Assembly (NCBI GenBank): GCA_029261835.1
Contig: JAJDAO010000030.1
Span: 21,308 to 85,307, forward strand
Source: Deltaproteobacteria bacterium
Lineage (GTDB): Bacteria > Myxococcota_A > UBA9160 > UBA4427
Reading direction: 5' to 3'
Length of the DNA stretch: 64,000 bases
Under the pieces are notes generated by a model, which saw nothing but the letters and a program-made list of their open reading frames with translations, had not been told where the DNA came from and did not search any database. The position numbers and the translations under genes were made by a program. Positions 1-64,000 of this stretch are shown piece after piece (the stretch's first letter is position 1; every line of letters begins with the position of its first letter).

Positions 1-168
1 CAAGAGCTTCAGCCCCTCGAGGCCATCCGCCGCCTGGATGATCTTGTCGAAGATCTCGGCTGGACTGACGACGCGCAGGATGTGCTCCCGATGGGTCGCC
101 GAGTCATCGATCAGTAGAAGCGTGGCCAAGAAATGGGGCCTCCAGTCGCGGCTGCTCCGCGCCACCAT
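1..168 (-). CDS. response regulator receiver domain protein, N-terminal fragment (gene continues past window start)
   Basis: Minus-strand translation from ATG at 168 gives MVARSSRDWRPHFLATLLLIDDSATHREHILRVVSPAEIFDKIIQAADGLEGLKLL with no stop to position 1. The LLLIDDS...AxDGxEGL pattern matches the start of a CheY-like receiver. It is absent from the ORF track because the window edge truncates it. Confidence 0.5.
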   Translation of the reverse strand, partial: MVARSSRDWRPHFLATLLLIDDSATHREHILRVVSPAEIFDKIIQAADGLEGLKLL

Positions 169-757
169 TGATATCGGCGAAACGGTCGCGAACCTTGGCC
201 ACTAGCGGGCTCCGCTGGAGAATTACACCACTCTCTGTCTCGCGCCTTCGCAATCGGCAATCAGTTGCTGGCTCCCCGCCCAGGGGCCGAGTGTGACGAA
301 AGCCCCACTTCGGCCCAGGCGACCCCCGGACATTTCCGGACGGCTCGCATCTATCCCCCTATTGTGTCACCGGGCAACCCCCGTGAACACCTCGGTGTAG
401 CCTCCCGAGACCCAGCGGGGCAGCCCGCGGCGACCCGGGCCACGAGGTCGGAATACGACACCGGACAACCAAAACGCAGAAGGGCCGGCCGCGTGCTTGG
501 CAGACGCGGCCGACCCCGGAGCGAGGACTGATGACGATGCCATCCCATCGGGAGGACCAGACCCGAGGTGCCTTCAGATTGCGCGGTATGCTGCGGCGCC
601 GCGCTCCCTCCGACACCCGACGGCCAAGGAGCAAACCGTCGCGAGTAGACAGTGAGTCAGTCACCACTCGCGCGGGGCCGGTTCCCTGCTTTCTGCAAGA
701 TCGTGCAGAATCGCCGGCCTTCTCACGGCCCGCTTGGCACGGCAGGAGCCAGGTCGC

Positions 758-838
758 TGGCGGGGCGGACGGGGTTCGAACCCGCAGCCAAGGGACCCAA
801 GACGCGTTCTAGGGCCTCTAGAGGCCCGAAACAGCCCC
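758..838 (-). other. tRNA-like element / degenerate tRNA-Asp copy (acceptor stem, T-arm and CCA kept; D and anticodon arms replaced)
   Basis: Minus-strand read: GGGGCTGTT-TCGGGCCTCTAGAGGCCCTAGA-ACGCGTCTTGGGTCCCTTGGCT-GCGGGTTCGAACCCCGT-CCGCCCC-G-CCA. The 3' 31 nt match the tRNA-Asp at 2476-2552 apart from 2-3 substitutions. The 5' GGGGCTG pairs 6/7 with the 3' strand. The interior is a palindromic hairpin (GGGCCTCTAGAGGCCC) plus an unpaired stretch, and I could not fold any anticodon arm. Confidence 0.45.
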
Positions 839-990
839 AAGGATGCCGCCCACCGCCCACGCCGCGCGTGGACAGGATTGTCATAAGAGGAGAGAGGGGA
901 CGCCCCCCTGGTGACCTGCCCCCCGGCAACTGGGAAGGGTCCGGACGCGCTCCGCGATCTGGTCGAGAGCGCTGAGGCGGGATCGGGGGC

Positions 991-2070
991 TCAGTAGGGC
1001 AGCCAGTCGCGAATCGCTTCGGCCGCGTAGCGGTTCGCTCGCTCGTTCGGGTGGGCGTCGAAGGGGCTCACCACGAGGCCCTCCTGGGCGTGGGGTTGGA
1101 GCACGGGAAGCAGATCGAGCACCGGGATCTCGGCCCCCCGGCAGAAGTCGCCGATCTTGGCGTGCGCATGCCCGAAGGAGTAGTCGCCATCCAGGTCGTG
1201 CAGAAACGGGAAGATTACGATCCGGAATTCGCAGCCGTTGTCCGAGCAGAGCTTCTTCAGATCGCGAAGCTTTGCCTGCATCGCGACCCACGGCTCGCCC
1301 GAGTAGTACTCGCGAACAAAGTCGTAGTATTTCTGCAGCTGCGGCAGGCGAGCCTGCCGCAGCCGGAAGTAGATCAGATTGAAGAAGTAGCTGTCGCGGA
1401 ACAGGAAGAAGTCGGGACGGGTCCGCTCGATCTTGGAAAACTGAGTGCCGAAGTCGGAATGGAACGACTCGATGTCGTTCAAGTTGAGCGCGAAGACGAC
1501 AACGTCGACGCGTACGCCCGCCTCGAACACCACCTTCAGCCAGGCTTCACCCCAGAACAGATCGGCGCCCGGTCTGCTGAGATTCGTGACGACGAAGCCG
1601 CCGGGTGATTCGGCGGCGAGCTGACTTCCGACGAGGTTGCTGAATCGGTCGGCCGAATAATTGATGCCGTGGCCGTAGGTGAAGCTGTCTCCGAGAAAGC
1701 TGATGTGCTTGGCGCCGTCCGGAATCACCTTCGGAAAGGGGCGATCGTCCCGATAGGCGATCGCTTCCCCTGATCCCCACTGGACCCACTTCTCCTCGCG
1801 CCCCGCGTACTTGCGGTACCACTTTCGCGAGACGTTCGACATGCTGAAGGAGTCGGTGCGGTCGTAGCCGATGGCAAAGCCGAGCTCGGTCAGCGTGAAT
1901 ACGGTCAGCAGCAGCCACAGCGAAAGGCCCGCGTTGGCGAGTGTCATACGACCGTTCTTCTCTCGGCCGCTGCGACGGATCATGAGCAGCATCCGCACCG
2001 CAAGAGCGAGCCCAAGACACCACGCCGCCATGCCGATCACGTACTCGCTCGTCAGTCCGAACACGGTCAT
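991..2070 (-). CDS. membrane-anchored SGNH/GDSL-family hydrolase
   Basis: 359-aa ORF with N-terminal hydrophobic helices. It has the block I motif FLGDSFTYGHG (GDS nucleophile) and the C-terminal block V motif FDAHPN (DxxH). Confidence 0.8.
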   Translation of the reverse strand: MTVFGLTSEYVIGMAAWCLGLALAVRMLLMIRRSGREKNGRMTLANAGLSLWLLLTVFTLTELGFAIGYDRTDSFSMSNVSRKWYRKYAGREEKWVQWGSGEAIAYRDDRPFPKVIPDGAKHISFLGDSFTYGHGINYSADRFSNLVGSQLAAESPGGFVVTNLSRPGADLFWGEAWLKVVFEAGVRVDVVVFALNLNDIESFHSDFGTQFSKIERTRPDFFLFRDSYFFNLIYFRLRQARLPQLQKYYDFVREYYSGEPWVAMQAKLRDLKKLCSDNGCEFRIVIFPFLHDLDGDYSFGHAHAKIGDFCRGAEIPVLDLLPVLQPHAQEGLVVSPFDAHPNERANRYAAEAIRDWLPY

Positions 2071-2475
2071 GGCGTCTGAGTCTCGAGGTGTGCTGACCGG
2101 CGTTTCGACACGGCGTGAGTTCTCGTCCGGTCGGCTTGCAGGCTATCGGGTGGCGGCCGAGGATCGGGTGAGGTTACCACGAGCGGATCCTCTCCGACCG
2201 GACTGATGAAAGGACATCCAGCCGCAGAAGGGCACACGTGATCTCGCGGCTTGCAGAGGTGCTGTCGATGGCCGCCCTGCAGGAGCGGACACGGCACCGT
2301 GACAGCCGCTCTCTGGCCCATTACACGGTCGGGGCGAGGCCCGATCCGTTGGCCATGGCGCACGCAATTCGGAGTGGGGAAGCTGCTACAACCCGCCCAC
2401 GACCCGCCCACGCCGAGATTGCTCAAGAAAGCGGCACGCTAAGCACCCGGAATGACAGCGCTTTAGAGGACGGGA

Positions 2476-2552
2476 TGGCGGGGCGGACGGGATTTGAACC
2501 CGCAACTTCTGGCGTGACAGGCCAGTGCTCTAACCAGTTGAACTACCGCCCC
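2476..2552 (-). tRNA. tRNA-Asp (anticodon GTC), CCA encoded
   Basis: Minus strand: GGGGCGG TA GTTC AACTGGTTA GAGC A CTGGC CTGTCAC GCCAG AAGTT GCGGG TTCAAAT CCCGT CCGCCCC G CCA. This is a full cloverleaf with anticodon loop CT-GTC-AC. Confidence 0.93.
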
Positions 2553-2861
2553 GCGTATCCGTAGGGCGCAGTTTCTAGCCAACAATCCAGCTCCACGCAA
2601 AGCGCATCTGGCCGCTACCACCTTCGAAGTGGACGAAATGACCGCACTCAGGCCCCCACTCCGTCGGCCGGAATCGACACGCTGGGGAAGCCGATGTCTT
2701 GCGCCCGTCCAACCGAGAGGGTTCAAGAGACCGCTGGCTCTGGGCGAGGCGGCCGAGGTGATCGGGAGGTTCGCGCAGAGGTGTCGGAAGTGTAGAGTCA
2801 AGAAGGTCGACCACGGCGGTGGACACAGCGGCCCACATGCAGCGCGGCGAGAACGAAACCC

Positions 2862-3368
2862 ATGAGCCTCCAAGACCTGGGCAGCCTCGGAGAATTTGTT
2901 GGTGCCGTCGCGGTCGTCTTCTCCCTGCTCTATCTCGCCACACAGATTCGCCAGAATACGCAAGCGGTTCGCGCATCCAGCTACCAGGATGTCGCTCAGG
3001 GCGTTCGCGCATACATGGCACTGCTTGCACAAGACGAAAGACTCGCGCAGATCTACCTGCGAGGCGCGGCGCAATCGGACGAACTCGCTCCCGCGGAGAG
3101 TTTGCAGTTCGAGATGCTCGTCGGTCACTTCTTCGCGAACTTCGATGTGGCAGTCGATCTCTACAAACGGCACATGATCGACGAGAAGATGATGACCCCA
3201 CACACCCGGTTTGCCGTGTCTCTCTTGGGCGAAGCGGGCGTGCGCGATTGGTGGCAACGCTCCCAAGGCTTCTTCAGCGATGACCTTCGCGCCCATATCG
3301 AATCCGCAGGGATATCTGCTGGGCGCTCGGCGACGGAGCTTGCCCAATCGAGCGCTCCTCTCACCTGA
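2862..3368 (+). CDS. hypothetical protein with N-terminal transmembrane helix
   Basis: 168-aa ORF. The N-terminus MSLQDLGSLGEFVGAVAVVFSLLYLATQIRQNT looks like a membrane anchor followed by a helical soluble part. Amino-acid composition is coding-like, unlike the overlapping Arg/Pro-rich frames. No family recognised. Confidence 0.5.
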   Translation: MSLQDLGSLGEFVGAVAVVFSLLYLATQIRQNTQAVRASSYQDVAQGVRAYMALLAQDERLAQIYLRGAAQSDELAPAESLQFEMLVGHFFANFDVAVDLYKRHMIDEKMMTPHTRFAVSLLGEAGVRDWWQRSQGFFSDDLRAHIESAGISAGRSATELAQSSAPLT

Positions 3369-3461
3369 CGCCGCGCGAACGAAGACAACTCTTCGTGGTC
3401 GGGCTACTTTGCCGAACCAGCCCCAAGCGCCGCCGCAAACTCAGAGACGCAATGGAGCCCC

Positions 3462-4367
3462 ATGCCCATCGAAGCCCTCCGAACCCCCGAAGCGCGATTC
3501 GCCATCCTTCCCGCCTTCCCCTACGAGCCGCGCTACGTTGACGACCTGCCGGGCTATGAATCCCTTCGCCTCGGCTACATCGACGAGGGGCCCGCGGACG
3601 CCGAGACCGTCTTTCTCTGCCTCCACGGCGAGCCGAGCTGGAGCTACCTCTACCGCAAGATGATCCCCGTCATCACGGCTGCGGGACACCGTGCGGTCGC
3701 GCCGGATCTCTTGGGCTTTGGTCGCTCGGACAAGCCCGTGGACGACGCGGTCTACACCTTCGACTTCCACCGGGAGAGTCTCAAGCGCTTCATCGAGCGT
3801 CTCGATTTGTCAGGGATCACGCTGGTCTGCCAGGACTGGGGCGGGATACTGGGCCTCACGCTCCCCATGGACATGACGGGACGCTTCACGCGGCTGCTCG
3901 CGATGAACACCGCGATCCCGATCGGCGAGCCGATCTCGCCCGGGTTCGCCCAGTGGAAGGCGTTCTCTGCCGCGGTTTCCGAGATCCCGACGGGCGGGCT
4001 CATCGCCACAGACGCACGCGAAGCCGTGAACCTACTCGACGTCCTTGCGTACGACGCACCTTTCCCCGACAACCGCTACAAGGCAGGCGTGCGGCGTTTC
4101 CCCCAGCTCGTCCCGGCGGAGCCGGGCATGGACGGAATCGAGCACGGAAAGCGCGCGCGCAAGTTCTGGTCGAACGATTGGAGCGGCGAGACCTTCATGG
4201 CCGTCGGCATGAGGGACGGGGTCCTCGGCCAACCCGTCATGGAAGAGCTCCGGAGCCAGATCCGCGGCTGCCCCGAGCCGATGCAGATCGAAGACGCCGG
4301 GCACTTCGTTCAGGAATACGGCGAGCCCATCGCGCGACGCGCGCTAGAGCACTTCAAACTGGCTTGA
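3462..4367 (+). CDS. haloalkane dehalogenase (alpha/beta hydrolase, HLD-I-like)
   Basis: 301 aa with HGEPSWSYLYRKMIP, APDLLGFGRSDKP, the nucleophile elbow VCQDWGG (Asp-Trp) and the C-terminal EDAGHFVQE (catalytic His). This pattern is typical of DhlA/DhmA-type haloalkane dehalogenases. Confidence 0.85.
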   Translation: MPIEALRTPEARFAILPAFPYEPRYVDDLPGYESLRLGYIDEGPADAETVFLCLHGEPSWSYLYRKMIPVITAAGHRAVAPDLLGFGRSDKPVDDAVYTFDFHRESLKRFIERLDLSGITLVCQDWGGILGLTLPMDMTGRFTRLLAMNTAIPIGEPISPGFAQWKAFSAAVSEIPTGGLIATDAREAVNLLDVLAYDAPFPDNRYKAGVRRFPQLVPAEPGMDGIEHGKRARKFWSNDWSGETFMAVGMRDGVLGQPVMEELRSQIRGCPEPMQIEDAGHFVQEYGEPIARRALEHFKLA

Positions 4368-4386
4368 TCTGGGACTCGGGGTCGTC

Positions 4387-6228
4387 TCAACGAACTCTGA
4401 AAGACTTTCTCAAAATTGTGTAGAAGTCTCCCTGGTAGGCGATCTCGTATTCGGCCTCGCGCAATCGGGTCAGGACGGGATCCGAGACGGGCGGAGTGAC
4501 GTTTCTCGCCCGAAGCCGCTCGGGGATCGCCTTCATCACGATGGCAAGATCCGGAAGCCGGCCGGCGTCGGCCAACGGCGCCGCGTAGATGGGGCGGACA
4601 GCCCGGTTGCCCTGCATGGACGGATTGGAGGGGAACATCCACAGGGCCGCGGTACTCGGCCGCAGATCGCTGAAGAGGTAGCCGGCGGGGAAGTAATCGA
4701 AGAAGAGAACCGTCTCGTTGTCGGCACGCATGCCTGCCAGCACGAGATCGAGCTCGCCTATGAAACGACTTCGGGCCGGCGTGGTGTGCAGCCCTGCATA
4801 GGGGCCCCGTTCAATGCGCACGCTCAGCTCTCCGATGGGATTGTCTCGGTAGACCCCGGCGTGCAGTTGCAGAACCTCGAATACCAATATGCTCGCCGCG
4901 AAGGCCAGGGCCGCGGCCTCAAAGCTCTGGGCGCTGTAGCCCTCTGCGAGCCGGTCAGTCGCTTCTCGCGGCTTGCGCGGATAAGCACGAGTGAGCAGGC
5001 CGAGTCCCACCAGTGCGGCGGGTGCGAGGCCCAGTGCACCGTTGCGCAGGCCATTCGCGCTTGACCACAGGATCGTCGCACCCGCGAACAGAGACGCCAG
5101 ACCGATGATCGCGAGCGGTGAGCCGTGGCCGGTGCGGTGCGCCGGACCGCCGGGGCGGATCGCCGCCACAGCGGCGATACCCAGGCCCGAGATCAAGAAG
5201 GTGGTGGTGGTGAAGGGTTCCGTGTGCGGAACGTAGAGCCACGAGGCGGCCATCACGCCCGGCCCTGCAAGAACCGAGACGAGCGCCAGAGTCCTCGGGT
5301 TCCGGATGCGGGCGAAGGCCAGCGCGGCCGCGGCCAAGATTGCGGCCAGGGCCAAGAGGAAGACGGCTTCCCTCTTGAATTCGAACAACAGCGCTGCGGT
5401 CTTCTCGACTCCACCGCCCTGCGTCCCGACCAGAGCGTTCAGCTCGATCATGCGCGGTAGGTTCGTAACGGCGTCGTAGCGAAGAGCCACAATGACGATC
5501 GCCACCAGCCACACGGCGGCGGCGCACAGCACCGGTGTCACGATCCAGACCAGTCCGGCACCCGGATTGGAGCGCCTGAAGAGCCAGACGCCCGCCGCGC
5601 AGGATGCAATGGCCACGAGGGCGAGGGGTGGATAGGCGATAGCAGCGGTCGCCAAGGCAAAGGTGCCGCAGAAGAGGTCGATCCTGGGTCGGCGCGAGGA
5701 AGCGCCAAAGGCGACGAGGAGAAGTCCCGCCAACAGGCCGAACTCGGCGATGGTGTTGTAGCTGAGAGCCGGAATGCAGAACGGAATCCAGGCCAGGAGA
5801 ACGGCCGCAAAGACCGTGGCCCGCGGCCGACCAACCACGCGCCCGAAGCGAGTCGTGACCAGGTAAGCGCACAACAGGGCCACGCCGAAATAGAGGTGGC
5901 GCATGTACAACACGATTCCGTCCGACGAGCCGGCCCAGGCCACACAGGCCTTGACGGCGGGCACCAGCATGAGACCCGCGAATTGATGGATCGCGAGTTC
6001 ATCCTGGAGAGGGCGATGTCCCAGGCTGAAGGCGTAGGGGAGCGCCACGTAGTAGGATTCATCGGTGAAGTCGATGCCGAAGTAGAGTCGGGCATAGACG
6101 GCCAGCGCAGCGATGCCGAAGATGGCAGCCCCGGCCAGACGCAGCGGGCGCTCGCCCGAGTCCCCTACGCTGTCTCCGGCGTGTTGGCGCACGCTTCCAG
6201 CCTCGCACAACAAAGAGCCGCGACGCAA
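4387..6228 (-). CDS. polytopic integral membrane protein, possible GT-C-fold glycosyltransferase
   Basis: 613-aa ORF with at least 10 hydrophobic segments followed by a roughly 170-aa soluble C-terminal domain. The first loop carries FGIDFTDESYY, reminiscent of the acidic DE/DxD loop motif of ArnT/PMT-type GT-C enzymes. The start is uncertain, because the frame stays open upstream as far as the IS element. Confidence 0.6.
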   Translation of the reverse strand: MRRGSLLCEAGSVRQHAGDSVGDSGERPLRLAGAAIFGIAALAVYARLYFGIDFTDESYYVALPYAFSLGHRPLQDELAIHQFAGLMLVPAVKACVAWAGSSDGIVLYMRHLYFGVALLCAYLVTTRFGRVVGRPRATVFAAVLLAWIPFCIPALSYNTIAEFGLLAGLLLVAFGASSRRPRIDLFCGTFALATAAIAYPPLALVAIASCAAGVWLFRRSNPGAGLVWIVTPVLCAAAVWLVAIVIVALRYDAVTNLPRMIELNALVGTQGGGVEKTAALLFEFKREAVFLLALAAILAAAALAFARIRNPRTLALVSVLAGPGVMAASWLYVPHTEPFTTTTFLISGLGIAAVAAIRPGGPAHRTGHGSPLAIIGLASLFAGATILWSSANGLRNGALGLAPAALVGLGLLTRAYPRKPREATDRLAEGYSAQSFEAAALAFAASILVFEVLQLHAGVYRDNPIGELSVRIERGPYAGLHTTPARSRFIGELDLVLAGMRADNETVLFFDYFPAGYLFSDLRPSTAALWMFPSNPSMQGNRAVRPIYAAPLADAGRLPDLAIVMKAIPERLRARNVTPPVSDPVLTRLREAEYEIAYQGDFYTILRKSFRVR

Positions 6229-6454
6229 CGCACGCTCCGCAGCGGGCAGGACGGTCGCATGCCCGCGCGACAGCGCCTCGTCCAGAGTCAGCTCCTTCAG
6301 CGCGCAGTGGAGCGCTTCCTCGGCGAGCTGTTCTCGCGAACGCGCCTCGATCTGGCGGGCGTCGGCCTCGTTCTTGGTGCCGAAGCTTCGCTGGTATCGC
6401 TGGCGGTGAAGTTGAAACTCGATCTGCCCGGGCGGGCTGCCGCCCGCTCTAGAG

Positions 6455-6479
6455 TGTGAAATTTCAGATCCAGTCGGAC
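6455..6479. repeat. IS left terminal inverted repeat
   Basis: TGTGAAATTTCAGATCCAGTCGGAC pairs with the reverse complement of 7426-7450. Confidence 0.8.
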
Positions 6480-6521
6480 ACCCTGTCGAGATGATGACAG
6501 TGAATGACCGAGGGGATCTAG

Positions 6522-7417
6522 ATGACCGGAGATCAACGAGAAATCAGACGTAAGAAGCGAGTTCTCGACTACGCGGAGAAGATCGGCAACATCAACACCA
6601 CATGCCGCCGGTTTGGAATTGCGAGATCGACATTCTATCTCTGGCGTGACCGATACCGAGAGCTCGGCGAAGCCGGGCTCTCGCGTCGCGGGCCGCGTAC
6701 CCACAACTACCCAAACAAGACGCCCGACGAGGTCATCGAGAAGATCCTGCACCTGCGCCGGACGTACCACATGGGTCCGATTCGCATCGCGTGGTATCTA
6801 CAGCGCTATCACGACATCAAGACTTCGGATGCGACCGTGTACTGAGTTTGCAAGCGGCATGGACTCAACCGACTCCCGAACCGGGAGGAAGGCGGGCCGT
6901 TCACACGCATCGATACCAGAAGCAGGTCCCTGGCCATCACGTGCAGGTGGACGTCAAGTTCCTGACTCTAAAGAGGAAACGAGGCGGGCCGGTACGGCGC
7001 TACCAGTACACGGCGATCGACGACGCGACTCGAGTTCGCGCATTGAAGGTCTACAAGCGCCACACCCAGGCCAATGCCATCGACTTCGTCAACTATGTGG
7101 TCAAGAAGTTCCCATTTCGAATACGCACGATCCGAACCGACCGCGGTCACGAGTTCCAAGCGCTCTTCCATTGGCATGTCGCCGACCTGGGGATGGAACA
7201 CGTCTACATCAAGCCGCGCACACCACAGCTGAATGGGAAAGTCGAGAGGTCGCATCGCACCGACAAGGATGAGTTCTATCAGCTGCTCACGTATCGCGAT
7301 GACGTCGATCTCAAGAAGAAACTGGCGGCCTGGGAGCGCTTCTACAACTACGACCGACCACATGGGGCGCACAGCGGGAAGACGCCCTACGAAGCTCTGC
7401 GGGAGAAGCTAAGCTGA
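6522..7417 (+). pseudogene. IS481-family DDE transposase, disrupted by an in-frame TGA and a -1 frameshift
   Basis: The N-terminal HTH part (CRRFGIARSTFYLWRDRYRELGEAGL...IRIAWYLQRYH...DATVY) stops at TGA 6843-6845. The same frame then continues with VCKRHGLNRLP, which is conserved IS481 sequence. The catalytic part (HRYQKQVPGHHVQVDVKFL...YQYTAIDDATR...TDRGHEF...PQLNGKVERSHRT) lies in the -1 frame from about 6881-6900 onward. Confidence 0.8.
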
Positions 7418-7425
7418 CTACAGAC

Positions 7426-7450
7426 GTCCGACTGGATGCGTCATATCACA
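7426..7450. repeat. IS right terminal inverted repeat
   Basis: GTCCGACTGGATGCGTCATATCACA. The inner 12 nt are a perfect reverse complement of 6468-6479. Confidence 0.8.
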
Positions 7451-7594
7451 ATCTACGACCTCGAAGACCAGCGCCGCCGTGACCGTGCCACTCGAGGGCT
7501 CGAGGATTTGGTCGGTCAGAGCCTTCGGAGTCAAGCCGGAGCCAAGGACGAAGACTCCTCTAACGCAACTGAGGGCCACGAGAGGGCGAAATAG

Positions 7595-7671
7595 TGGTGG
7601 GCGTGGACGGACTCGAACCGCCGACCCTCTCGGTGTAAACGAGATGCTCTAGCCAACTGAGCTACACGCCC
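7595..7671 (-). tRNA. tRNA-Val (anticodon TAC), CCA encoded
   Basis: Minus strand: GGGCGTG TA GCTC AGTTGGCTA GAGC A TCTCG TTTACAC CGAGA GGGTC GGCGG TTCGAGT CCGTC CACGCCC A CCA. Confidence 0.93.
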
Positions 7672-7687
7672 CGAACGAACGGCCGGC

Positions 7688-10189
7688 TCAGTTTACCCCA
7701 GCTGGATGCGCAACGTCGGTGGGTGCACTTACCGTCGCGTGCGGGACCTCGTAGATCTCATCCAGGTCGTGGATGCCGTGCTTCAGGAAGCTCTCGGGAT
7801 CGACCACGGCGAGCGCGTGGGCGAGGACTTCGTCCATGTGATCGACCAGCACGATCTTGATGTTCTTCTTGATGACCGCCGGTAGATCCTTCAGATCCTT
7901 CTCGTTCTCTCTCGGGATCACCACGGTGTCGACGCCACCTCGATGCGCCGCAATGAGCTTCTCCTTGAGGCCACCGATGGGCAGCACCCGGCCGCGCAGC
8001 GTGATCTCACCCGTCATCGCTACATTGGATCGCACCGGTACGCGAGTCAGCGCCGAAGCGATGGTGGTTGCCAGGGTGATGCCCGCCGACGGACCGTCCT
8101 TCGGAGTGCCGCCTTCGGGCACGTGGATGTGCAGGTCCACCTTGGTGTAGAAGTCTCGCGTCAGTCCGAGCTGCTTGGCGCGCGAGCGAATGTACGACAT
8201 CGCGGCGCCCGCCGACTCCTGCATGACTTCACCCAGCCGACCGGTGATCTGCAGCTTGCCCTGTCCAGCCGAGACCGAAACTTCCGTCTGCAGCAGCTCG
8301 CCGCCGACCTCGGTGTAGGCCAACCCCGTCGTCACACCGATGCGGTCCTCGGATTCGGTCTTCCCGAAGCGATACCGGTGCACACCCAGATACTTCTTGA
8401 CGAGCTTCGGGGTCACCTTCCTCGGCTTGTAGCTTTCGCCCCCGCTCACCACCTCACGCGCCACCTTCCGCGCGATCGACGCGAGCTCCCGCTCCAGGTT
8501 TCGCACACCGGATTCGCGGCTGTAGTAGCGGATTATCTCGAGGATGGCGGCGTCGGTGAACTCGATCTGCCCTTCGTCGAGTCCATTGGACTCGCGCACC
8601 TTGCTGACGAGATGTCGCTTTGCGATCTCCAGCTTCTCCGACTCGATGTAGCCCGGTATCTGGATGACCTCCATGCGATCCTGCAGCGGCCGCGGGATCT
8701 CGCTCAATACATTGGCGGTGCAGATGAACATGACCCGCGAGAGATCATAGTCGACGTCTAGATAGTGATCGTTGAACGTATGGTTCTGCTCGGGGTCCAG
8801 CACCTCCAGCAGAGCGGCCGACGGGTCGCCTCGAAAATCCATCGACATCTTGTCGACCTCATCGAACAGGAATACCGGGTTGCTGCTGCCCGCCCGCTTG
8901 AGGCTCTGGATGACCTTGCCCGGCAACGCTCCGATGTAGGTGCGGCGATGCCCGCGAATCTCTGCTTCGTCGCGCACACCACCCAGGCTGATACGAACGA
9001 AGTCGCGCCCCGTCGCCCGTGCGATCGATTTGCCGAGCGAGGTCTTGCCGACACCGGGGGGGCCCGCCAGGCACAGGATCGGGCCCTTCATCTTCTTGAC
9101 CAGCGTCTGCACCGCGAGAAACTCGAGAATCCGCTCCTTCGGCTTGTCCAAGCCGTAGTGATCCGCGTTGAGGATGCCCTCGGACTTGTCGAGATCTTCG
9201 AGCTCGGCTTTGCACGACTGCCACGGGAGCGCCAGCATCCAGTCGATGTAGTTGCGAACGACTGTCGCCTCAGCGCTCATGGGCGACATCATCTTGAGCT
9301 TCTTGATCTCTTTCTCGACGCGCTCGCGAGCGTCGTCCGGCATCTTCTTCGCCTTGAGCTGCTCGTCGAGCTCGCTCAATTCGTTCTTGAACTCGTCGCG
9401 GTCGCCCAGCTCCTTCTGAATCGCGCGCATCTGCTCGTTGAGGTAGTACTCCTTCTGGGAGCGCTCCATCTGCTTCTTGACACGCCCCCGGATCTTGCGC
9501 TCCACCTCGAGCACCTCGATCTCGGCCTGCATGCGCGAGTAAACGCCTTCCAAGCGTTCGAGCGGCGAGCGGATCTCCAGAAGACTCTGCCGCTCCTCCA
9601 GCTTGAGATTCAGGTGCGCCACGATGGTGTCCGCCAGCTTGCCGGGCTCGCTGATGGCCGTGATGGTGTTGAGCAGTTCGGGCGGAACCTTCTTGTTCAG
9701 CTTGACGTAGGCCTCGAAGCTGCCGTGGATCGTTCGGACCAGCGCCTCGCTCTCCGGCAGGTGGACCTCGTGGTCGGGCATCTCGTCGACGCGGACGGAA
9801 AAGTAGGGCTCGTTGCTCTCGAACGACGCGATGCGAGCCCGGCAGCGGCCCTCGACGAGCACCTTGACGGTTCCGTCTGGGAGACGCAGTAACTGAATGA
9901 TGCTGCCGAGTGTGCCAAAGGGGTAGATGTCCTCGGCCGTGGGCTCTTCCTGACCCGCCTGACGCTGCGCGGAGAGCATCAGCTCCCGCGATCCGCTCAT
10001 CGCGTCTTCCAGCGCCTGGATCGACTTGGTGCGGCCAACGAAGAGCGGAACCACCATGTGGGGAAAGACGACGATGTCGCGGAGCGGCAGCAGCGGCACG
10101 ACGCGACCCTCTGCGGATCGACGCTGGATGTCGCCCGGCCCCTCTCCACCGAACTCTCGCTGCTCGTCGTCGTCTCGAAAGAAGACCAT
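7688..10189 (-). CDS. lon: ATP-dependent Lon protease (endopeptidase La)
   Basis: 833 aa. It has the LON N-domain ([23 protein letters not shown]), Walker [10 protein letters not shown] and the protease domain with [14 protein letters not shown] (catalytic Ser). Confidence 0.97.
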
Positions 10190-10235
10190 CGGTCTCTGGT
10201 GTCCCCTTCTGCCCCTCTAACCCTCCGCCCTCGCG

Positions 10236-11483
<1,248 letters not shown>

Positions 11484-11518
11484 GGCACTTCACCTTCCCA
11501 CCGACCAACGACAAGAAC

Positions 11519-12124
11519 CTAGTCGCGTTCCTCGGAGCCCGGACGTTGCACCATCACGTGATCCACGAGGCCGTACTCCATCGCTTCCTCGGCAGACATA
11601 TAATAGTCGCGCTCCGTATCCACCGCGATTTGCTCCACTGACTTTTCGGCGAGATCCGCAAGTATCACGTTCATCCTATCGCGCAGTTTCAGGATTTCCT
11701 TGGCCTGAATATCGATGTCGGCGGCCTGGCCACGGGCGCCACCCATCGGCTGGTGGATCATCACCCGCGCGTTGCTGAGAGCCGTACGCTTGCCGGCCTC
11801 GCCGGCGGCCAACAGCCAAGCGGCCATCGACGCCGCCTGGCCAATGCAGGTGGTGCTGATGTGGGGGCGCACGAACTTCATGGTGTCGTAGATCGCCAGC
11901 CCCGCCGTGATCGAACCCCCAGGCGAATTGATATAGAGGTGAATGTCGTGGTCCGGATCCTCGGCCTCCAGGAAGAGCAGCTGGGCGACAACGACATTCG
12001 CCACGTCGTCGCTGATCTCGGTGCCGAGGAAGATCACGCGGTCGCGTAGCAGACGCGAGTAGATATCGAAGAAGCGCTCACCGCGCTGACTCTGCTCGAT
12101 TACATACGGTATGACCGCCATCAA
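11519..12124 (-). CDS. clpP: ATP-dependent Clp protease proteolytic subunit ClpP
   Basis: 201 aa with [35 protein letters not shown] and GQAASMAA (catalytic Ser), located upstream of clpX. Confidence 0.97.
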
Positions 12125-12221
12125 TCGGCTCCGCAGTCGTCGCGCCTCATCATCAGAATCCCAGGCGCTTCGCTCTCCCGGCAGAACCTGGGCAGCGCCG
12201 CGTCCAGTAGAGTGCTCGACT

Positions 12222-12254
12222 CTTCTCTCACGTCTTTCTCACGTCTCTCTCACG
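12222..12254. repeat. three tandem 11-bp direct repeats about 100-130 nt upstream of clpP
   Basis: Plus strand reads CTTCTCTCACG TCTTTCTCACG TCTCTCTCACG. On the clpP coding strand this is CGTGAGAGAGA CGTGAGAAAGA CGTGAGAGAAG. The CTCACG core recurs with an exact 11-nt period. Confidence 0.7.
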
Positions 12255-12508
12255 GCTCAGCCGCTGATCATCGTCTCGCTCGGCCGCTTCCCAACCGGAT
12301 CGGGTCCTCAACCTTCTAAACCGGCTGGATCACCCGGGCGTGGCACCCCCTGCCAACGCCGCAGCTCAATCCCTAGTCTCAGCCAGTGCGCGGAGCTTTG
12401 CAAGACACTCACCGGGGGCCGAATGCGCGCCTGACGGCCAGTCTCACTGGGAAGCTTCTCGAAAGAAGTTCTGAACTTCGCTGCCTTGCAAGCAACTTTG
12501 CTCCCAGG

Positions 12509-13846
12509 TCAGCCCTGGTCGCTCTCCTCTTCTCCCGCTTCGATCTCTTCGATCTTCGCCTGGGAGGCAAGGAGTGAGAATGCACGTTCGTTTCTCAGCT
12601 CAATCTCGATCGCGCCGAGCCAGCCCTGCTGAAGCGCCATGTTGCGCAGGCGTGCAGGCTCCATCCCCTGCGCTTCGGCCATCTCGCAGACACGCGCCTC
12701 GACATCTTCCTCACTCACACTAATCCCCTCAGCAGTCGCCACCGCATCGAGCAAGAGCCCCTCGCGCACACGGCGCTCGGCCGAGGGGCGCCCCTCCTCC
12801 TGCATGCGACTGAGCTGTCTCTGAAGGGCCTCGTCAGGCACCTTGCCCTGGAACTGGCTGTGCATCGACTGCATCTGACTCTGGAGCTGTCGCTCGACCA
12901 TGCCCGGCGGAACTTCGAAGCTGCTGAGCCCGACCAACGAGTCCATCAGGGACTTGTTCAGCACGCCCTCCGCCTCTACTCGGCGGCGCTGCGCGAGGTC
13001 CGAACTGATGCGCTCGCGCATCTCGTCCAGGGTTTCGAAGTCGCCGAGATCCTTTGCGAAGTCGTCGTCGAGTTCGGGAAGCTCGCGCCTGCGCACGGCG
13101 ACGATATGGCACTCGAAAACGGCCTGCTTCCCGCGCAAGGGCTCGGGGCCGTAGTCGTCGGGCAGCGTGACCTCAACCTGTCGATCCTCACCCGCTGTGG
13201 CACCAACGAGCTGCTCCTCGAAGCCCGGCACCATGCCGCTCGAGCCGATCTCGACATCCATGCCCTGGCCGCTGCCACCGGGAAAGACCTCCCCATCGAC
13301 GCGTCCGACGAAGTCGATCGTCACGACGTGGCCGTCGGTGGCCTCGGCGCCCTCTTCCTCTTCGGCAAGTCGCGCGTTCTTCTCCCGCAGACCCTCGAGC
13401 TCACTGTCGACATCTTCGTCCGTCACCCGGACGACCGGGCTGCGGGCCGCCAGACTGCTGAACTCAGGCAGCTCGATCTGCGGCTTCACCTCGATGCGAG
13501 CCGTGTAGCGGAAGGCCTCGCCATCTTGAAGTCGATCCGGGGCAATGTCGGGCTCCACAACGGGCTCGATCTCGGCCTGCTCGATCGCGGCGGGCAGCGT
13601 CTCCGAGACCAGCGCTCGCTCGATCTCACCCGACATGTTCGCACCGTACATCCGCTCGAGCACCGAGCGCGGCACCTTGCCCGGCCGGAATCCCTTCACG
13701 CGAGCCGTGCGCTTCAAATCGCTGTAGGCGCGATCGAACGCTTTGCTCACGCGAGAGGCCTGCACCTCCACGCTGAGGTTTCGAACGACGGGGCTCGCCT
13801 CGCTGCACTCGACATTGATGTCGCTGTTCGTAGCTGTACTCGCCAT
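12509..13846 (-). CDS. tig: trigger factor (ribosome-associated peptidyl-prolyl isomerase)
   Basis: The ORF-track entry 12509..14044 is trimmed to the internal ATG at 13846. MASTATNSDINVECSEASPVVRNLSVEVQASRVSKAFDRAY...GFRPGKVP matches the trigger factor N-terminus. The gene sits directly upstream of clpP-clpX-lon. Confidence 0.93.
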   Translation of the reverse strand: MASTATNSDINVECSEASPVVRNLSVEVQASRVSKAFDRAYSDLKRTARVKGFRPGKVPRSVLERMYGANMSGEIERALVSETLPAAIEQAEIEPVVEPDIAPDRLQDGEAFRYTARIEVKPQIELPEFSSLAARSPVVRVTDEDVDSELEGLREKNARLAEEEEGAEATDGHVVTIDFVGRVDGEVFPGGSGQGMDVEIGSSGMVPGFEEQLVGATAGEDRQVEVTLPDDYGPEPLRGKQAVFECHIVAVRRRELPELDDDFAKDLGDFETLDEMRERISSDLAQRRRVEAEGVLNKSLMDSLVGLSSFEVPPGMVERQLQSQMQSMHSQFQGKVPDEALQRQLSRMQEEGRPSAERRVREGLLLDAVATAEGISVSEEDVEARVCEMAEAQGMEPARLRNMALQQGWLGAIEIELRNERAFSLLASQAKIEEIEAGEEESDQG

Positions 13847-14113
13847 GCTCTGGGGTCCTTGTCTTGCGGGGGCGGAAACAACTCTGTGGCTGCCGGCCGC
13901 TCCCCGGGGCCGGCTCGAGCCATGCCCAATCCACGCTCGTCCGCCGGAGCGGCCGCAGCATAGCTCCGCATGCTGTCGGGCGCACAAATCGGCCTCGGGC
14001 GGGCGATGTTGCTCCACGGGCGGTCCGGGCCGATACGTCCTCAATCACAGGCGGCGTAATTCCGATCCCCAGATGAGGCCCCGGCCCCGTTCGCCGCCCG
14101 CCAGGAACAGGCA

Positions 14114-14509
14114 ATGAAGGTCCTGATCGCAGACGACTCCCACTCATCCCGCCTGCTGCTGGAGCGGGCCCTGCAGAACTGGGGCTACGAGGTGATCGCC
14201 GTCGCGGACGGGCTGCAAGCCGTGGCGCGTCTGGCCGACCCGCAGATCGAACTCGCCATCATCGACTGGATGATGCCGGGCCTTGACGGCCCATCGGTCT
14301 GTCGCCATATCCAGAGCCTCCCACGCACCGTCTATACGATTCTCCTCAGCGGCCGTGACAGCGACGAGGATCAGGCCGAAGCACTGCAGCTCGGGGCCAG
14401 CGATTACATGGTCAAACCCTTCCGAGCCTCGCTGCTGCGCGCTCGACTGCAGGCAGGCGAGCGCATGCTACGGCTCGAGCGGCGACCCGAAGGCCAGCGA
14501 GAGAGCTAG
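14114..14509 (+). CDS. single-domain response regulator (CheY-like receiver)
   Basis: 131 aa: MKVLIADDSHSSRLLLE...ELAIIDWMMPGLDG...ILLSG...DYMVKPF, with the DD, D and K receiver signature residues. Confidence 0.9.
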   Translation: MKVLIADDSHSSRLLLERALQNWGYEVIAVADGLQAVARLADPQIELAIIDWMMPGLDGPSVCRHIQSLPRTVYTILLSGRDSDEDQAEALQLGASDYMVKPFRASLLRARLQAGERMLRLERRPEGQRES

Positions 14510-14606
14510 TCGCCAGACGACGCCGTGGCCAGCATCGCACGGGACGTCGCTGGCGCGACCCAGCACGTCGGGGCTGCGAGCCAGCTCACACGCGCGCAGG
14601 AATCGA

Positions 14607-15155
14607 TCAACGGACTCGCGTCTTGACGCGCGACTCGCTGCAGTACTGTCTGGCGTACTCCGCCAGGCTCCACTTGTGTGTCAGAGACGTCGCGACTTGG
14701 CGCGCTTCGACGGGATCAAACGGCTTCTTCAAGATGAGGAGCTGGTCGAGCTTTCCCAGGCGCTCGATGGCCACTTGCCAGGAGTCGTCCGACGAGGCCG
14801 TGCAGATCGCCACCTGAAGATCGGGATCGTCCTGCCAGATCTTCTCGATGGTCTGGATTCCATCCCAACCCGGTGGCATGCGAACGTCGACGAATGCCAT
14901 GGCGAACGGGACCCCCTTCTCACGGGCATCCTTGGCCATGCGCCAACCGGCCTCGCCCTGCGTGGCCGACTCGATCTCGAATGCGATGCGAAGAGAAAGT
15001 CGCTCGGGCTCCCCGAGCGACGCGCGGGCGGGCGAAACTGGCCCGCTGTGCCGTGTACCCGCCACGCCCAGGATTCGTCGAAAATCCTCGTGGATGCCCG
15101 CGTTGTCATCGACGACCAGCACGCGGCGATTGATCATCCCTTCATCGAGCGTCAT
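14607..15155 (-). CDS. response regulator receiver protein (receiver with an internal insertion)
   Basis: VLVVDDNAGIHEDF...FVDVRMPPGWDGIQT...ICTASSD...ILKKPFDP. The start is set at ATG 15155 (alternative 15137), because the longer track ORF 14607..15473 reads through the tRNA-Leu gene. Confidence 0.85.
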   Translation of the reverse strand: MTLDEGMINRRVLVVDDNAGIHEDFRRILGVAGTRHSGPVSPARASLGEPERLSLRIAFEIESATQGEAGWRMAKDAREKGVPFAMAFVDVRMPPGWDGIQTIEKIWQDDPDLQVAICTASSDDSWQVAIERLGKLDQLLILKKPFDPVEARQVATSLTHKWSLAEYARQYCSESRVKTRVR

Positions 15156-15354
15156 GCGGGCGCCCCCAAGCGATACGTTGCCTGTGGATCGCTGTATCGG
15201 ACGAATCGCCGCGCGCCTCAAGAGCGATTCGCAAACGTCATGAAGCAAGTGAGCGACTCGCGGCCGGCCGCAGAGGTTAGGGGCTTCACCGCAAGGTCCG
15301 GTGGATTGAATCGCCCCGGCGTACGAGCTTCTGCCGGGCAATCGGCATGCGCGG

Positions 15355-15440
15355 TGGTGCCGGGGACAGGACTCGAACCTGCACGTCCAGAGGACGGTGG
15401 CTCCTAAGGCCACTGCGTCTACCGATTCCGCCACCCCGGC
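15355..15440 (-). tRNA. tRNA-Leu (anticodon TAG), type II with long variable arm, CCA encoded
   Basis: Minus strand: GCCGGGGTGGCGGAATCGGTAGACGCA GTGGC CTTAGGA GCCAC CGTCCTCTGGACG TGCAGGTTCGAGTCCTGTCCCCGGCACCA. Confidence 0.92.
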
Positions 15441-15507
15441 GAATAGCGCGAACGGCAACATCGTAGCGATCACGCGGCCGTGGAAAAAGATCGCTCGCTA
15501 TGCGGGC

Positions 15508-15583
15508 TGGTGAGCGCGCGGGGAATCGAACCCCGAACCTAGGGATTAAGAGTCCCTTGCTCTGCCAATTGAGCTACGCGCCC
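15508..15583 (-). tRNA. tRNA-Lys (anticodon CTT), CCA encoded
   Basis: Minus strand: GGGCGCG TA GCTC AATTGGCA GAGC A AGGGA CTCTTAA TCCCT AGGTT CGGGG TTCGATT CCCCG CGCGCTC A CCA. Confidence 0.92.
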
Positions 15584-15632
15584 GGGCGGACATTAGCCGC
15601 CCTGGGTGCGGAGGCAAGCCCTCAGCGCCCGC

Positions 15633-18600
15633 TCATGAGCCGCTCTCGCCGCATCCGCCACCGCCCGGCGTTTCCACTCGCAGCCGGTCACCCGCGGCGA
15701 GTTCGAGCGAACATTTGCCGGGCAGAACCTCACGTTCGCCAGCGCTGCGCTGCACGAAATTGCGTCCGGTGGCGCCCGGCGCGCCACCTGCCATCCCCCA
15801 AGGCGCCACGTCGCGCCGCTCTGTCAGCAGCGTCGCGGTGACGGGCGCGAGGAAGCGGTACTGGCGTATCAAACCGTCGCCCCCGGTGCGCCTACCCGCA
15901 CCCCCGGAGCCCCGACGCAGTGCGAACTCCTCCAGGCGCACGGGATAGCGGGCCTCCAGCACTTCGGGATCGGTGATCCGCGTGTTCGTCATGTGACTGT
16001 GGACGCCGCACGCTCCGTCGAAGTCGGCGCCCGCGCCCGCGCCGCCGCCGATGGTTTCGTAGTAGCCGAAATCCGCGTTGCCAAAAGCGACGTTGTTCAT
16101 CGTTCCCTGGCTGGCCGCCGCCAGCCCGAGCGCTCCCAGCAGTACATCGACGACGCGCTGCGAAGTCTCGACGTTGCCCCCGACCACCGCGGATCCGGCG
16201 GGCGGATCGAGCAGTGATCCACCGGGGATGTGGATCTCCACGGGCTCCAGACAGCCGCCGTTCAGGGGGATGCGCTCGGCGACGAGTGAGCGCAACACGT
16301 AGATCACGGCGGCCTGAACCACGGCGGGCGGCGCGTTCAGATTGTGTCGAGCGGCGGAGCCAGTGCCGGCGAAGTCGACGAGCATGCGACCCCCCTCCAC
16401 CTTCAGCCGAACGCAGACGGGTGTTCCATCATCGAGCCGGTCTTCGAAGCAATGCTCGCCATCCGGCAGCCTGGCGATCTCTCGCGACACCTTGTCTGCC
16501 GACGCGCGCTGCAGCTGGCTCATCGTCACCGACACGGCGGTGAAGCCCTGCTCCTCGACGAAGTCACACAGCAGGCGCTCACCCGCGCGATTGGCCGCCA
16601 CCATGGCGACCAGATCGGCGAGATTATCGTCCGGACAGCGGGCGGGATAGCGCGCACTGGCGAGCAGACTTCGCACGCGTTGCTCGTCGAAGTGCCCGCG
16701 AGCGACGAGCTTGAAGGCGTGAAACACGACGCCCTCTTCCTCTAGACAATGCGAGTCGGCGGGCATCGAGCCCGGCGTGATGCCACCCAGATCCGCGTGG
16801 TGGCCGCGACTGGCGACGAAGAAGTCCGGATCACCCGATCCCGCGACGAAGACCGGCGTCACGAGCGTCACATCGGGCAGGTGTGATCCGCCTTCGAAGG
16901 GGTCATTGGTCATCACGACGTCGCCCGGGGCCAGGTCCGGCACACGCTCGCGCACGGCCCTCACGGTCGCACCCATGGCGCCGAGGTGTACGGGGATGTG
17001 GGGCGCGTTGGCCACCAGGCCGCCCCGGCCATCGAAGACCGCGCAGGAGTAGTCGAGGCGCTGTTTGATATTGGTCGACACGGCTGTGTTGCGAAGTGCC
17101 GCGCCCATCTGCTCGGCCATCGACATGAAGCGGTTGCCGAAGACCTCCAGCCGCACCGGATCCGCTCGCTCGAGATCGCGCGCGACCTGGCCGCGAGCAC
17201 CCTCGACGTCGCGCAAGACGAGGACCGCCTCGTCGTCGACGCGGAGGCGAAAGCCGGGATCGACCACGACGGTGCCCGTCTGCTCCAGCACGACCACCGG
17301 TCCATCGATCTCGCAGCCTGCTATGAGCACCTCGCGCTCGTAGATCGGCGCCAACACGCGCCCGCTCCCGGGAAACCAGATCGACGCGCGCCGCAGCGGT
17401 GTGGGGGCCGACGAGGGGCGGGTCGGATCTGACGTGAGGCCGCGGTCCGGCATGCTGCCCTGCGCCGCTGGGGCGACGCAGCGAACGCGGGCGGTCACGA
17501 TCTCCACGCGTCGATCGGGTCGCGTATAGCCAAAACGCCTGCGGTGCTCCTCGCCGAAGATCCCAGCCCAGCTCCACGACTCGCGCCCGGGCACCTCCAC
17601 CGCCGGCTCTCGGATGGAGAGAGGCATCTCACTCCCGACGTAGCGCAAGTCGAGCCAGCGCTCACTCGCGACTCCGGGGCAATTGGCCTCCTCCGCCCGC
17701 AGCGCGTTGCGCCCGCGCTGCTCGAGTGTGGTCAGCATCGCTTCGACGCTCGCGGGCAGCCCGCAGCCGTCACTCGGGAGCAGCACGCGGCCGGCATCGC
17801 GCTGCCCGTCCCAGGTGACATCCGCCACGCCGATCCCATAGGCGGAGAGCAGACCCGCGAGCGGGTGTTGCAAGATCGTGCGAATGCCGAGCATTCGAGC
17901 GATGGCGCAGACGTGCTGCCCGCCGGCGCCGCCGAAGCCGACCAGGACGTGGTCGCGCGGATCGACGCCACGCGCAACGGAAACCTGCTGGATCGCCTGG
18001 GCCATGCTCGCGTTGGCGATCTCCACGAATCCGGCGGCGAGCTCGTCCTGGGTCATCTCGAAGCCCGACTGTGCGAGACGCTGTCGCAGCCGAGCGAGCT
18101 CGGCCACGACCGGCTCCGGCTCCACAGCGAATGGAAAGCGATCTGGCTGCACGCGCCCCAGTGCGAGATTGACATCGGTCAGCGCAAGCGCGTGCGCGAC
18201 GGGCCGGCCGCCTTCGTCGCGACGGCCATAGCACAGCGGCCCCGGATCGGAGCCCGCACTCTCGGGCCCGACCGTGAGTCTGAAGTCATCAAAGCGGCAA
18301 AGTGAGCCACCCCCCGCCGCCACCGTGTGAATGCGCAGCATGGGCGAGCGCAGGCGCACGCCGGCCACCACCGTCTCGAAGGCGCGCTCCACCTCACCGT
18401 CGACGATCAGCGATACGTCGGTGGACGTGCCTCCCATATCGAAGCCAATTGCGCGCGCGAAGCCCGCGCGGGCCGCCACGCGGGCGGCCGCCACGACACC
18501 GCCGGCCGGTCCCGAGAGCAGCGCCGTCGGACCGCGAAAACGCGCCGCGTCCGTCAGGCCACCCGACGACTGCATGAACCGTAGCCGTGAGCCCGGCATC

Positions 18601-19361
18601 GCCTCGGCCAGGTGAGCCACGTGAGCGCTCAGCAGCGGCGTCAGATAGGCATCTGCTGTCGTCGTCTCGCCGCGAGCCAACAGTCCCAGCTCGCGGGCGA
18701 TCTCGTGAGAGCACACGACATGGGAGAAGCCGAGGCGCCGCGCAATCTCGGCGATGCGCAGCTCGCTCTCCGGATATGCGTAGGCGTGGATCATCAGCAC
18801 GGCGAGCGAGCGAGCACCGGCTTCGTGCGCGGCTCGCAACTCGTGTTGCAGCTGCTCCTCGTCGAGCTGCGAAACGACCTCAGCTTGCGCCGTAACCCGC
18901 CCGCCGCACTCGATTACAGCGCTGTGAAGCGGCGGGGCCTTTCGGATATCGAGCTCGAACAGGTCTGGGCGCTGCTGTGTGCCGATGGCCAGTACATCGC
19001 CGAGACCGCGGTCGGCCACGAGACAGGTCTGGACGCCGCGGCGCTCCAGCAGCGCATTGGTCGCAACGGTCGAGCCCAGCTTCACGCTGCAGGGGGGAAG
19101 CTCGGCGCCCGGCTCGATCACGCCTTCTCGCGTCAGGATCTCGCGAACGCCCTCGACCGGAGCGGAGTCGGAGGAGAGCAGCTTGGTCGTTCGCAGGCTC
19201 CCGTCCGGTGCGCGTGCGATGCAGTCCGTGAAGGTGCCGCCCCGATCGAGCCAGAACTCCCAGCGGCCATCGGCCGCCTCGCCGCCCCTGCGCACTCGCT
19301 CCCCTTTCGGCCCAGTCGGCCCAGTCGGCCCAGTCGGCTCAGTCACTCTCTTGTTTCCCAA
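15633..19361 (-). CDS. 5-oxoprolinase / hydantoinase, fused HyuA-HyuB type (ATP-hydrolysing)
   Basis: 1242 aa. The N-terminal half has [16 protein letters not shown] and FDMGGTSTD (hydantoinase A). The C-terminal half has the hydantoinase B/oxoprolinase signature ([19 protein letters not shown]). The N-terminus carries a (PTG)x3 repeat. Confidence 0.9.
19311..19337. repeat. perfect 9-bp x3 tandem repeat (CCCAGTCGG) inside the 5' end of the oxoprolinase ORF
   Basis: Encodes [14 protein letters not shown] on the minus strand, with degenerate copies flanking it on both sides. Confidence 0.85.
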
Positions 19362-19476
19362 TCAATTTCAGTGATTTATCGAGCTAATTGAGAATCTGGA
19401 TGAGATCTCTCCGGCATTGCAGAACAGGATCTGAGATGGGCCCTGGCCCCACTCCGCCCCGCCGCGTCGCCCGCTG

Positions 19477-21099
19477 CTACCGCCGCAGCAGCGCAGCGGC
19501 CCGATCCGTCAATCGCCGCAGCGTTTCCCGCATGATCTCATCACCCAGCCAACGCGTACACAGCAACGCAACGCCGACGAAGACGGCACCACCCAGCGCC
19601 AGATCCAACATCGCCCCCGACATGCCCGCGGCACCGGAACGAGTGAGTGCGCCGAGCAGCGCGGCGGGAACGGCCAGCGCGACCGAGCGCGCAGTGGTCG
19701 CCGCCAGGACCGAGAGCTTGGGGCCGCCATAGCGCAGGCGTGCCCAGACGAGCGTCGCCACGGCGTTGAGCGAGATCGCGGCGACACCGGCAGCCGCCAG
19801 GCCCTCGGCGGCGAAGCGCTCTCCCATCGCCAGGTAGAGGGGAATCACCGCGAGCGCGATGACGGTTCCCAGCAGCATCGGGCGCCAGGTATCCCCGCGT
19901 GCAAAGAAGGCACGTACCGCCACCTGCTGGCTCACCCATCCCGGCACTGCCAGCGCGAGCACCGACAGCACCGAAGCCACGCGGGCGGCGTCGGCGCCCG
20001 TGAAGTGACCACGCCGGTACATCACTTCGACCAGGGGCTGCGAGAAGACGCAGACCGCTGCCGCGCAGAAGACCGCTACGACCAGGGTCGCCTGCAGCGT
20101 GCGCACGAGTGTCTGCTCGAGCTCCTGCTCGCGCCCTTCCGCGTGCAGTCGCGACAGCGTCGGCAGTGCAGCCGCCGCGACCGCCTGCCCGATGACGGCA
20201 ACCGGCGCCATCATCAGGCGGCGGGCGAAGCCCAGCGTCGCGACGACACCGACGCCCAGCGTCGCCCCGAACCAGCGCTCGTACCACTCGTCGACCGTGG
20301 TGAGGGAAAGCCCGAGCATCAGGGGAAGTGCCAGCCAGAGGTAGCGGCGGAAGCGCGCGTCGAAGGGGGCCACGCGCAGCCCGACCGGCCCGATGTGGCG
20401 CATATCCCAGATTGGATAGGCCCAGGTACCGACGATCGCGCCAACGAGTGCGCCCCAGGCGAAGCCCTCGACGCTGCCCGTGGCGAGCCCACCTGCGATC
20501 ACACCTCCGTTGTAGAGAAGTGGCGCCGCCGCCTGAGCGCCAAAACGCCCGTGGGCCATCAATACAGCGCGGACGATGCCGCCCGTGACAAAGAAGATCT
20601 GGCCGGGCAAGACGATGCGGGTGAGGCGGACCGTGAGCGCGCGGGTCTCGGCGTCGAAGCTGCTGAATTGCAGAGCGATCAGCCGCTCGGCGTTGAGCCA
20701 GAGCAGCGCGCTCAGCAGCAGCACCAGGGCGCCGAGTGTCCCGAGCACGGTGCGAAAGAGCTCTTCCGCCTCGGCTTCACCCCGCTCGCCGCGGACACGC
20801 AGATAGAGCGGCGTGAATGCGATCGCCAGCGCACCGCCGGCCAGCAGATAATTCAGCAGATCGGGCAGCTGGAAGGCGGCATAGTAGGCGTCGGTCTCGC
20901 GTCCGGCCCCGACCTGTGCGGCCAGCACCATCTCGCGCACGAAGCCCATGACGCGCGACAAGAAGATGCTGGTGGCGAGCAGCAGCGCTGCCGCTCCGAG
21001 GTGTCTGCCCCCGAGCGGTGCGGCGTCGGATCGACTCTTCCGGTCGGCGGCCACGTCTCCCCCTTCGCCCATTATGCGGTGTGGGAGCGCTCGGGCCAA
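19477..21099 (-). CDS. murJ: lipid II flippase MurJ (MviN family)
   Basis: 540 aa and polytopic. The N-terminal signature ATSIFLSRVMGFVREMVLAAQVGAGRETDAYYAAFQLPDLL is typical of MurJ. The start may be a few codons downstream. Confidence 0.9.
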   Translation of the reverse strand: MARALPHRIMGEGGDVAADRKSRSDAAPLGGRHLGAAALLLATSIFLSRVMGFVREMVLAAQVGAGRETDAYYAAFQLPDLLNYLLAGGALAIAFTPLYLRVRGERGEAEAEELFRTVLGTLGALVLLLSALLWLNAERLIALQFSSFDAETRALTVRLTRIVLPGQIFFVTGGIVRAVLMAHGRFGAQAAAPLLYNGGVIAGGLATGSVEGFAWGALVGAIVGTWAYPIWDMRHIGPVGLRVAPFDARFRRYLWLALPLMLGLSLTTVDEWYERWFGATLGVGVVATLGFARRLMMAPVAVIGQAVAAAALPTLSRLHAEGREQELEQTLVRTLQATLVVAVFCAAAVCVFSQPLVEVMYRRGHFTGADAARVASVLSVLALAVPGWVSQQVAVRAFFARGDTWRPMLLGTVIALAVIPLYLAMGERFAAEGLAAAGVAAISLNAVATLVWARLRYGGPKLSVLAATTARSVALAVPAALLGALTRSGAAGMSGAMLDLALGGAVFVGVALLCTRWLGDEIMRETLRRLTDRAAALLRR

Positions 21100-21123
21100 T
21101 GCGCCCCGTCACGCACCCGCATC

Positions 21124-22236
21124 TCAGGACGGGTTGTGCTCGCGCCAGATCTCGCCGCTCCAAGCCTCGACGACGAAGTCATCCCCCTCTCGACCACGGG
21201 CGAATGGGTAGTCGAGGGGCACCTTGCCGTGGGGCGTGTCGAGCACGTACTGCGGAATCGCGAACCCGCTCGTGCGCCCGCGCAGCTCGCGGAAGATGTC
21301 GATGCCCCGCTCGATTGGGACGCGGAAGTGGGCCGTCCCCTCGAGCAGCTGGGCCTGATAGCAGTAGTACGGGCGCACGCGCAGCCGAACCAGAGCTTCA
21401 CCGAGCGCCTTCATGACGGCGGGGTCATCATTGATGCCTCGCAGCAGAACGCTCTGATTGCCCAGTGGCACGCCTGCCCGCAGCAGGCGATCGCAGGCAG
21501 CGGCCGCCGCCTCGCTGATTTCGGCCGGATGGTTGAAGTGCGTGTTCAACCAAACCGGGTGGTGGCTCTCCAGCACGCTGCAGAGGTCGTCGGTCACGCG
21601 ATAGGGCAGCGTCACCGGCAAGCGGCTTCCCAGCCGAATGATCTCCACATGCGGGATCGCGCGCAGCCGGCCGAGCAGCCAGTCCAGGCGCCGGTCCGAG
21701 AAGACCAGTGGATCACCGCCGGTGAGCAATACATCGCGAATCTGCGGTGTCTGCGCGATCCAGTCGAGCGCCTGCTCGAGCTCGCGCTCCAGCATGCCCG
21801 ATCTCGGCTCACCCACCATGCGCTTGCGCAGGCAGAAGCGGCAGTAGAGTGCGCACTCACTGTTGACGCAGAACGCGACACGGTCCCGGTAGACCCGGAT
21901 CACGTTCCTGACCGGCGAGTGCGCGACCTCGTCCAGCGGATCGGCCCGGCCCGCCGGGTCCTCCAGCTCGAGCGCCGCGGGCACCACCTGACGGCGCAGC
22001 GGGCAAGCGGGATCGCGCCGATCCATCAGCGACGCGAAGTACGGCGTGATGACGAAGCGAAAGCGACGCGACAGGTCGCGAATCGCACTCTCCTCGCTGG
22101 GCGTCAGATCGATCCATTGTGACAGCGCCTCGGCCGTGCGGATGCGGTTACGCATCTGCCAGGCAAAGCTGCGCCAGTCGACGGGGTCGACGCCATTGGG
22201 AATGCACTCGGGCCTGATGATCTCAGCTCGACTCAT
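21124..22236 (-). CDS. KamA-family radical SAM aminomutase (lysine 2,3-aminomutase-like)
   Basis: Radical SAM cluster motif CALYCRFCLRKRMVG (CxxxCxxC), with DVLLTGGDPL and RLGSRLPV. The start is taken at ATG 22236 (MSRAEIIRPE...). The track start at 22281 would overlap the upstream gene by 59 nt. Confidence 0.88.
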   Translation of the reverse strand: MSRAEIIRPECIPNGVDPVDWRSFAWQMRNRIRTAEALSQWIDLTPSEESAIRDLSRRFRFVITPYFASLMDRRDPACPLRRQVVPAALELEDPAGRADPLDEVAHSPVRNVIRVYRDRVAFCVNSECALYCRFCLRKRMVGEPRSGMLERELEQALDWIAQTPQIRDVLLTGGDPLVFSDRRLDWLLGRLRAIPHVEIIRLGSRLPVTLPYRVTDDLCSVLESHHPVWLNTHFNHPAEISEAAAAACDRLLRAGVPLGNQSVLLRGINDDPAVMKALGEALVRLRVRPYYCYQAQLLEGTAHFRVPIERGIDIFRELRGRTSGFAIPQYVLDTPHGKVPLDYPFARGREGDDFVVEAWSGEIWREHNPS

Positions 22237-23284
22237 GTGCGTCGCTCCGTAGCCGTGGGGCCAGGCGTTTGAGGCCCGCATCGATCACATCCGCAAGCAG
22301 CCCCGCGAGTGGACGCCCCTCGAGCTCGGCGAGTATGGCGAAACTTCCGTCCGCCGCGAAGGTCGGAAGTGGATTGATCTCCAGGAAGACGGGGCGGCCG
22401 TCTGGGTCGAGTCGAAAGTCGACGCGCGCGAAGTCGCGGCACTCGAAGAGCTGGTAGATGCGGCAGGCCAGCTCCTGCAACTCGCTCTCGAGTGATGCCG
22501 TGAGCTCACCGGGCAGGCAGTGCTCGAACACGCCTGGCGACGTGGCTGCCGATGCGGTCTCCAGGGCGTGTAGCCCTATGCGCGTACCGCTCTCAAGAGC
22601 CCGTTGCAGGACCGGTAGCGGGCGTGGCGGATCGTTTCCCACGACCGCCACTGTGTACTCGGCCCCGGCGAGAAAGATCTCCACGAGCGCCGGCTGCCGG
22701 TAGTCGCGCACAACGCGCGCGACCTCGCGCTCCAGCGCCGAACGGTTCTCAACGCGCGAGCTCGCTCGAATGCCCTTTGCACTGCCCTCCCAGCGCGGCT
22801 TCACGAAGAGCGGGAAGGGGCCGGGCAACGCGCCATGCGCCGCCTGCCGCGCCGAGCTCATCACACACTGAGGCACGACCGGCAGGCCATCGGCTGCCAC
22901 CGTGCGGCTCGCCCACGCCTTGTCGAGCGTCAGCGAGAGGGTGAGACCATCGGAGCCGAGACAGGGAACACCCGCCATCTCGAGCAGGCTCGGCGCCCAG
23001 GCCTCGCGATTGCGTGAACCGTGTCCCTCCGCGATGTTGAGCGCCACATCGATCGCTGGGAGTGCTGACCGACCGATCGCCTCGAGCAGCGAATGAGGCG
23101 ATCCCAGGCGCAGCGGGCGATGCCCCAGCTCGCAGATGGCCGCCTCGAGCACCTCGACCGTGCCGATTGGCTCGTACTCCACGTGGAAGTCCGGCGGGTC
23201 CGTGTCCCGACGCGGGTAGCTGTCGAACGTCTCGAAGACCAGCCCCACGACGAGTGGACCCCGACCGCTCGCTCGGAGTGCCAT
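22223..23284 (-). CDS. ATP-grasp ligase, D-alanine--D-alanine ligase-like
   Basis: 353 aa. The pre-ATP-grasp region has NIAEGHGSRNREAWAPSLLEMAGVPCLGSD. The ATP-grasp core has FPLFVKPRWEGSAKGI, ALVEIFLAGAEYTV and ARVDFRLDPDGRPVFLEINPLP. Confidence 0.8.
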   Translation of the reverse strand: MALRASGRGPLVVGLVFETFDSYPRRDTDPPDFHVEYEPIGTVEVLEAAICELGHRPLRLGSPHSLLEAIGRSALPAIDVALNIAEGHGSRNREAWAPSLLEMAGVPCLGSDGLTLSLTLDKAWASRTVAADGLPVVPQCVMSSARQAAHGALPGPFPLFVKPRWEGSAKGIRASSRVENRSALEREVARVVRDYRQPALVEIFLAGAEYTVAVVGNDPPRPLPVLQRALESGTRIGLHALETASAATSPGVFEHCLPGELTASLESELQELACRIYQLFECRDFARVDFRLDPDGRPVFLEINPLPTFAADGSFAILAELEGRPLAGLLADVIDAGLKRLAPRLRSDAHESS

Positions 23285-23387
23285 CGAATAGCGTCCTCAC
23301 TGCAGTGGCGACGTTAAGCAACTAGACTACTCGACTCACCACCCAGCCCGCTCGCGGGAAGGCACCCGGCAGACAGGGAGACAGTAG

Positions 23388-23876
23388 ATGACGACGAGGG
23401 CTGCCTGGCGGATCGCACGTGCTTGGCTCCCGGTCGGAATCTGGGCCACATTCATCTGGGGGCTGGGAAGCGACGCCTTCAGCAATCCGGAGACCTCGCG
23501 TATTCTTCGCCCGCTTCTCCAGTGGCTGATGCCCGAGCTCACACTTCGCGACCTGGCTCCCATGATCTTCTTCATCCGCAAGCTCGCGCATGCCACCGAG
23601 TACGGCGTGCTCGCGATCATCACGTTGCGGGCCATGATGCTCAGCACACGCGTCGCACTCACACGGACCATTCCGATCGTCCTCGCCATCGGTGCGCTGC
23701 TGGCGGTGGCGGACGAGTGGCGGCAAGCGACATCAGCCGCGCGTACGGGCTCGGGCACAGATGTGCTGCTGGACGTGAGCGGCATCGGGCTCGTCGTGCT
23801 CGCCGCGCTGGTGATCGAGATTCGCTTCGGCCGGACGCCCTTCCGCACTCGTGATCCCGGCGGGTCGAACGCCTGA
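23388..23876 (+). CDS. VanZ-family membrane protein
   Basis: 162 aa with 4 hydrophobic segments. It has RKLAHATEYGVLA, ADEWRQ and TDVLLDVSG, which fit the VanZ-like pattern (H..EY, DE..Q, D...D/N..G). Confidence 0.7.
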   Translation: MTTRAAWRIARAWLPVGIWATFIWGLGSDAFSNPETSRILRPLLQWLMPELTLRDLAPMIFFIRKLAHATEYGVLAIITLRAMMLSTRVALTRTIPIVLAIGALLAVADEWRQATSAARTGSGTDVLLDVSGIGLVVLAALVIEIRFGRTPFRTRDPGGSNA

Positions 23877-24031
23877 GCCCACCACGGGATCGATGCGGAT
23901 CTGATAGGGTATGGGTCGGCTGATTCGAACCTCGGGCTCTTCGTGGGCACTGCGCCGCAGACGACGATGACATTGCTCCCCAGCGGCTTCTCCCCCTTGC
24001 GCGGGAGAGCCCGTCACGAGGCATTCCGGAC

Positions 24032-25723
24032 ATGAACGCGGCGCTCCTGGCCTGCCTCGTCTTCATCGGGTTCGCGCTTGGCTACCGCTACTACTCGCGC
24101 TTCCTGGCCCGGCGAGTCTTCGCTCTTCGCGCGGACGAGAGCGTCCCGTCGCGCGACTACGAGGATGGAATCGATTACCTGCCAACGAAGAGCCACGTGC
24201 TCTGGGGACACCACTTCGCCTCGGTAGCGGGCGCGGCCCCCATCGTCGGCCCCGCCATTGCCGTCATCTGGGGCTGGCTGCCCGCTCTGATCTGGGTCAC
24301 GCTCGGCACCCTCTTCATGGGCGCGGTTCACGACTTCGCCGCGCTGGTGATCAGCGCCCGACACCGTGGACGCTCGATCGGCGAGATTGCCGGACACGTG
24401 ATGGCGCCCCACATCCGCACGCTCTTCCTGCTCGTCATCTCGCTGCTGATCTGGGTCGTGCTCGCGGTCTTCGCCTTCATCATCGGAACGCTCTTCCACT
24501 CGACTCCGAGCTCGATCTTCCCGATCAACGTCCAGATCATCATCGCGATGCTGCTGGGCTGGCTGGTCTACCGCCGCCGGATGGCGCTCTTCGGTCCATC
24601 GCTGCTCGGGTACGCGGTACTCCTGCTCGCGATCTTCTACGGCCAGCCCTTCGCCGAGGCATTCCCCTTCATCGGCGAGATCTCGGTCTACACCTGGGTC
24701 TGGCTGCTGCTCCTCTACTCATTCGCCGCCTCGGTGCTGCCGGTCTGGCTATTGCTCCAGCCGCGCGACTACTTGAACTCACACCAGCTCGTCACCGGCC
24801 TGGTCGTGCTGTCCGCCGGACTGATCGTGCTGCATCCGCCGGTGGTCGCGCCCGTGTTCAACCCCAATCCCGAAGGCGCGCCTTCGATGATCCCCTTCCT
24901 CTTCGTCACCATCGCCTGCGGCGCCATCTCCGGCTTTCACGGGCTGGTTTCCTCGGGCACGACCTCCAAGCAGCTCGCCTGCATGACCGACGCGCGTCCC
25001 ATCGGCTACGGGGGCATGCTGGCCGAGGGCATGCTCGGCCTGATGGCTGTGCTGGCGGCCACCGCCGGCTTCGCGAGTTCGAGCGAGTGGTGGAGCCACT
25101 ACGAGAGCTGGGGGGCCGCCAACGGGCTGGCGGCCAAGCTCGATGCCTTCGTGTCGGGCGGCGCCACCTTCGTCGCTTCACTGGGCATCCCAGTCGAAAG
25201 CGCTCGAACTTTCATGGCCGTCATGGTCATCGCCTTCGCGGCCACTTCGCTCGACACCGGAGCGCGAATTCAGCGGCTGGTGATCGCTGAGCTGGCCGAT
25301 GCCTACGGAGTGCGGGCCCTGACCAACCGCTTCGCCGCCGGTGCTCTGGGAATCGCAGCGGCGCTGCTGCTGGCCATCACGCAGGGCGGGGGCAAGGGCG
25401 GTCTCGCACTCTGGCCGCTATTCGGTACCACGAACCAGCTCGTGGCGGCCGTCACTCTCCTCTTGGTCTCGATCTGGCTGCAGCGACACGGCCGACCCGT
25501 CGTCTACACGCTGACCCCCATGCTGCTGGTCGGCAGCGTTACGGCCTGGGCGATGCTGGGGAACCTCGTCGACTACTACTCGAACTTCACGGATCTCTGG
25601 TTGCTGGCGCTCTCGGGCACGTTGATTCTCGCACTGGACGTCTGGATCACGCTCGAAGGACTGAGGTTGCTGCTCCGCGAACGCGGCAGCGTCAAGCCGG
25701 CGGTGGCGCAAGCACCCTTCTGA
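24032..25723 (+). CDS. cstA: carbon starvation protein A family transporter
   Basis: 563 aa and polytopic. LWGHHFASVAGAAPIVGPAIAVIWGWLPALIWV...GAVHDF and ACGAISGFHGLVSSGTTSKQ are CstA hallmarks. Confidence 0.9.
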   Translation: MNAALLACLVFIGFALGYRYYSRFLARRVFALRADESVPSRDYEDGIDYLPTKSHVLWGHHFASVAGAAPIVGPAIAVIWGWLPALIWVTLGTLFMGAVHDFAALVISARHRGRSIGEIAGHVMAPHIRTLFLLVISLLIWVVLAVFAFIIGTLFHSTPSSIFPINVQIIIAMLLGWLVYRRRMALFGPSLLGYAVLLLAIFYGQPFAEAFPFIGEISVYTWVWLLLLYSFAASVLPVWLLLQPRDYLNSHQLVTGLVVLSAGLIVLHPPVVAPVFNPNPEGAPSMIPFLFVTIACGAISGFHGLVSSGTTSKQLACMTDARPIGYGGMLAEGMLGLMAVLAATAGFASSSEWWSHYESWGAANGLAAKLDAFVSGGATFVASLGIPVESARTFMAVMVIAFAATSLDTGARIQRLVIAELADAYGVRALTNRFAAGALGIAAALLLAITQGGGKGGLALWPLFGTTNQLVAAVTLLLVSIWLQRHGRPVVYTLTPMLLVGSVTAWAMLGNLVDYYSNFTDLWLLALSGTLILALDVWITLEGLRLLLRERGSVKPAVAQAPF

Positions 25724-25785
25724 AGCGAGCAGGTCGTCCATCCGAATGCCGGGACTCGCTGCACGGGTGGACGAAGGCGCGAATC

Positions 25786-26451
25786 TCAGAGCGGCACGCG
25801 CAGGCGCGCGCGCTCATCCTTCTCGTGAAGGCTGCGACGGCTCAGCGCGTCTCGCGCACTCACGCGCAGCAGCTCGCCGTTGGCCGGCTCGACGCCCGGC
25901 AACAGCGCGCGCATAAAGCCGAGATGTGTCACCAACGCGATGCGCTCGCCCGGATGGGCTCGCACCAGCTCGAGTACCGCCTCGTGTGCCCGCGCGCGAA
26001 TCTCACGGCGCGTCTCTCCGCCGACGGGGCGGGCATCCGGGTCGTCGTCCTCGAAGCGTTCGAGTAGTGCCGCATCTTCACACTGGATCTGTTCGCGCGT
26101 GAGGCCTGACCAGCGCCCCACGTCGAGCTCCCGATAGCGTGCGCTCGGCTCGGGCTTCAAGCCCAACACGGCGCCCACCGCCTCAGCGGTCTCCAGCGCA
26201 CGCTTCAGATCGCTGCAGACCAGCAGCGTCACCTCTTCGCCTGCCAGCTCATCGCGCAGCGAGGTCGCCAGCTCGGCCGCCTGCTGGCGCCCGAGCGGCG
26301 ACAACGGCGGATCCGCGTGGCCCTGCCAGCGCCCGGAGGCGTTCCATGCGCTCTGTGCATGGCGGATCAGCAGTAGCTCACCTGATCCGTGCTCTTGTTG
26401 CATGGCGACGGACTGCATGGCGACGCATGGTAGCAGGCCAGCCGTGTGCAA
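25786..26451 (-). CDS. histidine phosphatase family protein (phosphoglycerate mutase-like)
   Basis: LLLIRHAQSAWNASGRWQGHADPPLSPLGRQQA is the RHG-type catalytic motif, and VTHLGFMRAL carries the second His. The true start is probably ATG 26403 (MQQEHGSGELLLIRH). Confidence 0.85.
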   Translation of the reverse strand: MHTAGLLPCVAMQSVAMQQEHGSGELLLIRHAQSAWNASGRWQGHADPPLSPLGRQQAAELATSLRDELAGEEVTLLVCSDLKRALETAEAVGAVLGLKPEPSARYRELDVGRWSGLTREQIQCEDAALLERFEDDDPDARPVGGETRREIRARAHEAVLELVRAHPGERIALVTHLGFMRALLPGVEPANGELLRVSARDALSRRSLHEKDERARLRVPL

Positions 26452-26502
26452 AGTCGTTCGGCCCTGTGCCGAGGATCGAAAGACACATGCTGGAACAGGA
26501 CG

Positions 26503-27165
26503 CTAGCGAGCGAACCGGCGGAGCAGTAGACCGAGCGGGAGCAGGCCGAGCAACGACATTACGACCGGTGCCCCGAGGTGGCCGATCAGCATGTGACGAG
26601 CACCCGGCAGCGGACAGACCAGGTGGACCGTCAGCGCGCCCAGCCCGAAGGCACCGACCAGGGCAATGGCGGCGCTGCTCATCGGCCGCTGCACCCAGCC
26701 CATGAGCAGGAAGACCAGTAACGCACCACCGGGCAGCAGGGCCATCATGATCGCCTTCGAGAAGCACAGGCCGTCCAGATGTATCGGCATGCCGGCGCCG
26801 CCGTCGACGCCGGTCACGCTGGAGGCCAAGGCGATGGCCGACGCAAACCCGAGACCGAGCAACGCGAGACAGCGCGTCACCCTCCCCAACGTCTCACGCC
26901 CGGGCATGCCAGCCGCCAGCCCAGCGATCGCGCCGCAGAACGCGGCGAGCCCGAGCCCGAGCACGACAATGCCGACGCCCCAGCTCGCGGTGAGCCTCTC
27001 CAGGGAACCGTCGATCGGGCCTCGCATGAGCCGGTATGCGATGAAGTCAGCCACCCACAAGGCCAACACCACAGCCAGCAAACCGCGGAGCGACGGAAGA
27101 CGGCGCACCGGCGGGAGGTCTGCCACCAGGCTCTCGATCAATCCCCGCGTTCCGCGTGAAGTCAA
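26503..27165 (-). CDS. NrsF-family (DUF1109) membrane anti-sigma factor
   Basis: 220 aa with six hydrophobic segments. The N-terminus LIESLVADLPPVRRLP is typical of NrsF/DUF1109. The start overlaps the stop of the upstream ECF sigma gene by 4 nt. Confidence 0.75.
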   Translation of the reverse strand: MTSRGTRGLIESLVADLPPVRRLPSLRGLLAVVLALWVADFIAYRLMRGPIDGSLERLTASWGVGIVVLGLGLAAFCGAIAGLAAGMPGRETLGRVTRCLALLGLGFASAIALASSVTGVDGGAGMPIHLDGLCFSKAIMMALLPGGALLVFLLMGWVQRPMSSAAIALVGAFGLGALTVHLVCPLPGARHMLIGHLGAPVVMSLLGLLPLGLLLRRFAR

Positions 27166-27734
27166 TGGTCCACTCCAGCCAGCGCCCTACGAAGCGCCTT
27201 GTAGCCGCGGTGTGCCCGCACCTTGAGCGCACCGGCTGAGACCCGCGCGACGGCGGCAGCCTCCGCGACCGACAGCCCCTGGAGCTGGATCAGCTCGACC
27301 GCCTGGCGCTGCTTCTCGGGGAGAGACTTCAGCGCCTGCTCGAGCCGCGGAGAGAGCGTGCCGTCCTCCGGCGGGCGCCTCGCCTCGGGCGCCGCGAGCT
27401 GATCGATCGCCTCAACCCCCACCTCTCTCTCCAGGCGACGCCCGACCTGCCGAAATGAGTCGACGACCGCGTTGCGCGCGATGGCCCGCAGCCACGGGCC
27501 GAAAGGACGTTCCGGGCGAAAGGTGTGCCGAGCTCGATGGATCGAGAGCAGGACGTTCTGCACCACGTCTTCGGCCGCCCCGCTGTCCCTTACGCGAGCG
27601 CGAACGAGCCCGCGCAGCACGGGGAGAATCTCCTCGAGCAGCGCGCGATACTGATCCGCGTCGCCAGCCTGAGCCGCGGCCATCATCTCGCTCCATTTCG
27701 CTTCCGCGCCCTCGTCACGCGGCGATGCCCCCAT
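27162..27734 (-). CDS. ECF (sigma-70 family) RNA polymerase sigma factor
   Basis: Region 2 (AEDVVQNVLLSIHRARHTFRPERPFGPWLRAIARNAVVD) and region 4 HTH (LPEKQRQAVELIQLQGLSVAEAAAVARVSAGALKVRAHRGYKALR). The start is trimmed to ATG 27734. Confidence 0.88.
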   Translation of the reverse strand: MGASPRDEGAEAKWSEMMAAAQAGDADQYRALLEEILPVLRGLVRARVRDSGAAEDVVQNVLLSIHRARHTFRPERPFGPWLRAIARNAVVDSFRQVGRRLEREVGVEAIDQLAAPEARRPPEDGTLSPRLEQALKSLPEKQRQAVELIQLQGLSVAEAAAVARVSAGALKVRAHRGYKALRRALAGVDH

Positions 27735-27873
27735 CGCGCTCACGATCCCTTCTGATACGTCCGGCGAACCGGTCGGGTTACGGCACCCCGGCGGATTCGC
27801 CCCGGCGCCGCCAAACAGTGGCTGCGCGCCGAAGAAGGCCTGCCAACTCGGCGATTGGGCTGGCATCGCTGCG

Positions 27874-29253
27874 TCACGGTGCGGCGAAGACCTCCTCGGA
27901 GAGCTCGCCCTCGCTCCGGGCCACGATGCAGCTCACCGCCGCGTCGCCGGTGATGTTCACGCCCGTTCTCACCATGTCGAGCAGCCGATCGACGCCGATG
28001 ATCAGGCCGATTCCCTCGACGGGCAGATTCACCTGCTCGAGCACCATCGCGAGCATGATGAGCCCGACGCCGGGCACGCCGGCAGTGCCGATCGAGGCCA
28101 GCGTGGCGGTGAGAACCACCGCCAGGTAATCCACCGGTGCGAGTTCGATTCCGTATGCCTGAGCGATGAAGCCCGTCGCAACGCCCTGCATGATGGCGGT
28201 GCCATCCATGTTGATGGTGGCGCCCAGCGGGATGGTGAAGGAGGCCACCGAGTTGTGGACACCCAGCCGATGCTCGACCGTCTCCAGCGTAACCGGCAGG
28301 GTCGCGTTGCTGCTGGCCGTGCTGAACGCGAAGCCGATGGCGGCGCGCATCTTGCGAAGGAAGACGAGCGGACTCAGACGGGCCAGGCCGAGTAGCAACG
28401 CGGGATACACCGCGAACGCGTGGAGCAAGAGAACGCCGAGCACGACGCCGAAGTACCAGGCCATCTGCGCGATGGCCCCCAGTCCCTGCAGCGCGAAGAT
28501 CTTGGCGATCAGGCAAAACACGCCGTAGGGTGCGATCTCCATGAGAACCGTCACCAGACGAAGAATGACGCGGTTGAGATCGGCGAAGATATCCAGCAGC
28601 CGCCGCCCCGGTGAACCCGCGAGGGTCATCGCAAAGCCGAAGAGCCCAGAGAAGACGATGATCTGCAGCATGTTCCCCTCGGCCATGGCCTTGACCGGGT
28701 TGCTCGGGAATATGTTGGTCACTGTCTCGACGAGCCCCGGTGCCGGTCTGGCCGCGTAGCTGAGGTCCGGCGGCAGTCCCAGCCCCTCACCCGGGCGAAT
28801 CAGCATTGCCGCAAAGAGCGCCAGACTGATCGCTGCCGCCGTGGTCAACAGATAGAGCCCGATCGTCTTTCCGCCGATCCGGCCCAGGCGGCTGATGTCG
28901 TCGAGTGACGCGGTGCCGCACACCAGCGAGACGAAGACCAGGGGAACGACGAGCAGCTTGAGGCTCGCCATGAAGACGGCACCGCCCACCTCGAAAATTC
29001 CGCCGACAAGGAAGCCGCGCAGGAAGCTCGACACCTCGCCCGCCGGATCGAGGCCGTGGCCGAGCAGCAAATTGAGCGCGACGCCCACCACAAGGCCCGC
29101 CGCCATCCCGAGCAAGATTCGCTGGGTCAGGCCGCTGCGCGGACCCCCCTCTGCCGGCGCCCCAGCCGCCTCGTCCGCCACAAGCCCGCCCTCCCTCTGT
29201 ACCCACGGCCACCGAGGCGCGCGAGCATAGCCCGCGCGCTCTGCGACCCGCAT
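27874..29253 (-). CDS. dicarboxylate/amino acid:cation symporter (DAACS family)
   Basis: 459-aa ORF containing AFSTASSNATLPVT, TINMDGTAI and GVPGVGLIML, characteristic of GltP/DctA-type transporters. The first 45 or so codons are probably not translated. Confidence 0.88.
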   Translation of the reverse strand: MRVAERAGYARAPRWPWVQREGGLVADEAAGAPAEGGPRSGLTQRILLGMAAGLVVGVALNLLLGHGLDPAGEVSSFLRGFLVGGIFEVGGAVFMASLKLLVVPLVFVSLVCGTASLDDISRLGRIGGKTIGLYLLTTAAAISLALFAAMLIRPGEGLGLPPDLSYAARPAPGLVETVTNIFPSNPVKAMAEGNMLQIIVFSGLFGFAMTLAGSPGRRLLDIFADLNRVILRLVTVLMEIAPYGVFCLIAKIFALQGLGAIAQMAWYFGVVLGVLLLHAFAVYPALLLGLARLSPLVFLRKMRAAIGFAFSTASSNATLPVTLETVEHRLGVHNSVASFTIPLGATINMDGTAIMQGVATGFIAQAYGIELAPVDYLAVVLTATLASIGTAGVPGVGLIMLAMVLEQVNLPVEGIGLIIGVDRLLDMVRTGVNITGDAAVSCIVARSEGELSEEVFAAP

Positions 29254-29334
29254 TCTCGCACGCCGACCACCCCAGGGAAGAAAAAGACATCCTAACGTAG
29301 CGACACAACTACGCCCCCCACCCCACTATGAGAT

Positions 29335-29631
29335 GTGGAGCAGCGACGTTTCGAATACCTCGTGATGGAGCTCTCGGTGGCGGTCGGGCAGCTCGTGCCC
29401 CGATACGGGCTCTGGCTGCGACTGCACGAGCTGGGATGGGACCCGGCGACGCTCTCCAGCGAGTCACTGCTGAGCTTCTGCGACCACCACCTCGCGTCTT
29501 TTCTGGGCGAACACGACCTCGCACTCTGCGAACGAAAGCGGCGCAGTCTGCGCAAGCGGCTTCGGCGCTTCGACCCGCGCTATCCCAGTCCCGAGGAGAC
29601 CATGGTGCGGCTCTTCGCACCCAACACATGA
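29335..29631 (+). CDS. hypothetical small protein
   Basis: 98-aa ORF (MEQRRFEYLVMELSVAVGQLVPRYGLWLRLHELGWDP...) with balanced composition, directly upstream of and co-directional with the PilZ-like gene. Confidence 0.45.
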   Translation: MEQRRFEYLVMELSVAVGQLVPRYGLWLRLHELGWDPATLSSESLLSFCDHHLASFLGEHDLALCERKRRSLRKRLRRFDPRYPSPEETMVRLFAPNT

Positions 29632-29704
29632 GCCCGCCCCCTGTGAGGAGGCAGCCCGCGCCGCTCGCTCAAGCGGCTCGGGCGAATCGCCGATCTCTAT
29701 CTCC

Positions 29705-30433
29705 ATGCCGACTCCTTCGCGAGTCATGATCGTGAGATCTCTAGATGGAAGCTCGCAAGAGCTCGCCGAGCGCATGGCTGAGCTGGAGATCGAGCCGCTG
29801 CTCGTCAGCGACCTGGACGAGGCCCAGCAGACCCTCGAGGAGCGGCTGGTTCCGATCACGGGCATTCTGATCCCGACGGACCACACGACCGCGAATCTCA
29901 AGCGCCGAGTGAAACGGCTCCAGAGAGCGGGCCCCGCTTCCGGACTCACCTTCGTCTCTGTCGGCAAGACACCGACGCCGAAGGCACGCCGGGAGCTGGC
30001 CGCGGCGGGACTCACCGTCGCTCTGTGGGAGCCCTATGACGCGGCCACCCTGCGCTTCCAGCTCAACCGCACTCTGAGCCACTGTCACAGCGGCGATCAG
30101 CGCGCGATGCCGCACGTCCCAACGGACCTGCTCGCGAGAGTCTTCGTCGGCGGACGTACCAAGCAGGCGGTGGTCTTCAGCCTCTCCGATGAAGGCGCCT
30201 TTCTCGACACACCGCGCGCGAGCATGGATGGCGCGCGCATCGAAATCGAGCTGTGCCTGCCCACCCGTCCGGTGCAGCTCCAAGCGGAGGTCCTCTACGC
30301 CAATGTGCCTGGCAACCTGCAGCGTACGAATCTGCCCGTGGGCATGGGCGTGCGCTTCAGAGATGTCGCTGTCGCCGATATCGCGAGCATCCGCAGCTAC
30401 GTCGAGGAGCGCCTGCGCGAGCTGAACGTCTGA
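29705..30433 (+). CDS. PilZ-like domain protein with N-terminal pseudo-receiver-like region
   Basis: The C-terminal beta-barrel-like region ARVFVGGRTKQAVVFSLSDEGAFLDT...GMGVRF resembles PilZ. The RRxxxR motif is degenerate (QRAMPHV). Confidence 0.55.
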   Translation: MPTPSRVMIVRSLDGSSQELAERMAELEIEPLLVSDLDEAQQTLEERLVPITGILIPTDHTTANLKRRVKRLQRAGPASGLTFVSVGKTPTPKARRELAAAGLTVALWEPYDAATLRFQLNRTLSHCHSGDQRAMPHVPTDLLARVFVGGRTKQAVVFSLSDEGAFLDTPRASMDGARIEIELCLPTRPVQLQAEVLYANVPGNLQRTNLPVGMGVRFRDVAVADIASIRSYVEERLRELNV

Positions 30434-30479
30434 AGATCGAGGCGGCATCGGGCGGCTCACCCCCGCCCCGCACAGCAGA

Positions 30480-31103
30480 TCACGCCAGCGCGTCCAGCCG
30501 ATCGAGCAACCGCTCTCGCAGTAATCGAAACGCGCGTCCCCGGTGAGAGACTCGGTTCTTCTGCTCGGCCGACAGCTCGGCCATGCTCTGCTCGTATCCG
30601 TCCGGCTGGAAGACCGGGTCGTAGCCGAAGCCGCCCACGCCACGCCGGGCCGTGAGGATGCGTCCATTGCATTCGCCTCGCACGGTGATCACCGCACCGG
30701 TCGGCGCCACCAGGGCGGCCAGGCAGACGAAGCGAGCATCGCGTTGCTCGGCGGGCACGCCGGCCAGCTCTCGCAAGAGGTGGTCGACGCGCGCAGCGTC
30801 ATCGAGGTCAGGTCCGCCGTAGCGAGCGGAGAACGGACCCGGTGCGCCGGCGAGTGCGGCGACTTCGAGACCTGAATCGTCGGCCAGGGCCAGCTCGCCG
30901 AGCTGCTCTGCCACCGCCCGTGCCTTGCCGACGGCGTTGCGCTCGTAGTCGGCGCCCTCCTGCGGGAAGGCGATCGGCGGAAAGCCATCGAGCGAGCAGA
31001 TCTCGGCGGGCAGCCCGGCGAGCAGGGCACGAATCTCGCCGACCTTGCCGCGATTCGACGTTGCGACCAGCACGCGCAGCCGGTCCGCGGGCACAGGCGT
31101 CAC
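30480..31103 (-). CDS. rdgB: non-canonical purine NTP pyrophosphatase (dITP/XTPase, RdgB/HAM1)
   Basis: [32 protein letters not shown] and SHRGRA motifs. The gene overlaps the rph stop by 4 nt. Confidence 0.93.
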
Positions 31104-31840
31104 CCGCCGCCCTCGCGCCCCGTCGCGAGCAGCTTCTGCTGCTGCCGCGAAATCGCCTCGATCCCCTTGAGCGCCATGCCGGTGAGCTGTTCGAGCTGCT
31201 CACGTGAGAAGGTGCCAGTCTCGCCGGTCCCCTGAACCTCGATGAAGCGGCCGCCGCCGGTCGCCACCACGTTCATGTCCACCTCAGCCCGCATGTCCTC
31301 CTCATACGGAAGGTCCAGACGCACCTCGCCGTCGATGATCCCGACCGAGACCGCCGCCACGCTGTCGCGCAGCACCGGATTCGGCAGGTCGCCACGGGCC
31401 TGGATTCGCTGACAGGCGAGCGCCAGCGCGGTATAGGCGCCGCTGATCGAAGCCGTGCGCGTGCCGCCGTCGGCTTGCAGCACATCGCAATCGACCCACA
31501 GCGTGCGCTCACCCAGTGCCACCAGATCCACGACCGCGCGCAGGCTGCGCCCGATCAGTCGCTGAATCTCCATGGTCCGCCCCGACAGCCGACCTCGGGA
31601 GGCCTCACGGTCGTTGCGGGTGTCGGTGGCGGCCGGGAGCATCGAGTACTCGGCCGTGACCCAGCCCTCGCCCCGGCCCCTCAGCCAGCCCGGCACCTTC
31701 GGCTCTTCCGAGACGGTGCACAGCACCTTCGTTCGCCCCATCGAGCAAAGCACCGAGGCCAACGGATTCTCCGTAAAGTCGGGCAGCAACTCGAGCGTGC
31801 GAAGCTCATCGGCAGCCCGTCCATCTCGTCTCATTCCCAC
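31100..31840 (-). CDS. rph: ribonuclease PH
   Basis: 246 aa with [40 protein letters not shown] and the conserved rph-rdgB gene order. Confidence 0.95.
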
Positions 31841-31888
31841 TCCATATCACCCGCTCACGGCCAGCTGCCGCCGCCGGGTGACGCTCGC

Positions 31889-32749
31889 TCAGGGCTCGTC
31901 GGCCAGCGCCGACAGATCCGCTCGAACCCCGCGTCGTGCGTCGTAGCGTTTCCCAAAGGCCAGAATCGCGCGCGCCACCGCCTCGACGATGGCGTCACGG
32001 TAGCGCCCCCGCCGCAGCGCCTTCTCCTCATTCGGGTTGGAGAGGAAGCCGATCTCGATCAACGAAGCCGGCATCTGCACGCCCATCAGCACCACGAAAG
32101 GCGCCTGCTTGACACCGCGCGTGCTGCCCGTACCGAGATCTGCCAGCTCGCCCTGAACCAGCTTCGCGAACTCGCTCGATTCGATCACGTGCTCGGTCGC
32201 GATCATGTCCCCGAGCAGCGCCATCAGCGGATCGTTTCTCGTGGTCGCAGCGCTGTCCCGCGTGAGCGCCTGGTTCTCGCGCGCCGCCACCTGCCGCGCC
32301 ATGTCGTCGCTCGACTCCAGCGACACGAAGTAAGTCTCGATGCCCCGAGGCTTGTCAGTGGCCGCCGAATTCGCGTGAATCGAGACGAAGAGATCGGCCC
32401 GAGCATCGTTCGCCACCGAGGTGCGAACTTCGAGCGGAACGAATTCGTCGCTTCCCCGCGTAAGCGTCACCCGCAGACCGGCCGCATCTAGTCGCTCAGC
32501 CAGCCGATTGCACACATCCAGCACCAGATCTTTTTCCACCAGGCCGCGCGGCCCGCGCGCACCGTGATCCTCGCCGCCGTGCCCCGCGTCGATCACCACA
32601 GAGTCGAAGTGATCGCGCGACGGCTCGGCCGACACGGCCGGCATGCCAATCGGCAGCACGACCGCAACCGCAAGCCACGGCCCTCCCCAGCGACCAAAGC
32701 CGTGCCGCCTCACCCGAGAGGCCCTCCTTCCGGGCCCAATCCAGCTCAC
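31889..32749 (-). CDS. N-acetylmuramoyl-L-alanine amidase (Amidase_3, AmiC-like)
   Basis: Signal-like N-terminus, then VVIDAGHGGEDHGARG, FVSIHANS and SLIEIGFLSNPNEE. Confidence 0.9.
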   Translation of the reverse strand: MSWIGPGRRASRVRRHGFGRWGGPWLAVAVVLPIGMPAVSAEPSRDHFDSVVIDAGHGGEDHGARGPRGLVEKDLVLDVCNRLAERLDAAGLRVTLTRGSDEFVPLEVRTSVANDARADLFVSIHANSAATDKPRGIETYFVSLESSDDMARQVAARENQALTRDSAATTRNDPLMALLGDMIATEHVIESSEFAKLVQGELADLGTGSTRGVKQAPFVVLMGVQMPASLIEIGFLSNPNEEKALRRGRYRDAIVEAVARAILAFGKRYDARRGVRADLSALADEP

Positions 32750-32955
32750 CCATCACCCCCTGTTGCGGAGTTCACCTTACCACGCCGGCCTCACCCTGTG
32801 CGAGCCCCCGATCGAGCGGGCGGGCGTTCGTCGGTGCTTGGACGGAGCGGCTCGAGCGACCCGTGACCGATCGATGGCGTGCGCTTCCTTCCACCCCAGC
32901 CCGAAGTTCGAAGACGCATCGCCAAGACACGTTGCGAAGCGTGTACTGCCGTTCT

Positions 32956-33126
32956 TCAAGCCAGCCCGTATTCTCGAATCTTCCTGCGCAGGCTTCGCCC
33001 GCTGATCCCCAGGGCACGCGAGGCGCGAGCTCGGTTGCCATCCCCCTTCGCCAGCGAGCGCTGGATGGTGCTCTTCACCGCCCCAACACGAAGCCGCACT
33101 GACGCCCGTTCACGCACTGTCATCAT
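32956..33126 (-). CDS. small Fis-type helix-turn-helix DNA-binding protein (56 aa)
   Basis: Not in the ORF track, being under 60 aa. The minus-strand ORF reads MMTVRERASVRLRVGAVKSTIQRSLAKGDGNRARASRALGISGRSLRRKIREYGLA*. The GNrxrAaxxLGISrxsLxRKixxYGL pattern is the Fis/NtrC C-terminal HTH. Its ATG overlaps the 3' end of the upstream PilZ gene by 17 nt. Confidence 0.6.
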   Translation of the reverse strand: MMTVRERASVRLRVGAVKSTIQRSLAKGDGNRARASRALGISGRSLRRKIREYGLA

Positions 33127-33808
33127 TCTCGGGATGGCCTGTGCGCACGCGTTTTCTCAGCGCCAGTCTCTGAACTTCGCAGATGTGTCGGACGACGGCG
33201 TCACGGTCCCCTTCGTCGATCGCCGTGAAGCGAAGGGCCAGCCTCCGACTGCCCTCCGGCTCCATGAGCTGCGCGCTGTAGACCACGCTCGCCAAGGCGG
33301 TCACCTGGCGCACTGGCGTCTCGGGCAGGAGCAACTCGACCCTGACCGGGTCCCCTGTCTGGAAGGACTCGCGCGTTTCGCTCCGCAGCCCGGAGCCCGA
33401 GAGCACGAGGTTGCTTCTGTCCGCCTCACCGATCGGTCGTGTCGGCTCGTGGCCCGCTCCGTCGAGCAGCAGGTTCAGCTTCTCCTCGATTCTCCGCAGA
33501 GCGGCGGACAGCGCCGGGTCGGCCAACACACCCAGCTCCGGCTTGGGCGTGTTGATCTCCCGCTCGAGAATCCTCACCTCCTCCTCACCGAGCGGCGTCA
33601 ATCTCAGCGGCAGCCTCGTCGCCACACGGAAGTAGGCCCGTCGCTCGCTCCCCGCATGCGCGTCGCTCGGCGAAGCATCGCGATCATCTTCTGCCACGCA
33701 CGCCGTCGGCTGGACCGTCTCCGCCAACTCTTGCGGGGCCAACGGCCGCGGTCGTCGATACAACTCGGGCATCGTCACTCCCCCCGGTCTTCGGACCACC
33801 ATGAACAC
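33110..33808 (-). CDS. PilZ domain protein (c-di-GMP receptor type)
   Basis: ERRAYFRV carries RRxxxR. A downstream LVLSGSGLR approximates (D/N)xSxxG. The C-terminus LALRFTAIDEGDRDAVVRHI is typical of PilZ C-termini. Confidence 0.65.
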   Translation of the reverse strand: MFMVVRRPGGVTMPELYRRPRPLAPQELAETVQPTACVAEDDRDASPSDAHAGSERRAYFRVATRLPLRLTPLGEEEVRILEREINTPKPELGVLADPALSAALRRIEEKLNLLLDGAGHEPTRPIGEADRSNLVLSGSGLRSETRESFQTGDPVRVELLLPETPVRQVTALASVVYSAQLMEPEGSRRLALRFTAIDEGDRDAVVRHICEVQRLALRKRVRTGHPENDDSA

Positions 33809-33902
33809 GAACCGGCTCGCCGCGCTCGCTTGCAGCCCGCTTCAGTCCTCTCCGCGAGCGCATTCCGGCACCCGCACGATCGCATTGCCTTGATTCATGG
33901 AT

Positions 33903-34376
33903 TCATCCGTTCATCCATGGGGCAATCCGCGAGCAATCCGCGTGCCGAGCGCTGGCCGGCTCTGCCGGCCGAGCGGACAGCAAGCCGTAACGGCTGGCCG
34001 TCGGTACATCGCTCTGCCAGCACTGGCAGCCGAGCACGAGCGCCAGAACGAGCAGCCGGAGCCACGGGCGCTGCCCGCGCCGCTGTCGCGGGACGCGAGC
34101 CTTCACACCGCCCGCACTCGGTTCAGCTGGCGACGCCTCGCGTCGCGGAACGCGCCGCAGTGTATTGACGACGTTCTCGGTCGAGCCAAGCAGAAGCCTC
34201 TCGCCCGCCACCTCGACCAGATGGATCTGCCGACCGCCCCCGAGCGAGGTCGTCTCGAGCACCCTCAGGCCGCGAGTCGTTCTGGCTTTCCTCGTCACCC
34301 CGAATACGCGCACCAGGAGCGCAACTGCGACCAGCGTGACGATCACGCAGAAAAGTGCTGTCAGCGCTTGCGTCAT
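33903..34376 (-). CDS. FliO/MopB-like small membrane protein
   Basis: N-terminal TM helix (LFCVIVTLVAVALLV), then LRVLETTSLGGGRQIHLVEVAGERLLLGSTENVV. This follows the FliO pattern seen in the E. coli FliO region LKISASASLGARERVVVVDVEDARLVLGVT. The last 60 or so codons, including a second hydrophobic LVLGC stretch, may not belong to the protein. Confidence 0.5.
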   Translation of the reverse strand: MTQALTALFCVIVTLVAVALLVRVFGVTRKARTTRGLRVLETTSLGGGRQIHLVEVAGERLLLGSTENVVNTLRRVPRREASPAEPSAGGVKARVPRQRRGQRPWLRLLVLALVLGCQCWQSDVPTASRYGLLSARPAEPASARHADCSRIAPWMNG

Positions 34377-34424
34377 GGCGCCCCTCCCGCGTGAGCCCGC
34401 TTGCGGCGGGCCTGTCGCCTCACC

Positions 34425-35810
34425 TCAGCCACGCGGGCTCAGCGCGAGGGAGACCGGTCGCCGGCCGCGGTCCGTCTCGACGCCGAATTCCTTGAGCCGA
34501 CGCCAGAGAGTCGTGGTCGAGATCTGCAGCTGTTCCGCGGCTCGCTTGCGATTCCACCCCACCCTGTCGAGCGTATCCAGGATGTGCCTCCTCTCCATCG
34601 CCTGAAGGCTCTGGACCACTCCCGACGCCTGCTCACGAGGCGACTCTCGGAGCCGAACCGGAAGATCACCGACGCGGATCTTCGAGCCCCTGCAAAGCGC
34701 AACACCTCGCTCGATCGAGTTCTCGAGCTGCCTCACATTGCCCGGCCACGAGTAGGACGTCAGGAGATCCATCGCGGATTCGTCGATTCCGTCGAGCATC
34801 TTGCCCGCCCGCTTCGCGAAACGTGTCAGGAAGTGCGAAGCGAGAAGCGGGATGTCCTCGCTGCGCTCCCGCAAGGGCGGCACGTGTACGGGGATTACGG
34901 CGAGCCTGTAGTAGAGATCCTCGCGGAAGGCGCGGCTCTCGACCTCCTCCTCCAGGCTCTTGTTAGTCGCCGTCACCAGTCTCACATCGACGAATCGCGT
35001 ATTCTCGTCGCCGACCGGCCTGATCTCACCGGTCTGCAGGAATCGCAGCAGCTTGACCTGCATCGACGACGGCATTTCCGCCACTTCATCGAGAAAGACC
35101 GTGCCGTGATTGGCGAATTCGAAGAGGCCTTTCTTGTTCGTCATGGCTCCGGTAAAGGCTCCTCTGCGATGCCCGAAGAGCTCGCTCTCCAGCAATGACT
35201 CCGGAAAGGCTGCTGAGTTGATGGCACAGAACACGCGGTCGCGACGCCGGCTCAGCTTGTGAACCGCGCGACCGATCAGCTCCTTGCCGGTACCGGTCTC
35301 GCCGGTGATCAACACGCTGCTGTCGGTTTGCGAGACTTTCGCGACCATCTCGAGCACGTCCGCGATCGCCTCTGACTCGCCCACAACACCCGTTGCCGCG
35401 GGCAGATCCTCGGCCACCGGCTCTTTGATCCGCACGCCCGAGATCGAAACCACGTCGTCGAGTGCGCTCTCGACGATCGCCCTGAGATCGGCGGACTGGA
35501 GCGGCTTGCGCAGGTAGTTCAGCGCTCCCAGCTGCATCGCCTCCACCGCGCTCTCGATGGTCCCCGACAATGTCATGATCAAGACGCCGGTTGCGGGACT
35601 CTCGCTCTTGACCGCGCGCAGCAGGTCCAGTCCGTCGAGCCCTTCGAGGTGCAGATCGCAGAGCACCAGATCCAGGGCGGTGCCACGCAGACGTTCGAGT
35701 GCCACACGACCACTCTCGGCAATCTCACAATCGTGACCGAACGCGCACAGCGTGACGGCAATGGAGCGACACGTCCTGGCATCGCTGTCTGCAATCAGAA
35801 TCTTCGCCAC
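34425..35810 (-). CDS. sigma-54-dependent response regulator (NtrC family: REC + AAA+ + Fis HTH)
   Basis: Receiver (KILIADSD...DLVLCDLHLEGLDG), AAA+ domain (GETGTGKE, GAFTGA, the GAFTGA loop, and FLDEV), and C-terminal HTH (AAEQLQISTTTLWRRLKEFG). Confidence 0.95.
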   Translation of the reverse strand: MAKILIADSDARTCRSIAVTLCAFGHDCEIAESGRVALERLRGTALDLVLCDLHLEGLDGLDLLRAVKSESPATGVLIMTLSGTIESAVEAMQLGALNYLRKPLQSADLRAIVESALDDVVSISGVRIKEPVAEDLPAATGVVGESEAIADVLEMVAKVSQTDSSVLITGETGTGKELIGRAVHKLSRRRDRVFCAINSAAFPESLLESELFGHRRGAFTGAMTNKKGLFEFANHGTVFLDEVAEMPSSMQVKLLRFLQTGEIRPVGDENTRFVDVRLVTATNKSLEEEVESRAFREDLYYRLAVIPVHVPPLRERSEDIPLLASHFLTRFAKRAGKMLDGIDESAMDLLTSYSWPGNVRQLENSIERGVALCRGSKIRVGDLPVRLRESPREQASGVVQSLQAMERRHILDTLDRVGWNRKRAAEQLQISTTTLWRRLKEFGVETDRGRRPVSLALSPRG

Positions 35811-35866
35811 CTCTGCCGCACTCCTCTCTGGGCTACGCCGTTCTCGACCGCGAGGCGAGGCGGGCT

Positions 35867-37159
35867 CTACACGTCGGACCCGATCTCCCGGTTGGAGTCG
35901 CCCTTGCCTCGCCTCTCTCCGCCTGCAAAACGATCGAGCAGACGTTGCCCACGAACCTCGAAGGGCCCGAACGAATCAGGCCCAGCGAAGAGAGGCGTCA
36001 TGCCGCCGGCCGCAGCCTGCGCGTGATCCAATTCATCGATGCTGAAGTCGACGCAATCCTGCATGCGCCACGACTGTCGTCTCACTCTCGCGAGGGCGAC
36101 ACCGATAGCCAGTGCCGCACCCTCGGCGAGATCGAGCGCCAAGCCCGCCAGGGGATGAAGGCTACTCGCGAGAAGAACCAGTGTTGCGAGGTCGCGCCCG
36201 CGTCGCTGAATCGGAAGTGCCAGGAAGGCTGTCTTCTCGCTGCTCGTGCCGGGCACCTCGCTCCGCTGCGTCTCGGAGATCAGCACCCGACTCGTGCGCC
36301 GCACCCGCTCGAGGAGCCGGCGAGTGCCAGCCGGTGCCGTGTCGAGCGAGTGCACCTCGAATCGGGCGGCGCCTCCGGTCAGGATACGAAGGCCGCGCTG
36401 CGACGCATCGATCCACCAGATCTCCTGCAGCGGCACGCAGCGCGCGAACTCCGCACAGAGCAACGAAACGATCGCGCTCTCTTCCTCGCAGCCGTTCAGC
36501 GCGATCAGCAGTCTCTCGAGCCGCGTGATGGCTCTTTGAGGCGATGCGATCGCGACGCCCACGGCAGAGGGACCAGCGCAGGCGGCCGCTTCGTAGGCCG
36601 GCCGCTGCTGGATTCGCTCGCATTGCGCTGCGCGAAGATCGGGCAGGCAGCGCATCAGATCTCTCAGGCTCTGTCGATCCCAGGGCTTGCCCAGGAAGTA
36701 GCTGACCCCCGCACGGTTGATGGCATCGCGCATCAGCGGAAGACTTCGCTGTCCCGTGATGAGAACGCGAACGGTCTCCGGATACAGCCTTCGTACGCGC
36801 TCCAAGAACGTCACGCCCGACATTGCCGGCAAGTTCGTATCGGCGATGACCATGTCGATGTCGGACCCAAGCAGGATCTGAAAGGCATCGGCAACGCCGT
36901 CGGTCGCGAAGACCTTGACTGTGGGACCGCTGAGGGCCCGAACGAGTGCCGACCGCACCGCGCGGGCATCATCGACAACGAGAACATTGCGAACCAAGGG
37001 CGCCGGGCCCTGCTCGCTGATGCGCGGTGCAGCACGAGTGATTGCGGAAGAGTCCGGGGCTACGCCGGCCGGTGATGTCCCGGGCGGGACCCGCGATCCC
37101 CGGTTACGCCTCGAGAGCGCCGGGAGTTCGGAAGGAAGGCCACACACCCCCTCGCTCAC
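35867..37159 (-). CDS. response regulator with C-terminal GAF-like sensory domain
   Basis: Receiver: VLVVDDARAVRSAL...MVIADTNLPAMSG...VLITGQ...YFLGKPW. This is followed by about 230 aa of alpha/beta GAF-like sequence. The true start is probably downstream of the annotated one. Confidence 0.75.
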   Translation of the reverse strand: MSEGVCGLPSELPALSRRNRGSRVPPGTSPAGVAPDSSAITRAAPRISEQGPAPLVRNVLVVDDARAVRSALVRALSGPTVKVFATDGVADAFQILLGSDIDMVIADTNLPAMSGVTFLERVRRLYPETVRVLITGQRSLPLMRDAINRAGVSYFLGKPWDRQSLRDLMRCLPDLRAAQCERIQQRPAYEAAACAGPSAVGVAIASPQRAITRLERLLIALNGCEEESAIVSLLCAEFARCVPLQEIWWIDASQRGLRILTGGAARFEVHSLDTAPAGTRRLLERVRRTSRVLISETQRSEVPGTSSEKTAFLALPIQRRGRDLATLVLLASSLHPLAGLALDLAEGAALAIGVALARVRRQSWRMQDCVDFSIDELDHAQAAAGGMTPLFAGPDSFGPFEVRGQRLLDRFAGGERRGKGDSNREIGSDV

Positions 37160-37263
37160 CCCACCCCCCTTTCAGGCTGCAGCATTCCATCTGCAACACA
37201 CCGTTCAGGAATCGGCGGGCCATGTGCGAGCTTTAGCGCTATCGCTGTAATTTTCCGAGGGAA

Positions 37264-37300
37264 TTGGAAAACGGCAGGCCTCTGGGATGAACGCCTGCCG
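37264..37300 (-). terminator. putative intrinsic terminator downstream of motA-like gene
   Basis: Minus strand: CGGCAGGC-GTTCATCCCAGAG-GCCTGCCG followed by TTTTCC. The stem is 8 bp and GC-rich, but the 13-nt loop is large. Confidence 0.45.
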
Positions 37301-37370
37301 AGGCGCGGCAGCGTTCAAGAGCGCCGTGGCCCAATCCGCCCAGTCACTTCAGTCTGCAACGGGAGAGCGG

Positions 37371-38138
37371 TCACCGGTTCTCGGCTGCCATCTTCTCGCG
37401 CACGATGGGCGGCAGATACGCCTCCAGCTTGGCGCGAACTAGCAGCGCATTGTCGCCCTTGAGAATCGACTCCACGGCGAGGATCGTGAGCCGTCTCAGC
37501 ATGACCTCATCGCGAGTGCGATGCTCGAGCTTGCCGCGGATCGGCCCCAGAACGAAGTAGGCCAGGATCGCGCCATACAGAGTGGCGAGCAGCGCCGTGG
37601 CCGTGGCGGGCCCGATCGAGTCGGGATCGCCCGCGGCGTGGAGCACCTGCACCAGACCGATGAGGGTACCCATCACCCCCATCGCGAGCGCAGTGCCTGC
37701 CATCAATCGAAACACCTTATGCCGCTGCCGGTGACGCACCTGCATCGCCTCGAGCTCGGCCGTGAGGATCGCCTGGACGACATCGGGACTGAGACCGTCG
37801 ACACCCAGGCGAACGCCGCGTGCGAGAAAGGAATCTTCGATCTCCTCCTCCTCGAGCGCCACGAGTCCGTCCTTGCGGGCCTTCATGACGAGACGCGTGA
37901 TGACCGCGATCATCTCTTCGAGGGGACGTGCCCGGTCGAAGAACACCTGCGTCGTCGCCCGAAATGCGGCGAGCAGCACGCTCGGTCGCTGCATCACGAG
38001 GGTCGCCGACAGCGTCCCTACCAGCACGATCAACGCGCTCTCGGCGTCGACGAACACGGGTACGCCGCCGCCGATACGCATCGCGGTCGTGATCAAGCCG
38101 ACTCCGAGAACGACGCCAATGAGCGTGCCGGGATCCAT
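37371..38138 (-). CDS. MotA/PomA-type stator proton-channel protein (MotA/TolQ/ExbB family)
   Basis: 255 aa. Two N-terminal TM helices are followed by a cytoplasmic loop (KDGLVALEEEEIEDSFLARGVRL) and a C-terminal TM pair with GVMGTLIGLVQ...ATALLATLYGAILAY, typical of MotA/PomA. There is no MotB/ExbD/TolR partner on either side. Confidence 0.8.
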   Translation of the reverse strand: MDPGTLIGVVLGVGLITTAMRIGGGVPVFVDAESALIVLVGTLSATLVMQRPSVLLAAFRATTQVFFDRARPLEEMIAVITRLVMKARKDGLVALEEEEIEDSFLARGVRLGVDGLSPDVVQAILTAELEAMQVRHRQRHKVFRLMAGTALAMGVMGTLIGLVQVLHAAGDPDSIGPATATALLATLYGAILAYFVLGPIRGKLEHRTRDEVMLRRLTILAVESILKGDNALLVRAKLEAYLPPIVREKMAAENR

Positions 38139-38347
38139 CTCCTCACCGATTCTGCGGGCCGCGCAGACGGGCGCAGCACATTGCCTGCGCCACTATCGAC
38201 CGAGCCCCGCCAACGCTGGATCGAGTGTTCTCCGGATGCCGCGGCCGGAGCCCGGCGAAGTCCCCTCGATCGCTGCGCCACACGCCACCCGGTGCCGGGG
38301 GAGAGAGAGACCGAAGGCGACGGCTCCGACTCCACCGGGCCGAGCCG

Positions 38348-39256
38348 CTATCGGCTCTCCCGGCGATAGGCCTTGCCGAGGTCGGCCGGGGCCGAGCTAC
38401 GGCCAGAGGCCAGGGCGAGCACCAGGAGCGTCAGGACGTACGGCAGCATCAGCGTGAGCTGATACGGCAGATCGGTCCCGCGCGCCTGCAAGCGGTGCTG
38501 CAGAGCACTCGCCGCGCCGAAGAAGAGCGCCGCCAGCACGATGCCACCCGGCCGCCAGCGACCGAAGATCACGATCGTCAGCGCGATGAAGCCCCGGCCG
38601 GCCGTCATGCCCTCCGTGAAGGTGTTGGACTGCGCCAGGGAGAGGGCCGACCCCGCCAGTCCGGCGAGGAGCGAGCCAAGCAACACGGCGGCAAAGCGGG
38701 TGCGCGAAACACCCACGCCCTCTGCATCCGCCGCCCGCGCGCACTCTCCGACCGCACGCAGCCGGAGTCCCGGCCGAGAGCGAGCCAGCGCGAAGGCGAG
38801 CAACGGCGTGATGAGCAAGCAGAGATAGACGTACGGTGTCTGCCGGAACAACGCCCCTCCGATCACGGGCAGCTCGGACAGGAGCGGCACGGCCACCGTC
38901 CCGAAGGTCGGGCTAACCGGGGCCATGCCGGGGTAGAGCGCTCGAACGGCCAGGCCCGTGGCGCCCAGTGCCAGCAGATTGATCGCGGTTCCGACTACGA
39001 TCTGATCCGCCCGTCGAACCACCACGAAGTACGCAAAGAGGACGCCCACGCAAGCGGCGGCGGCACCGCCACCGGCAGCCCCGAGCCACACGGAGCCACT
39101 CGCGACCGCGATCGCGAAGCCACCGAAGGCTCCGCAGAGCATCAGTCCCTCCGTCCCGATGTTGATGATGCCCGAGCGTTCGATGATCAGCTCGCCGAGT
39201 GCTGCCAACAGCAACGGAACAGCAAGACGAACGGCCGCCTCGAGCAGCGCCTCCAT
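38348..39256 (-). CDS. ABC transporter permease (BMP/nucleoside-type, second permease)
   Basis: 302 aa and polytopic, with LGELIIERSGIINIGTEGLML. Its start overlaps the upstream permease stop (TGATG). Confidence 0.88.
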   Translation of the reverse strand: MEALLEAAVRLAVPLLLAALGELIIERSGIINIGTEGLMLCGAFGGFAIAVASGSVWLGAAGGGAAAACVGVLFAYFVVVRRADQIVVGTAINLLALGATGLAVRALYPGMAPVSPTFGTVAVPLLSELPVIGGALFRQTPYVYLCLLITPLLAFALARSRPGLRLRAVGECARAADAEGVGVSRTRFAAVLLGSLLAGLAGSALSLAQSNTFTEGMTAGRGFIALTIVIFGRWRPGGIVLAALFFGAASALQHRLQARGTDLPYQLTLMLPYVLTLLVLALASGRSSAPADLGKAYRRESR

Positions 39257-40374
39257 CAGAGCACCTCACCGTCGGCCTGCGGCCCGCTCAGGCTAGTCGG
39301 CGCACGCGCGACCGGGCCCACTCGCCGCACGCCCCCGACGCCTGCGGCAAAACCGATCGAGAGCAAGATGACGATGCCCTTGACGAGATCGGTCGCCACG
39401 GCGGGCACGCCCGCCTCACGCTGCATGGCGCCGCCACCGGCCTCGAGTACACCGAAGAAGAATGCCGACGGCACCACGGCGAGCGGGTGTAGGCGCGCGA
39501 GCAGCGCCACCGCAATCGCGGTATAGCCATAACCCGGCGACAGGCTCTCGAAGAGCCGGCCCGTTACACCCGAGACTTCGAAGGCACCGGCCAGACCTGC
39601 AAGCGCACCGGCAAGGCAAATGGTCAGCAGAAGCTGGCGCTCGGGAACGATCCCGGCAAAGCGTGCGGCCACCGGCGAGAGGCCCACCGCCCGCATGCGA
39701 AAGCCAGCCGCCGTGTGAAAGAGCAGGAACGAACCCGCCAGCGCCAGAAGCACCGCGATCGGAATGCCGAGGTGGATGCGAGCGAGTTCGGGCAATCTGG
39801 CCGCCTGCGCCAGTGCGTCGCTCTGTGGATAGGCTCCCGCGCTCTCCTGGAGCGGCCCATGTACCGCAAGCGAGACGAGCTGAATCGCGACGAAGTTGAG
39901 CAGGATGGTCGAGATCACTTCGTTGACGCCGCGCATCACTCTGAGAGCGCCTGCGATGGCGGCCCACAGCGCGCCCCCGAGCGCGCCGGCCAGAATCAGG
40001 CAGGGGAGTACGAGAACGGCCGGTGCCCCGACCAGCCAGCGGGTCGCGACCAGTGTGGCCAGCAGCGCACCCGCGTAGAGCTGGCCCTCGGCCCCGATGT
40101 TCCACACGCCACAGCGGAAGCAGAGCGCGACCGCCAGCCCAGTGAGCAGCAGCGGCCCGGTCTTGAGCAGCGTTGCCGTGAGCGCCGCCGGGCCAATCAG
40201 CGAACCGGCCAGCAACGCGCGAATCGCCTCGACGGGCGAGAACCCCAGGGCCGCGATCACAACACCGGCGATCAGTGAGGCGAATAGCACCGCTCCGGCG
40301 GCGCGCAGCGTGTCGCTGGCGAAGCGCTCAACGACATGCCTTCTCGCCAGTCCGCGCGGCCACCAGCCCGTCAC
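39256..40374 (-). CDS. ABC transporter permease (BMP/nucleoside-type, first permease)
   Basis: Polytopic, with FRCGVWNIGAEGQLYAG. The start is set at GTG 40374, which overlaps the ATPase stop (GTGA). The track ORF extended to 40815 would read through the ATPase gene. Confidence 0.85.
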   Translation of the reverse strand: MTGWWPRGLARRHVVERFASDTLRAAGAVLFASLIAGVVIAALGFSPVEAIRALLAGSLIGPAALTATLLKTGPLLLTGLAVALCFRCGVWNIGAEGQLYAGALLATLVATRWLVGAPAVLVLPCLILAGALGGALWAAIAGALRVMRGVNEVISTILLNFVAIQLVSLAVHGPLQESAGAYPQSDALAQAARLPELARIHLGIPIAVLLALAGSFLLFHTAAGFRMRAVGLSPVAARFAGIVPERQLLLTICLAGALAGLAGAFEVSGVTGRLFESLSPGYGYTAIAVALLARLHPLAVVPSAFFFGVLEAGGGAMQREAGVPAVATDLVKGIVILLSIGFAAGVGGVRRVGPVARAPTSLSGPQADGEVL

Positions 40375-41975
40375 GCGCCCTGCCCTCCGAGCATGATGGC
40401 GCCGATCGCCGCGCGATCCGCGTCCGCGGGGATTGCGTGAACTCTGCCGCGGGAGAGCGCCACACATCGATCCGCGAGCAGCAGCACCTCGTCGAGCTCG
40501 GTCGAGATCAGCAGCACAGCGGCCGCGCGTGCGCGAAGCGCCAGCAGCTGCTCGTGGACGAAGCGCGTCGAGCCGACGTCGAGACCGCGCGTGGGGTTGA
40601 CCGCCACGAGCAGCCTCGGCTCGCCGGAGAGCTCGCGCGCCACGGCGAGCTTCTGAGCATTGCCGCCCGACAAGGTGGCTACGTCGGCCGCGGCGTCGGC
40701 CGGCGTGATGTCGAAGTGCGCGATCGCGACCCGCGTCGCCTCGCTCGCGGTAGCGGCGCGGAGCAGACCGTGGGAAAAGAAGCGCTCGTCGCTGTGACTG
40801 GCCTTGAGGATCCAATTCTCGGTCAGACTGAAGCCGGGAATCAGACCCGCGCGTTCACGGTCGCCCGACAGGTGCGACACGCCCAGACTGCGCAGCGTGC
40901 GAACATGTGGGCGCACCGGCTTGCCGTCGACTTCGAGGCTTCCCGAGTCCATGCGGCGCACGCCCGCAAGCACTTCTTCGAGCTCGCGCTGGCCATTGCC
41001 GTCGATGCCCGCCACGCCGACGATCTCGCCCCGATGAACAGCGAGATCGACATCGTGCAGCCCGCAGCCACCGCCGAGGCCAGCGGCCGACAGGCCGCGC
41101 AGCCGCATGAGCGGCGACGATCGCTCCCCGCCGCTCGCGGACGGGCGCTCTAGCGCCGACAGATCCCGCCCGAGCATCAGGCGCCCGAGCTCGCGCGCGT
41201 CGAGCTCACCCGCCGCCAGCGTGCCGGAGACCGCGCCGCGTCTCAGAACCGTGACACGATCGGCCAAGGCCTCGACCTCGTCCAGCTTGTGCGAAATGAA
41301 GACCACACCGCGGCCACTCGCGCGCAGGCGCCGCAGCGCGGGGAACAGGGCCGCCGTTTCGCCGGGTGTCAGCGCTGCCGTGGGCTCGTCGAGAATCAGC
41401 AATCGCGCACCCCGGTCCAGAGCCCTGAGGATCTCCGCGCGCTGCCGCTGTCCCACCGACAGGTCTTCCACGCGGGCGCCCGGCGGCACATCGAGCTGAT
41501 AGCGCTGCGAGAGCTCTGCCAACCGTGAGGCCGCGCGCCTGCGATCGAAGAGAAGCCCGCCGCTTGGATCAGCGAAACAGAGGTTCTCCTCTACGCTCAT
41601 GGCGGGCACCAGCGTGGAGTGCTGATGAACCATCGAGATGCCGGCTCTCGCCGCGGCAGAGGGACCGAAGCGCGCGAGGTCGACAGGACGTCCGGAGATC
41701 TCGATCGCCCCGGCGTTGGCCCGCACGAGCCCGATCAGGATATTCATCAGCGTCGACTTGCCCGCGCCGTTCTCACCGAGCAGCGCGTGGATCTCGCCCG
41801 GCCGCACGTCGAAGTCGACGCGGCGCAGCACGGGCCGCTGCGGCACGAAGGACTTGTCGATTGCGGTCAGCTCGATCAGCGGCAGAGCGGCCCCGGCCCG
41901 TGCAGCGCTCACCCGGAGATCTCCTCGCTCCCGCCGTGAGCCGCAGCGGGCGGCGGCGGGTCTGCGCGCCGGCAT
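40371..41975 (-). CDS. ABC transporter ATP-binding protein with duplicated ATPase domains
   Basis: First Walker A GENGAGKST and signature LSVGQRQR with LILDEPT. The second domain has GIDGNGQ, LSGGNAQK and a Walker B motif. This is typical of sugar/nucleoside CUT2-type importers. Confidence 0.93.
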   Translation of the reverse strand: MPARRPAAARCGSRRERGDLRVSAARAGAALPLIELTAIDKSFVPQRPVLRRVDFDVRPGEIHALLGENGAGKSTLMNILIGLVRANAGAIEISGRPVDLARFGPSAAARAGISMVHQHSTLVPAMSVEENLCFADPSGGLLFDRRRAASRLAELSQRYQLDVPPGARVEDLSVGQRQRAEILRALDRGARLLILDEPTAALTPGETAALFPALRRLRASGRGVVFISHKLDEVEALADRVTVLRRGAVSGTLAAGELDARELGRLMLGRDLSALERPSASGGERSSPLMRLRGLSAAGLGGGCGLHDVDLAVHRGEIVGVAGIDGNGQRELEEVLAGVRRMDSGSLEVDGKPVRPHVRTLRSLGVSHLSGDRERAGLIPGFSLTENWILKASHSDERFFSHGLLRAATASEATRVAIAHFDITPADAAADVATLSGGNAQKLAVARELSGEPRLLVAVNPTRGLDVGSTRFVHEQLLALRARAAAVLLISTELDEVLLLADRCVALSRGRVHAIPADADRAAIGAIMLGGQGA

Positions 41976-42003
41976 CTCGGCGCCCCACCGAGGACGGCGA
42001 CGC

Positions 42004-43020
42004 TCAGAAAGCGCCTCGCGGAACCACCAGCTCGCCCTTGCGAATCTGCTCGCCCAGCCGGACCAACTCCTCGGCGACCTCGCTCGGGATTCGCCCCTGC
42101 AGGCGCTCGTTCATCTCGAGCCTCACGATATCGCTCGCCATCCCCAATCGCAGCGGCCTGGCCTCGAAGCGCCCCTGCTTGACCCGGCGCGCCACCTCGA
42201 CGAAGGCAGCGGGAATGTTCAGAGTCGCCGAGGCGATCACAGCCTCGGGCGCCATGTCGTTCTGGTTCCGGTTGGTGCCGAACGCGTAGACGCGTTCTCC
42301 CTTCTCGACGCGCTCGGCGACCGCCTGAAAGACGCCCCGCCCGGCCTCGTTGGCCTGGTGGAGCACGAAATCGACATCTTCTTCCAAGAGTGCCAGGGCC
42401 GCTTCCCGGGCGGCGGCGGTGTCGTCGAAGTTCCCGATGAAGACTTCGCGAACCTCGACGCCAGCACGCGCCGCCTGCGCGCCGCCCTTGAACGCGAGGA
42501 ACGTGCTGCGAATCGAGGGCAGATCGATGCCGCCGATCAATCCGAGCCTTCCGCTGCGGCTCATGCGAGCCGCCAGCACGCCGCACAGGTAGGTCGCCTG
42601 CTCCAGCTCGAAGACCATCGGCACGACATTGGCCCGCACCGTGTTTCCCGACGTCGTCACGAAGACACTCGAGGGAAACTCGGCTCCGACGCGGGCGGCG
42701 GCATCCTGATACTCGAAGCCATGACCGAAAATCAAGTCGTAGCCCCGGCTGGCGTAGTCCCGGAAGCTCTCCTCGAATTCCGCGGGCGTGCGCGTCTCAA
42801 CGTGCGAGACCCGTGCCCCGAGCTCATCGCGAATCCTCAGAAGCCCGCTGTAGGCGCCGGCATTCCAGCCGCCATCGGCGATCGAGCCCGGGGTCAGCAG
42901 CGCGACGCGAAAGCCCGACTCCTCGCCCGATCCCCCACCACAGCCCGCACTCACACTCACAACAAGGAGCACGAGCGGTAGCATGAGCGAGAAGAGCGAC
43001 GAGGTGCGGCTGCCGAGCAT
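42004..43020 (-). CDS. BMP-family (Med/PnrA-like) ABC transporter substrate-binding lipoprotein
   Basis: Lipoprotein signal LLVVSVSAGCGG, then FRVALLTPGSIADGGWNAGAYSGL and GHGFEY, typical of the basic membrane protein family. Confidence 0.88.
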   Translation of the reverse strand: MLGSRTSSLFSLMLPLVLLVVSVSAGCGGGSGEESGFRVALLTPGSIADGGWNAGAYSGLLRIRDELGARVSHVETRTPAEFEESFRDYASRGYDLIFGHGFEYQDAAARVGAEFPSSVFVTTSGNTVRANVVPMVFELEQATYLCGVLAARMSRSGRLGLIGGIDLPSIRSTFLAFKGGAQAARAGVEVREVFIGNFDDTAAAREAALALLEEDVDFVLHQANEAGRGVFQAVAERVEKGERVYAFGTNRNQNDMAPEAVIASATLNIPAAFVEVARRVKQGRFEARPLRLGMASDIVRLEMNERLQGRIPSEVAEELVRLGEQIRKGELVVPRGAF

Positions 43021-43583
43021 CGGAAGCCGAGTATCGGAGTCGCCCGACCGGCCGTCAACGTGAGTGGGGTGGGCAGGTGCGAGCGGGCGAATCTACGTCT
43101 GTTGTCTTCTCCCTTGGGCTCGACGCCGCGACCGACCACGTCGAATCCGTCGCGCATGAGCTCGCGAAGCCGCCCTACGACGCATCATCGGGGAATCAGC
43201 CAGCTGGACCGCACGTACCCGATCGAGCACTCGGGGTCCGGCCAATCCGGCTGCCCGAGGCACTCGTCTTTGACGCGCGGCGCGAGCAGGCTGCGCAGTC
43301 GGTGGGCCCGCCGCAATTCTCCCGTCTCAAGATCCGGCGTGACCGCGATAGATTGGACGTCAGATTGGGGCACATTGCCCTCAATGCAAGGGGGGGGACG
43401 CTGTTGAGTGTTCTCATCGACAGGCCGGCTCACAATCGGCAAAAAGACTTGCAAGCTATTGAGAACTAACAGGATCTGGTTCCGATCTGCCTCGGGTACT
43501 GATACGATCTGCATCACGCGAGAATCAAGACTGCTGCTGCTGCAGCCGCGGCCAGCCGACAGGATACCAAGGGGGGGACGGGC

Positions 43584-46307
43584 ATGGGTGAGCGGATACG
43601 ATCGAATCTCTTTGGTCTAGCCGGCGTCGTACTGACTGCGGCGTGGCTCTTCGGCGCACCGGCGTTCGCACAGCAGGAGGCTGCCGCCGATGCGGAAGCG
43701 GAAGAGATGTATGCGGGAATGGAGAAGATCACGATCATCGCCCGCAAGCGCAAGGAGAGCCTGCAGGATGTTCCCATCGCAGTGACGGCGCTCAGCGGAC
43801 AGAGCCTTTCCGCACAGAAGATCGACGACACGCTCGACATTCAGTTCAAGGTCCCGAACCTGAGCTTCGGCAAGACGAACTTCACCGGCTCGAACCTCCG
43901 GATTCGTGGAATCGGGACGGATATTATCGGAGCGAGTGGCGAGCCCGGTGTGGGCGTACACGTGAATACGGTCCCCCTCACATCGAGCCGAATCTTCGAG
44001 CAGGAGTTCTACGATGTGGACTCCGTCGAGGTCCTGCGCGGCCCGCAGGGCACGCTCTTCGGGCGCAACTCGACGGGCGGCTCGTTGAACCTCTCGACCC
44101 GGAAGCCTACCGATGAGTACGAGTCCAGCCTCGAGATGGCGGTCGGTAGGCACAGCTCCGTCAATCTCAACGGCAGCGTCAACATGCCGGTGCATGACCG
44201 CTTCCGCATGCGCTTTGCCGGCATGTTCCACGACCGGGACGGCTATCTGAAGAATCATCACACCGACAACCTGATCGACGATCGACAGCTCTGGAGTCTG
44301 CGCGGCAGCTTCCAGGCCGACGTCACGGAGAACACGACTGCCGACCTGATGGTCTCCTACTTTCGCGAGGACGATGCGCGATCCCGCATCGGAAAGCAGC
44401 TGTGTAAGAAAGACACCAGTGCCGCTCCCTTCAGTCTTGGTTGCACCAATGGAACGCCGGGCTTCGAGTCAACGAACTACCACGGCACCCTGCCCGGCAT
44501 CCTCGAGAGCACGGTGCTCTTCGGCCTCGGAGTCGCAGGGCTGCCGGTGTCACCGGCAGCCCCGGCACCGCTCTACCCCGTGGCATCCGGGTTGGCCTCG
44601 GTCGATGCGAACGCCAACTCGACCAACCCACCGAATCTCCGCGCCCACGACGCACGGATCGACCCTTCCTACAAGGCCGACGAGCTGCTGCTCACACTCG
44701 ACCTGAGGCACGAACTCGAGAATCTCTCGCTCAATTGGGTCTCCGGCTACCAGAACACGACGGTCGACAGCAGGCAGGACTATACCATGGCTCGCCCGTC
44801 GCTGGCTTGGACGCCGACCTCGGTTCAAGCGCTCGCCGACACGTTCGGCATTCCGGCGATCGGCAACGACGGATCGGGCAACGCCACGCATCTCTGTCTC
44901 GGTGAGTTCGGCTGCAACGATCGAGGCTTCTCCCAGGACAGATCGAAGCTCGACCATACGCTGATCTCCACCGAGCTTCGCGTAGTTTCAGACTACGACG
45001 GGCCCCTCAACTTCACCGGGGGTGCGGTCTACTCGTACAATTCGTCGGCGACCGACTACATCGTCTTCTTCTCCGGCGCCGAGGTCGTTGCCCGGGTCTA
45101 CGCGGCAAACGATGCGGCGGCTCTCAGCAGCACCTATGACCTGGATCTACGCTTCTTCAACAACGAGACCAAGCCGGCGATCACGAACTCCTTCGGGCTC
45201 TTCGGGGAGGGCTACTACGATCTCACCGACGACACGAAGTTGACTCTGGGTGTCAGGTACACCTACGATCGCAAGAGCGCCCGGGCGCGTCAGAACATGC
45301 TCAACTCGCCGAGGGTCCTCGGTGGAACGGGCCAGAAGGATCCGTACATCAAGTTCAACAAGGATTGGCACGCCGGAACGGGGCGAATCTCGGTCGACCA
45401 CAGCTTCGACTTCGACTTCATGGACCAGTCGCTGGTCTACGGCTCGATCTCGCGTGGCTACAAGCCGGGCGGCTTCAACCCGCCCGCAGCGGCGGCGAGT
45501 TCCTCCGCCGTGAACGAGACCTTCGATCAGGAGACCATCTGGGCCTACGAGGTTGGCACGAAGAACCGCTACTGCGAGAACAGGCTCCAGACGAACGTCA
45601 GCGCTTTCTTCTATGACTATCGCGACTACCAGATCTCCAAGATCGTCGCCCGGACTTCGGTCAACGAGAACATCGACGCCTATCTCTGGGGCCTAGAAGC
45701 CGAGTTCGTGGCCATGCCGGTCGACGACGTGCAGCTCGACCTCAGTATCGCCTACCTCGGAAGTCGCATCCGGAACAGCACATCAATCGACCCGGTGGAC
45801 CCGACCGCCGGTGACCCGAGCTGGACCGCTGTCAAGAACGTGACCGATAGTACGAGCGTGATCGGTTCGAATCAGATCACGAGTAATGCGGCGGCCCCAA
45901 CGAACACGACGCTGTGGCATCCCGCTGGGGGCATTGCCAAGAATCTCGATGGCCGCGAGATGCCCAATACGCCGGACATCCAGATCAACATCGGGGGCCA
46001 GTACACCTGGGATACCCCCTGGCACGCCCCGCTGACGGGCCGCATCAACTACTACTGGCAGAGCGAGATGTTCGGTCGCATGTTCAACGAGGCGCGCGAT
46101 CGGATCGACACCTGGTCACAAGCCGACGCGATCCTGCACTACGAAGACGAGAATGAGAGCTTCTACGTGGATGTCTGGGTCAAGAACTTCACCGACAACG
46201 ACGACATCACGACCCACTACTTGACGGATGCGAGTTCGGGCAACTTCACGAACGTCTTCATTCTCGAGCCACGCACCTTCGGCATCACGGTGGGGACGAG
46301 CTTCTAG
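43584..46307 (+). CDS. TonB-dependent outer-membrane receptor
   Basis: 907 aa. It has a signal peptide ending AFAQQ, a plug domain (ESLQDVPIAVTALSG, VEVLRGPQGTLFGRNSTGG), a long beta-barrel, and a C-terminal aromatic residue (GITVGTSF). Confidence 0.9.
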   Translation: MGERIRSNLFGLAGVVLTAAWLFGAPAFAQQEAAADAEAEEMYAGMEKITIIARKRKESLQDVPIAVTALSGQSLSAQKIDDTLDIQFKVPNLSFGKTNFTGSNLRIRGIGTDIIGASGEPGVGVHVNTVPLTSSRIFEQEFYDVDSVEVLRGPQGTLFGRNSTGGSLNLSTRKPTDEYESSLEMAVGRHSSVNLNGSVNMPVHDRFRMRFAGMFHDRDGYLKNHHTDNLIDDRQLWSLRGSFQADVTENTTADLMVSYFREDDARSRIGKQLCKKDTSAAPFSLGCTNGTPGFESTNYHGTLPGILESTVLFGLGVAGLPVSPAAPAPLYPVASGLASVDANANSTNPPNLRAHDARIDPSYKADELLLTLDLRHELENLSLNWVSGYQNTTVDSRQDYTMARPSLAWTPTSVQALADTFGIPAIGNDGSGNATHLCLGEFGCNDRGFSQDRSKLDHTLISTELRVVSDYDGPLNFTGGAVYSYNSSATDYIVFFSGAEVVARVYAANDAAALSSTYDLDLRFFNNETKPAITNSFGLFGEGYYDLTDDTKLTLGVRYTYDRKSARARQNMLNSPRVLGGTGQKDPYIKFNKDWHAGTGRISVDHSFDFDFMDQSLVYGSISRGYKPGGFNPPAAAASSSAVNETFDQETIWAYEVGTKNRYCENRLQTNVSAFFYDYRDYQISKIVARTSVNENIDAYLWGLEAEFVAMPVDDVQLDLSIAYLGSRIRNSTSIDPVDPTAGDPSWTAVKNVTDSTSVIGSNQITSNAAAPTNTTLWHPAGGIAKNLDGREMPNTPDIQINIGGQYTWDTPWHAPLTGRINYYWQSEMFGRMFNEARDRIDTWSQADAILHYEDENESFYVDVWVKNFTDNDDITTHYLTDASSGNFTNVFILEPRTFGITVGTSF

Positions 46308-46349
46308 CTCGGGCGTGACCCTGGGCTCGGAGTTCTGAGCAGCAACCCG

Positions 46350-47105
46350 CTACTCGTTGGCGGCGAAGCGGTGTGTCGCGTCGAGCGGCCGCCGCGGGCG
46401 CACGGTGTACTCCACGGTGTCGCTGAAGACCTTGAGGGGCACCCAGCTCGGGAGCTCGGACATGCGAGGCATGCCGGTGGTCATCGCTCCAGTGGGATCG
46501 ATCACCCAAGGGTCGTAGCGGTCCTCGAACCAGAGCGTCACCATGTGGTGCTGACCGTCCGAGGGCCGGTAGACGATGGCGCGATAGACCTCGTGCGAGT
46601 CGAAGCCGAGATCGCGCAGCGCGTGGAATGTCAGCAGCTCCAGCCCGTCGCAGTCGTCGCCGTCTCCGCGAAGCGTCTCCTCGAGCGTGGCCCAGTGGTC
46701 GATGGGCCCATCGGCGATGTAGTGACGCTTGGCCTCGGACTGGATCCACTCGGCCAGCTCGCGAGCCACGCTCCGCTTGCGATCCGCGCGGAAGCCGAAG
46801 TACTTCGAGCGTAGATCCCGAGGGGACTCACTCGACGCCGTTTCGGGCGAGGTCGCGTCGGCCATGCGCTGGCCGGGTCCCGCCACCGCCGGCGTCTCCA
46901 CCTTGAGCGCTCCGTCGTCGGCCCGCTCGCGACGCTGCCAGCCGGCGATCTTCTGGCTCCAGGCATCGTCGGCGCGAGCGCGGGTGAAATAGGCGTAGCT
47001 CGTGGGCTCGCCGCGCAGCGCCGCGCAGCCGAGCGCGAGCCCGAGGGCGAAGGCGAGCAGCGGCAGAGCGACGGCCGCGCCAACTGTGGCGATTCTCGTC
47101 CGCAT
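46350..47105 (-). CDS. lipoprotein with transglutaminase-like cysteine peptidase fold (BTLCP-like)
   Basis: Lipobox LALGC. The candidate Cys-His-Asp triad lies in GDDCDGLELLTFHAL, GQHHMVTLWF and VIDPTG. The assignment is tentative. Confidence 0.5.
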   Translation of the reverse strand: MRTRIATVGAAVALPLLAFALGLALGCAALRGEPTSYAYFTRARADDAWSQKIAGWQRRERADDGALKVETPAVAGPGQRMADATSPETASSESPRDLRSKYFGFRADRKRSVARELAEWIQSEAKRHYIADGPIDHWATLEETLRGDGDDCDGLELLTFHALRDLGFDSHEVYRAIVYRPSDGQHHMVTLWFEDRYDPWVIDPTGAMTTGMPRMSELPSWVPLKVFSDTVEYTVRPRRPLDATHRFAANE

Positions 47106-47267
47106 GACAGGGAATCCATCGGCGAACGAGAGCGGTCGATTGAGCCTAAGTATGCGATAAAGAAGGAACTAATACCGGCAAGAACGAGATTCCCTCGGCA
47201 CTGTAGGCAAATAGGGACAGGTCTGCCTATGCGGGGATATCGCCGAAAACGGGGGGTGGCTGCTCGA

Positions 47268-47453
47268 TCAGCCGTGGAGCATCAGGTTGGTCGAATCGCA
47301 TGATCCGACCAGTCCGAACAGCACCAGCCAGAAGAGGATCATCGCCGGGATGCCGCCCAGGACATAGAGCCACGAGACTAGATCACCGTTGACCTTGGGC
47401 CCATTCTGAGACTCCTCGGGTGCTTGCTCCGGCTCTTGGCCCTCGGGTGTCAT
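47268..47453 (-). CDS. small membrane protein, hypothetical
   Basis: 61 aa with an acidic N-terminus and one clear TM helix (WLYVLGGIPAMILFWLVLFGLV). It is preceded by a long purine-rich leader that includes GGAGAGGG close to the ATG. Confidence 0.4.
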   Translation of the reverse strand: MTPEGQEPEQAPEESQNGPKVNGDLVSWLYVLGGIPAMILFWLVLFGLVGSCDSTNLMLHG

Positions 47454-47605
47454 CGCCCTCTCCTCTTCTCTTTCTCTCGCTTTCTCTCTCTCATCTTCCC
47501 GCTTCTACAGCTTCAGCTTGGAAGCCCGAGCCGCGGAGCGGCGGCATTCTAGCCGCAGACGATCTGGCTGCCAATTCGCACGGCTGCCTTGCGGCGGAGC
47601 GAATC

Positions 47606-48163
47606 TCACTGGGCGGAGGGCGTGCGCCAGGATTCGGGCACACGCGCCAGATCGGCCTCGATTCTGAGGTCGCGCAGCTCTCGCTCGGCCTCACTCAGCC
47701 GCTCTCGGCCGCGACGGATCTCCTCGCGCAGCTTGAAGCTGAGCGGGGAGACCTGAGTCTGGTTGCTGCCGGGCGGGGCCACCTGCCACTGCCCGCCCCC
47801 ACTGCCGTCGGCGATCGCATCCAGCTCACTCTTGGCCCGCTCCAACTCCTGGTGCGCCGTCTCGACCTCCAGGCGGCTCTGCTCGAAGCGGCTGCGCCAC
47901 TCGTCGGCCGTCGCCCCGGCGCGCCGTTCGCCCTCGAACTTCATGCTGCTCGGCAGCTTCAAGAGGCGGTCGAGCCCTACCTCGGCGCCCGCGCCCGAGT
48001 GCCGCGGCTCCGGCTCGACCGGCTTGGTCAGCTCAGGCAGCGGGTCGGCGGATCCGGTGCGGGCGATCGGCGCGTCCGAATCCGCTCGCACGAGGCCGGA
48101 AGCCGCGACCAGCAAGGCGAGCGCGCAGATCGGCAGGGTCGCGCGACAGGCGGGTGTCCCCAT
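47606..48163 (-). CDS. secreted coiled-coil protein, hypothetical
   Basis: The start is trimmed to ATG 48163, giving the signal peptide MGTPACRATLPICALALLVAASGLVRA. Heptad-like helical segments follow (EWRSRFEQSRLEVETAHQELERAKSELD; RGRERLSEAERELRDLRIE). Confidence 0.5.
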   Translation of the reverse strand: MGTPACRATLPICALALLVAASGLVRADSDAPIARTGSADPLPELTKPVEPEPRHSGAGAEVGLDRLLKLPSSMKFEGERRAGATADEWRSRFEQSRLEVETAHQELERAKSELDAIADGSGGGQWQVAPPGSNQTQVSPLSFKLREEIRRGRERLSEAERELRDLRIEADLARVPESWRTPSAQ

Positions 48164-48439
48164 CCACAGCCGCCCCCTCGAGGGTCGGCCGATGTCAGCC
48201 GGGCCCGACTCCCCACACCCCTGTGCCATTTCCGCCCCCGGCCTGCTCTCGATCCCGCTCACCGCAGTCACCCACTCGACGGCCAAGACCGCACGGCGCG
48301 AATCATAGCGGAGGAATTCCAGCCAACTCCAAATCCGTCCGCACTGTTGTGGATTCGGAGTAATCAGGGTTCAAGAGGACGCGGGAACCGCCGATAAACA
48401 TCCCGATATCCTCGCCTGGGTACCCGCAACCCGGTCCTC

Positions 48440-49603
48440 GTGGAGGGAAGAACGGCGATGGAACGGGACAAGCTGTACCGACTCTTGAGGCTCGGCCTCG
48501 AAAAGGGCGCTTCGGACATCCACTTCCAGGTGGGGTACCTGCCGCTCTATCGCTTCCACGGCGAGCTGGTCGAGCTGCGCTACAAGGTGCTGACGCCCGC
48601 CGACACTGAACAGATCGTGCAGCTCCTGCTGGAGGCGGACCCCCGAGGCCCGAACCTCGAGTTCAACGAGCGCGATCTCGCCTTCGAGCTTCCGGGCGAA
48701 GGGCGTTTTCGCGTCAACATCTCTCGTCAGCGCCGTTTCTTCAATGTCGTGCTGCGCGTGATCCCGCCGCAGATCAAGGCCTTCGCCGACCTCAACCTGC
48801 CGGCCGTTCTCGCCGACATCGCGCAGCTTCGGCGCGGCTACGTGCTGGTCACCGGAGCCACGGGCATGGGCAAGTCCACGACCCTGGCGACTGTCATCAA
48901 CGAGATCAACCGAACGCGAAAGTGCAAGATCGTCACTGTCGAAGATCCGATCGAATTCGTCTTCCACCACGAGAAGAGCATCATCACGCAGCGTGAGATC
49001 GGCACGGATACCCAATCGTTCCCCGATGCCCTGCGCGCTGCTCTGCGCCAGGATCCAGATGTGATCATGGTCGGCGAGATGCGCGACCTCGAGACGGTCG
49101 ACACGTCACTGAAGGCCGCCGAGACCGGACATCTGGTCTTCTCCACGATCCACACGTCCGACGTGGCCTCGACCATCGGCCGACTCGTCTCGTTCTTTCC
49201 GACTGAGGAGCAGCTCCAGGTCAGAGCGCGGCTTGCTGACAATCTGCACGCCGTCGTCTGCCTGCGACTGCTGGCCAACAAGAAGCAGAACGGCCGGGTC
49301 CCTGCGGTCGAGATCATGCGCTCGACGCGCTCGATTCAGGAGTGCATCAAGGACCCCGCGCGGTCCCACGAGATCACGGAGTACATCTCGCGCGGGCGGG
49401 GCGAGAAGATGCAGACATTCGACCAGCACCTCCTCGACCTGCTGCGGGCCAACAAGATCTCTGTCGCAACTGCACTGAATGCCGCCTCGAATCCGACGGA
49501 CTTCCAGACCAAGCTGGAGATGGAGGGGGACTTCTCGGAGGCCACCGAAGTCGATCAGAAGCCGGAAGTTCCCTTCGAGATCGAGCCGGACGGGCGATTC
49601 TAG
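48440..49603 (+). CDS. pilT: type IV pilus retraction ATPase PilT/PilU family
   Basis: ASDIHFQVGYLPLYRFHG, Walker A TGATGMGKSTT, the Asp box, Walker B DPDVIMVGEMRD, and the His box VFSTIHT. Confidence 0.92.
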   Translation: MEGRTAMERDKLYRLLRLGLEKGASDIHFQVGYLPLYRFHGELVELRYKVLTPADTEQIVQLLLEADPRGPNLEFNERDLAFELPGEGRFRVNISRQRRFFNVVLRVIPPQIKAFADLNLPAVLADIAQLRRGYVLVTGATGMGKSTTLATVINEINRTRKCKIVTVEDPIEFVFHHEKSIITQREIGTDTQSFPDALRAALRQDPDVIMVGEMRDLETVDTSLKAAETGHLVFSTIHTSDVASTIGRLVSFFPTEEQLQVRARLADNLHAVVCLRLLANKKQNGRVPAVEIMRSTRSIQECIKDPARSHEITEYISRGRGEKMQTFDQHLLDLLRANKISVATALNAASNPTDFQTKLEMEGDFSEATEVDQKPEVPFEIEPDGRF

Positions 49604-49718
49604 AGGCCGCGATGCCAGCCGACACGCAATCCTGGCCGCTGCCGCCCAGCTCGGGTCTGAGCATTCAACGCGAGACGACGAGGCGCCAGACAAGGAAGAC
49701 GGAGGATTGACCCCACCG

Positions 49719-50987
49719 ATGGCGACTCCGGAACGAATGCAAATCCTGACAAGAGCGCTGCGCGACGCGGCGTCGCGAGCCGCCGAGATCGCGGGTGGCG
49801 GTTGCGCACTGCTCTTTGCGGGGCTGCCCGGAGAACTCGAAGAAGAGGCTCGCTCGAGGCTGCGTGCGGCAGCCGGCTTCGACTCCGTTGACGTCGCGCG
49901 CGGCGCCGCCAGCGCCATCATGGCGAAAGTGACCCACTGCATCGACACGAAGGAGACCGTGGCGGAGCCCGGTGACGGCGCCATGGGGCCGCGGGGAGCC
50001 GGAGGCGTCGTCCTGATGCCACTCGCGATCGACGACCGAATCCATGGTGTGCTGGCAGCGGGATCCCCAGAACCGCTGCAGGCGGCTCAATCCGAAGCAC
50101 TCGAGCTGCTGGCGTCCACTGCCGCCGTGCACATCGATCATCTCGAGCTGAACGAAGAGCTCGCACGTCTGCGCCGCAGCGCGTGTGAGAACGAGAATCT
50201 CGCCCACGAGAAGAGTGATGAGCTGCTCAAGCTTTCTGAGACCCTCTTTGCCCAGGACATCGAGCTGCTGCGCAGCAACGAGAAGCTGGGACAGATCGAG
50301 AAGGTCAAGAGCGACTTCATCGAGAAGATGTCCAGAGAACTCCGCACTCCCCTCAACAGCATCATCGAGTCGACGATCTCGGTCCTCGCGGGCGAGAACG
50401 AGACCCTCTCGGACGGGGCGAAGGAGAGTCTGCGGCTGGCCCTCGACGAGGGCACGACCTTCCAACGGACTCTGCAGAACATTCTGGACCTATGGCGCAT
50501 CAAGCAGGGCGAGATGCCCGTCGAGATCCAGGATCTGAACTTCTCCGAGGTCATCGATGAGGCGATCTTCAGCGTTCAGGACACGCTGAAGGGGAAGCCG
50601 GTCAACATCGAGAAGCAGCTTGCCGAGACGTTCCCCAAGGTCAAGACGGATTTGGCCAAGGTCAACCAGGTGCTCTTCCTGCTGCTGGAGAACGCGGCGA
50701 AATTCACCTCGAACGGCCGGATCGAAATCACCGCTGGCGTCGAGGACGGCATGCTCCACTGCGAGATCCACGACACCGGCATCGGCATCTGCCCGGACGA
50801 CCAGCAGTACATCTTCGACGAGTTCTTCCAGGTCGACGAGCGAACATCGACCTACTACCGAGGCGCCGGACTCGGACTCTCGCTGGCTCGCGATATCCTG
50901 GCGCTGCTCGACGGGGAGTGTCGCCTCAAGAGCGAACCCGGCCAGGGCACCTCGGCCATCTTCGAGATCCCCGTCCAGCTCGCCTGA
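49719..50987 (+). CDS. GAF-containing histidine-kinase-like protein with degenerate H-box (His replaced by Arg)
   Basis: The start is trimmed to ATG 49719. The DHp H-box reads SDFIEKMSRELRTPLNSI, where kinases have SHELRTPL (the Arg codon AGA is at 50334-50336). The catalytic ATP-binding domain is intact: LLLENAAKFT (N box), HDTGIGI (G1) and GAGLGLSLA (G2). Confidence 0.8.
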   Translation: MATPERMQILTRALRDAASRAAEIAGGGCALLFAGLPGELEEEARSRLRAAAGFDSVDVARGAASAIMAKVTHCIDTKETVAEPGDGAMGPRGAGGVVLMPLAIDDRIHGVLAAGSPEPLQAAQSEALELLASTAAVHIDHLELNEELARLRRSACENENLAHEKSDELLKLSETLFAQDIELLRSNEKLGQIEKVKSDFIEKMSRELRTPLNSIIESTISVLAGENETLSDGAKESLRLALDEGTTFQRTLQNILDLWRIKQGEMPVEIQDLNFSEVIDEAIFSVQDTLKGKPVNIEKQLAETFPKVKTDLAKVNQVLFLLLENAAKFTSNGRIEITAGVEDGMLHCEIHDTGIGICPDDQQYIFDEFFQVDERTSTYYRGAGLGLSLARDILALLDGECRLKSEPGQGTSAIFEIPVQLA

Positions 50988-51005
50988 CGAACGGCCGCGC
51001 CGCGA

Positions 51006-51323
51006 CTACTCCTTGGCCTCGACGTCAGCGGGCACAGGGGCGCCGTCCTCGACGACCTCGACACTCGCCGCCGCCTCCGGGAGATCCTCGTCGAGCCCGG
51101 GAAGAATCTGGCTGTCCTCGACGGGACGGTCTTCGGGGAAGTCCGGCGTAACCAGTCCGGCGGCGATTTCCCTCAGCGCCACCACCACTTCCTTGTTCTC
51201 TTCGTTCTGCACCAGCGGCGTAGCGCCCTTCTTGAGCTGCTTGGCTCGAATTGCCGTCATCTGCACCACGTGAAAGCGGTTCGAGACCTGTTCGATGCAG
51301 TCCTCGATAGTAATTCGCGCCAT
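51006..51323 (-). CDS. rpoZ: DNA-directed RNA polymerase subunit omega
   Basis: MARITIEDCIEQVSNRFHVVQMTAIRAKQL matches the RpoZ N-terminus. There is an acidic C-terminal tail. Confidence 0.92.
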   Translation of the reverse strand: MARITIEDCIEQVSNRFHVVQMTAIRAKQLKKGATPLVQNEENKEVVVALREIAAGLVTPDFPEDRPVEDSQILPGLDEDLPEAAASVEVVEDGAPVPADVEAKE

Positions 51324-51465
51324 GCCCGGTCACCCCCGTCTTGCGCGCCCGCGACCCACCGGACCGCTTGCGTTTTCTGCCTATATTTCAGGTACTTGAA
51401 CGATCGATTCCGGTTGCCCGCACAAGTCGCGGAGCCAAGCGAGCGGCACGATAGGGCACGTCCCC

Positions 51466-51502
51466 AGAGAAGGAAACCCCGGCCGGCTTGCGCCGGCCGG
51501 GG
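51466..51502 (-). terminator. intrinsic terminator downstream of the histone-like gene
   Basis: Minus strand: CCCCGGCCGGC-GCAA-GCCGGCCGGGG, a perfect 11-bp GC stem with a tetraloop, followed by TTTCCTTCTCT. It lies 49 nt after the stop at 51551. Confidence 0.65.
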
Positions 51503-51550
51503 TCCAACGGCCTTCCATTGAAGGAAGACCCCTCAACAGGTCGAAGTCGA

Positions 51551-51850
51551 TTACTTCTTCTTCCTTCGAGCGGCCTTCTTCCTTCGAGCGGCCTTCTTCC
51601 TCGTGGCCTTCTTGCGAGTGGCCTTCTTGCGAGTGGCCTTCTTGCGGGTGGCCTTCTTGCGAGTGGCCTTCCTGCGAGTGGCCTTGCGCTTGGCGGCCTT
51701 CTTGCGAGTGGCCTTGCGCTTGGCGGCCTTCTTGCGTGTCGCCTTGCGCTTAGCGGCCTTCTTGCGTGTCGCCTTGCGCTTGGCGGCCTTCTTGCGAGTG
51801 GCCTTGCGCTTGGCGGCCTTCTTCCGAGTTGCTTTCTTACGAGCTGCCAT
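51551..51850 (-). CDS. histone H1-like Lys/Ala-repeat nucleoid protein
   Basis: MAARKKATRKKAAKRKATRKKAAKRKA... is made almost entirely of K, A, R and T in KATRKKAAKR/ATRKK repeats. This resembles the eukaryotic H1 C-terminal tail and bacterial AlgP/BpH1/Hc1-type proteins. The ATG at 51850 is preferred over GTG 51862 because of the upstream GGGGGG. Confidence 0.75.
   Translation of the reverse strand: MAARKKATRKKAAKRKATRKKAAKRKATRKKAAKRKATRKKAAKRKATRKKAAKRKATRRKATRKKATRKKATRKKATRKKATRKKAARRKKAARRKKK
51554..51840. repeat. in-frame tandem DNA repeats (15-nt and 30-nt units) forming the histone-like ORF
   Basis: Plus strand: GGCCTTCTTGCGAGT in about 5 copies, then GGCCTTGCGCTTGGCGGCCTTCTTGCGAGT in about 5 copies with a few substitutions. 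Confidence 0.85.
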
Positions 51851-52464
51851 TTCTTGGGTCACCCCCCTTGTTGTTCAACTCTCTTGATGCCGCGATCTCG
51901 CTATTCCAGCTCTGAGGTTTGAAGCCATATCGGCTGCTTGCCCACTTACGATAGGAACTTGCGTGACCGTGTGTTGGTGCCCCTATCGGTGGCTGGCTCC
52001 GGCGACTTGAAGGCAAACGGACCATCTTCTTATCGCAAACCGCGACACTAGAGCGATTGTTGCGAGTGACCGTAACACCTGCCTTTTGCGCACGTCAAGT
52101 AATTACGTCAAAAAAAACAATGTGATGGGGAGTGAAACTGCGGCTAACGAGACCGAACTCGGCCGAATATGCTGACCGCATCACTGTCCGGCGGATGTCA
52201 TGCGGCCCGCCGTGCGAATGATCGATACGCGATCACTGTGTGGCCGAGCGCTCGCAGTGGCGGAACGATCAGTACGATCGTGGGCCGCGCCCGGCCGTGA
52301 ACGTCCGGACACACGACCACGCCAACGCGACGCGACGCGACGCGAACGAATCATCGGTTGTGAAATGAAATGGGCGTTGGGCGGGGAGCACCTGCTCCGT
52401 GGGCTGAAACCCCTGCTCGAACAACGGGCTCGCACGCCGCGTCACGCCGAACGTGCGGTGCAGC

Positions 52465-52551
52465 CTACTTCTTGTGGCGCTGTCGCCTCATGAGCTTGCG
52501 CTGCTTGTGCTTGCGCATCTTCTTGCGGCGCTTCTTGATCACGCTTCCCAC
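52465..52551 (-). CDS. bS22-like small basic ribosomal protein (AURKAIP1/COX24-type, 28 aa)
   Basis: The C-terminal part of track ORF 52465..52677. From GTG 52551 it reads (M)GSVIKKRRKKMRKHKQRKLMRRQRHKK*. This is close to actinobacterial bS22 as I recall it (MGSVIKKRRKRM.KKKHRKLL..TR.QRR). GAGAGG lies about 7 nt upstream of the GTG. A longer form starting at 52677 cannot be excluded. Confidence 0.55.
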   Translation of the reverse strand: MGSVIKKRRKKMRKHKQRKLMRRQRHKK

Positions 52552-52870
52552 GAAACCACCTCTCTTACGGTCTGACGGTCTGACGGTCGACTCGCTGGCC
52601 ACCGAATCGCGGAACAACCAGACGGCTTCTCTACCCACCGCTCTGTTCACCGCTCTGGCCACCGCTGGGCCCAACAAGACACGCTCAGGCCCCGCCAGAA
52701 GCGCGCCAAGGGATACTGACTCACCTGTTCAAAGTCAAGCCGCGCACTGCGCCCTCACCCGTGCTGCTGGGCACACCGCGGCTCTCCCCGGGGGCTGGCC
52801 GACATCAGATCGCGAGTTCAAGCCATTGCCGGTATTTGGAACGCCCGCGCATGCAGGTGGGACACGTTCA

Positions 52871-53365
52871 TCAAATCGCTGCCAGCCGGACACCGCGCGA
52901 AAACACGTGCCGCACTGCACCCAAACAGCGATTGAGGCGATGGCGTCGCGGCAGAAAGCTCAACACGGGCGACCGGCGGTCACCAAACTCGTCCAGCATG
53001 GCGAGTATGACCGCGTGTCCCGGGTCGATCATCAGCCCCCTTCGCAGGAAACGGATCCCCTCCGTCTTGAATCCGAAGCCAAAGTAGAGTCTGGCGAGGT
53101 TGAGATAGAGGTCGGGGTTGAAGAACTCTTGCTTGGCCGCCGACTGACAGAGTTCGACGGATTCTTCGAAGCGGCGTTCCGAGAGCCCGAGGCAAAGCCC
53201 ATAGTAGGAGCGAACCCGCGCATCTCCCGACTCTCTGCGGTAGGCGTCCCGCAGGTACTCGAGCGCCTGAACGGGATCGCCGCCTTCGTACATCGAACAG
53301 CCGGTCTCGAGAAGCTCTCGGGTCGAGAGCTCTTCGAGGACCGTGTCCGCCGAACATGCAGCCAT
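52871..53365 (-). CDS. TPR-like repeat protein, hypothetical
   Basis: 164 aa with helical repeat motifs (GDPVQALEYLRDAY..., YYGLCLGL, PDLYLNLARLYFGFG, GIRFLRRGLMIDPGH). Confidence 0.55.
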   Translation of the reverse strand: MAACSADTVLEELSTRELLETGCSMYEGGDPVQALEYLRDAYRRESGDARVRSYYGLCLGLSERRFEESVELCQSAAKQEFFNPDLYLNLARLYFGFGFKTEGIRFLRRGLMIDPGHAVILAMLDEFGDRRSPVLSFLPRRHRLNRCLGAVRHVFSRGVRLAAI

Positions 53366-53633
53366 TCATTGCCTCCAGTCGCACAGCCGGCGAGAACCGC
53401 CTGAGCTTGGACAATAAGAAGCAAGCTGTGTGCCGTTTGACCCATCGGCAGCTTTCGACTCAAGCCCAAGCACTACTGTCGTCCCGGCCAGAACTGGCCT
53501 TCGTCAAGTGGGGCCCGGGTTACAGCTTCGTTACTGCGAGTTTCCCTCTGGTGCTCCAGCCGCGCAGCACTGCGGCGGTTGCCCCCGCGACGCAGCGTCA
53601 CACAGCACGATCTCCAGGGCCGACGAATGCGGC

Positions 53634-55457
53634 TCAGCAGTCCAGCAGGTTCTCTCGCTCGGCCGCCGCGAAGTCGCTGTGCAGCCTCTCGAAGTCTTCC
53701 GAGCTGAACGGGCTGAAGACGGTGCTCCCGCGCTCACGCCAGTAGATCGGCGCGTCGGGCAGCTTGCGTCGGTCGAAGTGCTGCCGCTTGAGGTTTCGCA
53801 CGAGGATCTTCTGCGTCTGCGTGTACTCGAATTCGCCGACGATGCGAACGAAGTCGGGAAACCACTTGCGGTCCATTCCACCCGCTACCGTCTGCTGCTC
53901 GCAGTATTCGAAGAATCGCTTGGGATCGAAACGCGCGCCCTCAACGAGTCTGAGCGCCACCATCACGAGTTCGTCCGAGACCACGCACGGCACTCCGTAG
54001 GCCGCCGCCAGCGCGACATCGGCGTGTTCCGAAATGATCCGGGCCACCTGTGCCGCAGAGAAATTCTCGCCGTCCTTGCGAATCCAGTCGTCGGTTCGGC
54101 CGTCGAAGAACAAGTGGCGCTCATCACCGCGAACCAGGATGTGCCCGAGATCGCCCGAGTGATAGACGCCAGCCCGGTACTTGCTCGAATTGGCCGCCTC
54201 GTTTCCGTGGTAGCCCTGAAACAGGGCCGTATCGTCGGCGACACGGCAGATCTCGCCGACGGCCGCCGCGTAATTGAGGATCTTGCCGTCTTCAGCGAGC
54301 TCGGCGGGCGGACACTCGCGCCCCTGCTCATCGAGAATCTTCACGGCTGCATCGGTCACCTCGCCGACCGAGCCACGTGGATCGCCCTTCTTGCGGAACG
54401 TACTGATCGCCGCCTCGGTCGACCCGTACAGCTCGAACATGTCTTCGAGTCCGAGCCAGCGAATGAACTTGTCGATGTCGGGCGGTGAAGCGCCATTGCC
54501 GAGCGCGCAACGCAAGCGGTTGGCCGGATTCTCGGCCAGCTCGGCTCGTATGCGCTCCTCGTCGCCGCCGAACTCGCGCTCAATGGCGGCGAGGATGTAG
54601 TGCACGGGCTCCCCAACGTAGTTCCAGAAAGTCACTCCATACCTCAGCACGTCGGGCACGAAGCGGCTGGCGCTGAAGCGCTCTCGCAAGCCGATGGAGG
54701 CTCCGGCGCAGAAGGCGGGCTGAAAGCCGAGGAAGATCGCGTTGGAGTGGAATAGCGGCATGCAGGCGTAGCCGCAGTCATCAGGCGTCAGCGCGAGATT
54801 GCTCGAAACCGTCAACCCGATTGCCGTCAGCTTGAAGTGATTGTTGTTGATCCCCTTCGGCAGCCCCGTGGTCCCCGACGTGTAGATGACCATCAGATTC
54901 GTCTCAGGCGAGACGTCTACGGCCGGGGCGTCGAGCTCCTCGCCGCACTCGGCGACTTCTCGAGCGAGGCAGTCCGCCAGGATTCGGTCCGGGGCAAGCT
55001 CCGTCTCGCCGCGCGACGGCACCACGAGAATGTTCTCCGGGTCGAGGTGCCCGAGCGATCCGGCGATCGCCTCGAGTCGCTCCAGGTGGCTCTCGTCCAC
55101 CACCAACACACGCGAGCCCGAATGCTTGATGACGCCGGCGAGCGTGTCACCCACGAGACCGGTATTGAGGCCGAAGAGCGTGAGCCCCCCATAGGCGCAA
55201 CCACCGTAGAGAGCGAGAAGCTCAAAGCAGTTCTCGAGCAACATCGCGACGTGTCCAGGACGGCCGTCGTCGATGCGCCCCAAGCGCTCGAGGAGGAAGT
55301 GCGCGTAGCGGACGGCTTCGTTGCGATACTGCCGGTAGGTCCAGACTTGCTCGTCGTGGCGCAGCAGAACTCGCTCCCCGAGCATGGCATGTTCGGCCCG
55401 GGCCTCGATCTGGTCGCGAACGGTGAAGGGAGCTTCGATGATGGGGCTGAAGGCCAC
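53634..55457 (-). CDS. AMP-dependent acyl-CoA synthetase/ligase
   Basis: 607 aa with the AMP-binding motif IYTSGTTGLPKG, YGSTE and GDLGHI, plus a C-terminal subdomain. It has a GTG start. Confidence 0.9.
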   Translation of the reverse strand: MAFSPIIEAPFTVRDQIEARAEHAMLGERVLLRHDEQVWTYRQYRNEAVRYAHFLLERLGRIDDGRPGHVAMLLENCFELLALYGGCAYGGLTLFGLNTGLVGDTLAGVIKHSGSRVLVVDESHLERLEAIAGSLGHLDPENILVVPSRGETELAPDRILADCLAREVAECGEELDAPAVDVSPETNLMVIYTSGTTGLPKGINNNHFKLTAIGLTVSSNLALTPDDCGYACMPLFHSNAIFLGFQPAFCAGASIGLRERFSASRFVPDVLRYGVTFWNYVGEPVHYILAAIEREFGGDEERIRAELAENPANRLRCALGNGASPPDIDKFIRWLGLEDMFELYGSTEAAISTFRKKGDPRGSVGEVTDAAVKILDEQGRECPPAELAEDGKILNYAAAVGEICRVADDTALFQGYHGNEAANSSKYRAGVYHSGDLGHILVRGDERHLFFDGRTDDWIRKDGENFSAAQVARIISEHADVALAAAYGVPCVVSDELVMVALRLVEGARFDPKRFFEYCEQQTVAGGMDRKWFPDFVRIVGEFEYTQTQKILVRNLKRQHFDRRKLPDAPIYWRERGSTVFSPFSSEDFERLHSDFAAAERENLLDC

Positions 55458-55683
55458 GGCTGCACTCCGAAAACGGGGGCGGCCATTTCACATGACCGCC
55501 CAGTTGACCGAATCGGTGATGCTACCGAAGGTCGAGCACTGTGAGCCACGGTCGGGCTCGTGAGGCGGGAGCGCGCAGCGAGCCCGCAGATCTGGCGAAT
55601 CGGCTTGCGCCGCTGGCGGCGAGGCCCTCCCCCCAAGAATCGGTCTCAACCACCCTGCGTTCCCGCGTGGCGCTCGACGGGCC

Positions 55684-55920
55684 TCAGTACTCGATGATCT
55701 CGAGGATGTAGCGCTTCTTCTCCTTGCCGCTGGCCGCTGCCATCAGTGTTCGAATCGCCGAAGCATGCGCCCCACCCTTCCCGATCACCTTGCCGAGATC
55801 CTCCTTGGCCACACGCAGCTCGAGTACGTGCGCGTGCTCACCCACCACTTCCTTGATCTGGACCTCCGTGGGCTGGTCTACCAAGCACTTGACGATGTCT
55901 TCTATGAGCTGCCTCATCAT
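55684..55920 (-). CDS. KH-domain RNA-binding protein (YlqC/UPF0109 family)
   Basis: The start is trimmed to ATG 55920. MMRQLIEDIVKCLVDQPTEVQIKEVVGEHAHVLELRVAKEDLGKVIGKGGAHASAIRTL contains the GxxG KH loop (IGKGG). Confidence 0.85.
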   Translation of the reverse strand: MMRQLIEDIVKCLVDQPTEVQIKEVVGEHAHVLELRVAKEDLGKVIGKGGAHASAIRTLMAAASGKEKKRYILEIIEY

Positions 55921-56322
55921 CGCGTTCTCCGCCTCCGCCTCGACGATCCGCTGCCGGTTCCCCCCCGTCACACGATCCGCCGCGGCAACCACAATGCACA
56001 CACACTCCTAGATCAGTCTACGCCGCTCATCATCCCCGGGCATCTCATTTCGGCCGACGATACTGCGCCCGTCTTCAGGCCAGAGTCGCATTCGTGCCTA
56101 CCCCAGGGGGTGTCGCAAGAGTCCTTTGTTCGGCCTCGCACCGCAACAGGTGAACACCCCTCAGTTGCCAGATTTTGTTCCGGAGAGCTGAGCGGGCTCG
56201 TGACACATCCGATCAGAGGTGAACTCGAGAGGCCTTCGGCAGAGTTCCATCGTGGCGACACGCTCCGACAGCCGGTGCGCCACTGGGCATCGTCTTCGAG
56301 CAAGCGAGCTTCGCCGACGACG

Positions 56323-57237
56323 TCAGCCGAGAGCGGGCGATGCCAGCGCCAGGGCTGCCTGTCGCTGGCCCCAGGCAAAGGGCAGAGCGCGCTTCTGCTC
56401 CGGCCGCGCCAGCTTCAGCACGGGAACGCGGGCGGCGATGTCGCTCGCGACTTCGATCAGGCGAGCCGTGCAATCGGGATCGTGCACCGGTGCGAAGACG
56501 TACTGGAGCAGCTCGCCGACGGCACTCTCGTGCGCGAGCCGCTGGGCGTGAATCGTCTGCGAGCGCTCGACCACGTGAATGGCCTCCAGAGGGGCCGAGA
56601 GTCCGCCACCGAGTGCGTCCTCTCCACCCGGAAGTCCATGCACACGAATCGCATCATTCAGAGGCCGCAGGACCAAGCGCTCTCCCAGAATACTGGGTGG
56701 CCGAGGCGGCCGAGCCTCTTGCCATGCGACGCGCCCGCGCCCCGGCGAATCCGGCGGCGCGTCGGCTCCGAGGAAGACGAGGGCCCGGCCGTCCCGGATC
56801 ACCGGTGTCCCGGCGACGAGCAGCCCGCCATCGCGAATCACGCGGTGGAGTAGAAGGATGTCGAGGAGTGGCTGCTCGAGCGGGAAGGACCGCGCGGCAG
56901 CCAACTCGGGTGCGATGATCACCTCGCCCACGCGCAGATCCGCATCGAAGCGAGCCACGCGCTCGCAGCGACGTCGCCTGCCATGCGTCACGACGAGCCA
57001 GTCGTCGCCGACACGCCCGACGTCGAAGCTGCCGTCCGCGAAGGCGTAGCTGATGGGATCCCAATCCGGAGCCTCACCTCGACCGACGCGAACGCCCACG
57101 TACATGTCCGGCGCCAGCGGCGAGCAGGCGAGCGCAGCAAGCTCATTCTCTGGCCAACGCCAGTCGAGCGAGGATGAAACCTCGATCGCCAGCCGAACCC
57201 CCGCCAACTCGATTCCGCGCAGTCGCGTACGACCCAC
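56323..57237 (-). CDS. hypothetical protein
   Basis: 304-aa ORF with coding-like composition. I recognised no convincing motif. It has a faint resemblance to HprK-related kinase-like proteins but lacks a P-loop. Confidence 0.45.
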   Translation of the reverse strand: MGRTRLRGIELAGVRLAIEVSSSLDWRWPENELAALACSPLAPDMYVGVRVGRGEAPDWDPISYAFADGSFDVGRVGDDWLVVTHGRRRRCERVARFDADLRVGEVIIAPELAAARSFPLEQPLLDILLLHRVIRDGGLLVAGTPVIRDGRALVFLGADAPPDSPGRGRVAWQEARPPRPPSILGERLVLRPLNDAIRVHGLPGGEDALGGGLSAPLEAIHVVERSQTIHAQRLAHESAVGELLQYVFAPVHDPDCTARLIEVASDIAARVPVLKLARPEQKRALPFAWGQRQAALALASPALG

Positions 57238-57616
57238 TTGCTGCCCTCCCGTGGCTCAAATCCCCATCCCGGCCCCCTGCGCCCAGCTGGGCTCCGAAGA
57301 AGACCGGATGAGCAACTCATCGGCAATTCGGCGGCAACCTTTACAGCCCGATGCGAAAACTCCGTGGTCGAGGTGGAGAAATCGCCCGATCGGCCCTGGA
57401 ATCACTCTGCGCGCCGCCCCGGCCACGGCGCGAAACCGCACGTCAGGCGCCACTCAGGTGGGGTAGAGAATCAGTCGAAACTGATGTACCGAATGGGCGC
57501 GGCGAATCGGCGCGGGCTCGGCGCAAGACCTGGCGCGAGCTGTGCTGCCACATGGCCGAAGCGCTGTGGTAACCACCCACCATCCGGCATCTGCTGGACA
57601 TGGACCGCGTATCGAG

Positions 57617-58969
57617 ATGGCGAAACCCGTCGTAACAGTGCGAATCCTGCGGCGACTGCTGGCCAGCGGCGTCCACACGCGTGCCGCGCGACTGCTCGAG
57701 CGCATCCATCCGGCCGACCTCGGCCCCCTGCTGGCCGACCTCACACCCGACGAGATTCGCATCGTCATCGATCTGCTCTTCAAGCAGCGGCGGGCGGCCA
57801 ATATGCTGCGCGAGCTTCCGCCGGAGCTTCTCCCGCAGATCTTCGACTCCATCACGGACCAGCGCCTGGCCGAGCTACTCGCTCGCCTGGAAATCGACGA
57901 CATGCTCGAGACGGTGGAGAACATCCCGGAAGACCGATGCGAATCGGTCAGGAAGCTGTTGCCCCAGTCGAAGCGAGACGAGCTGCGCCATGCGGAGCTC
58001 TACCCACCGGACAGCGCCGGCCGGGTGATGACGACCAACTTCCTCGCGCTCGACGAGAAGATGACCGCCCAGGAGGCGATCGACTCGATCCGAGCCGCCG
58101 GCGACTCGCCCGACCCGGTCCTCTACCTGTACGTCGTAGACGAGCTGCGACGGCTGCTCGGCGTCGTTCCGATTCGCCGCCTGGTCGCCGCACAGCCCGG
58201 CACCCCGTGCCACGAACTGATGATCCGCGAAGCCATCAGCACGCCCGCCGAGGCAGACCAGGAGGAGGTCGCCCATCTGGTCGCCCGCTACGACCTGCTC
58301 GCGATTCCCGTGACCGACGTCGATGGCTGCATGCTCGGAATCATCACGGTCGACGACGTGATCGACGTGATCACAGAAGAGGCCACCCAGGACATCTACC
58401 ACCTGGCCGGCCTCTCCGAAGCCGACCGCGTCTTCTCGTCGGCCCGGGTCTCTATCCGCAAGCGGCTGCCGTGGATGCTGCTCAACCTCGCAACCGCGTT
58501 CACTGCGGGCGCAGTCGTCGGCCTCTTCGAGCACACGCTGGAGCAGCTCGTCAGCCTGGCCGTCTTCCTGCCCGTCGTGGCGGGTGTGGGCGGAAACGGC
58601 GGCATCCAGACCCTCACCGTCATCACGCGGGCCATCGCGCTCGGTGAGATCGAGTTCTCGAGCGGCCTTCGCGCCGTCGGGAAGGAGATGGCGGTGGGGC
58701 TCGCGGTGGGAAGCGCAGCCGGCCTGCTGAGCGGCGTAATCGCCTACCTGTGGCACGGCAATCCGATGATGGGCCTCGTCCTCTTGCTCGCCATGGTGTT
58801 CACGATGACGGTTGCCGGCCTGCTCGGGGCGGCTGTGCCGCTGATCCTCAAGGCGCTGCGCCAGGACCCGGCCCTCGGTGCCGGCGTCATCGTCACCTTC
58901 TGCACCGACGCGCTGGGGTTCTTCTCCTTCCTCGGAATCGCAACGCTACTCCTGCGACACCTCGTCTAG
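57617..58969 (+). CDS. mgtE: magnesium transporter MgtE
   Basis: The start is trimmed to ATG 57617. The N-domain (IHPADLGPLLADLTPDE) is followed by tandem CBS domains (VMTTNFLALDEKMTAQEA; LLAIPVTDVDGCMLGIITVDDVIDV) and a 5-TM MgtE channel domain (GGNGGIQT). Confidence 0.92.
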   Translation: MAKPVVTVRILRRLLASGVHTRAARLLERIHPADLGPLLADLTPDEIRIVIDLLFKQRRAANMLRELPPELLPQIFDSITDQRLAELLARLEIDDMLETVENIPEDRCESVRKLLPQSKRDELRHAELYPPDSAGRVMTTNFLALDEKMTAQEAIDSIRAAGDSPDPVLYLYVVDELRRLLGVVPIRRLVAAQPGTPCHELMIREAISTPAEADQEEVAHLVARYDLLAIPVTDVDGCMLGIITVDDVIDVITEEATQDIYHLAGLSEADRVFSSARVSIRKRLPWMLLNLATAFTAGAVVGLFEHTLEQLVSLAVFLPVVAGVGGNGGIQTLTVITRAIALGEIEFSSGLRAVGKEMAVGLAVGSAAGLLSGVIAYLWHGNPMMGLVLLLAMVFTMTVAGLLGAAVPLILKALRQDPALGAGVIVTFCTDALGFFSFLGIATLLLRHLV

Positions 58970-58976
58970 AATCCCG

Positions 58977-61769
58977 TCAGTGCGGACTGATGCGCCGACG
59001 CTGCCAGCCGTCGGTGGATCTCACCAGCTCATAGGTCGGCCAATACTCGAGGTCGAGCTTGAGCGTCAAGACCTCCACTCGGCCGTCGAGGTCGACGACC
59101 TTGAGCCGGACCGCACCGCGGTCCGGCTTGCCGGCCACGACCTCGAGGAAGGCATCCAGGTCCGGTGTCGGCACGCCGTCGACCTCGAGGAAGCGATGCG
59201 TGGCCTCGATACCGTAGCGATTCGCGGGTGAGCCGTACCAATGGCGCGAGACATACACCCCTTCCCTCGGCAGGAAGCGCTGTGTCGCCAGTGCGCGCGG
59301 GGGGCTCTGCAGCATCGACCCCGCCCACAGCACGGCCCTATCCGTCCCCTCGCCTCCGATCGGCTCGGTGGGAACGACGAGATCGAGTGCTGCGCCGTCG
59401 CGCAGCACCGAGAGCGCGATGCGCTCCCGCATGGATGCCCGCTGAACGTCGTGGAAGCGCGTTACCGGTCGTCCGTCTATGGCGAGCAGCATGTCGCCCT
59501 CGCGCAGCAATGCTGCCGACGGGCTGCCGGCGGTGAGCCGCAAGACCGAGAGCACCCGCTTGCGCTTGGGATCGTGAGATTCCAGGCGCTTGGCCTGCTC
59601 GTCCGACAGGCCGCGGTTGCGTGCATCGGCCAGCGTCAGCGACCTGAACTCCACACCGAGCGTGCGCCAGCCCACCGGACGCCCCGCCCGCAGCGCCTCG
59701 ACGAGCGGCACGATCTCCCGCACCAGAATGCCGGCGAAGAACGACTCCGCCGCCTTCCCGCTGCCACTGGTGAACGACGCCCAGAACGCCACCACGCGAC
59801 CCTTGCGGTCCGCGAGCACGCCCCCGACCGTTGACGCGCCATCATCCAGCGCCACCAGCTCGATGTTGCTCTCGCGAAAGCGCGGCGGATACGTGGGCGG
59901 CAGCGCGACCGGCTCTCGTCGCGCGACCTTGGTCTCACGGGATACGATCCTCTGGCCGGCACTCATGCCAACCAGCGAGATCCGATCACCTGGCGAGAGT
60001 TCGCTGACCCGCAGCGTGGCACTCTCTACGGGCGTGTCGCCCAGCAGTGCGGGCTCGTAGCGAACCACGGCGATGTTGTGTTCCGGATGGAGGTAGAGGA
60101 CTTCACCGGGGACCTGGACCGAGCCGGCAAAGATGAGCGACAGATCGCCCAGAGCCACCGGCACAGTCTCACGGTCCACCACGACGAGACCGCGCTCGGC
60201 GTCCACCACCAACCCCGTGCCCTGGAAGCGATCGCCGTGCACGCCGTCGATGCGGTACGGGATGTCGTATTCCACCATCACGAGCGACGGAGCGACGGTC
60301 CGCACGGCACGACCTCCATCGGCCACGAAGGTCGTGCTGGCGGGGGCCAGTGGCTCCGCTGCCGGCGGCTCGGGCGAGGCCCGACAGGGCCAGCGACCGC
60401 TGCTGTCGTCGCGCACGCAGCGCTGCATGCTGAACCACCGGCGGTCGACGCGAATCACGACCACGCCAGGAGAGCGGGGATTCTGCAGCAGAAAGAAACG
60501 CACCGGGACACGTGCGCCGTCTGGCTGCGCCGCCATCGCTGCTTCGAACTGCTCGAGCGTATCGGTCGCCTGCCCGGCGACGTGTGTGATTACCGATCCC
60601 GGTGGCAGTCCGACGCGAGAGAACATGTACCCGGGACTGGCGAGATAGACCCCACCCACCGGCACCGAGTGATTGCGCGCTTGGTGGTAGGAGAGTGTGT
60701 TGAGTACGGCGCCACCGACCTCGACATAGGCGTGGGGCGTGATGGCGTGCAGGTCGGCCACCGCGAGATCTAGGCGCACCGGCCTGCCACCGCGCTCGAT
60801 GTCGAGGTGAATCGACTGCCCCACGCTCGCATCGATCACCTCCTCGAGCGGGATGAACGCATTCAGAGGGCGATCTTCGATCCGCAGCAGGATGTCGCCC
60901 GGCTCCAGAACGCCGTCCGCCGGTCCGCCCGGCACGATCTCCCTGACAACGATCATTCCCGTTCCATCTGGGAAGACCTCACGCACCCGTGACTCGCTCT
61001 CACGTCGCAGCCCGAGTCGACGCAGTTCGTCGTAGGGCTTGTGCACGAACACGGTCTGGATCGTGCCGCGCGGCACGGGGTGATCCTCGCGCAACAGGGC
61101 CAGCGCCCGCTTCACGCGATCGAGGGGCAGGTAGAAGCTCGAAGCCGCCATTCGCTTGCCGCCGGCGTTGATCGCCACCACGTTGCCCGAGATGTCGATC
61201 ACCGGGGAGCCGGAGGATCCGCCAGACGTACTGGACGCGGCCTGGATGTAGAACGTGTTGAAGTCATTGAAGGTATGGGAGCCGTAGCGAGGTGCCTCCC
61301 GATCCAGGCGGGCGATCGTTCCGGCGAGAATCGACAGCTTCTCGCCGGCATCGTTGCCGATCACCCGAATCTCGGCTCCGACCCGCGCGCGCTCGGGCGC
61401 GAGTTGCAGCTCCTTCACGTCCATGAACTTCACGCTATCCGGGTCGAATCGGTAGAAACCGAAGTCGTGAACCGGATCGCGGTAGACCGCACTCACCTCC
61501 ACCTCTTCATTGTTGAGAAAGACCGCCTCGGCAACCACGGGGCCCGACATCACCACGTGGCGATTCGTCAAGATGAGTCCACGCTCGGCATCCACGACGA
61601 AGCCGGTCGCCGTCTGATAGCCCGTGCGAACGCTGTCGAAGGCTCGCGGCGCATTGACCCTCATGACGACCACGGACGGCGCCACGCGATCGATGGTCTC
61701 CTGCCAGCCGTTGCCCGGCTGGGTCATTGCGACGGTGGCGAGCAGTGTACTGACGACCGAAGTGATCAA
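58977..61769 (-). CDS. large trypsin-like serine protease with PDZ domains and a degenerate second protease domain (Nma111/HtrA-like)
   Basis: 930 aa. The N-terminal domain has the His (LILTNRHVV), Asp and Ser ([12 protein letters not shown]) triad. PDZ-like segments follow. The second domain repeats the fold ([19 protein letters not shown] ... STVGGVLAD) but lacks the catalytic His and Ser. Confidence 0.8.
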
Positions 61770-61829
61770 AGATCGAATTCCCCCTGTTGAGACCGCATCG
61801 ACACGACACTCGAGAGATCGTCGTGCGTA

Positions 61830-63179
61830 TCAGCGCCTGAACCTCAAATCGATCTCGCGAAGCATGCGATCACGCACGTCCTGATAGCGGGCGGGCAGCT
61901 CCATGGGAGGATTCGGGTGGTCGGGCGCAATCTCCTCGAGCCGCATCTCGTGGTACGCCAGCTTGAAGTCGGTGAACTTGAGGCCGTGGGCGGTCGAGAT
62001 GACGACCACGCGGTCGGCCGGACGGATCAAACCGCGCGCCGCCAGCTTCTTCATGGCCACGAGCGCGACACCTGTATGGGGACAGTTGAAGAGGCCGGTA
62101 CGATCCGCCGAGGCGCACGCCTCGACGATCTCCTGCTCGGTCGCCTGCTCGACGACGCCGTCGTACCGCCGCAGAGCGTCGATCGCCTTGTCCCGCGACA
62201 CCGGGTTCCCGATCTGAATCGCCGAAGCGACCGTGGTGCGAGCCGCAATCGGTTCGAAGACCTCGAAGTCCTTCAGATAGGAGAGATAGAGCGGATTGGC
62301 GGCTTCGGCCTGGCCGACACAAATGCGTGGCCGCTTCTCGATCAGCCCGAGCTCCAGCATCATGTCGAACCCCTTCGCCAGGGCCGAGATGTTGCCGAGG
62401 TTGCCACCGGGAATCACCAGCCACTCGGGCACCTCCCAGTCGAACTGCTGCATGATCTCGACGCCGACGGTCTTCTGGCCCTCGATACGCAGGCTGTTCA
62501 TGGAATTGGCCAGGTAGACACCGTCGCGCTCGGAGACCTGCCGGACGATTTCCATGCAGCCATCGAAATCGGTGTCCAGGGAGAAGACGATCGCACCGTT
62601 GGCGACGGGCTGAATGAGCTGCGCGAGCGAAATCTTGCCTTTGGGCAGGAAGACCACGGCGGGGATGCCAGCGGCAGCGGCATAGGCGGCCAGCGCCGCC
62701 GAGGTGTCGCCGGTCGAGGCGCAGGCCACGGCCGGAATCGTCCGGCCCTGGCTGATCATCTGCTTGACCTGGGAGACGAGCACCGTCATTCCGAGGTCCT
62801 TGAACGAGCCGGTGTGAGCATTGCCGCAGAGCTTGATCCACAGGTCCTCGATCCCCACCTCTCGGCCGTAGCGCTCCGCCCAGAAGAGATTGCTGTGCCC
62901 CTCGTACATCGACACGACGTTGTCGTTGTCGATACCGGGCAGAACCCACTCCTTCTTGCCCCAGACACCCGAGCCATAGGGCCACTCGTTCTTGCGAGCA
63001 CGGCGCTCGAAGAGCGACTTCCACTCGGAGGCGGATGTCTTCCTCAGCTCTTCCATGTCGTGAACGACCTGCAGGAGTTCGCCGTCGCGGGCGGTGTAGA
63101 CGATCTCGTCGAGCCCGTAGCGCTCCCCCGGATCCCCCAGGCTCTCGAACCAGGCTCGGTATTGCGGCTTGTCGGACAT
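61830..63179 (-). CDS. thrC: threonine synthase
   Basis: The start is trimmed to ATG 63179 ([15 protein letters not shown]...). It has the PLP-binding region [12 protein letters not shown] and the hom-thrC gene order. The 190-codon N-terminal extension in the track is Arg-rich noise overlapping hom. Confidence 0.92.
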
Positions 63180-63181
63180 GG

Positions 63182-64000
63182 TCAGAGATCCTCCTCTATC
63201 CGGATCACGAGCGTCGGCGCCATGACATCGGCGAGACGATCCACTTCCTCGAGCGCGCGGCGCAGCGCCTCTTCGTCGGCGGGATGGGTCAGCACGATCA
63301 CCGGCACGCAGGCACCGGGCTCCACGCCGCGTGGCTGCACGACCGACTCGATCCCCACCCCCTGGTCGCCCAGCGCACCGGCGAGGTGCGCGAGCACACC
63401 CGGCCGATCTGCTGCGGTGAAGCGCAGATAACTGCGGCCCCGCAACTCGCCCAGTGGCACCAGCGGCTTCGCGATCAGGTGATCCGGCATGTAGGAGAGC
63501 GGCGCCACGGGACCGGCTCCGCCGCGCCGGATCTCTCGGGCGATCTCCATCAGATCGGCCACCACGGCGCTCGCGGTGGGCATCTCCCCGGCACCGGCGC
63601 CATAGTAGAGCGTCGGCCCGACCGCGTCGCCTCGCACCTCGATCGCATTCATCGCGGCATCGACACTCGCGAGCATGCTGCCGGCAGGAATCATAGTCGG
63701 ATGAACGCGAACTTCGATGCGCTCGTTCCCTCCCCGATCTCGGCGACACTTGGCGATGCCGAGCAGCTTGATGCGGTAGCCGAACTCGCGCGCCATCTCG
63801 AAGTCGATCGGCGCCAGCCCACGAATCCCCTCGGTCGGTATCTCCTTGTAGGTCAGCTCGGCACCGAAGGCCATCGCGGTCAACAAGGCCAGCTTGTGGG
63901 CTGCGTCGATGCCGTCCACATCGAAGGTCGGATCGACCTCGGCGTACCCCAGCTCTTGGGCCCGCTTCAGCACCACCTCGAAGTCCTCTTCGGTGCGCTC
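63182..64000 (-). CDS. hom: homoserine dehydrogenase, C-terminal part (gene continues past window end)
   Basis: The frame is open to position 64000 ([40 protein letters not shown]...). There is a C-terminal ACT domain ([20 protein letters not shown]). Confidence 0.9.

Follow-up and report, generated by a model that had tools for sequence, protein, structure and literature searches.

Does the tight string of a Ddl-like ATP-grasp ligase gene, a KamA-family aminomutase gene and murJ in this 64,000-nucleotide stretch of a Deltaproteobacteria bacterium contig (the window) encode one functional unit, and what would such a unit make? Our analysis favors a smaller unit than the gene order suggests, in which the ligase and the aminomutase would form a two-enzyme module and MurJ, perhaps with an oxoprolinase-like gene, would be an inherited neighbor of one lineage. 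We give the whole reading, i.e., a coupled module that makes a soluble product and does not include MurJ, a probability of about 0.5.

The string lies on the minus strand. In the ORF listing, the ligase gene (22223..23284, 353 aa) starts at an ATG at 23284 with GAGGA upstream, and direct reading of the sequence places its TGA stop at 22225-22223. The gene of the KamA-family radical-SAM/PLP 2,3-aminomutase (21124..22236, 370 aa) has its ATG at 22236 with a Shine-Dalgarno-like GGAG 8 nt upstream, inside the ligase gene, so the two genes overlap by 14 nt (22223..22236). The alternative start at 22281 (ORF 21124..22281, 385 aa) has no GGAG-type motif. The TGA stop of kamA occupies 21126-21124, and murJ follows (19477..21099 in the ORF listing, 540 aa from a TTG at 21099). 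This TTG is the earliest possible murJ start and leaves a gap of 24 nt, which becomes 51 nt with the in-frame ATG at 21072. The three-gene packing described in the initial annotation was reproduced in its coordinates, overlap and gap, and the kamA start preferred there is backed by the GGAG motif and by a public protein that begins at position 22236 (P0121; 370 aa, with 100% identity at 100% coverage). The co-directional string extends past 19477: its last protein gene, encoding a fused HyuA/HyuB ATP-dependent oxoprolinase/hydantoinase-like protein (15633..19361, 1242 aa), comes after murJ, and the string ends with tRNA-Lys(CTT) at 15508-15583 and tRNA-Leu(TAG) at 15355-15440, both also on the minus strand and called in agreement by ARAGORN and Rfam. 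No terminator-like sites were found in the intergenic gaps of the string, which says little, as the overall yield of the scan was not above that of shuffled sequence.

Judged by its sequence and a structure model, the window ligase is a predicted ATP-grasp ligase of the Ddl superfamily that belongs to a distinct subfamily. It matches Pfam Dala_Dala_lig_C (PF07478) with 89 bits, and its AF2 model (pLDDT 88.6) finds solely Ddl/VanA/VanG structures in the PDB (TM 0.65–0.70, 18–26% identity, Foldseek probability 1.0 against Ddl), sharing with them the three-domain ATP-grasp fold and the lysines and other ligands for ATP and Mg. The R-x-D and E-x-N metal/ATP motif is retained in the alignment to 3R5F, and R287, D289, E302, N304 and K162 are invariant. 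As in Ddl, the predicted chemistry would be acyl-phosphate formation followed by amide formation. Unlike Ddl/VanA/VanG, however, neither the window ligase nor its 120 closest homologues match Dala_Dala_lig_N (PF01820), with PF07478 the sole Ddl domain found, and all NCBIfam Ddl/Van models score far below their cut-offs (TIGR01205, 99.6 vs 245.65; PRK01372, the best, 101.9 vs 243). The omega-loop motif YxYxxKY of Ddl is replaced by RIGLHALE; in the alignment, IGLHALETAS stands against FYSYATKY of 3R5F, so that equivalents of Lys215 and Tyr216 are missing, and an invariant IGxH motif takes their place. The N-terminus reads VFETFD...EYEP. The search returned 2870 ligase homologues. Of the best 150 representatives listed, about 12 clusters belong to the IGxH type; the wider family comprises 1243 clusters at E<=1e-30. 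Within 2.2 Mb of related loci, no canonical ddl was found.

The window KamA represents a clade of its own. It exceeds the cut-off of the KamA family model TIGR00238 (333 bits vs 199), which, together with the Dala_Dala_lig_C match and the TIGR01695 match of MurJ, upholds the family calls made for the three genes. The curated subfamily models all score below their cut-offs, i.e., glutamate 2,3-aminomutase (TIGR04368, 433.5 vs 650), AblA/lysine 2,3-aminomutase (TIGR03820, 411.5 vs 525.4), arginine 2,3-aminomutase (TIGR04468, 402.3 vs 600) and, as the weakest match, EpmB (TIGR03821, 245 vs 369.3). These cut-offs rule out EpmB, AblA/KamA proper and the glutamate and arginine aminomutases as identities. 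A 72% identical relative (P0219) bears the name arginine 2,3-aminomutase in a public record. Compared with Clostridium subterminale lysine 2,3-aminomutase (2A5H; 372 bits over residues 16–363), the window enzyme conserves the iron-sulfur motif CxxxCxxC, Arg134, Asp330 and the PLP-binding Lys337, with C128/C132/C135 and K338 corresponding to C125/C129/C132 and K337 and invariant in alignment A2. In contrast to the clostridial enzyme, the Gly-rich loop ahead of the PLP lysine is two residues shorter, most of the lysine aminomutase C-terminal domain is absent (LAM_C, 24.6 bits vs a cut-off of 26.7), and Gln296 occupies the Asp293 position.

The latter exchange bears on the substrate. Asp293 and Asp330 of 2A5H are the carboxylates that hold the lysine epsilon-amine; in the window KamA (Asp333 at the Asp330 position) and every clade member examined, Asp330 is kept and Asp293 is Gln. 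The Gln293-type signature was found in 58/58 neighbors in L001–L080, in 77/77 called metagenome-locus KamA ORFs, in every fusion and also in L089 and L094. Glutamate 2,3-aminomutase, which carries Lys/Asn at these two sites, differs from the Gln/Asp of the window clade, where the expected basic/neutral pair is not seen. Because Asp293 is Gln and Asp330 is retained, the substrate would probably have a basic or polar side chain needing a single carboxylate contact (lysine-, ornithine-, arginine- or glutamine-like) and would not be glutamate.

A short KamA-family enzyme encoded near an ATP-dependent ligase, to which it is predicted to supply a beta-amino acid, recalls EpmB/EpmA. EpmB, a KamA relative, makes beta-lysine for EF-P, and the window KamA is short like EpmB. 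The ligase might attach the KamA product to a protein, such as a lysine of EF-P or of a ribosomal protein, in place of the EpmA step. The high conservation of the pair and its setting among housekeeping genes (tig, clpPX, lon and tRNA-Lys) would suit this role, and the ATP-grasp enzymes RimK, LysX and TTL, which modify proteins, provide a precedent. We nevertheless consider protein modification improbable. The window copy, which the initial annotation had proposed to place on a KamA-family tree, lies outside both EpmB and AblA/KamA proper by the model cut-offs. An EpmB with an EF-P partner elsewhere, which it had set against its own proposal, is not what we found: the enzyme misses the EpmB cut-off, and no efp gene occurs in the window or in 174 related loci (2.2 Mb). 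The window and locus genes scanned with Pfam included no aminoacyl-tRNA-synthetase-like gene, and the ligase is an ATP-grasp enzyme instead of a lysyl-tRNA-synthetase paralogue like EpmA. Additionally, it resembles the small-molecule Ddl type rather than RimK, LysX or TTL, and to our knowledge, protein-modifying ATP-grasps activate the carboxylate of the protein, not a free amino acid, which also counts against this role.

A conserved, sometimes fused, uncharacterized ligase/KamA pair is present in many uncultured bacteria. The ligase gene is directly followed by kamA in 62/72 related genome loci, and in a KamA-seeded scan of metagenome loci (GC 0.34–0.75), it lay immediately upstream of a Gln293-type KamA in 46/67 and nearby in 7 more. 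The further neighbors of the pair vary by lineage, including an unknown 2-TM protein, TrkH/TrkA, an MFS transporter, a GntR regulator and a cyclase. In at least 10 protein clusters (the query fusion P0303 with P0391–P0397, P0399 and P0400; 47–78% identity to the query), one protein of 690–718 aa combines a Ddl-like ATP-grasp at its N-terminus with a KamA at its C-terminus. These fusions come from independent assemblies and are continuously translated on their contigs, and the fused and adjacent KamA proteins share Gln293, the motif LDTPxGK and a short C-terminus. Such pairing or fusion with an aminomutase is not known for Ddl. Across 117 loci, the identities of ligase and KamA to the window copies co-vary (r=0.89). 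Members of the wider ligase family adjoin an Asp293-type KamA as well, in L085, where KamA stands with a tandem ligase and a further ligase, and in L086. The overlap in the window, with a 1-nt overlap of the two genes in L089, suggests translational coupling.

It is very likely that ligase and KamA are functionally coupled, as they are adjacent in lineages with otherwise different neighbors and fused in at least 10 clusters. Several observations run counter to coupling: three species of the same lineage carry an intact ligase without an adjacent kamA and with murJ directly next (L014, L025 and L047), the ligase likewise lacks an adjacent kamA in L022, L079, L091 and L093, and 14/67 KamA-seeded loci have no ligase nearby. 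At the extreme, the order would merely be inherited and the genes would serve separate pathways, with KamA, for example, in amino-acid catabolism. Each gene can indeed occur without the other, and because synteny in the lineage extends over the full 20-kb region, conservation within the lineage proves little. Yet the absence of any link is the least probable of the explanations considered, already disfavored by the conserved fusion architecture and opposed by adjacency in lineages sharing no other neighbors and by the suggested translational coupling. No paper on an ATP-grasp/KamA pairing was found, consistent with the initial annotation, which listed no KamA context that includes the ATP-grasp/MurJ pairing.

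MurJ is probably a housekeeping neighbor outside the module. Its identity is clear from the TIGR01695 equivalog (263.8 vs a cut-off of 235.55) and Pfam MurJ (236 bits), and murJ adjoins kamA in 50/57 assessable loci of the window's lineage. However, MurJ followed KamA in 0 of ~55 loci from more distant lineages, and in the window's lineage, the entire region from an ECF sigma factor gene to clpX is syntenic, so that an involvement of MurJ is unproven. Of the three-gene unit in the initial annotation, the ligase/KamA part therefore stands, conserved across lineages and fused, while membership of MurJ does not, as the three-gene neighborhood is confined to this one syntenic lineage. The oxoprolinase-like gene, whose product contains all four Hydantoinase A/B Pfam domains, is perhaps a lineage-inherited neighbor like MurJ. 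In the window's lineage it comes after murJ at most loci; it overlaps murJ by 4 nt in L089 and lies directly after kamA in L069; in L130, a stand-alone HyuB gene is directly upstream of a Gln293-type KamA.

The MurJ, MurB and VanZ-like neighbors together with the Ddl ancestry of the ligase point to the cell wall and count against a soluble product. The ligase could act on peptidoglycan precursors, forming a D-Ala-X dipeptide or a side-branch on the UDP-MurNAc-peptide, with KamA, where present, supplying the beta-amino acid and MurJ flipping the lipid II so modified. A stronger version would make the ligase the D-Ala-D-Ala ligase of the lineage itself, with KamA unrelated to it. By both fold and sequence, its solved-structure relatives are Ddl/VanA/VanG alone, and murJ, one gene downstream in the 50/57 loci, is still beside it when kamA is missing. 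In four MAG loci labeled Rokubacteria (L055, L062, L071 and L076) with no other synteny with the window, a 61–63% identical ligase gene lies 4–50 nt after a MurB-like gene without a kamA pairing; a fifth locus with this label (L028) likewise lacks kamA and murJ. A gene encoding a VanZ-like small membrane protein (23388..23876, plus strand, 162 aa; Pfam VanZ, 39 bits vs a cut-off of 30) is divergently adjacent to the ligase gene in 42/75 assessable loci of the window's lineage. In Enterococcus faecium, an aspartate racemase and the ATP-grasp D-aspartate ligase Aslfm build the cross-bridge as a pair, a precedent in which an unusual amino acid isomer is made and then ligated by an adjacent ATP-grasp. 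The window pair follows a matching logic, and cell-wall genes lie near its ligase (murJ here, murB in other MAGs).

We still regard a cell-wall role as unlikely, although the most plausible of the alternatives. The ligase lacks a detectable Ddl N-terminal domain and the omega-loop Lys/Tyr and misses all Ddl/Van models by far, MurJ accompanies the pair in a single syntenic lineage, and fusion to KamA or partners such as GNAT, TrkHA or a permease elsewhere fit a housekeeping Ddl poorly. Unlike Aslfm, the window ligase falls in the Ddl branch, its cell-wall neighbors are lineage-specific, and a nucleotide-linked substrate is unsupported. We know of no beta-amino acid in peptidoglycan, which also speaks against this role. 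Furthermore, with about 10 context types inspected, it is not very improbable that two cell-wall-pathway genes are neighbors by chance.

The coupled pair probably yields an uncharacterized beta-amino-acid compound, and we favor a soluble dipeptide, possibly an osmolyte, by analogy with AblA/AblB. KamA would shift the amino group of an L-amino acid from the alpha position to C3, and the ligase would phosphorylate a carboxylate and then form an amide in which the beta-amino acid serves as acyl donor or amine acceptor. This would give a beta-amino-acid dipeptide or short oligomer, most likely soluble and cytoplasmic, for which an osmolyte-type or nitrogen-rich solute would fit best. AblA/AblB, which makes the osmolyte N-epsilon-acetyl-beta-lysine, likewise places a KamA-family aminomutase beside an enzyme that turns the aminomutase product into an amide, in two genes. 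Both ablA and eam, which belong to the KamA family, have a documented osmoprotectant role (PMC9337991). Where AblB is an acetyl-CoA-dependent GNAT, the window KamA is paired with an ATP-dependent Ddl-like ligase, and it differs from AblA by its Gln for Asp293 and its score (411 vs 525). The window genes scanned include no GNAT. A further difference from AblA/AblB is the lack of a salt-responsive element: neither the window nor 40 loci gave a Na+, c-di-AMP or lysine riboswitch. Hints exist alike for an envelope building block and for a compatible solute. For the latter, TrkH/TrkA genes lie directly downstream of the pair in L112, L113, L116 and L118, and a Na+/H+ antiporter, the c-di-AMP cyclase CdaA and an MFS transporter are encoded nearby in other loci, in a few loci each. 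The distant L086, the one locus with a GNAT, has an ablAB-like arrangement in which KamA and the GNAT stand with two ligases of the window ligase's family.

Functional coupling of the Ddl-like ATP-grasp ligase and the KamA-family radical-SAM aminomutase is well supported. The two genes belong to a minus-strand string whose ORFs, as placed by the initial annotation, are borne out by the ORF listing and by direct reading of the DNA: the ligase (22223–23284, 353 aa), kamA (21124–22236, 370 aa) and murJ (19477–21099, 540 aa). The ligase stop codon (22225–22223, minus strand) and the kamA start, an ATG at 22236 (minus) with GGAG 8 nt upstream and also used by the public 370-aa protein P0121, overlap by the 14 nt described there. 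Likewise, 24 nt separate the kamA stop (21126–21124, minus) from the first murJ start codon, a TTG at 21099 (minus) with an in-frame ATG at 21072. The co-directional string extends past these genes to a fused hydantoinase A/B (oxoprolinase-like) gene of 1242 aa downstream of murJ (15633–19361, minus) and ends in tRNA-Lys and tRNA-Leu genes on the same strand; a VanZ-like membrane protein gene (23388–23876) and cstA lie upstream of the ligase and divergent from it. In this high-GC genome (~65% GC in the window), a promoter and terminator scan of 14000–24200 gave no more sites than shuffled sequence and none within intergenic gaps. The nearest relatives are metagenome-assembled genomes (MAGs), mostly labelled Myxococcota or Deltaproteobacteria.

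Outside the window, the two enzymes also occur as one polypeptide. The 695-aa protein P0303 fuses a ligase of the same wider family (residues 2–328) to a KamA (345–691), and the architecture recurs in P0391–P0397, P0399 and P0400 (690–718 aa, 47–78% identical to P0303). The fused ORF runs uninterrupted along its contigs, and the proteins come from NCBI, ENA, JGI and Logan assemblies; this is a conserved fusion rather than an artefact of assembly. In the fusions, the KamA halves have the signature of the window protein (Gln at the Asp293 site of lysine 2,3-aminomutase, LDTPxGK and a short C-terminus), and that of P0400 is 56% identical to the window KamA. A metagenome scan seeded on the Gln293 KamA clade yielded 80 loci with GC of 0.34–0.75, and every KamA ORF called in them has Gln at position 293. 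A same-strand ligase lies directly upstream in 46 of the 67 loci with upstream DNA, within 0.7–1.9 kb or just downstream in 7, and nowhere nearby in 14; the other neighbours vary between lineages. Identity of the ligase to the window copy correlates with that of KamA (r = 0.89 over 117 loci), and wider-family ligases also adjoin Asp293-type kamA genes. Locus L085 combines KamA, a tandem ligase and a further ligase beside an amino-acid permease, and L086 carries two ligases, a GNAT and KamA as an ablAB-like set. That the ligase and KamA have no functional link is, in our estimate, most improbable.

MurJ, by comparison, is probably a bystander. GTDB species, each represented by a single genome, were scanned with a ligase alignment; relatives were found in 278 species, and 80 loci were kept; adjacency was counted from tblastn coordinates, since the GC3-based ORF caller was crude and missed or over-extended some genes. 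In the 72 loci with enough downstream DNA, kamA immediately follows the ligase in 62. Fifty-seven of these could be assessed for murJ, which is directly next after kamA in 50, 1.3–2.5 kb further on in 3 and absent in 4; murJ is displaced or missing beside the pair in some lineage loci (L009, L027, L030, L069; L033, L035, L078). The synteny runs from an ECF sigma factor gene over cstA and vanZ, the ligase–kamA–murJ set and the oxoprolinase gene to tig, clpP and clpX, and extends to the more distant L089, whose ligase falls in a separate 50%-identity cluster from the window's. As the whole region is syntenic, conservation within the lineage cannot tell functional partners from inherited neighbours, and we rejected it as proof of a three-gene operon because the unrelated housekeeping genes tig, clpP, clpX and cstA are equally syntenic. 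In the KamA-seeded loci, murJ follows KamA in only ten, all of the window's own lineage (KamA at least 70% identical), and in none of about 55 loci at 55–66% KamA identity. Polytopic membrane proteins within two genes downstream of KamA are limited to those MurJ proteins, TrkH and an opposite-strand MFS transporter. The window MurJ scores above its equivalog cut-off (264 vs 236), and the simplest reading of its gene beside the pair is a housekeeping flippase. The route first proposed, ligation of a beta-amino acid into a dipeptide, is plausible and now backed by the fusion proteins; MurJ as a functional part of the set is not supported.

Modification of peptidoglycan by the pair is an unlikely alternative that nevertheless draws on several genomic contexts. 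In three lineage species (L014, L025 and L047), murJ comes directly after an intact ligase, with no adjacent kamA; a VanZ-like gene runs divergently from the ligase in 42 loci; and in four Rokubacteria-labelled MAG loci a ligase 61–63% identical lies 4–50 nt after a MurB-like gene, with no synteny to the window and neither kamA nor murJ nearby. Such loci indicate that this ligase subfamily can function where no kamA adjoins it; considering how many contexts were inspected, its two occurrences beside murein genes are suggestive rather than significant. The Rokubacteria-labelled copies suggest horizontal transfer or mislabelled bins, as their identity reaches the level found inside the Myxococcota lineage. 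The gene order MurB-like gene, ligase, amidase and AtzH-like gene is seen in L055 (8521–11008), L062 (8603–11011), L071 (3749–6182) and L076 (8572–11008). Still more doubtful is the specific version in which the KamA product is ligated to a peptidoglycan precursor and exported by MurJ, where it would form a new stem-peptide terminus or side branch. To our knowledge, a peptidoglycan type containing a beta-amino acid has never been described; if true, such a wall in uncultured Myxococcota-related bacteria would be a new wall chemistry.

The predicted fold places the ligase in the Ddl superfamily, but its profile is not that of Ddl itself. It matches Dala_Dala_lig_C (89 bits) without a match to the Ddl N-terminal model, and all its scores against NCBIfam Ddl/Van models are far below cut-off. 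The AlphaFold model (pLDDT 88.6) has only Ddl, VanA and VanG as structure matches (TM 0.65–0.70, 18–26% identity). The ATP/Mg residues K162, R287, D289, E302 and N304 are invariant, as is an I-G-x-H motif in the loop standing in place of the Ddl omega-loop, which in DdlB carries Lys215-Tyr216. A merely divergent housekeeping Ddl was considered and set aside because the N-terminal signature and omega-loop residues are missing and fusions exist; it survives only in the stronger variant of the cell-wall alternative. Canonical ddl was not found in 2.2 Mb of the window and related loci. When 1.84 billion cluster representatives were searched with a profile, the wider Ddl-like family came to 1243 clusters at E ≤ 1e-30 (more than 1000 clusters at 50% identity); tandem double ligases are frequent among them, and the fusion P0303 was one of the hits. 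No curated model names either the ligase or KamA beyond superfamily level.

Whether this KamA copy is an EpmB, AblA or KamA had been left as a question; by curated cut-offs it lies outside each named subfamily scored. The general family model is the only one whose cut-off it exceeds (TIGR00238, 333 vs 199); it falls below those for glutamate (433/650), lysine/AblA (411/525), arginine (402/600) and EpmB (245/369). Compared with the solved lysine 2,3-aminomutase structure 2A5H (372 bits), CxxxCxxC, Arg134, Asp330 and the PLP lysine are all kept, Gln replaces Asp293, the Gly-rich loop ahead of the PLP lysine is shorter by two residues, and most of the C-terminal domain is missing. Asp293 and Asp330 of 2A5H reportedly bind the epsilon-amine of lysine, and in glutamate aminomutase Lys and Asn occupy these sites; the Gln/Asp pair of the window KamA matches neither pattern. 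The Gln293 signature gives an easily read marker for what is probably a new substrate specificity within a radical-SAM family of mechanistic importance. Three MAG loci on long contigs, L024 (11050–12143), L027 (11017–11940) and L036 (11027–12059), have kamA frame-shifted or cut off, probably through assembly consensus errors rather than as real pseudogenes.

Both enzymes have catalytic motifs, and their genes display translational coupling, conserved adjacency and fusion. KamA would convert an L-alpha-amino acid to its beta-isomer, with the side chain held by the carboxylate of Asp333 and the amide of Gln296; such a pocket should suit side chains like those of lysine, ornithine, arginine or glutamine, but not that of glutamate. 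The ligase would form an acyl-phosphate and then an amide bond involving the beta-amino acid from KamA, giving a dipeptide-like compound, and tandem-ligase relatives may build longer products. As an aminomutase with an amide-forming partner, the module resembles AblA/AblB and, in outline only, EpmB/EpmA; it belongs to neither, since it does not match their curated models and defining residues. Modification of a protein by the pair is very unlikely, and efp was not found in the 2.2 Mb of the window and related loci.

A cytoplasmic solute is our favoured product of the pair (probability about 0.45–0.5), ahead of peptidoglycan modification, protein modification or no link. An osmoprotectant role is established for the KamA-family genes ablA and eam, some of them under Na+ and c-di-AMP riboswitches (PMC9337991). 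Hints of an osmolyte occur in a few loci each: the L086 GNAT is AblB-like; in L112, L113, L116 and L118 (about 9190–12660; one lineage), downstream of the pair come an unknown protein with two transmembrane segments and then TrkH/TrkA; and Na+/H+ antiporter, CdaA and MFS genes lie near the pair in other loci. Lysine, Na+ and c-di-AMP riboswitches were found neither in the window (Rfam, gathering thresholds) nor in the ligase 5' region (E-value scan) or 40 related loci. If the product is an osmolyte, it would be a further member of a small set of beta-amino-acid solutes.

Both superfamilies are well known, and the ligase–KamA pairing does not appear in the searchable literature; we found no description of an aminomutase/ATP-grasp pairing in open-access sources. 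The module is not rare: 278 GTDB species have the ligase, and 395 metagenome stretches carry the KamA clade. Given this and the size of the ligase family, a whole class of metabolites based on beta-amino acids may be going unrecognised in uncultured bacteria of marine, soil and saline habitats. The natural fusions offer an immediate experimental handle, as a single construct is predicted to carry both activities. The module and its tandem-ligase relatives could make natural beta-peptides, perhaps the long-sought substrates of DmpA/BapA-type beta-aminopeptidases.

Several further neighbours of the module were observed. In L087 (8001–11126) and L088 (607–3732), a tandem double ligase of the wider family precedes genes for a Peptidase_S58 and a 1170-aa GlmS-like protein; Peptidase_S58 is the DmpA/BapA family, which includes beta-aminopeptidases, and the ligase and peptidase could form a synthesis/breakdown pair for an unusual peptide. 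A conserved protein with two N-terminal transmembrane segments follows the pair in 18 loci of other lineages and is itself followed by TrkH/TrkA potassium uptake genes, or by a metalloenzyme-superfamily gene and two EutN/CcmL microcompartment vertex genes; L115, L131, L132 and L147 also have an arrangement with this protein. In the single locus L084 (2700–5808), a stand-alone LPG_synthase_C protein (127 bits), the aminoacyl-phosphatidylglycerol synthase domain of MprF, is encoded 5 nt after the fusion P0400, which hints at aminoacylated lipids. Two genes recur together upstream of the fusion in L081 (7959–9991), L082 (704–1819) and L083 (5022–7057): one encodes a 305-aa protein, the other a class I/II aminotransferase, and the aminotransferase gene ends 10–114 nt ahead of the fusion. 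Pfam gave no match for this 305-aa protein, the two-segment protein of the 18 loci or a 475-aa L085 protein. The oxoprolinase-like gene overlaps murJ by 4 nt in L089 (11665–15255) and lies directly after kamA in L069 (12133–15711), and in the low-GC, unrelated L130 a stand-alone HyuB gene (6304–7875) is directly upstream of a Gln293-type KamA; a link of this ATP-dependent lactamase family (HyuA/HyuB, oxoprolinase-like) to the module is possible.

Within the window, an AmiC-type N-acetylmuramoyl-L-alanine amidase is encoded 9 kb from the ligase, near two PilZ-domain proteins, a FliO-like protein and a sigma-54 activator (31889–32749, minus; 33110–35810, minus; 29705–30433, plus), all without a link to the pair. 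ORFs at 4387–6228, 46350–47105 and 47606–48286 (all minus; 613, 251 and 226 aa) have good coding statistics and no Pfam match. An ARAGORN tRNA-Thr call (44593–44678, minus) inside a TonB-dependent receptor ORF (43584–46307), without Rfam support at gathering score, is probably a false positive. The longest ORF of a response-regulator gene (14607–15473, minus) overlaps tRNA-Leu (15355–15440); its receiver domain begins at residue 165, which places the true start well downstream of 15355.
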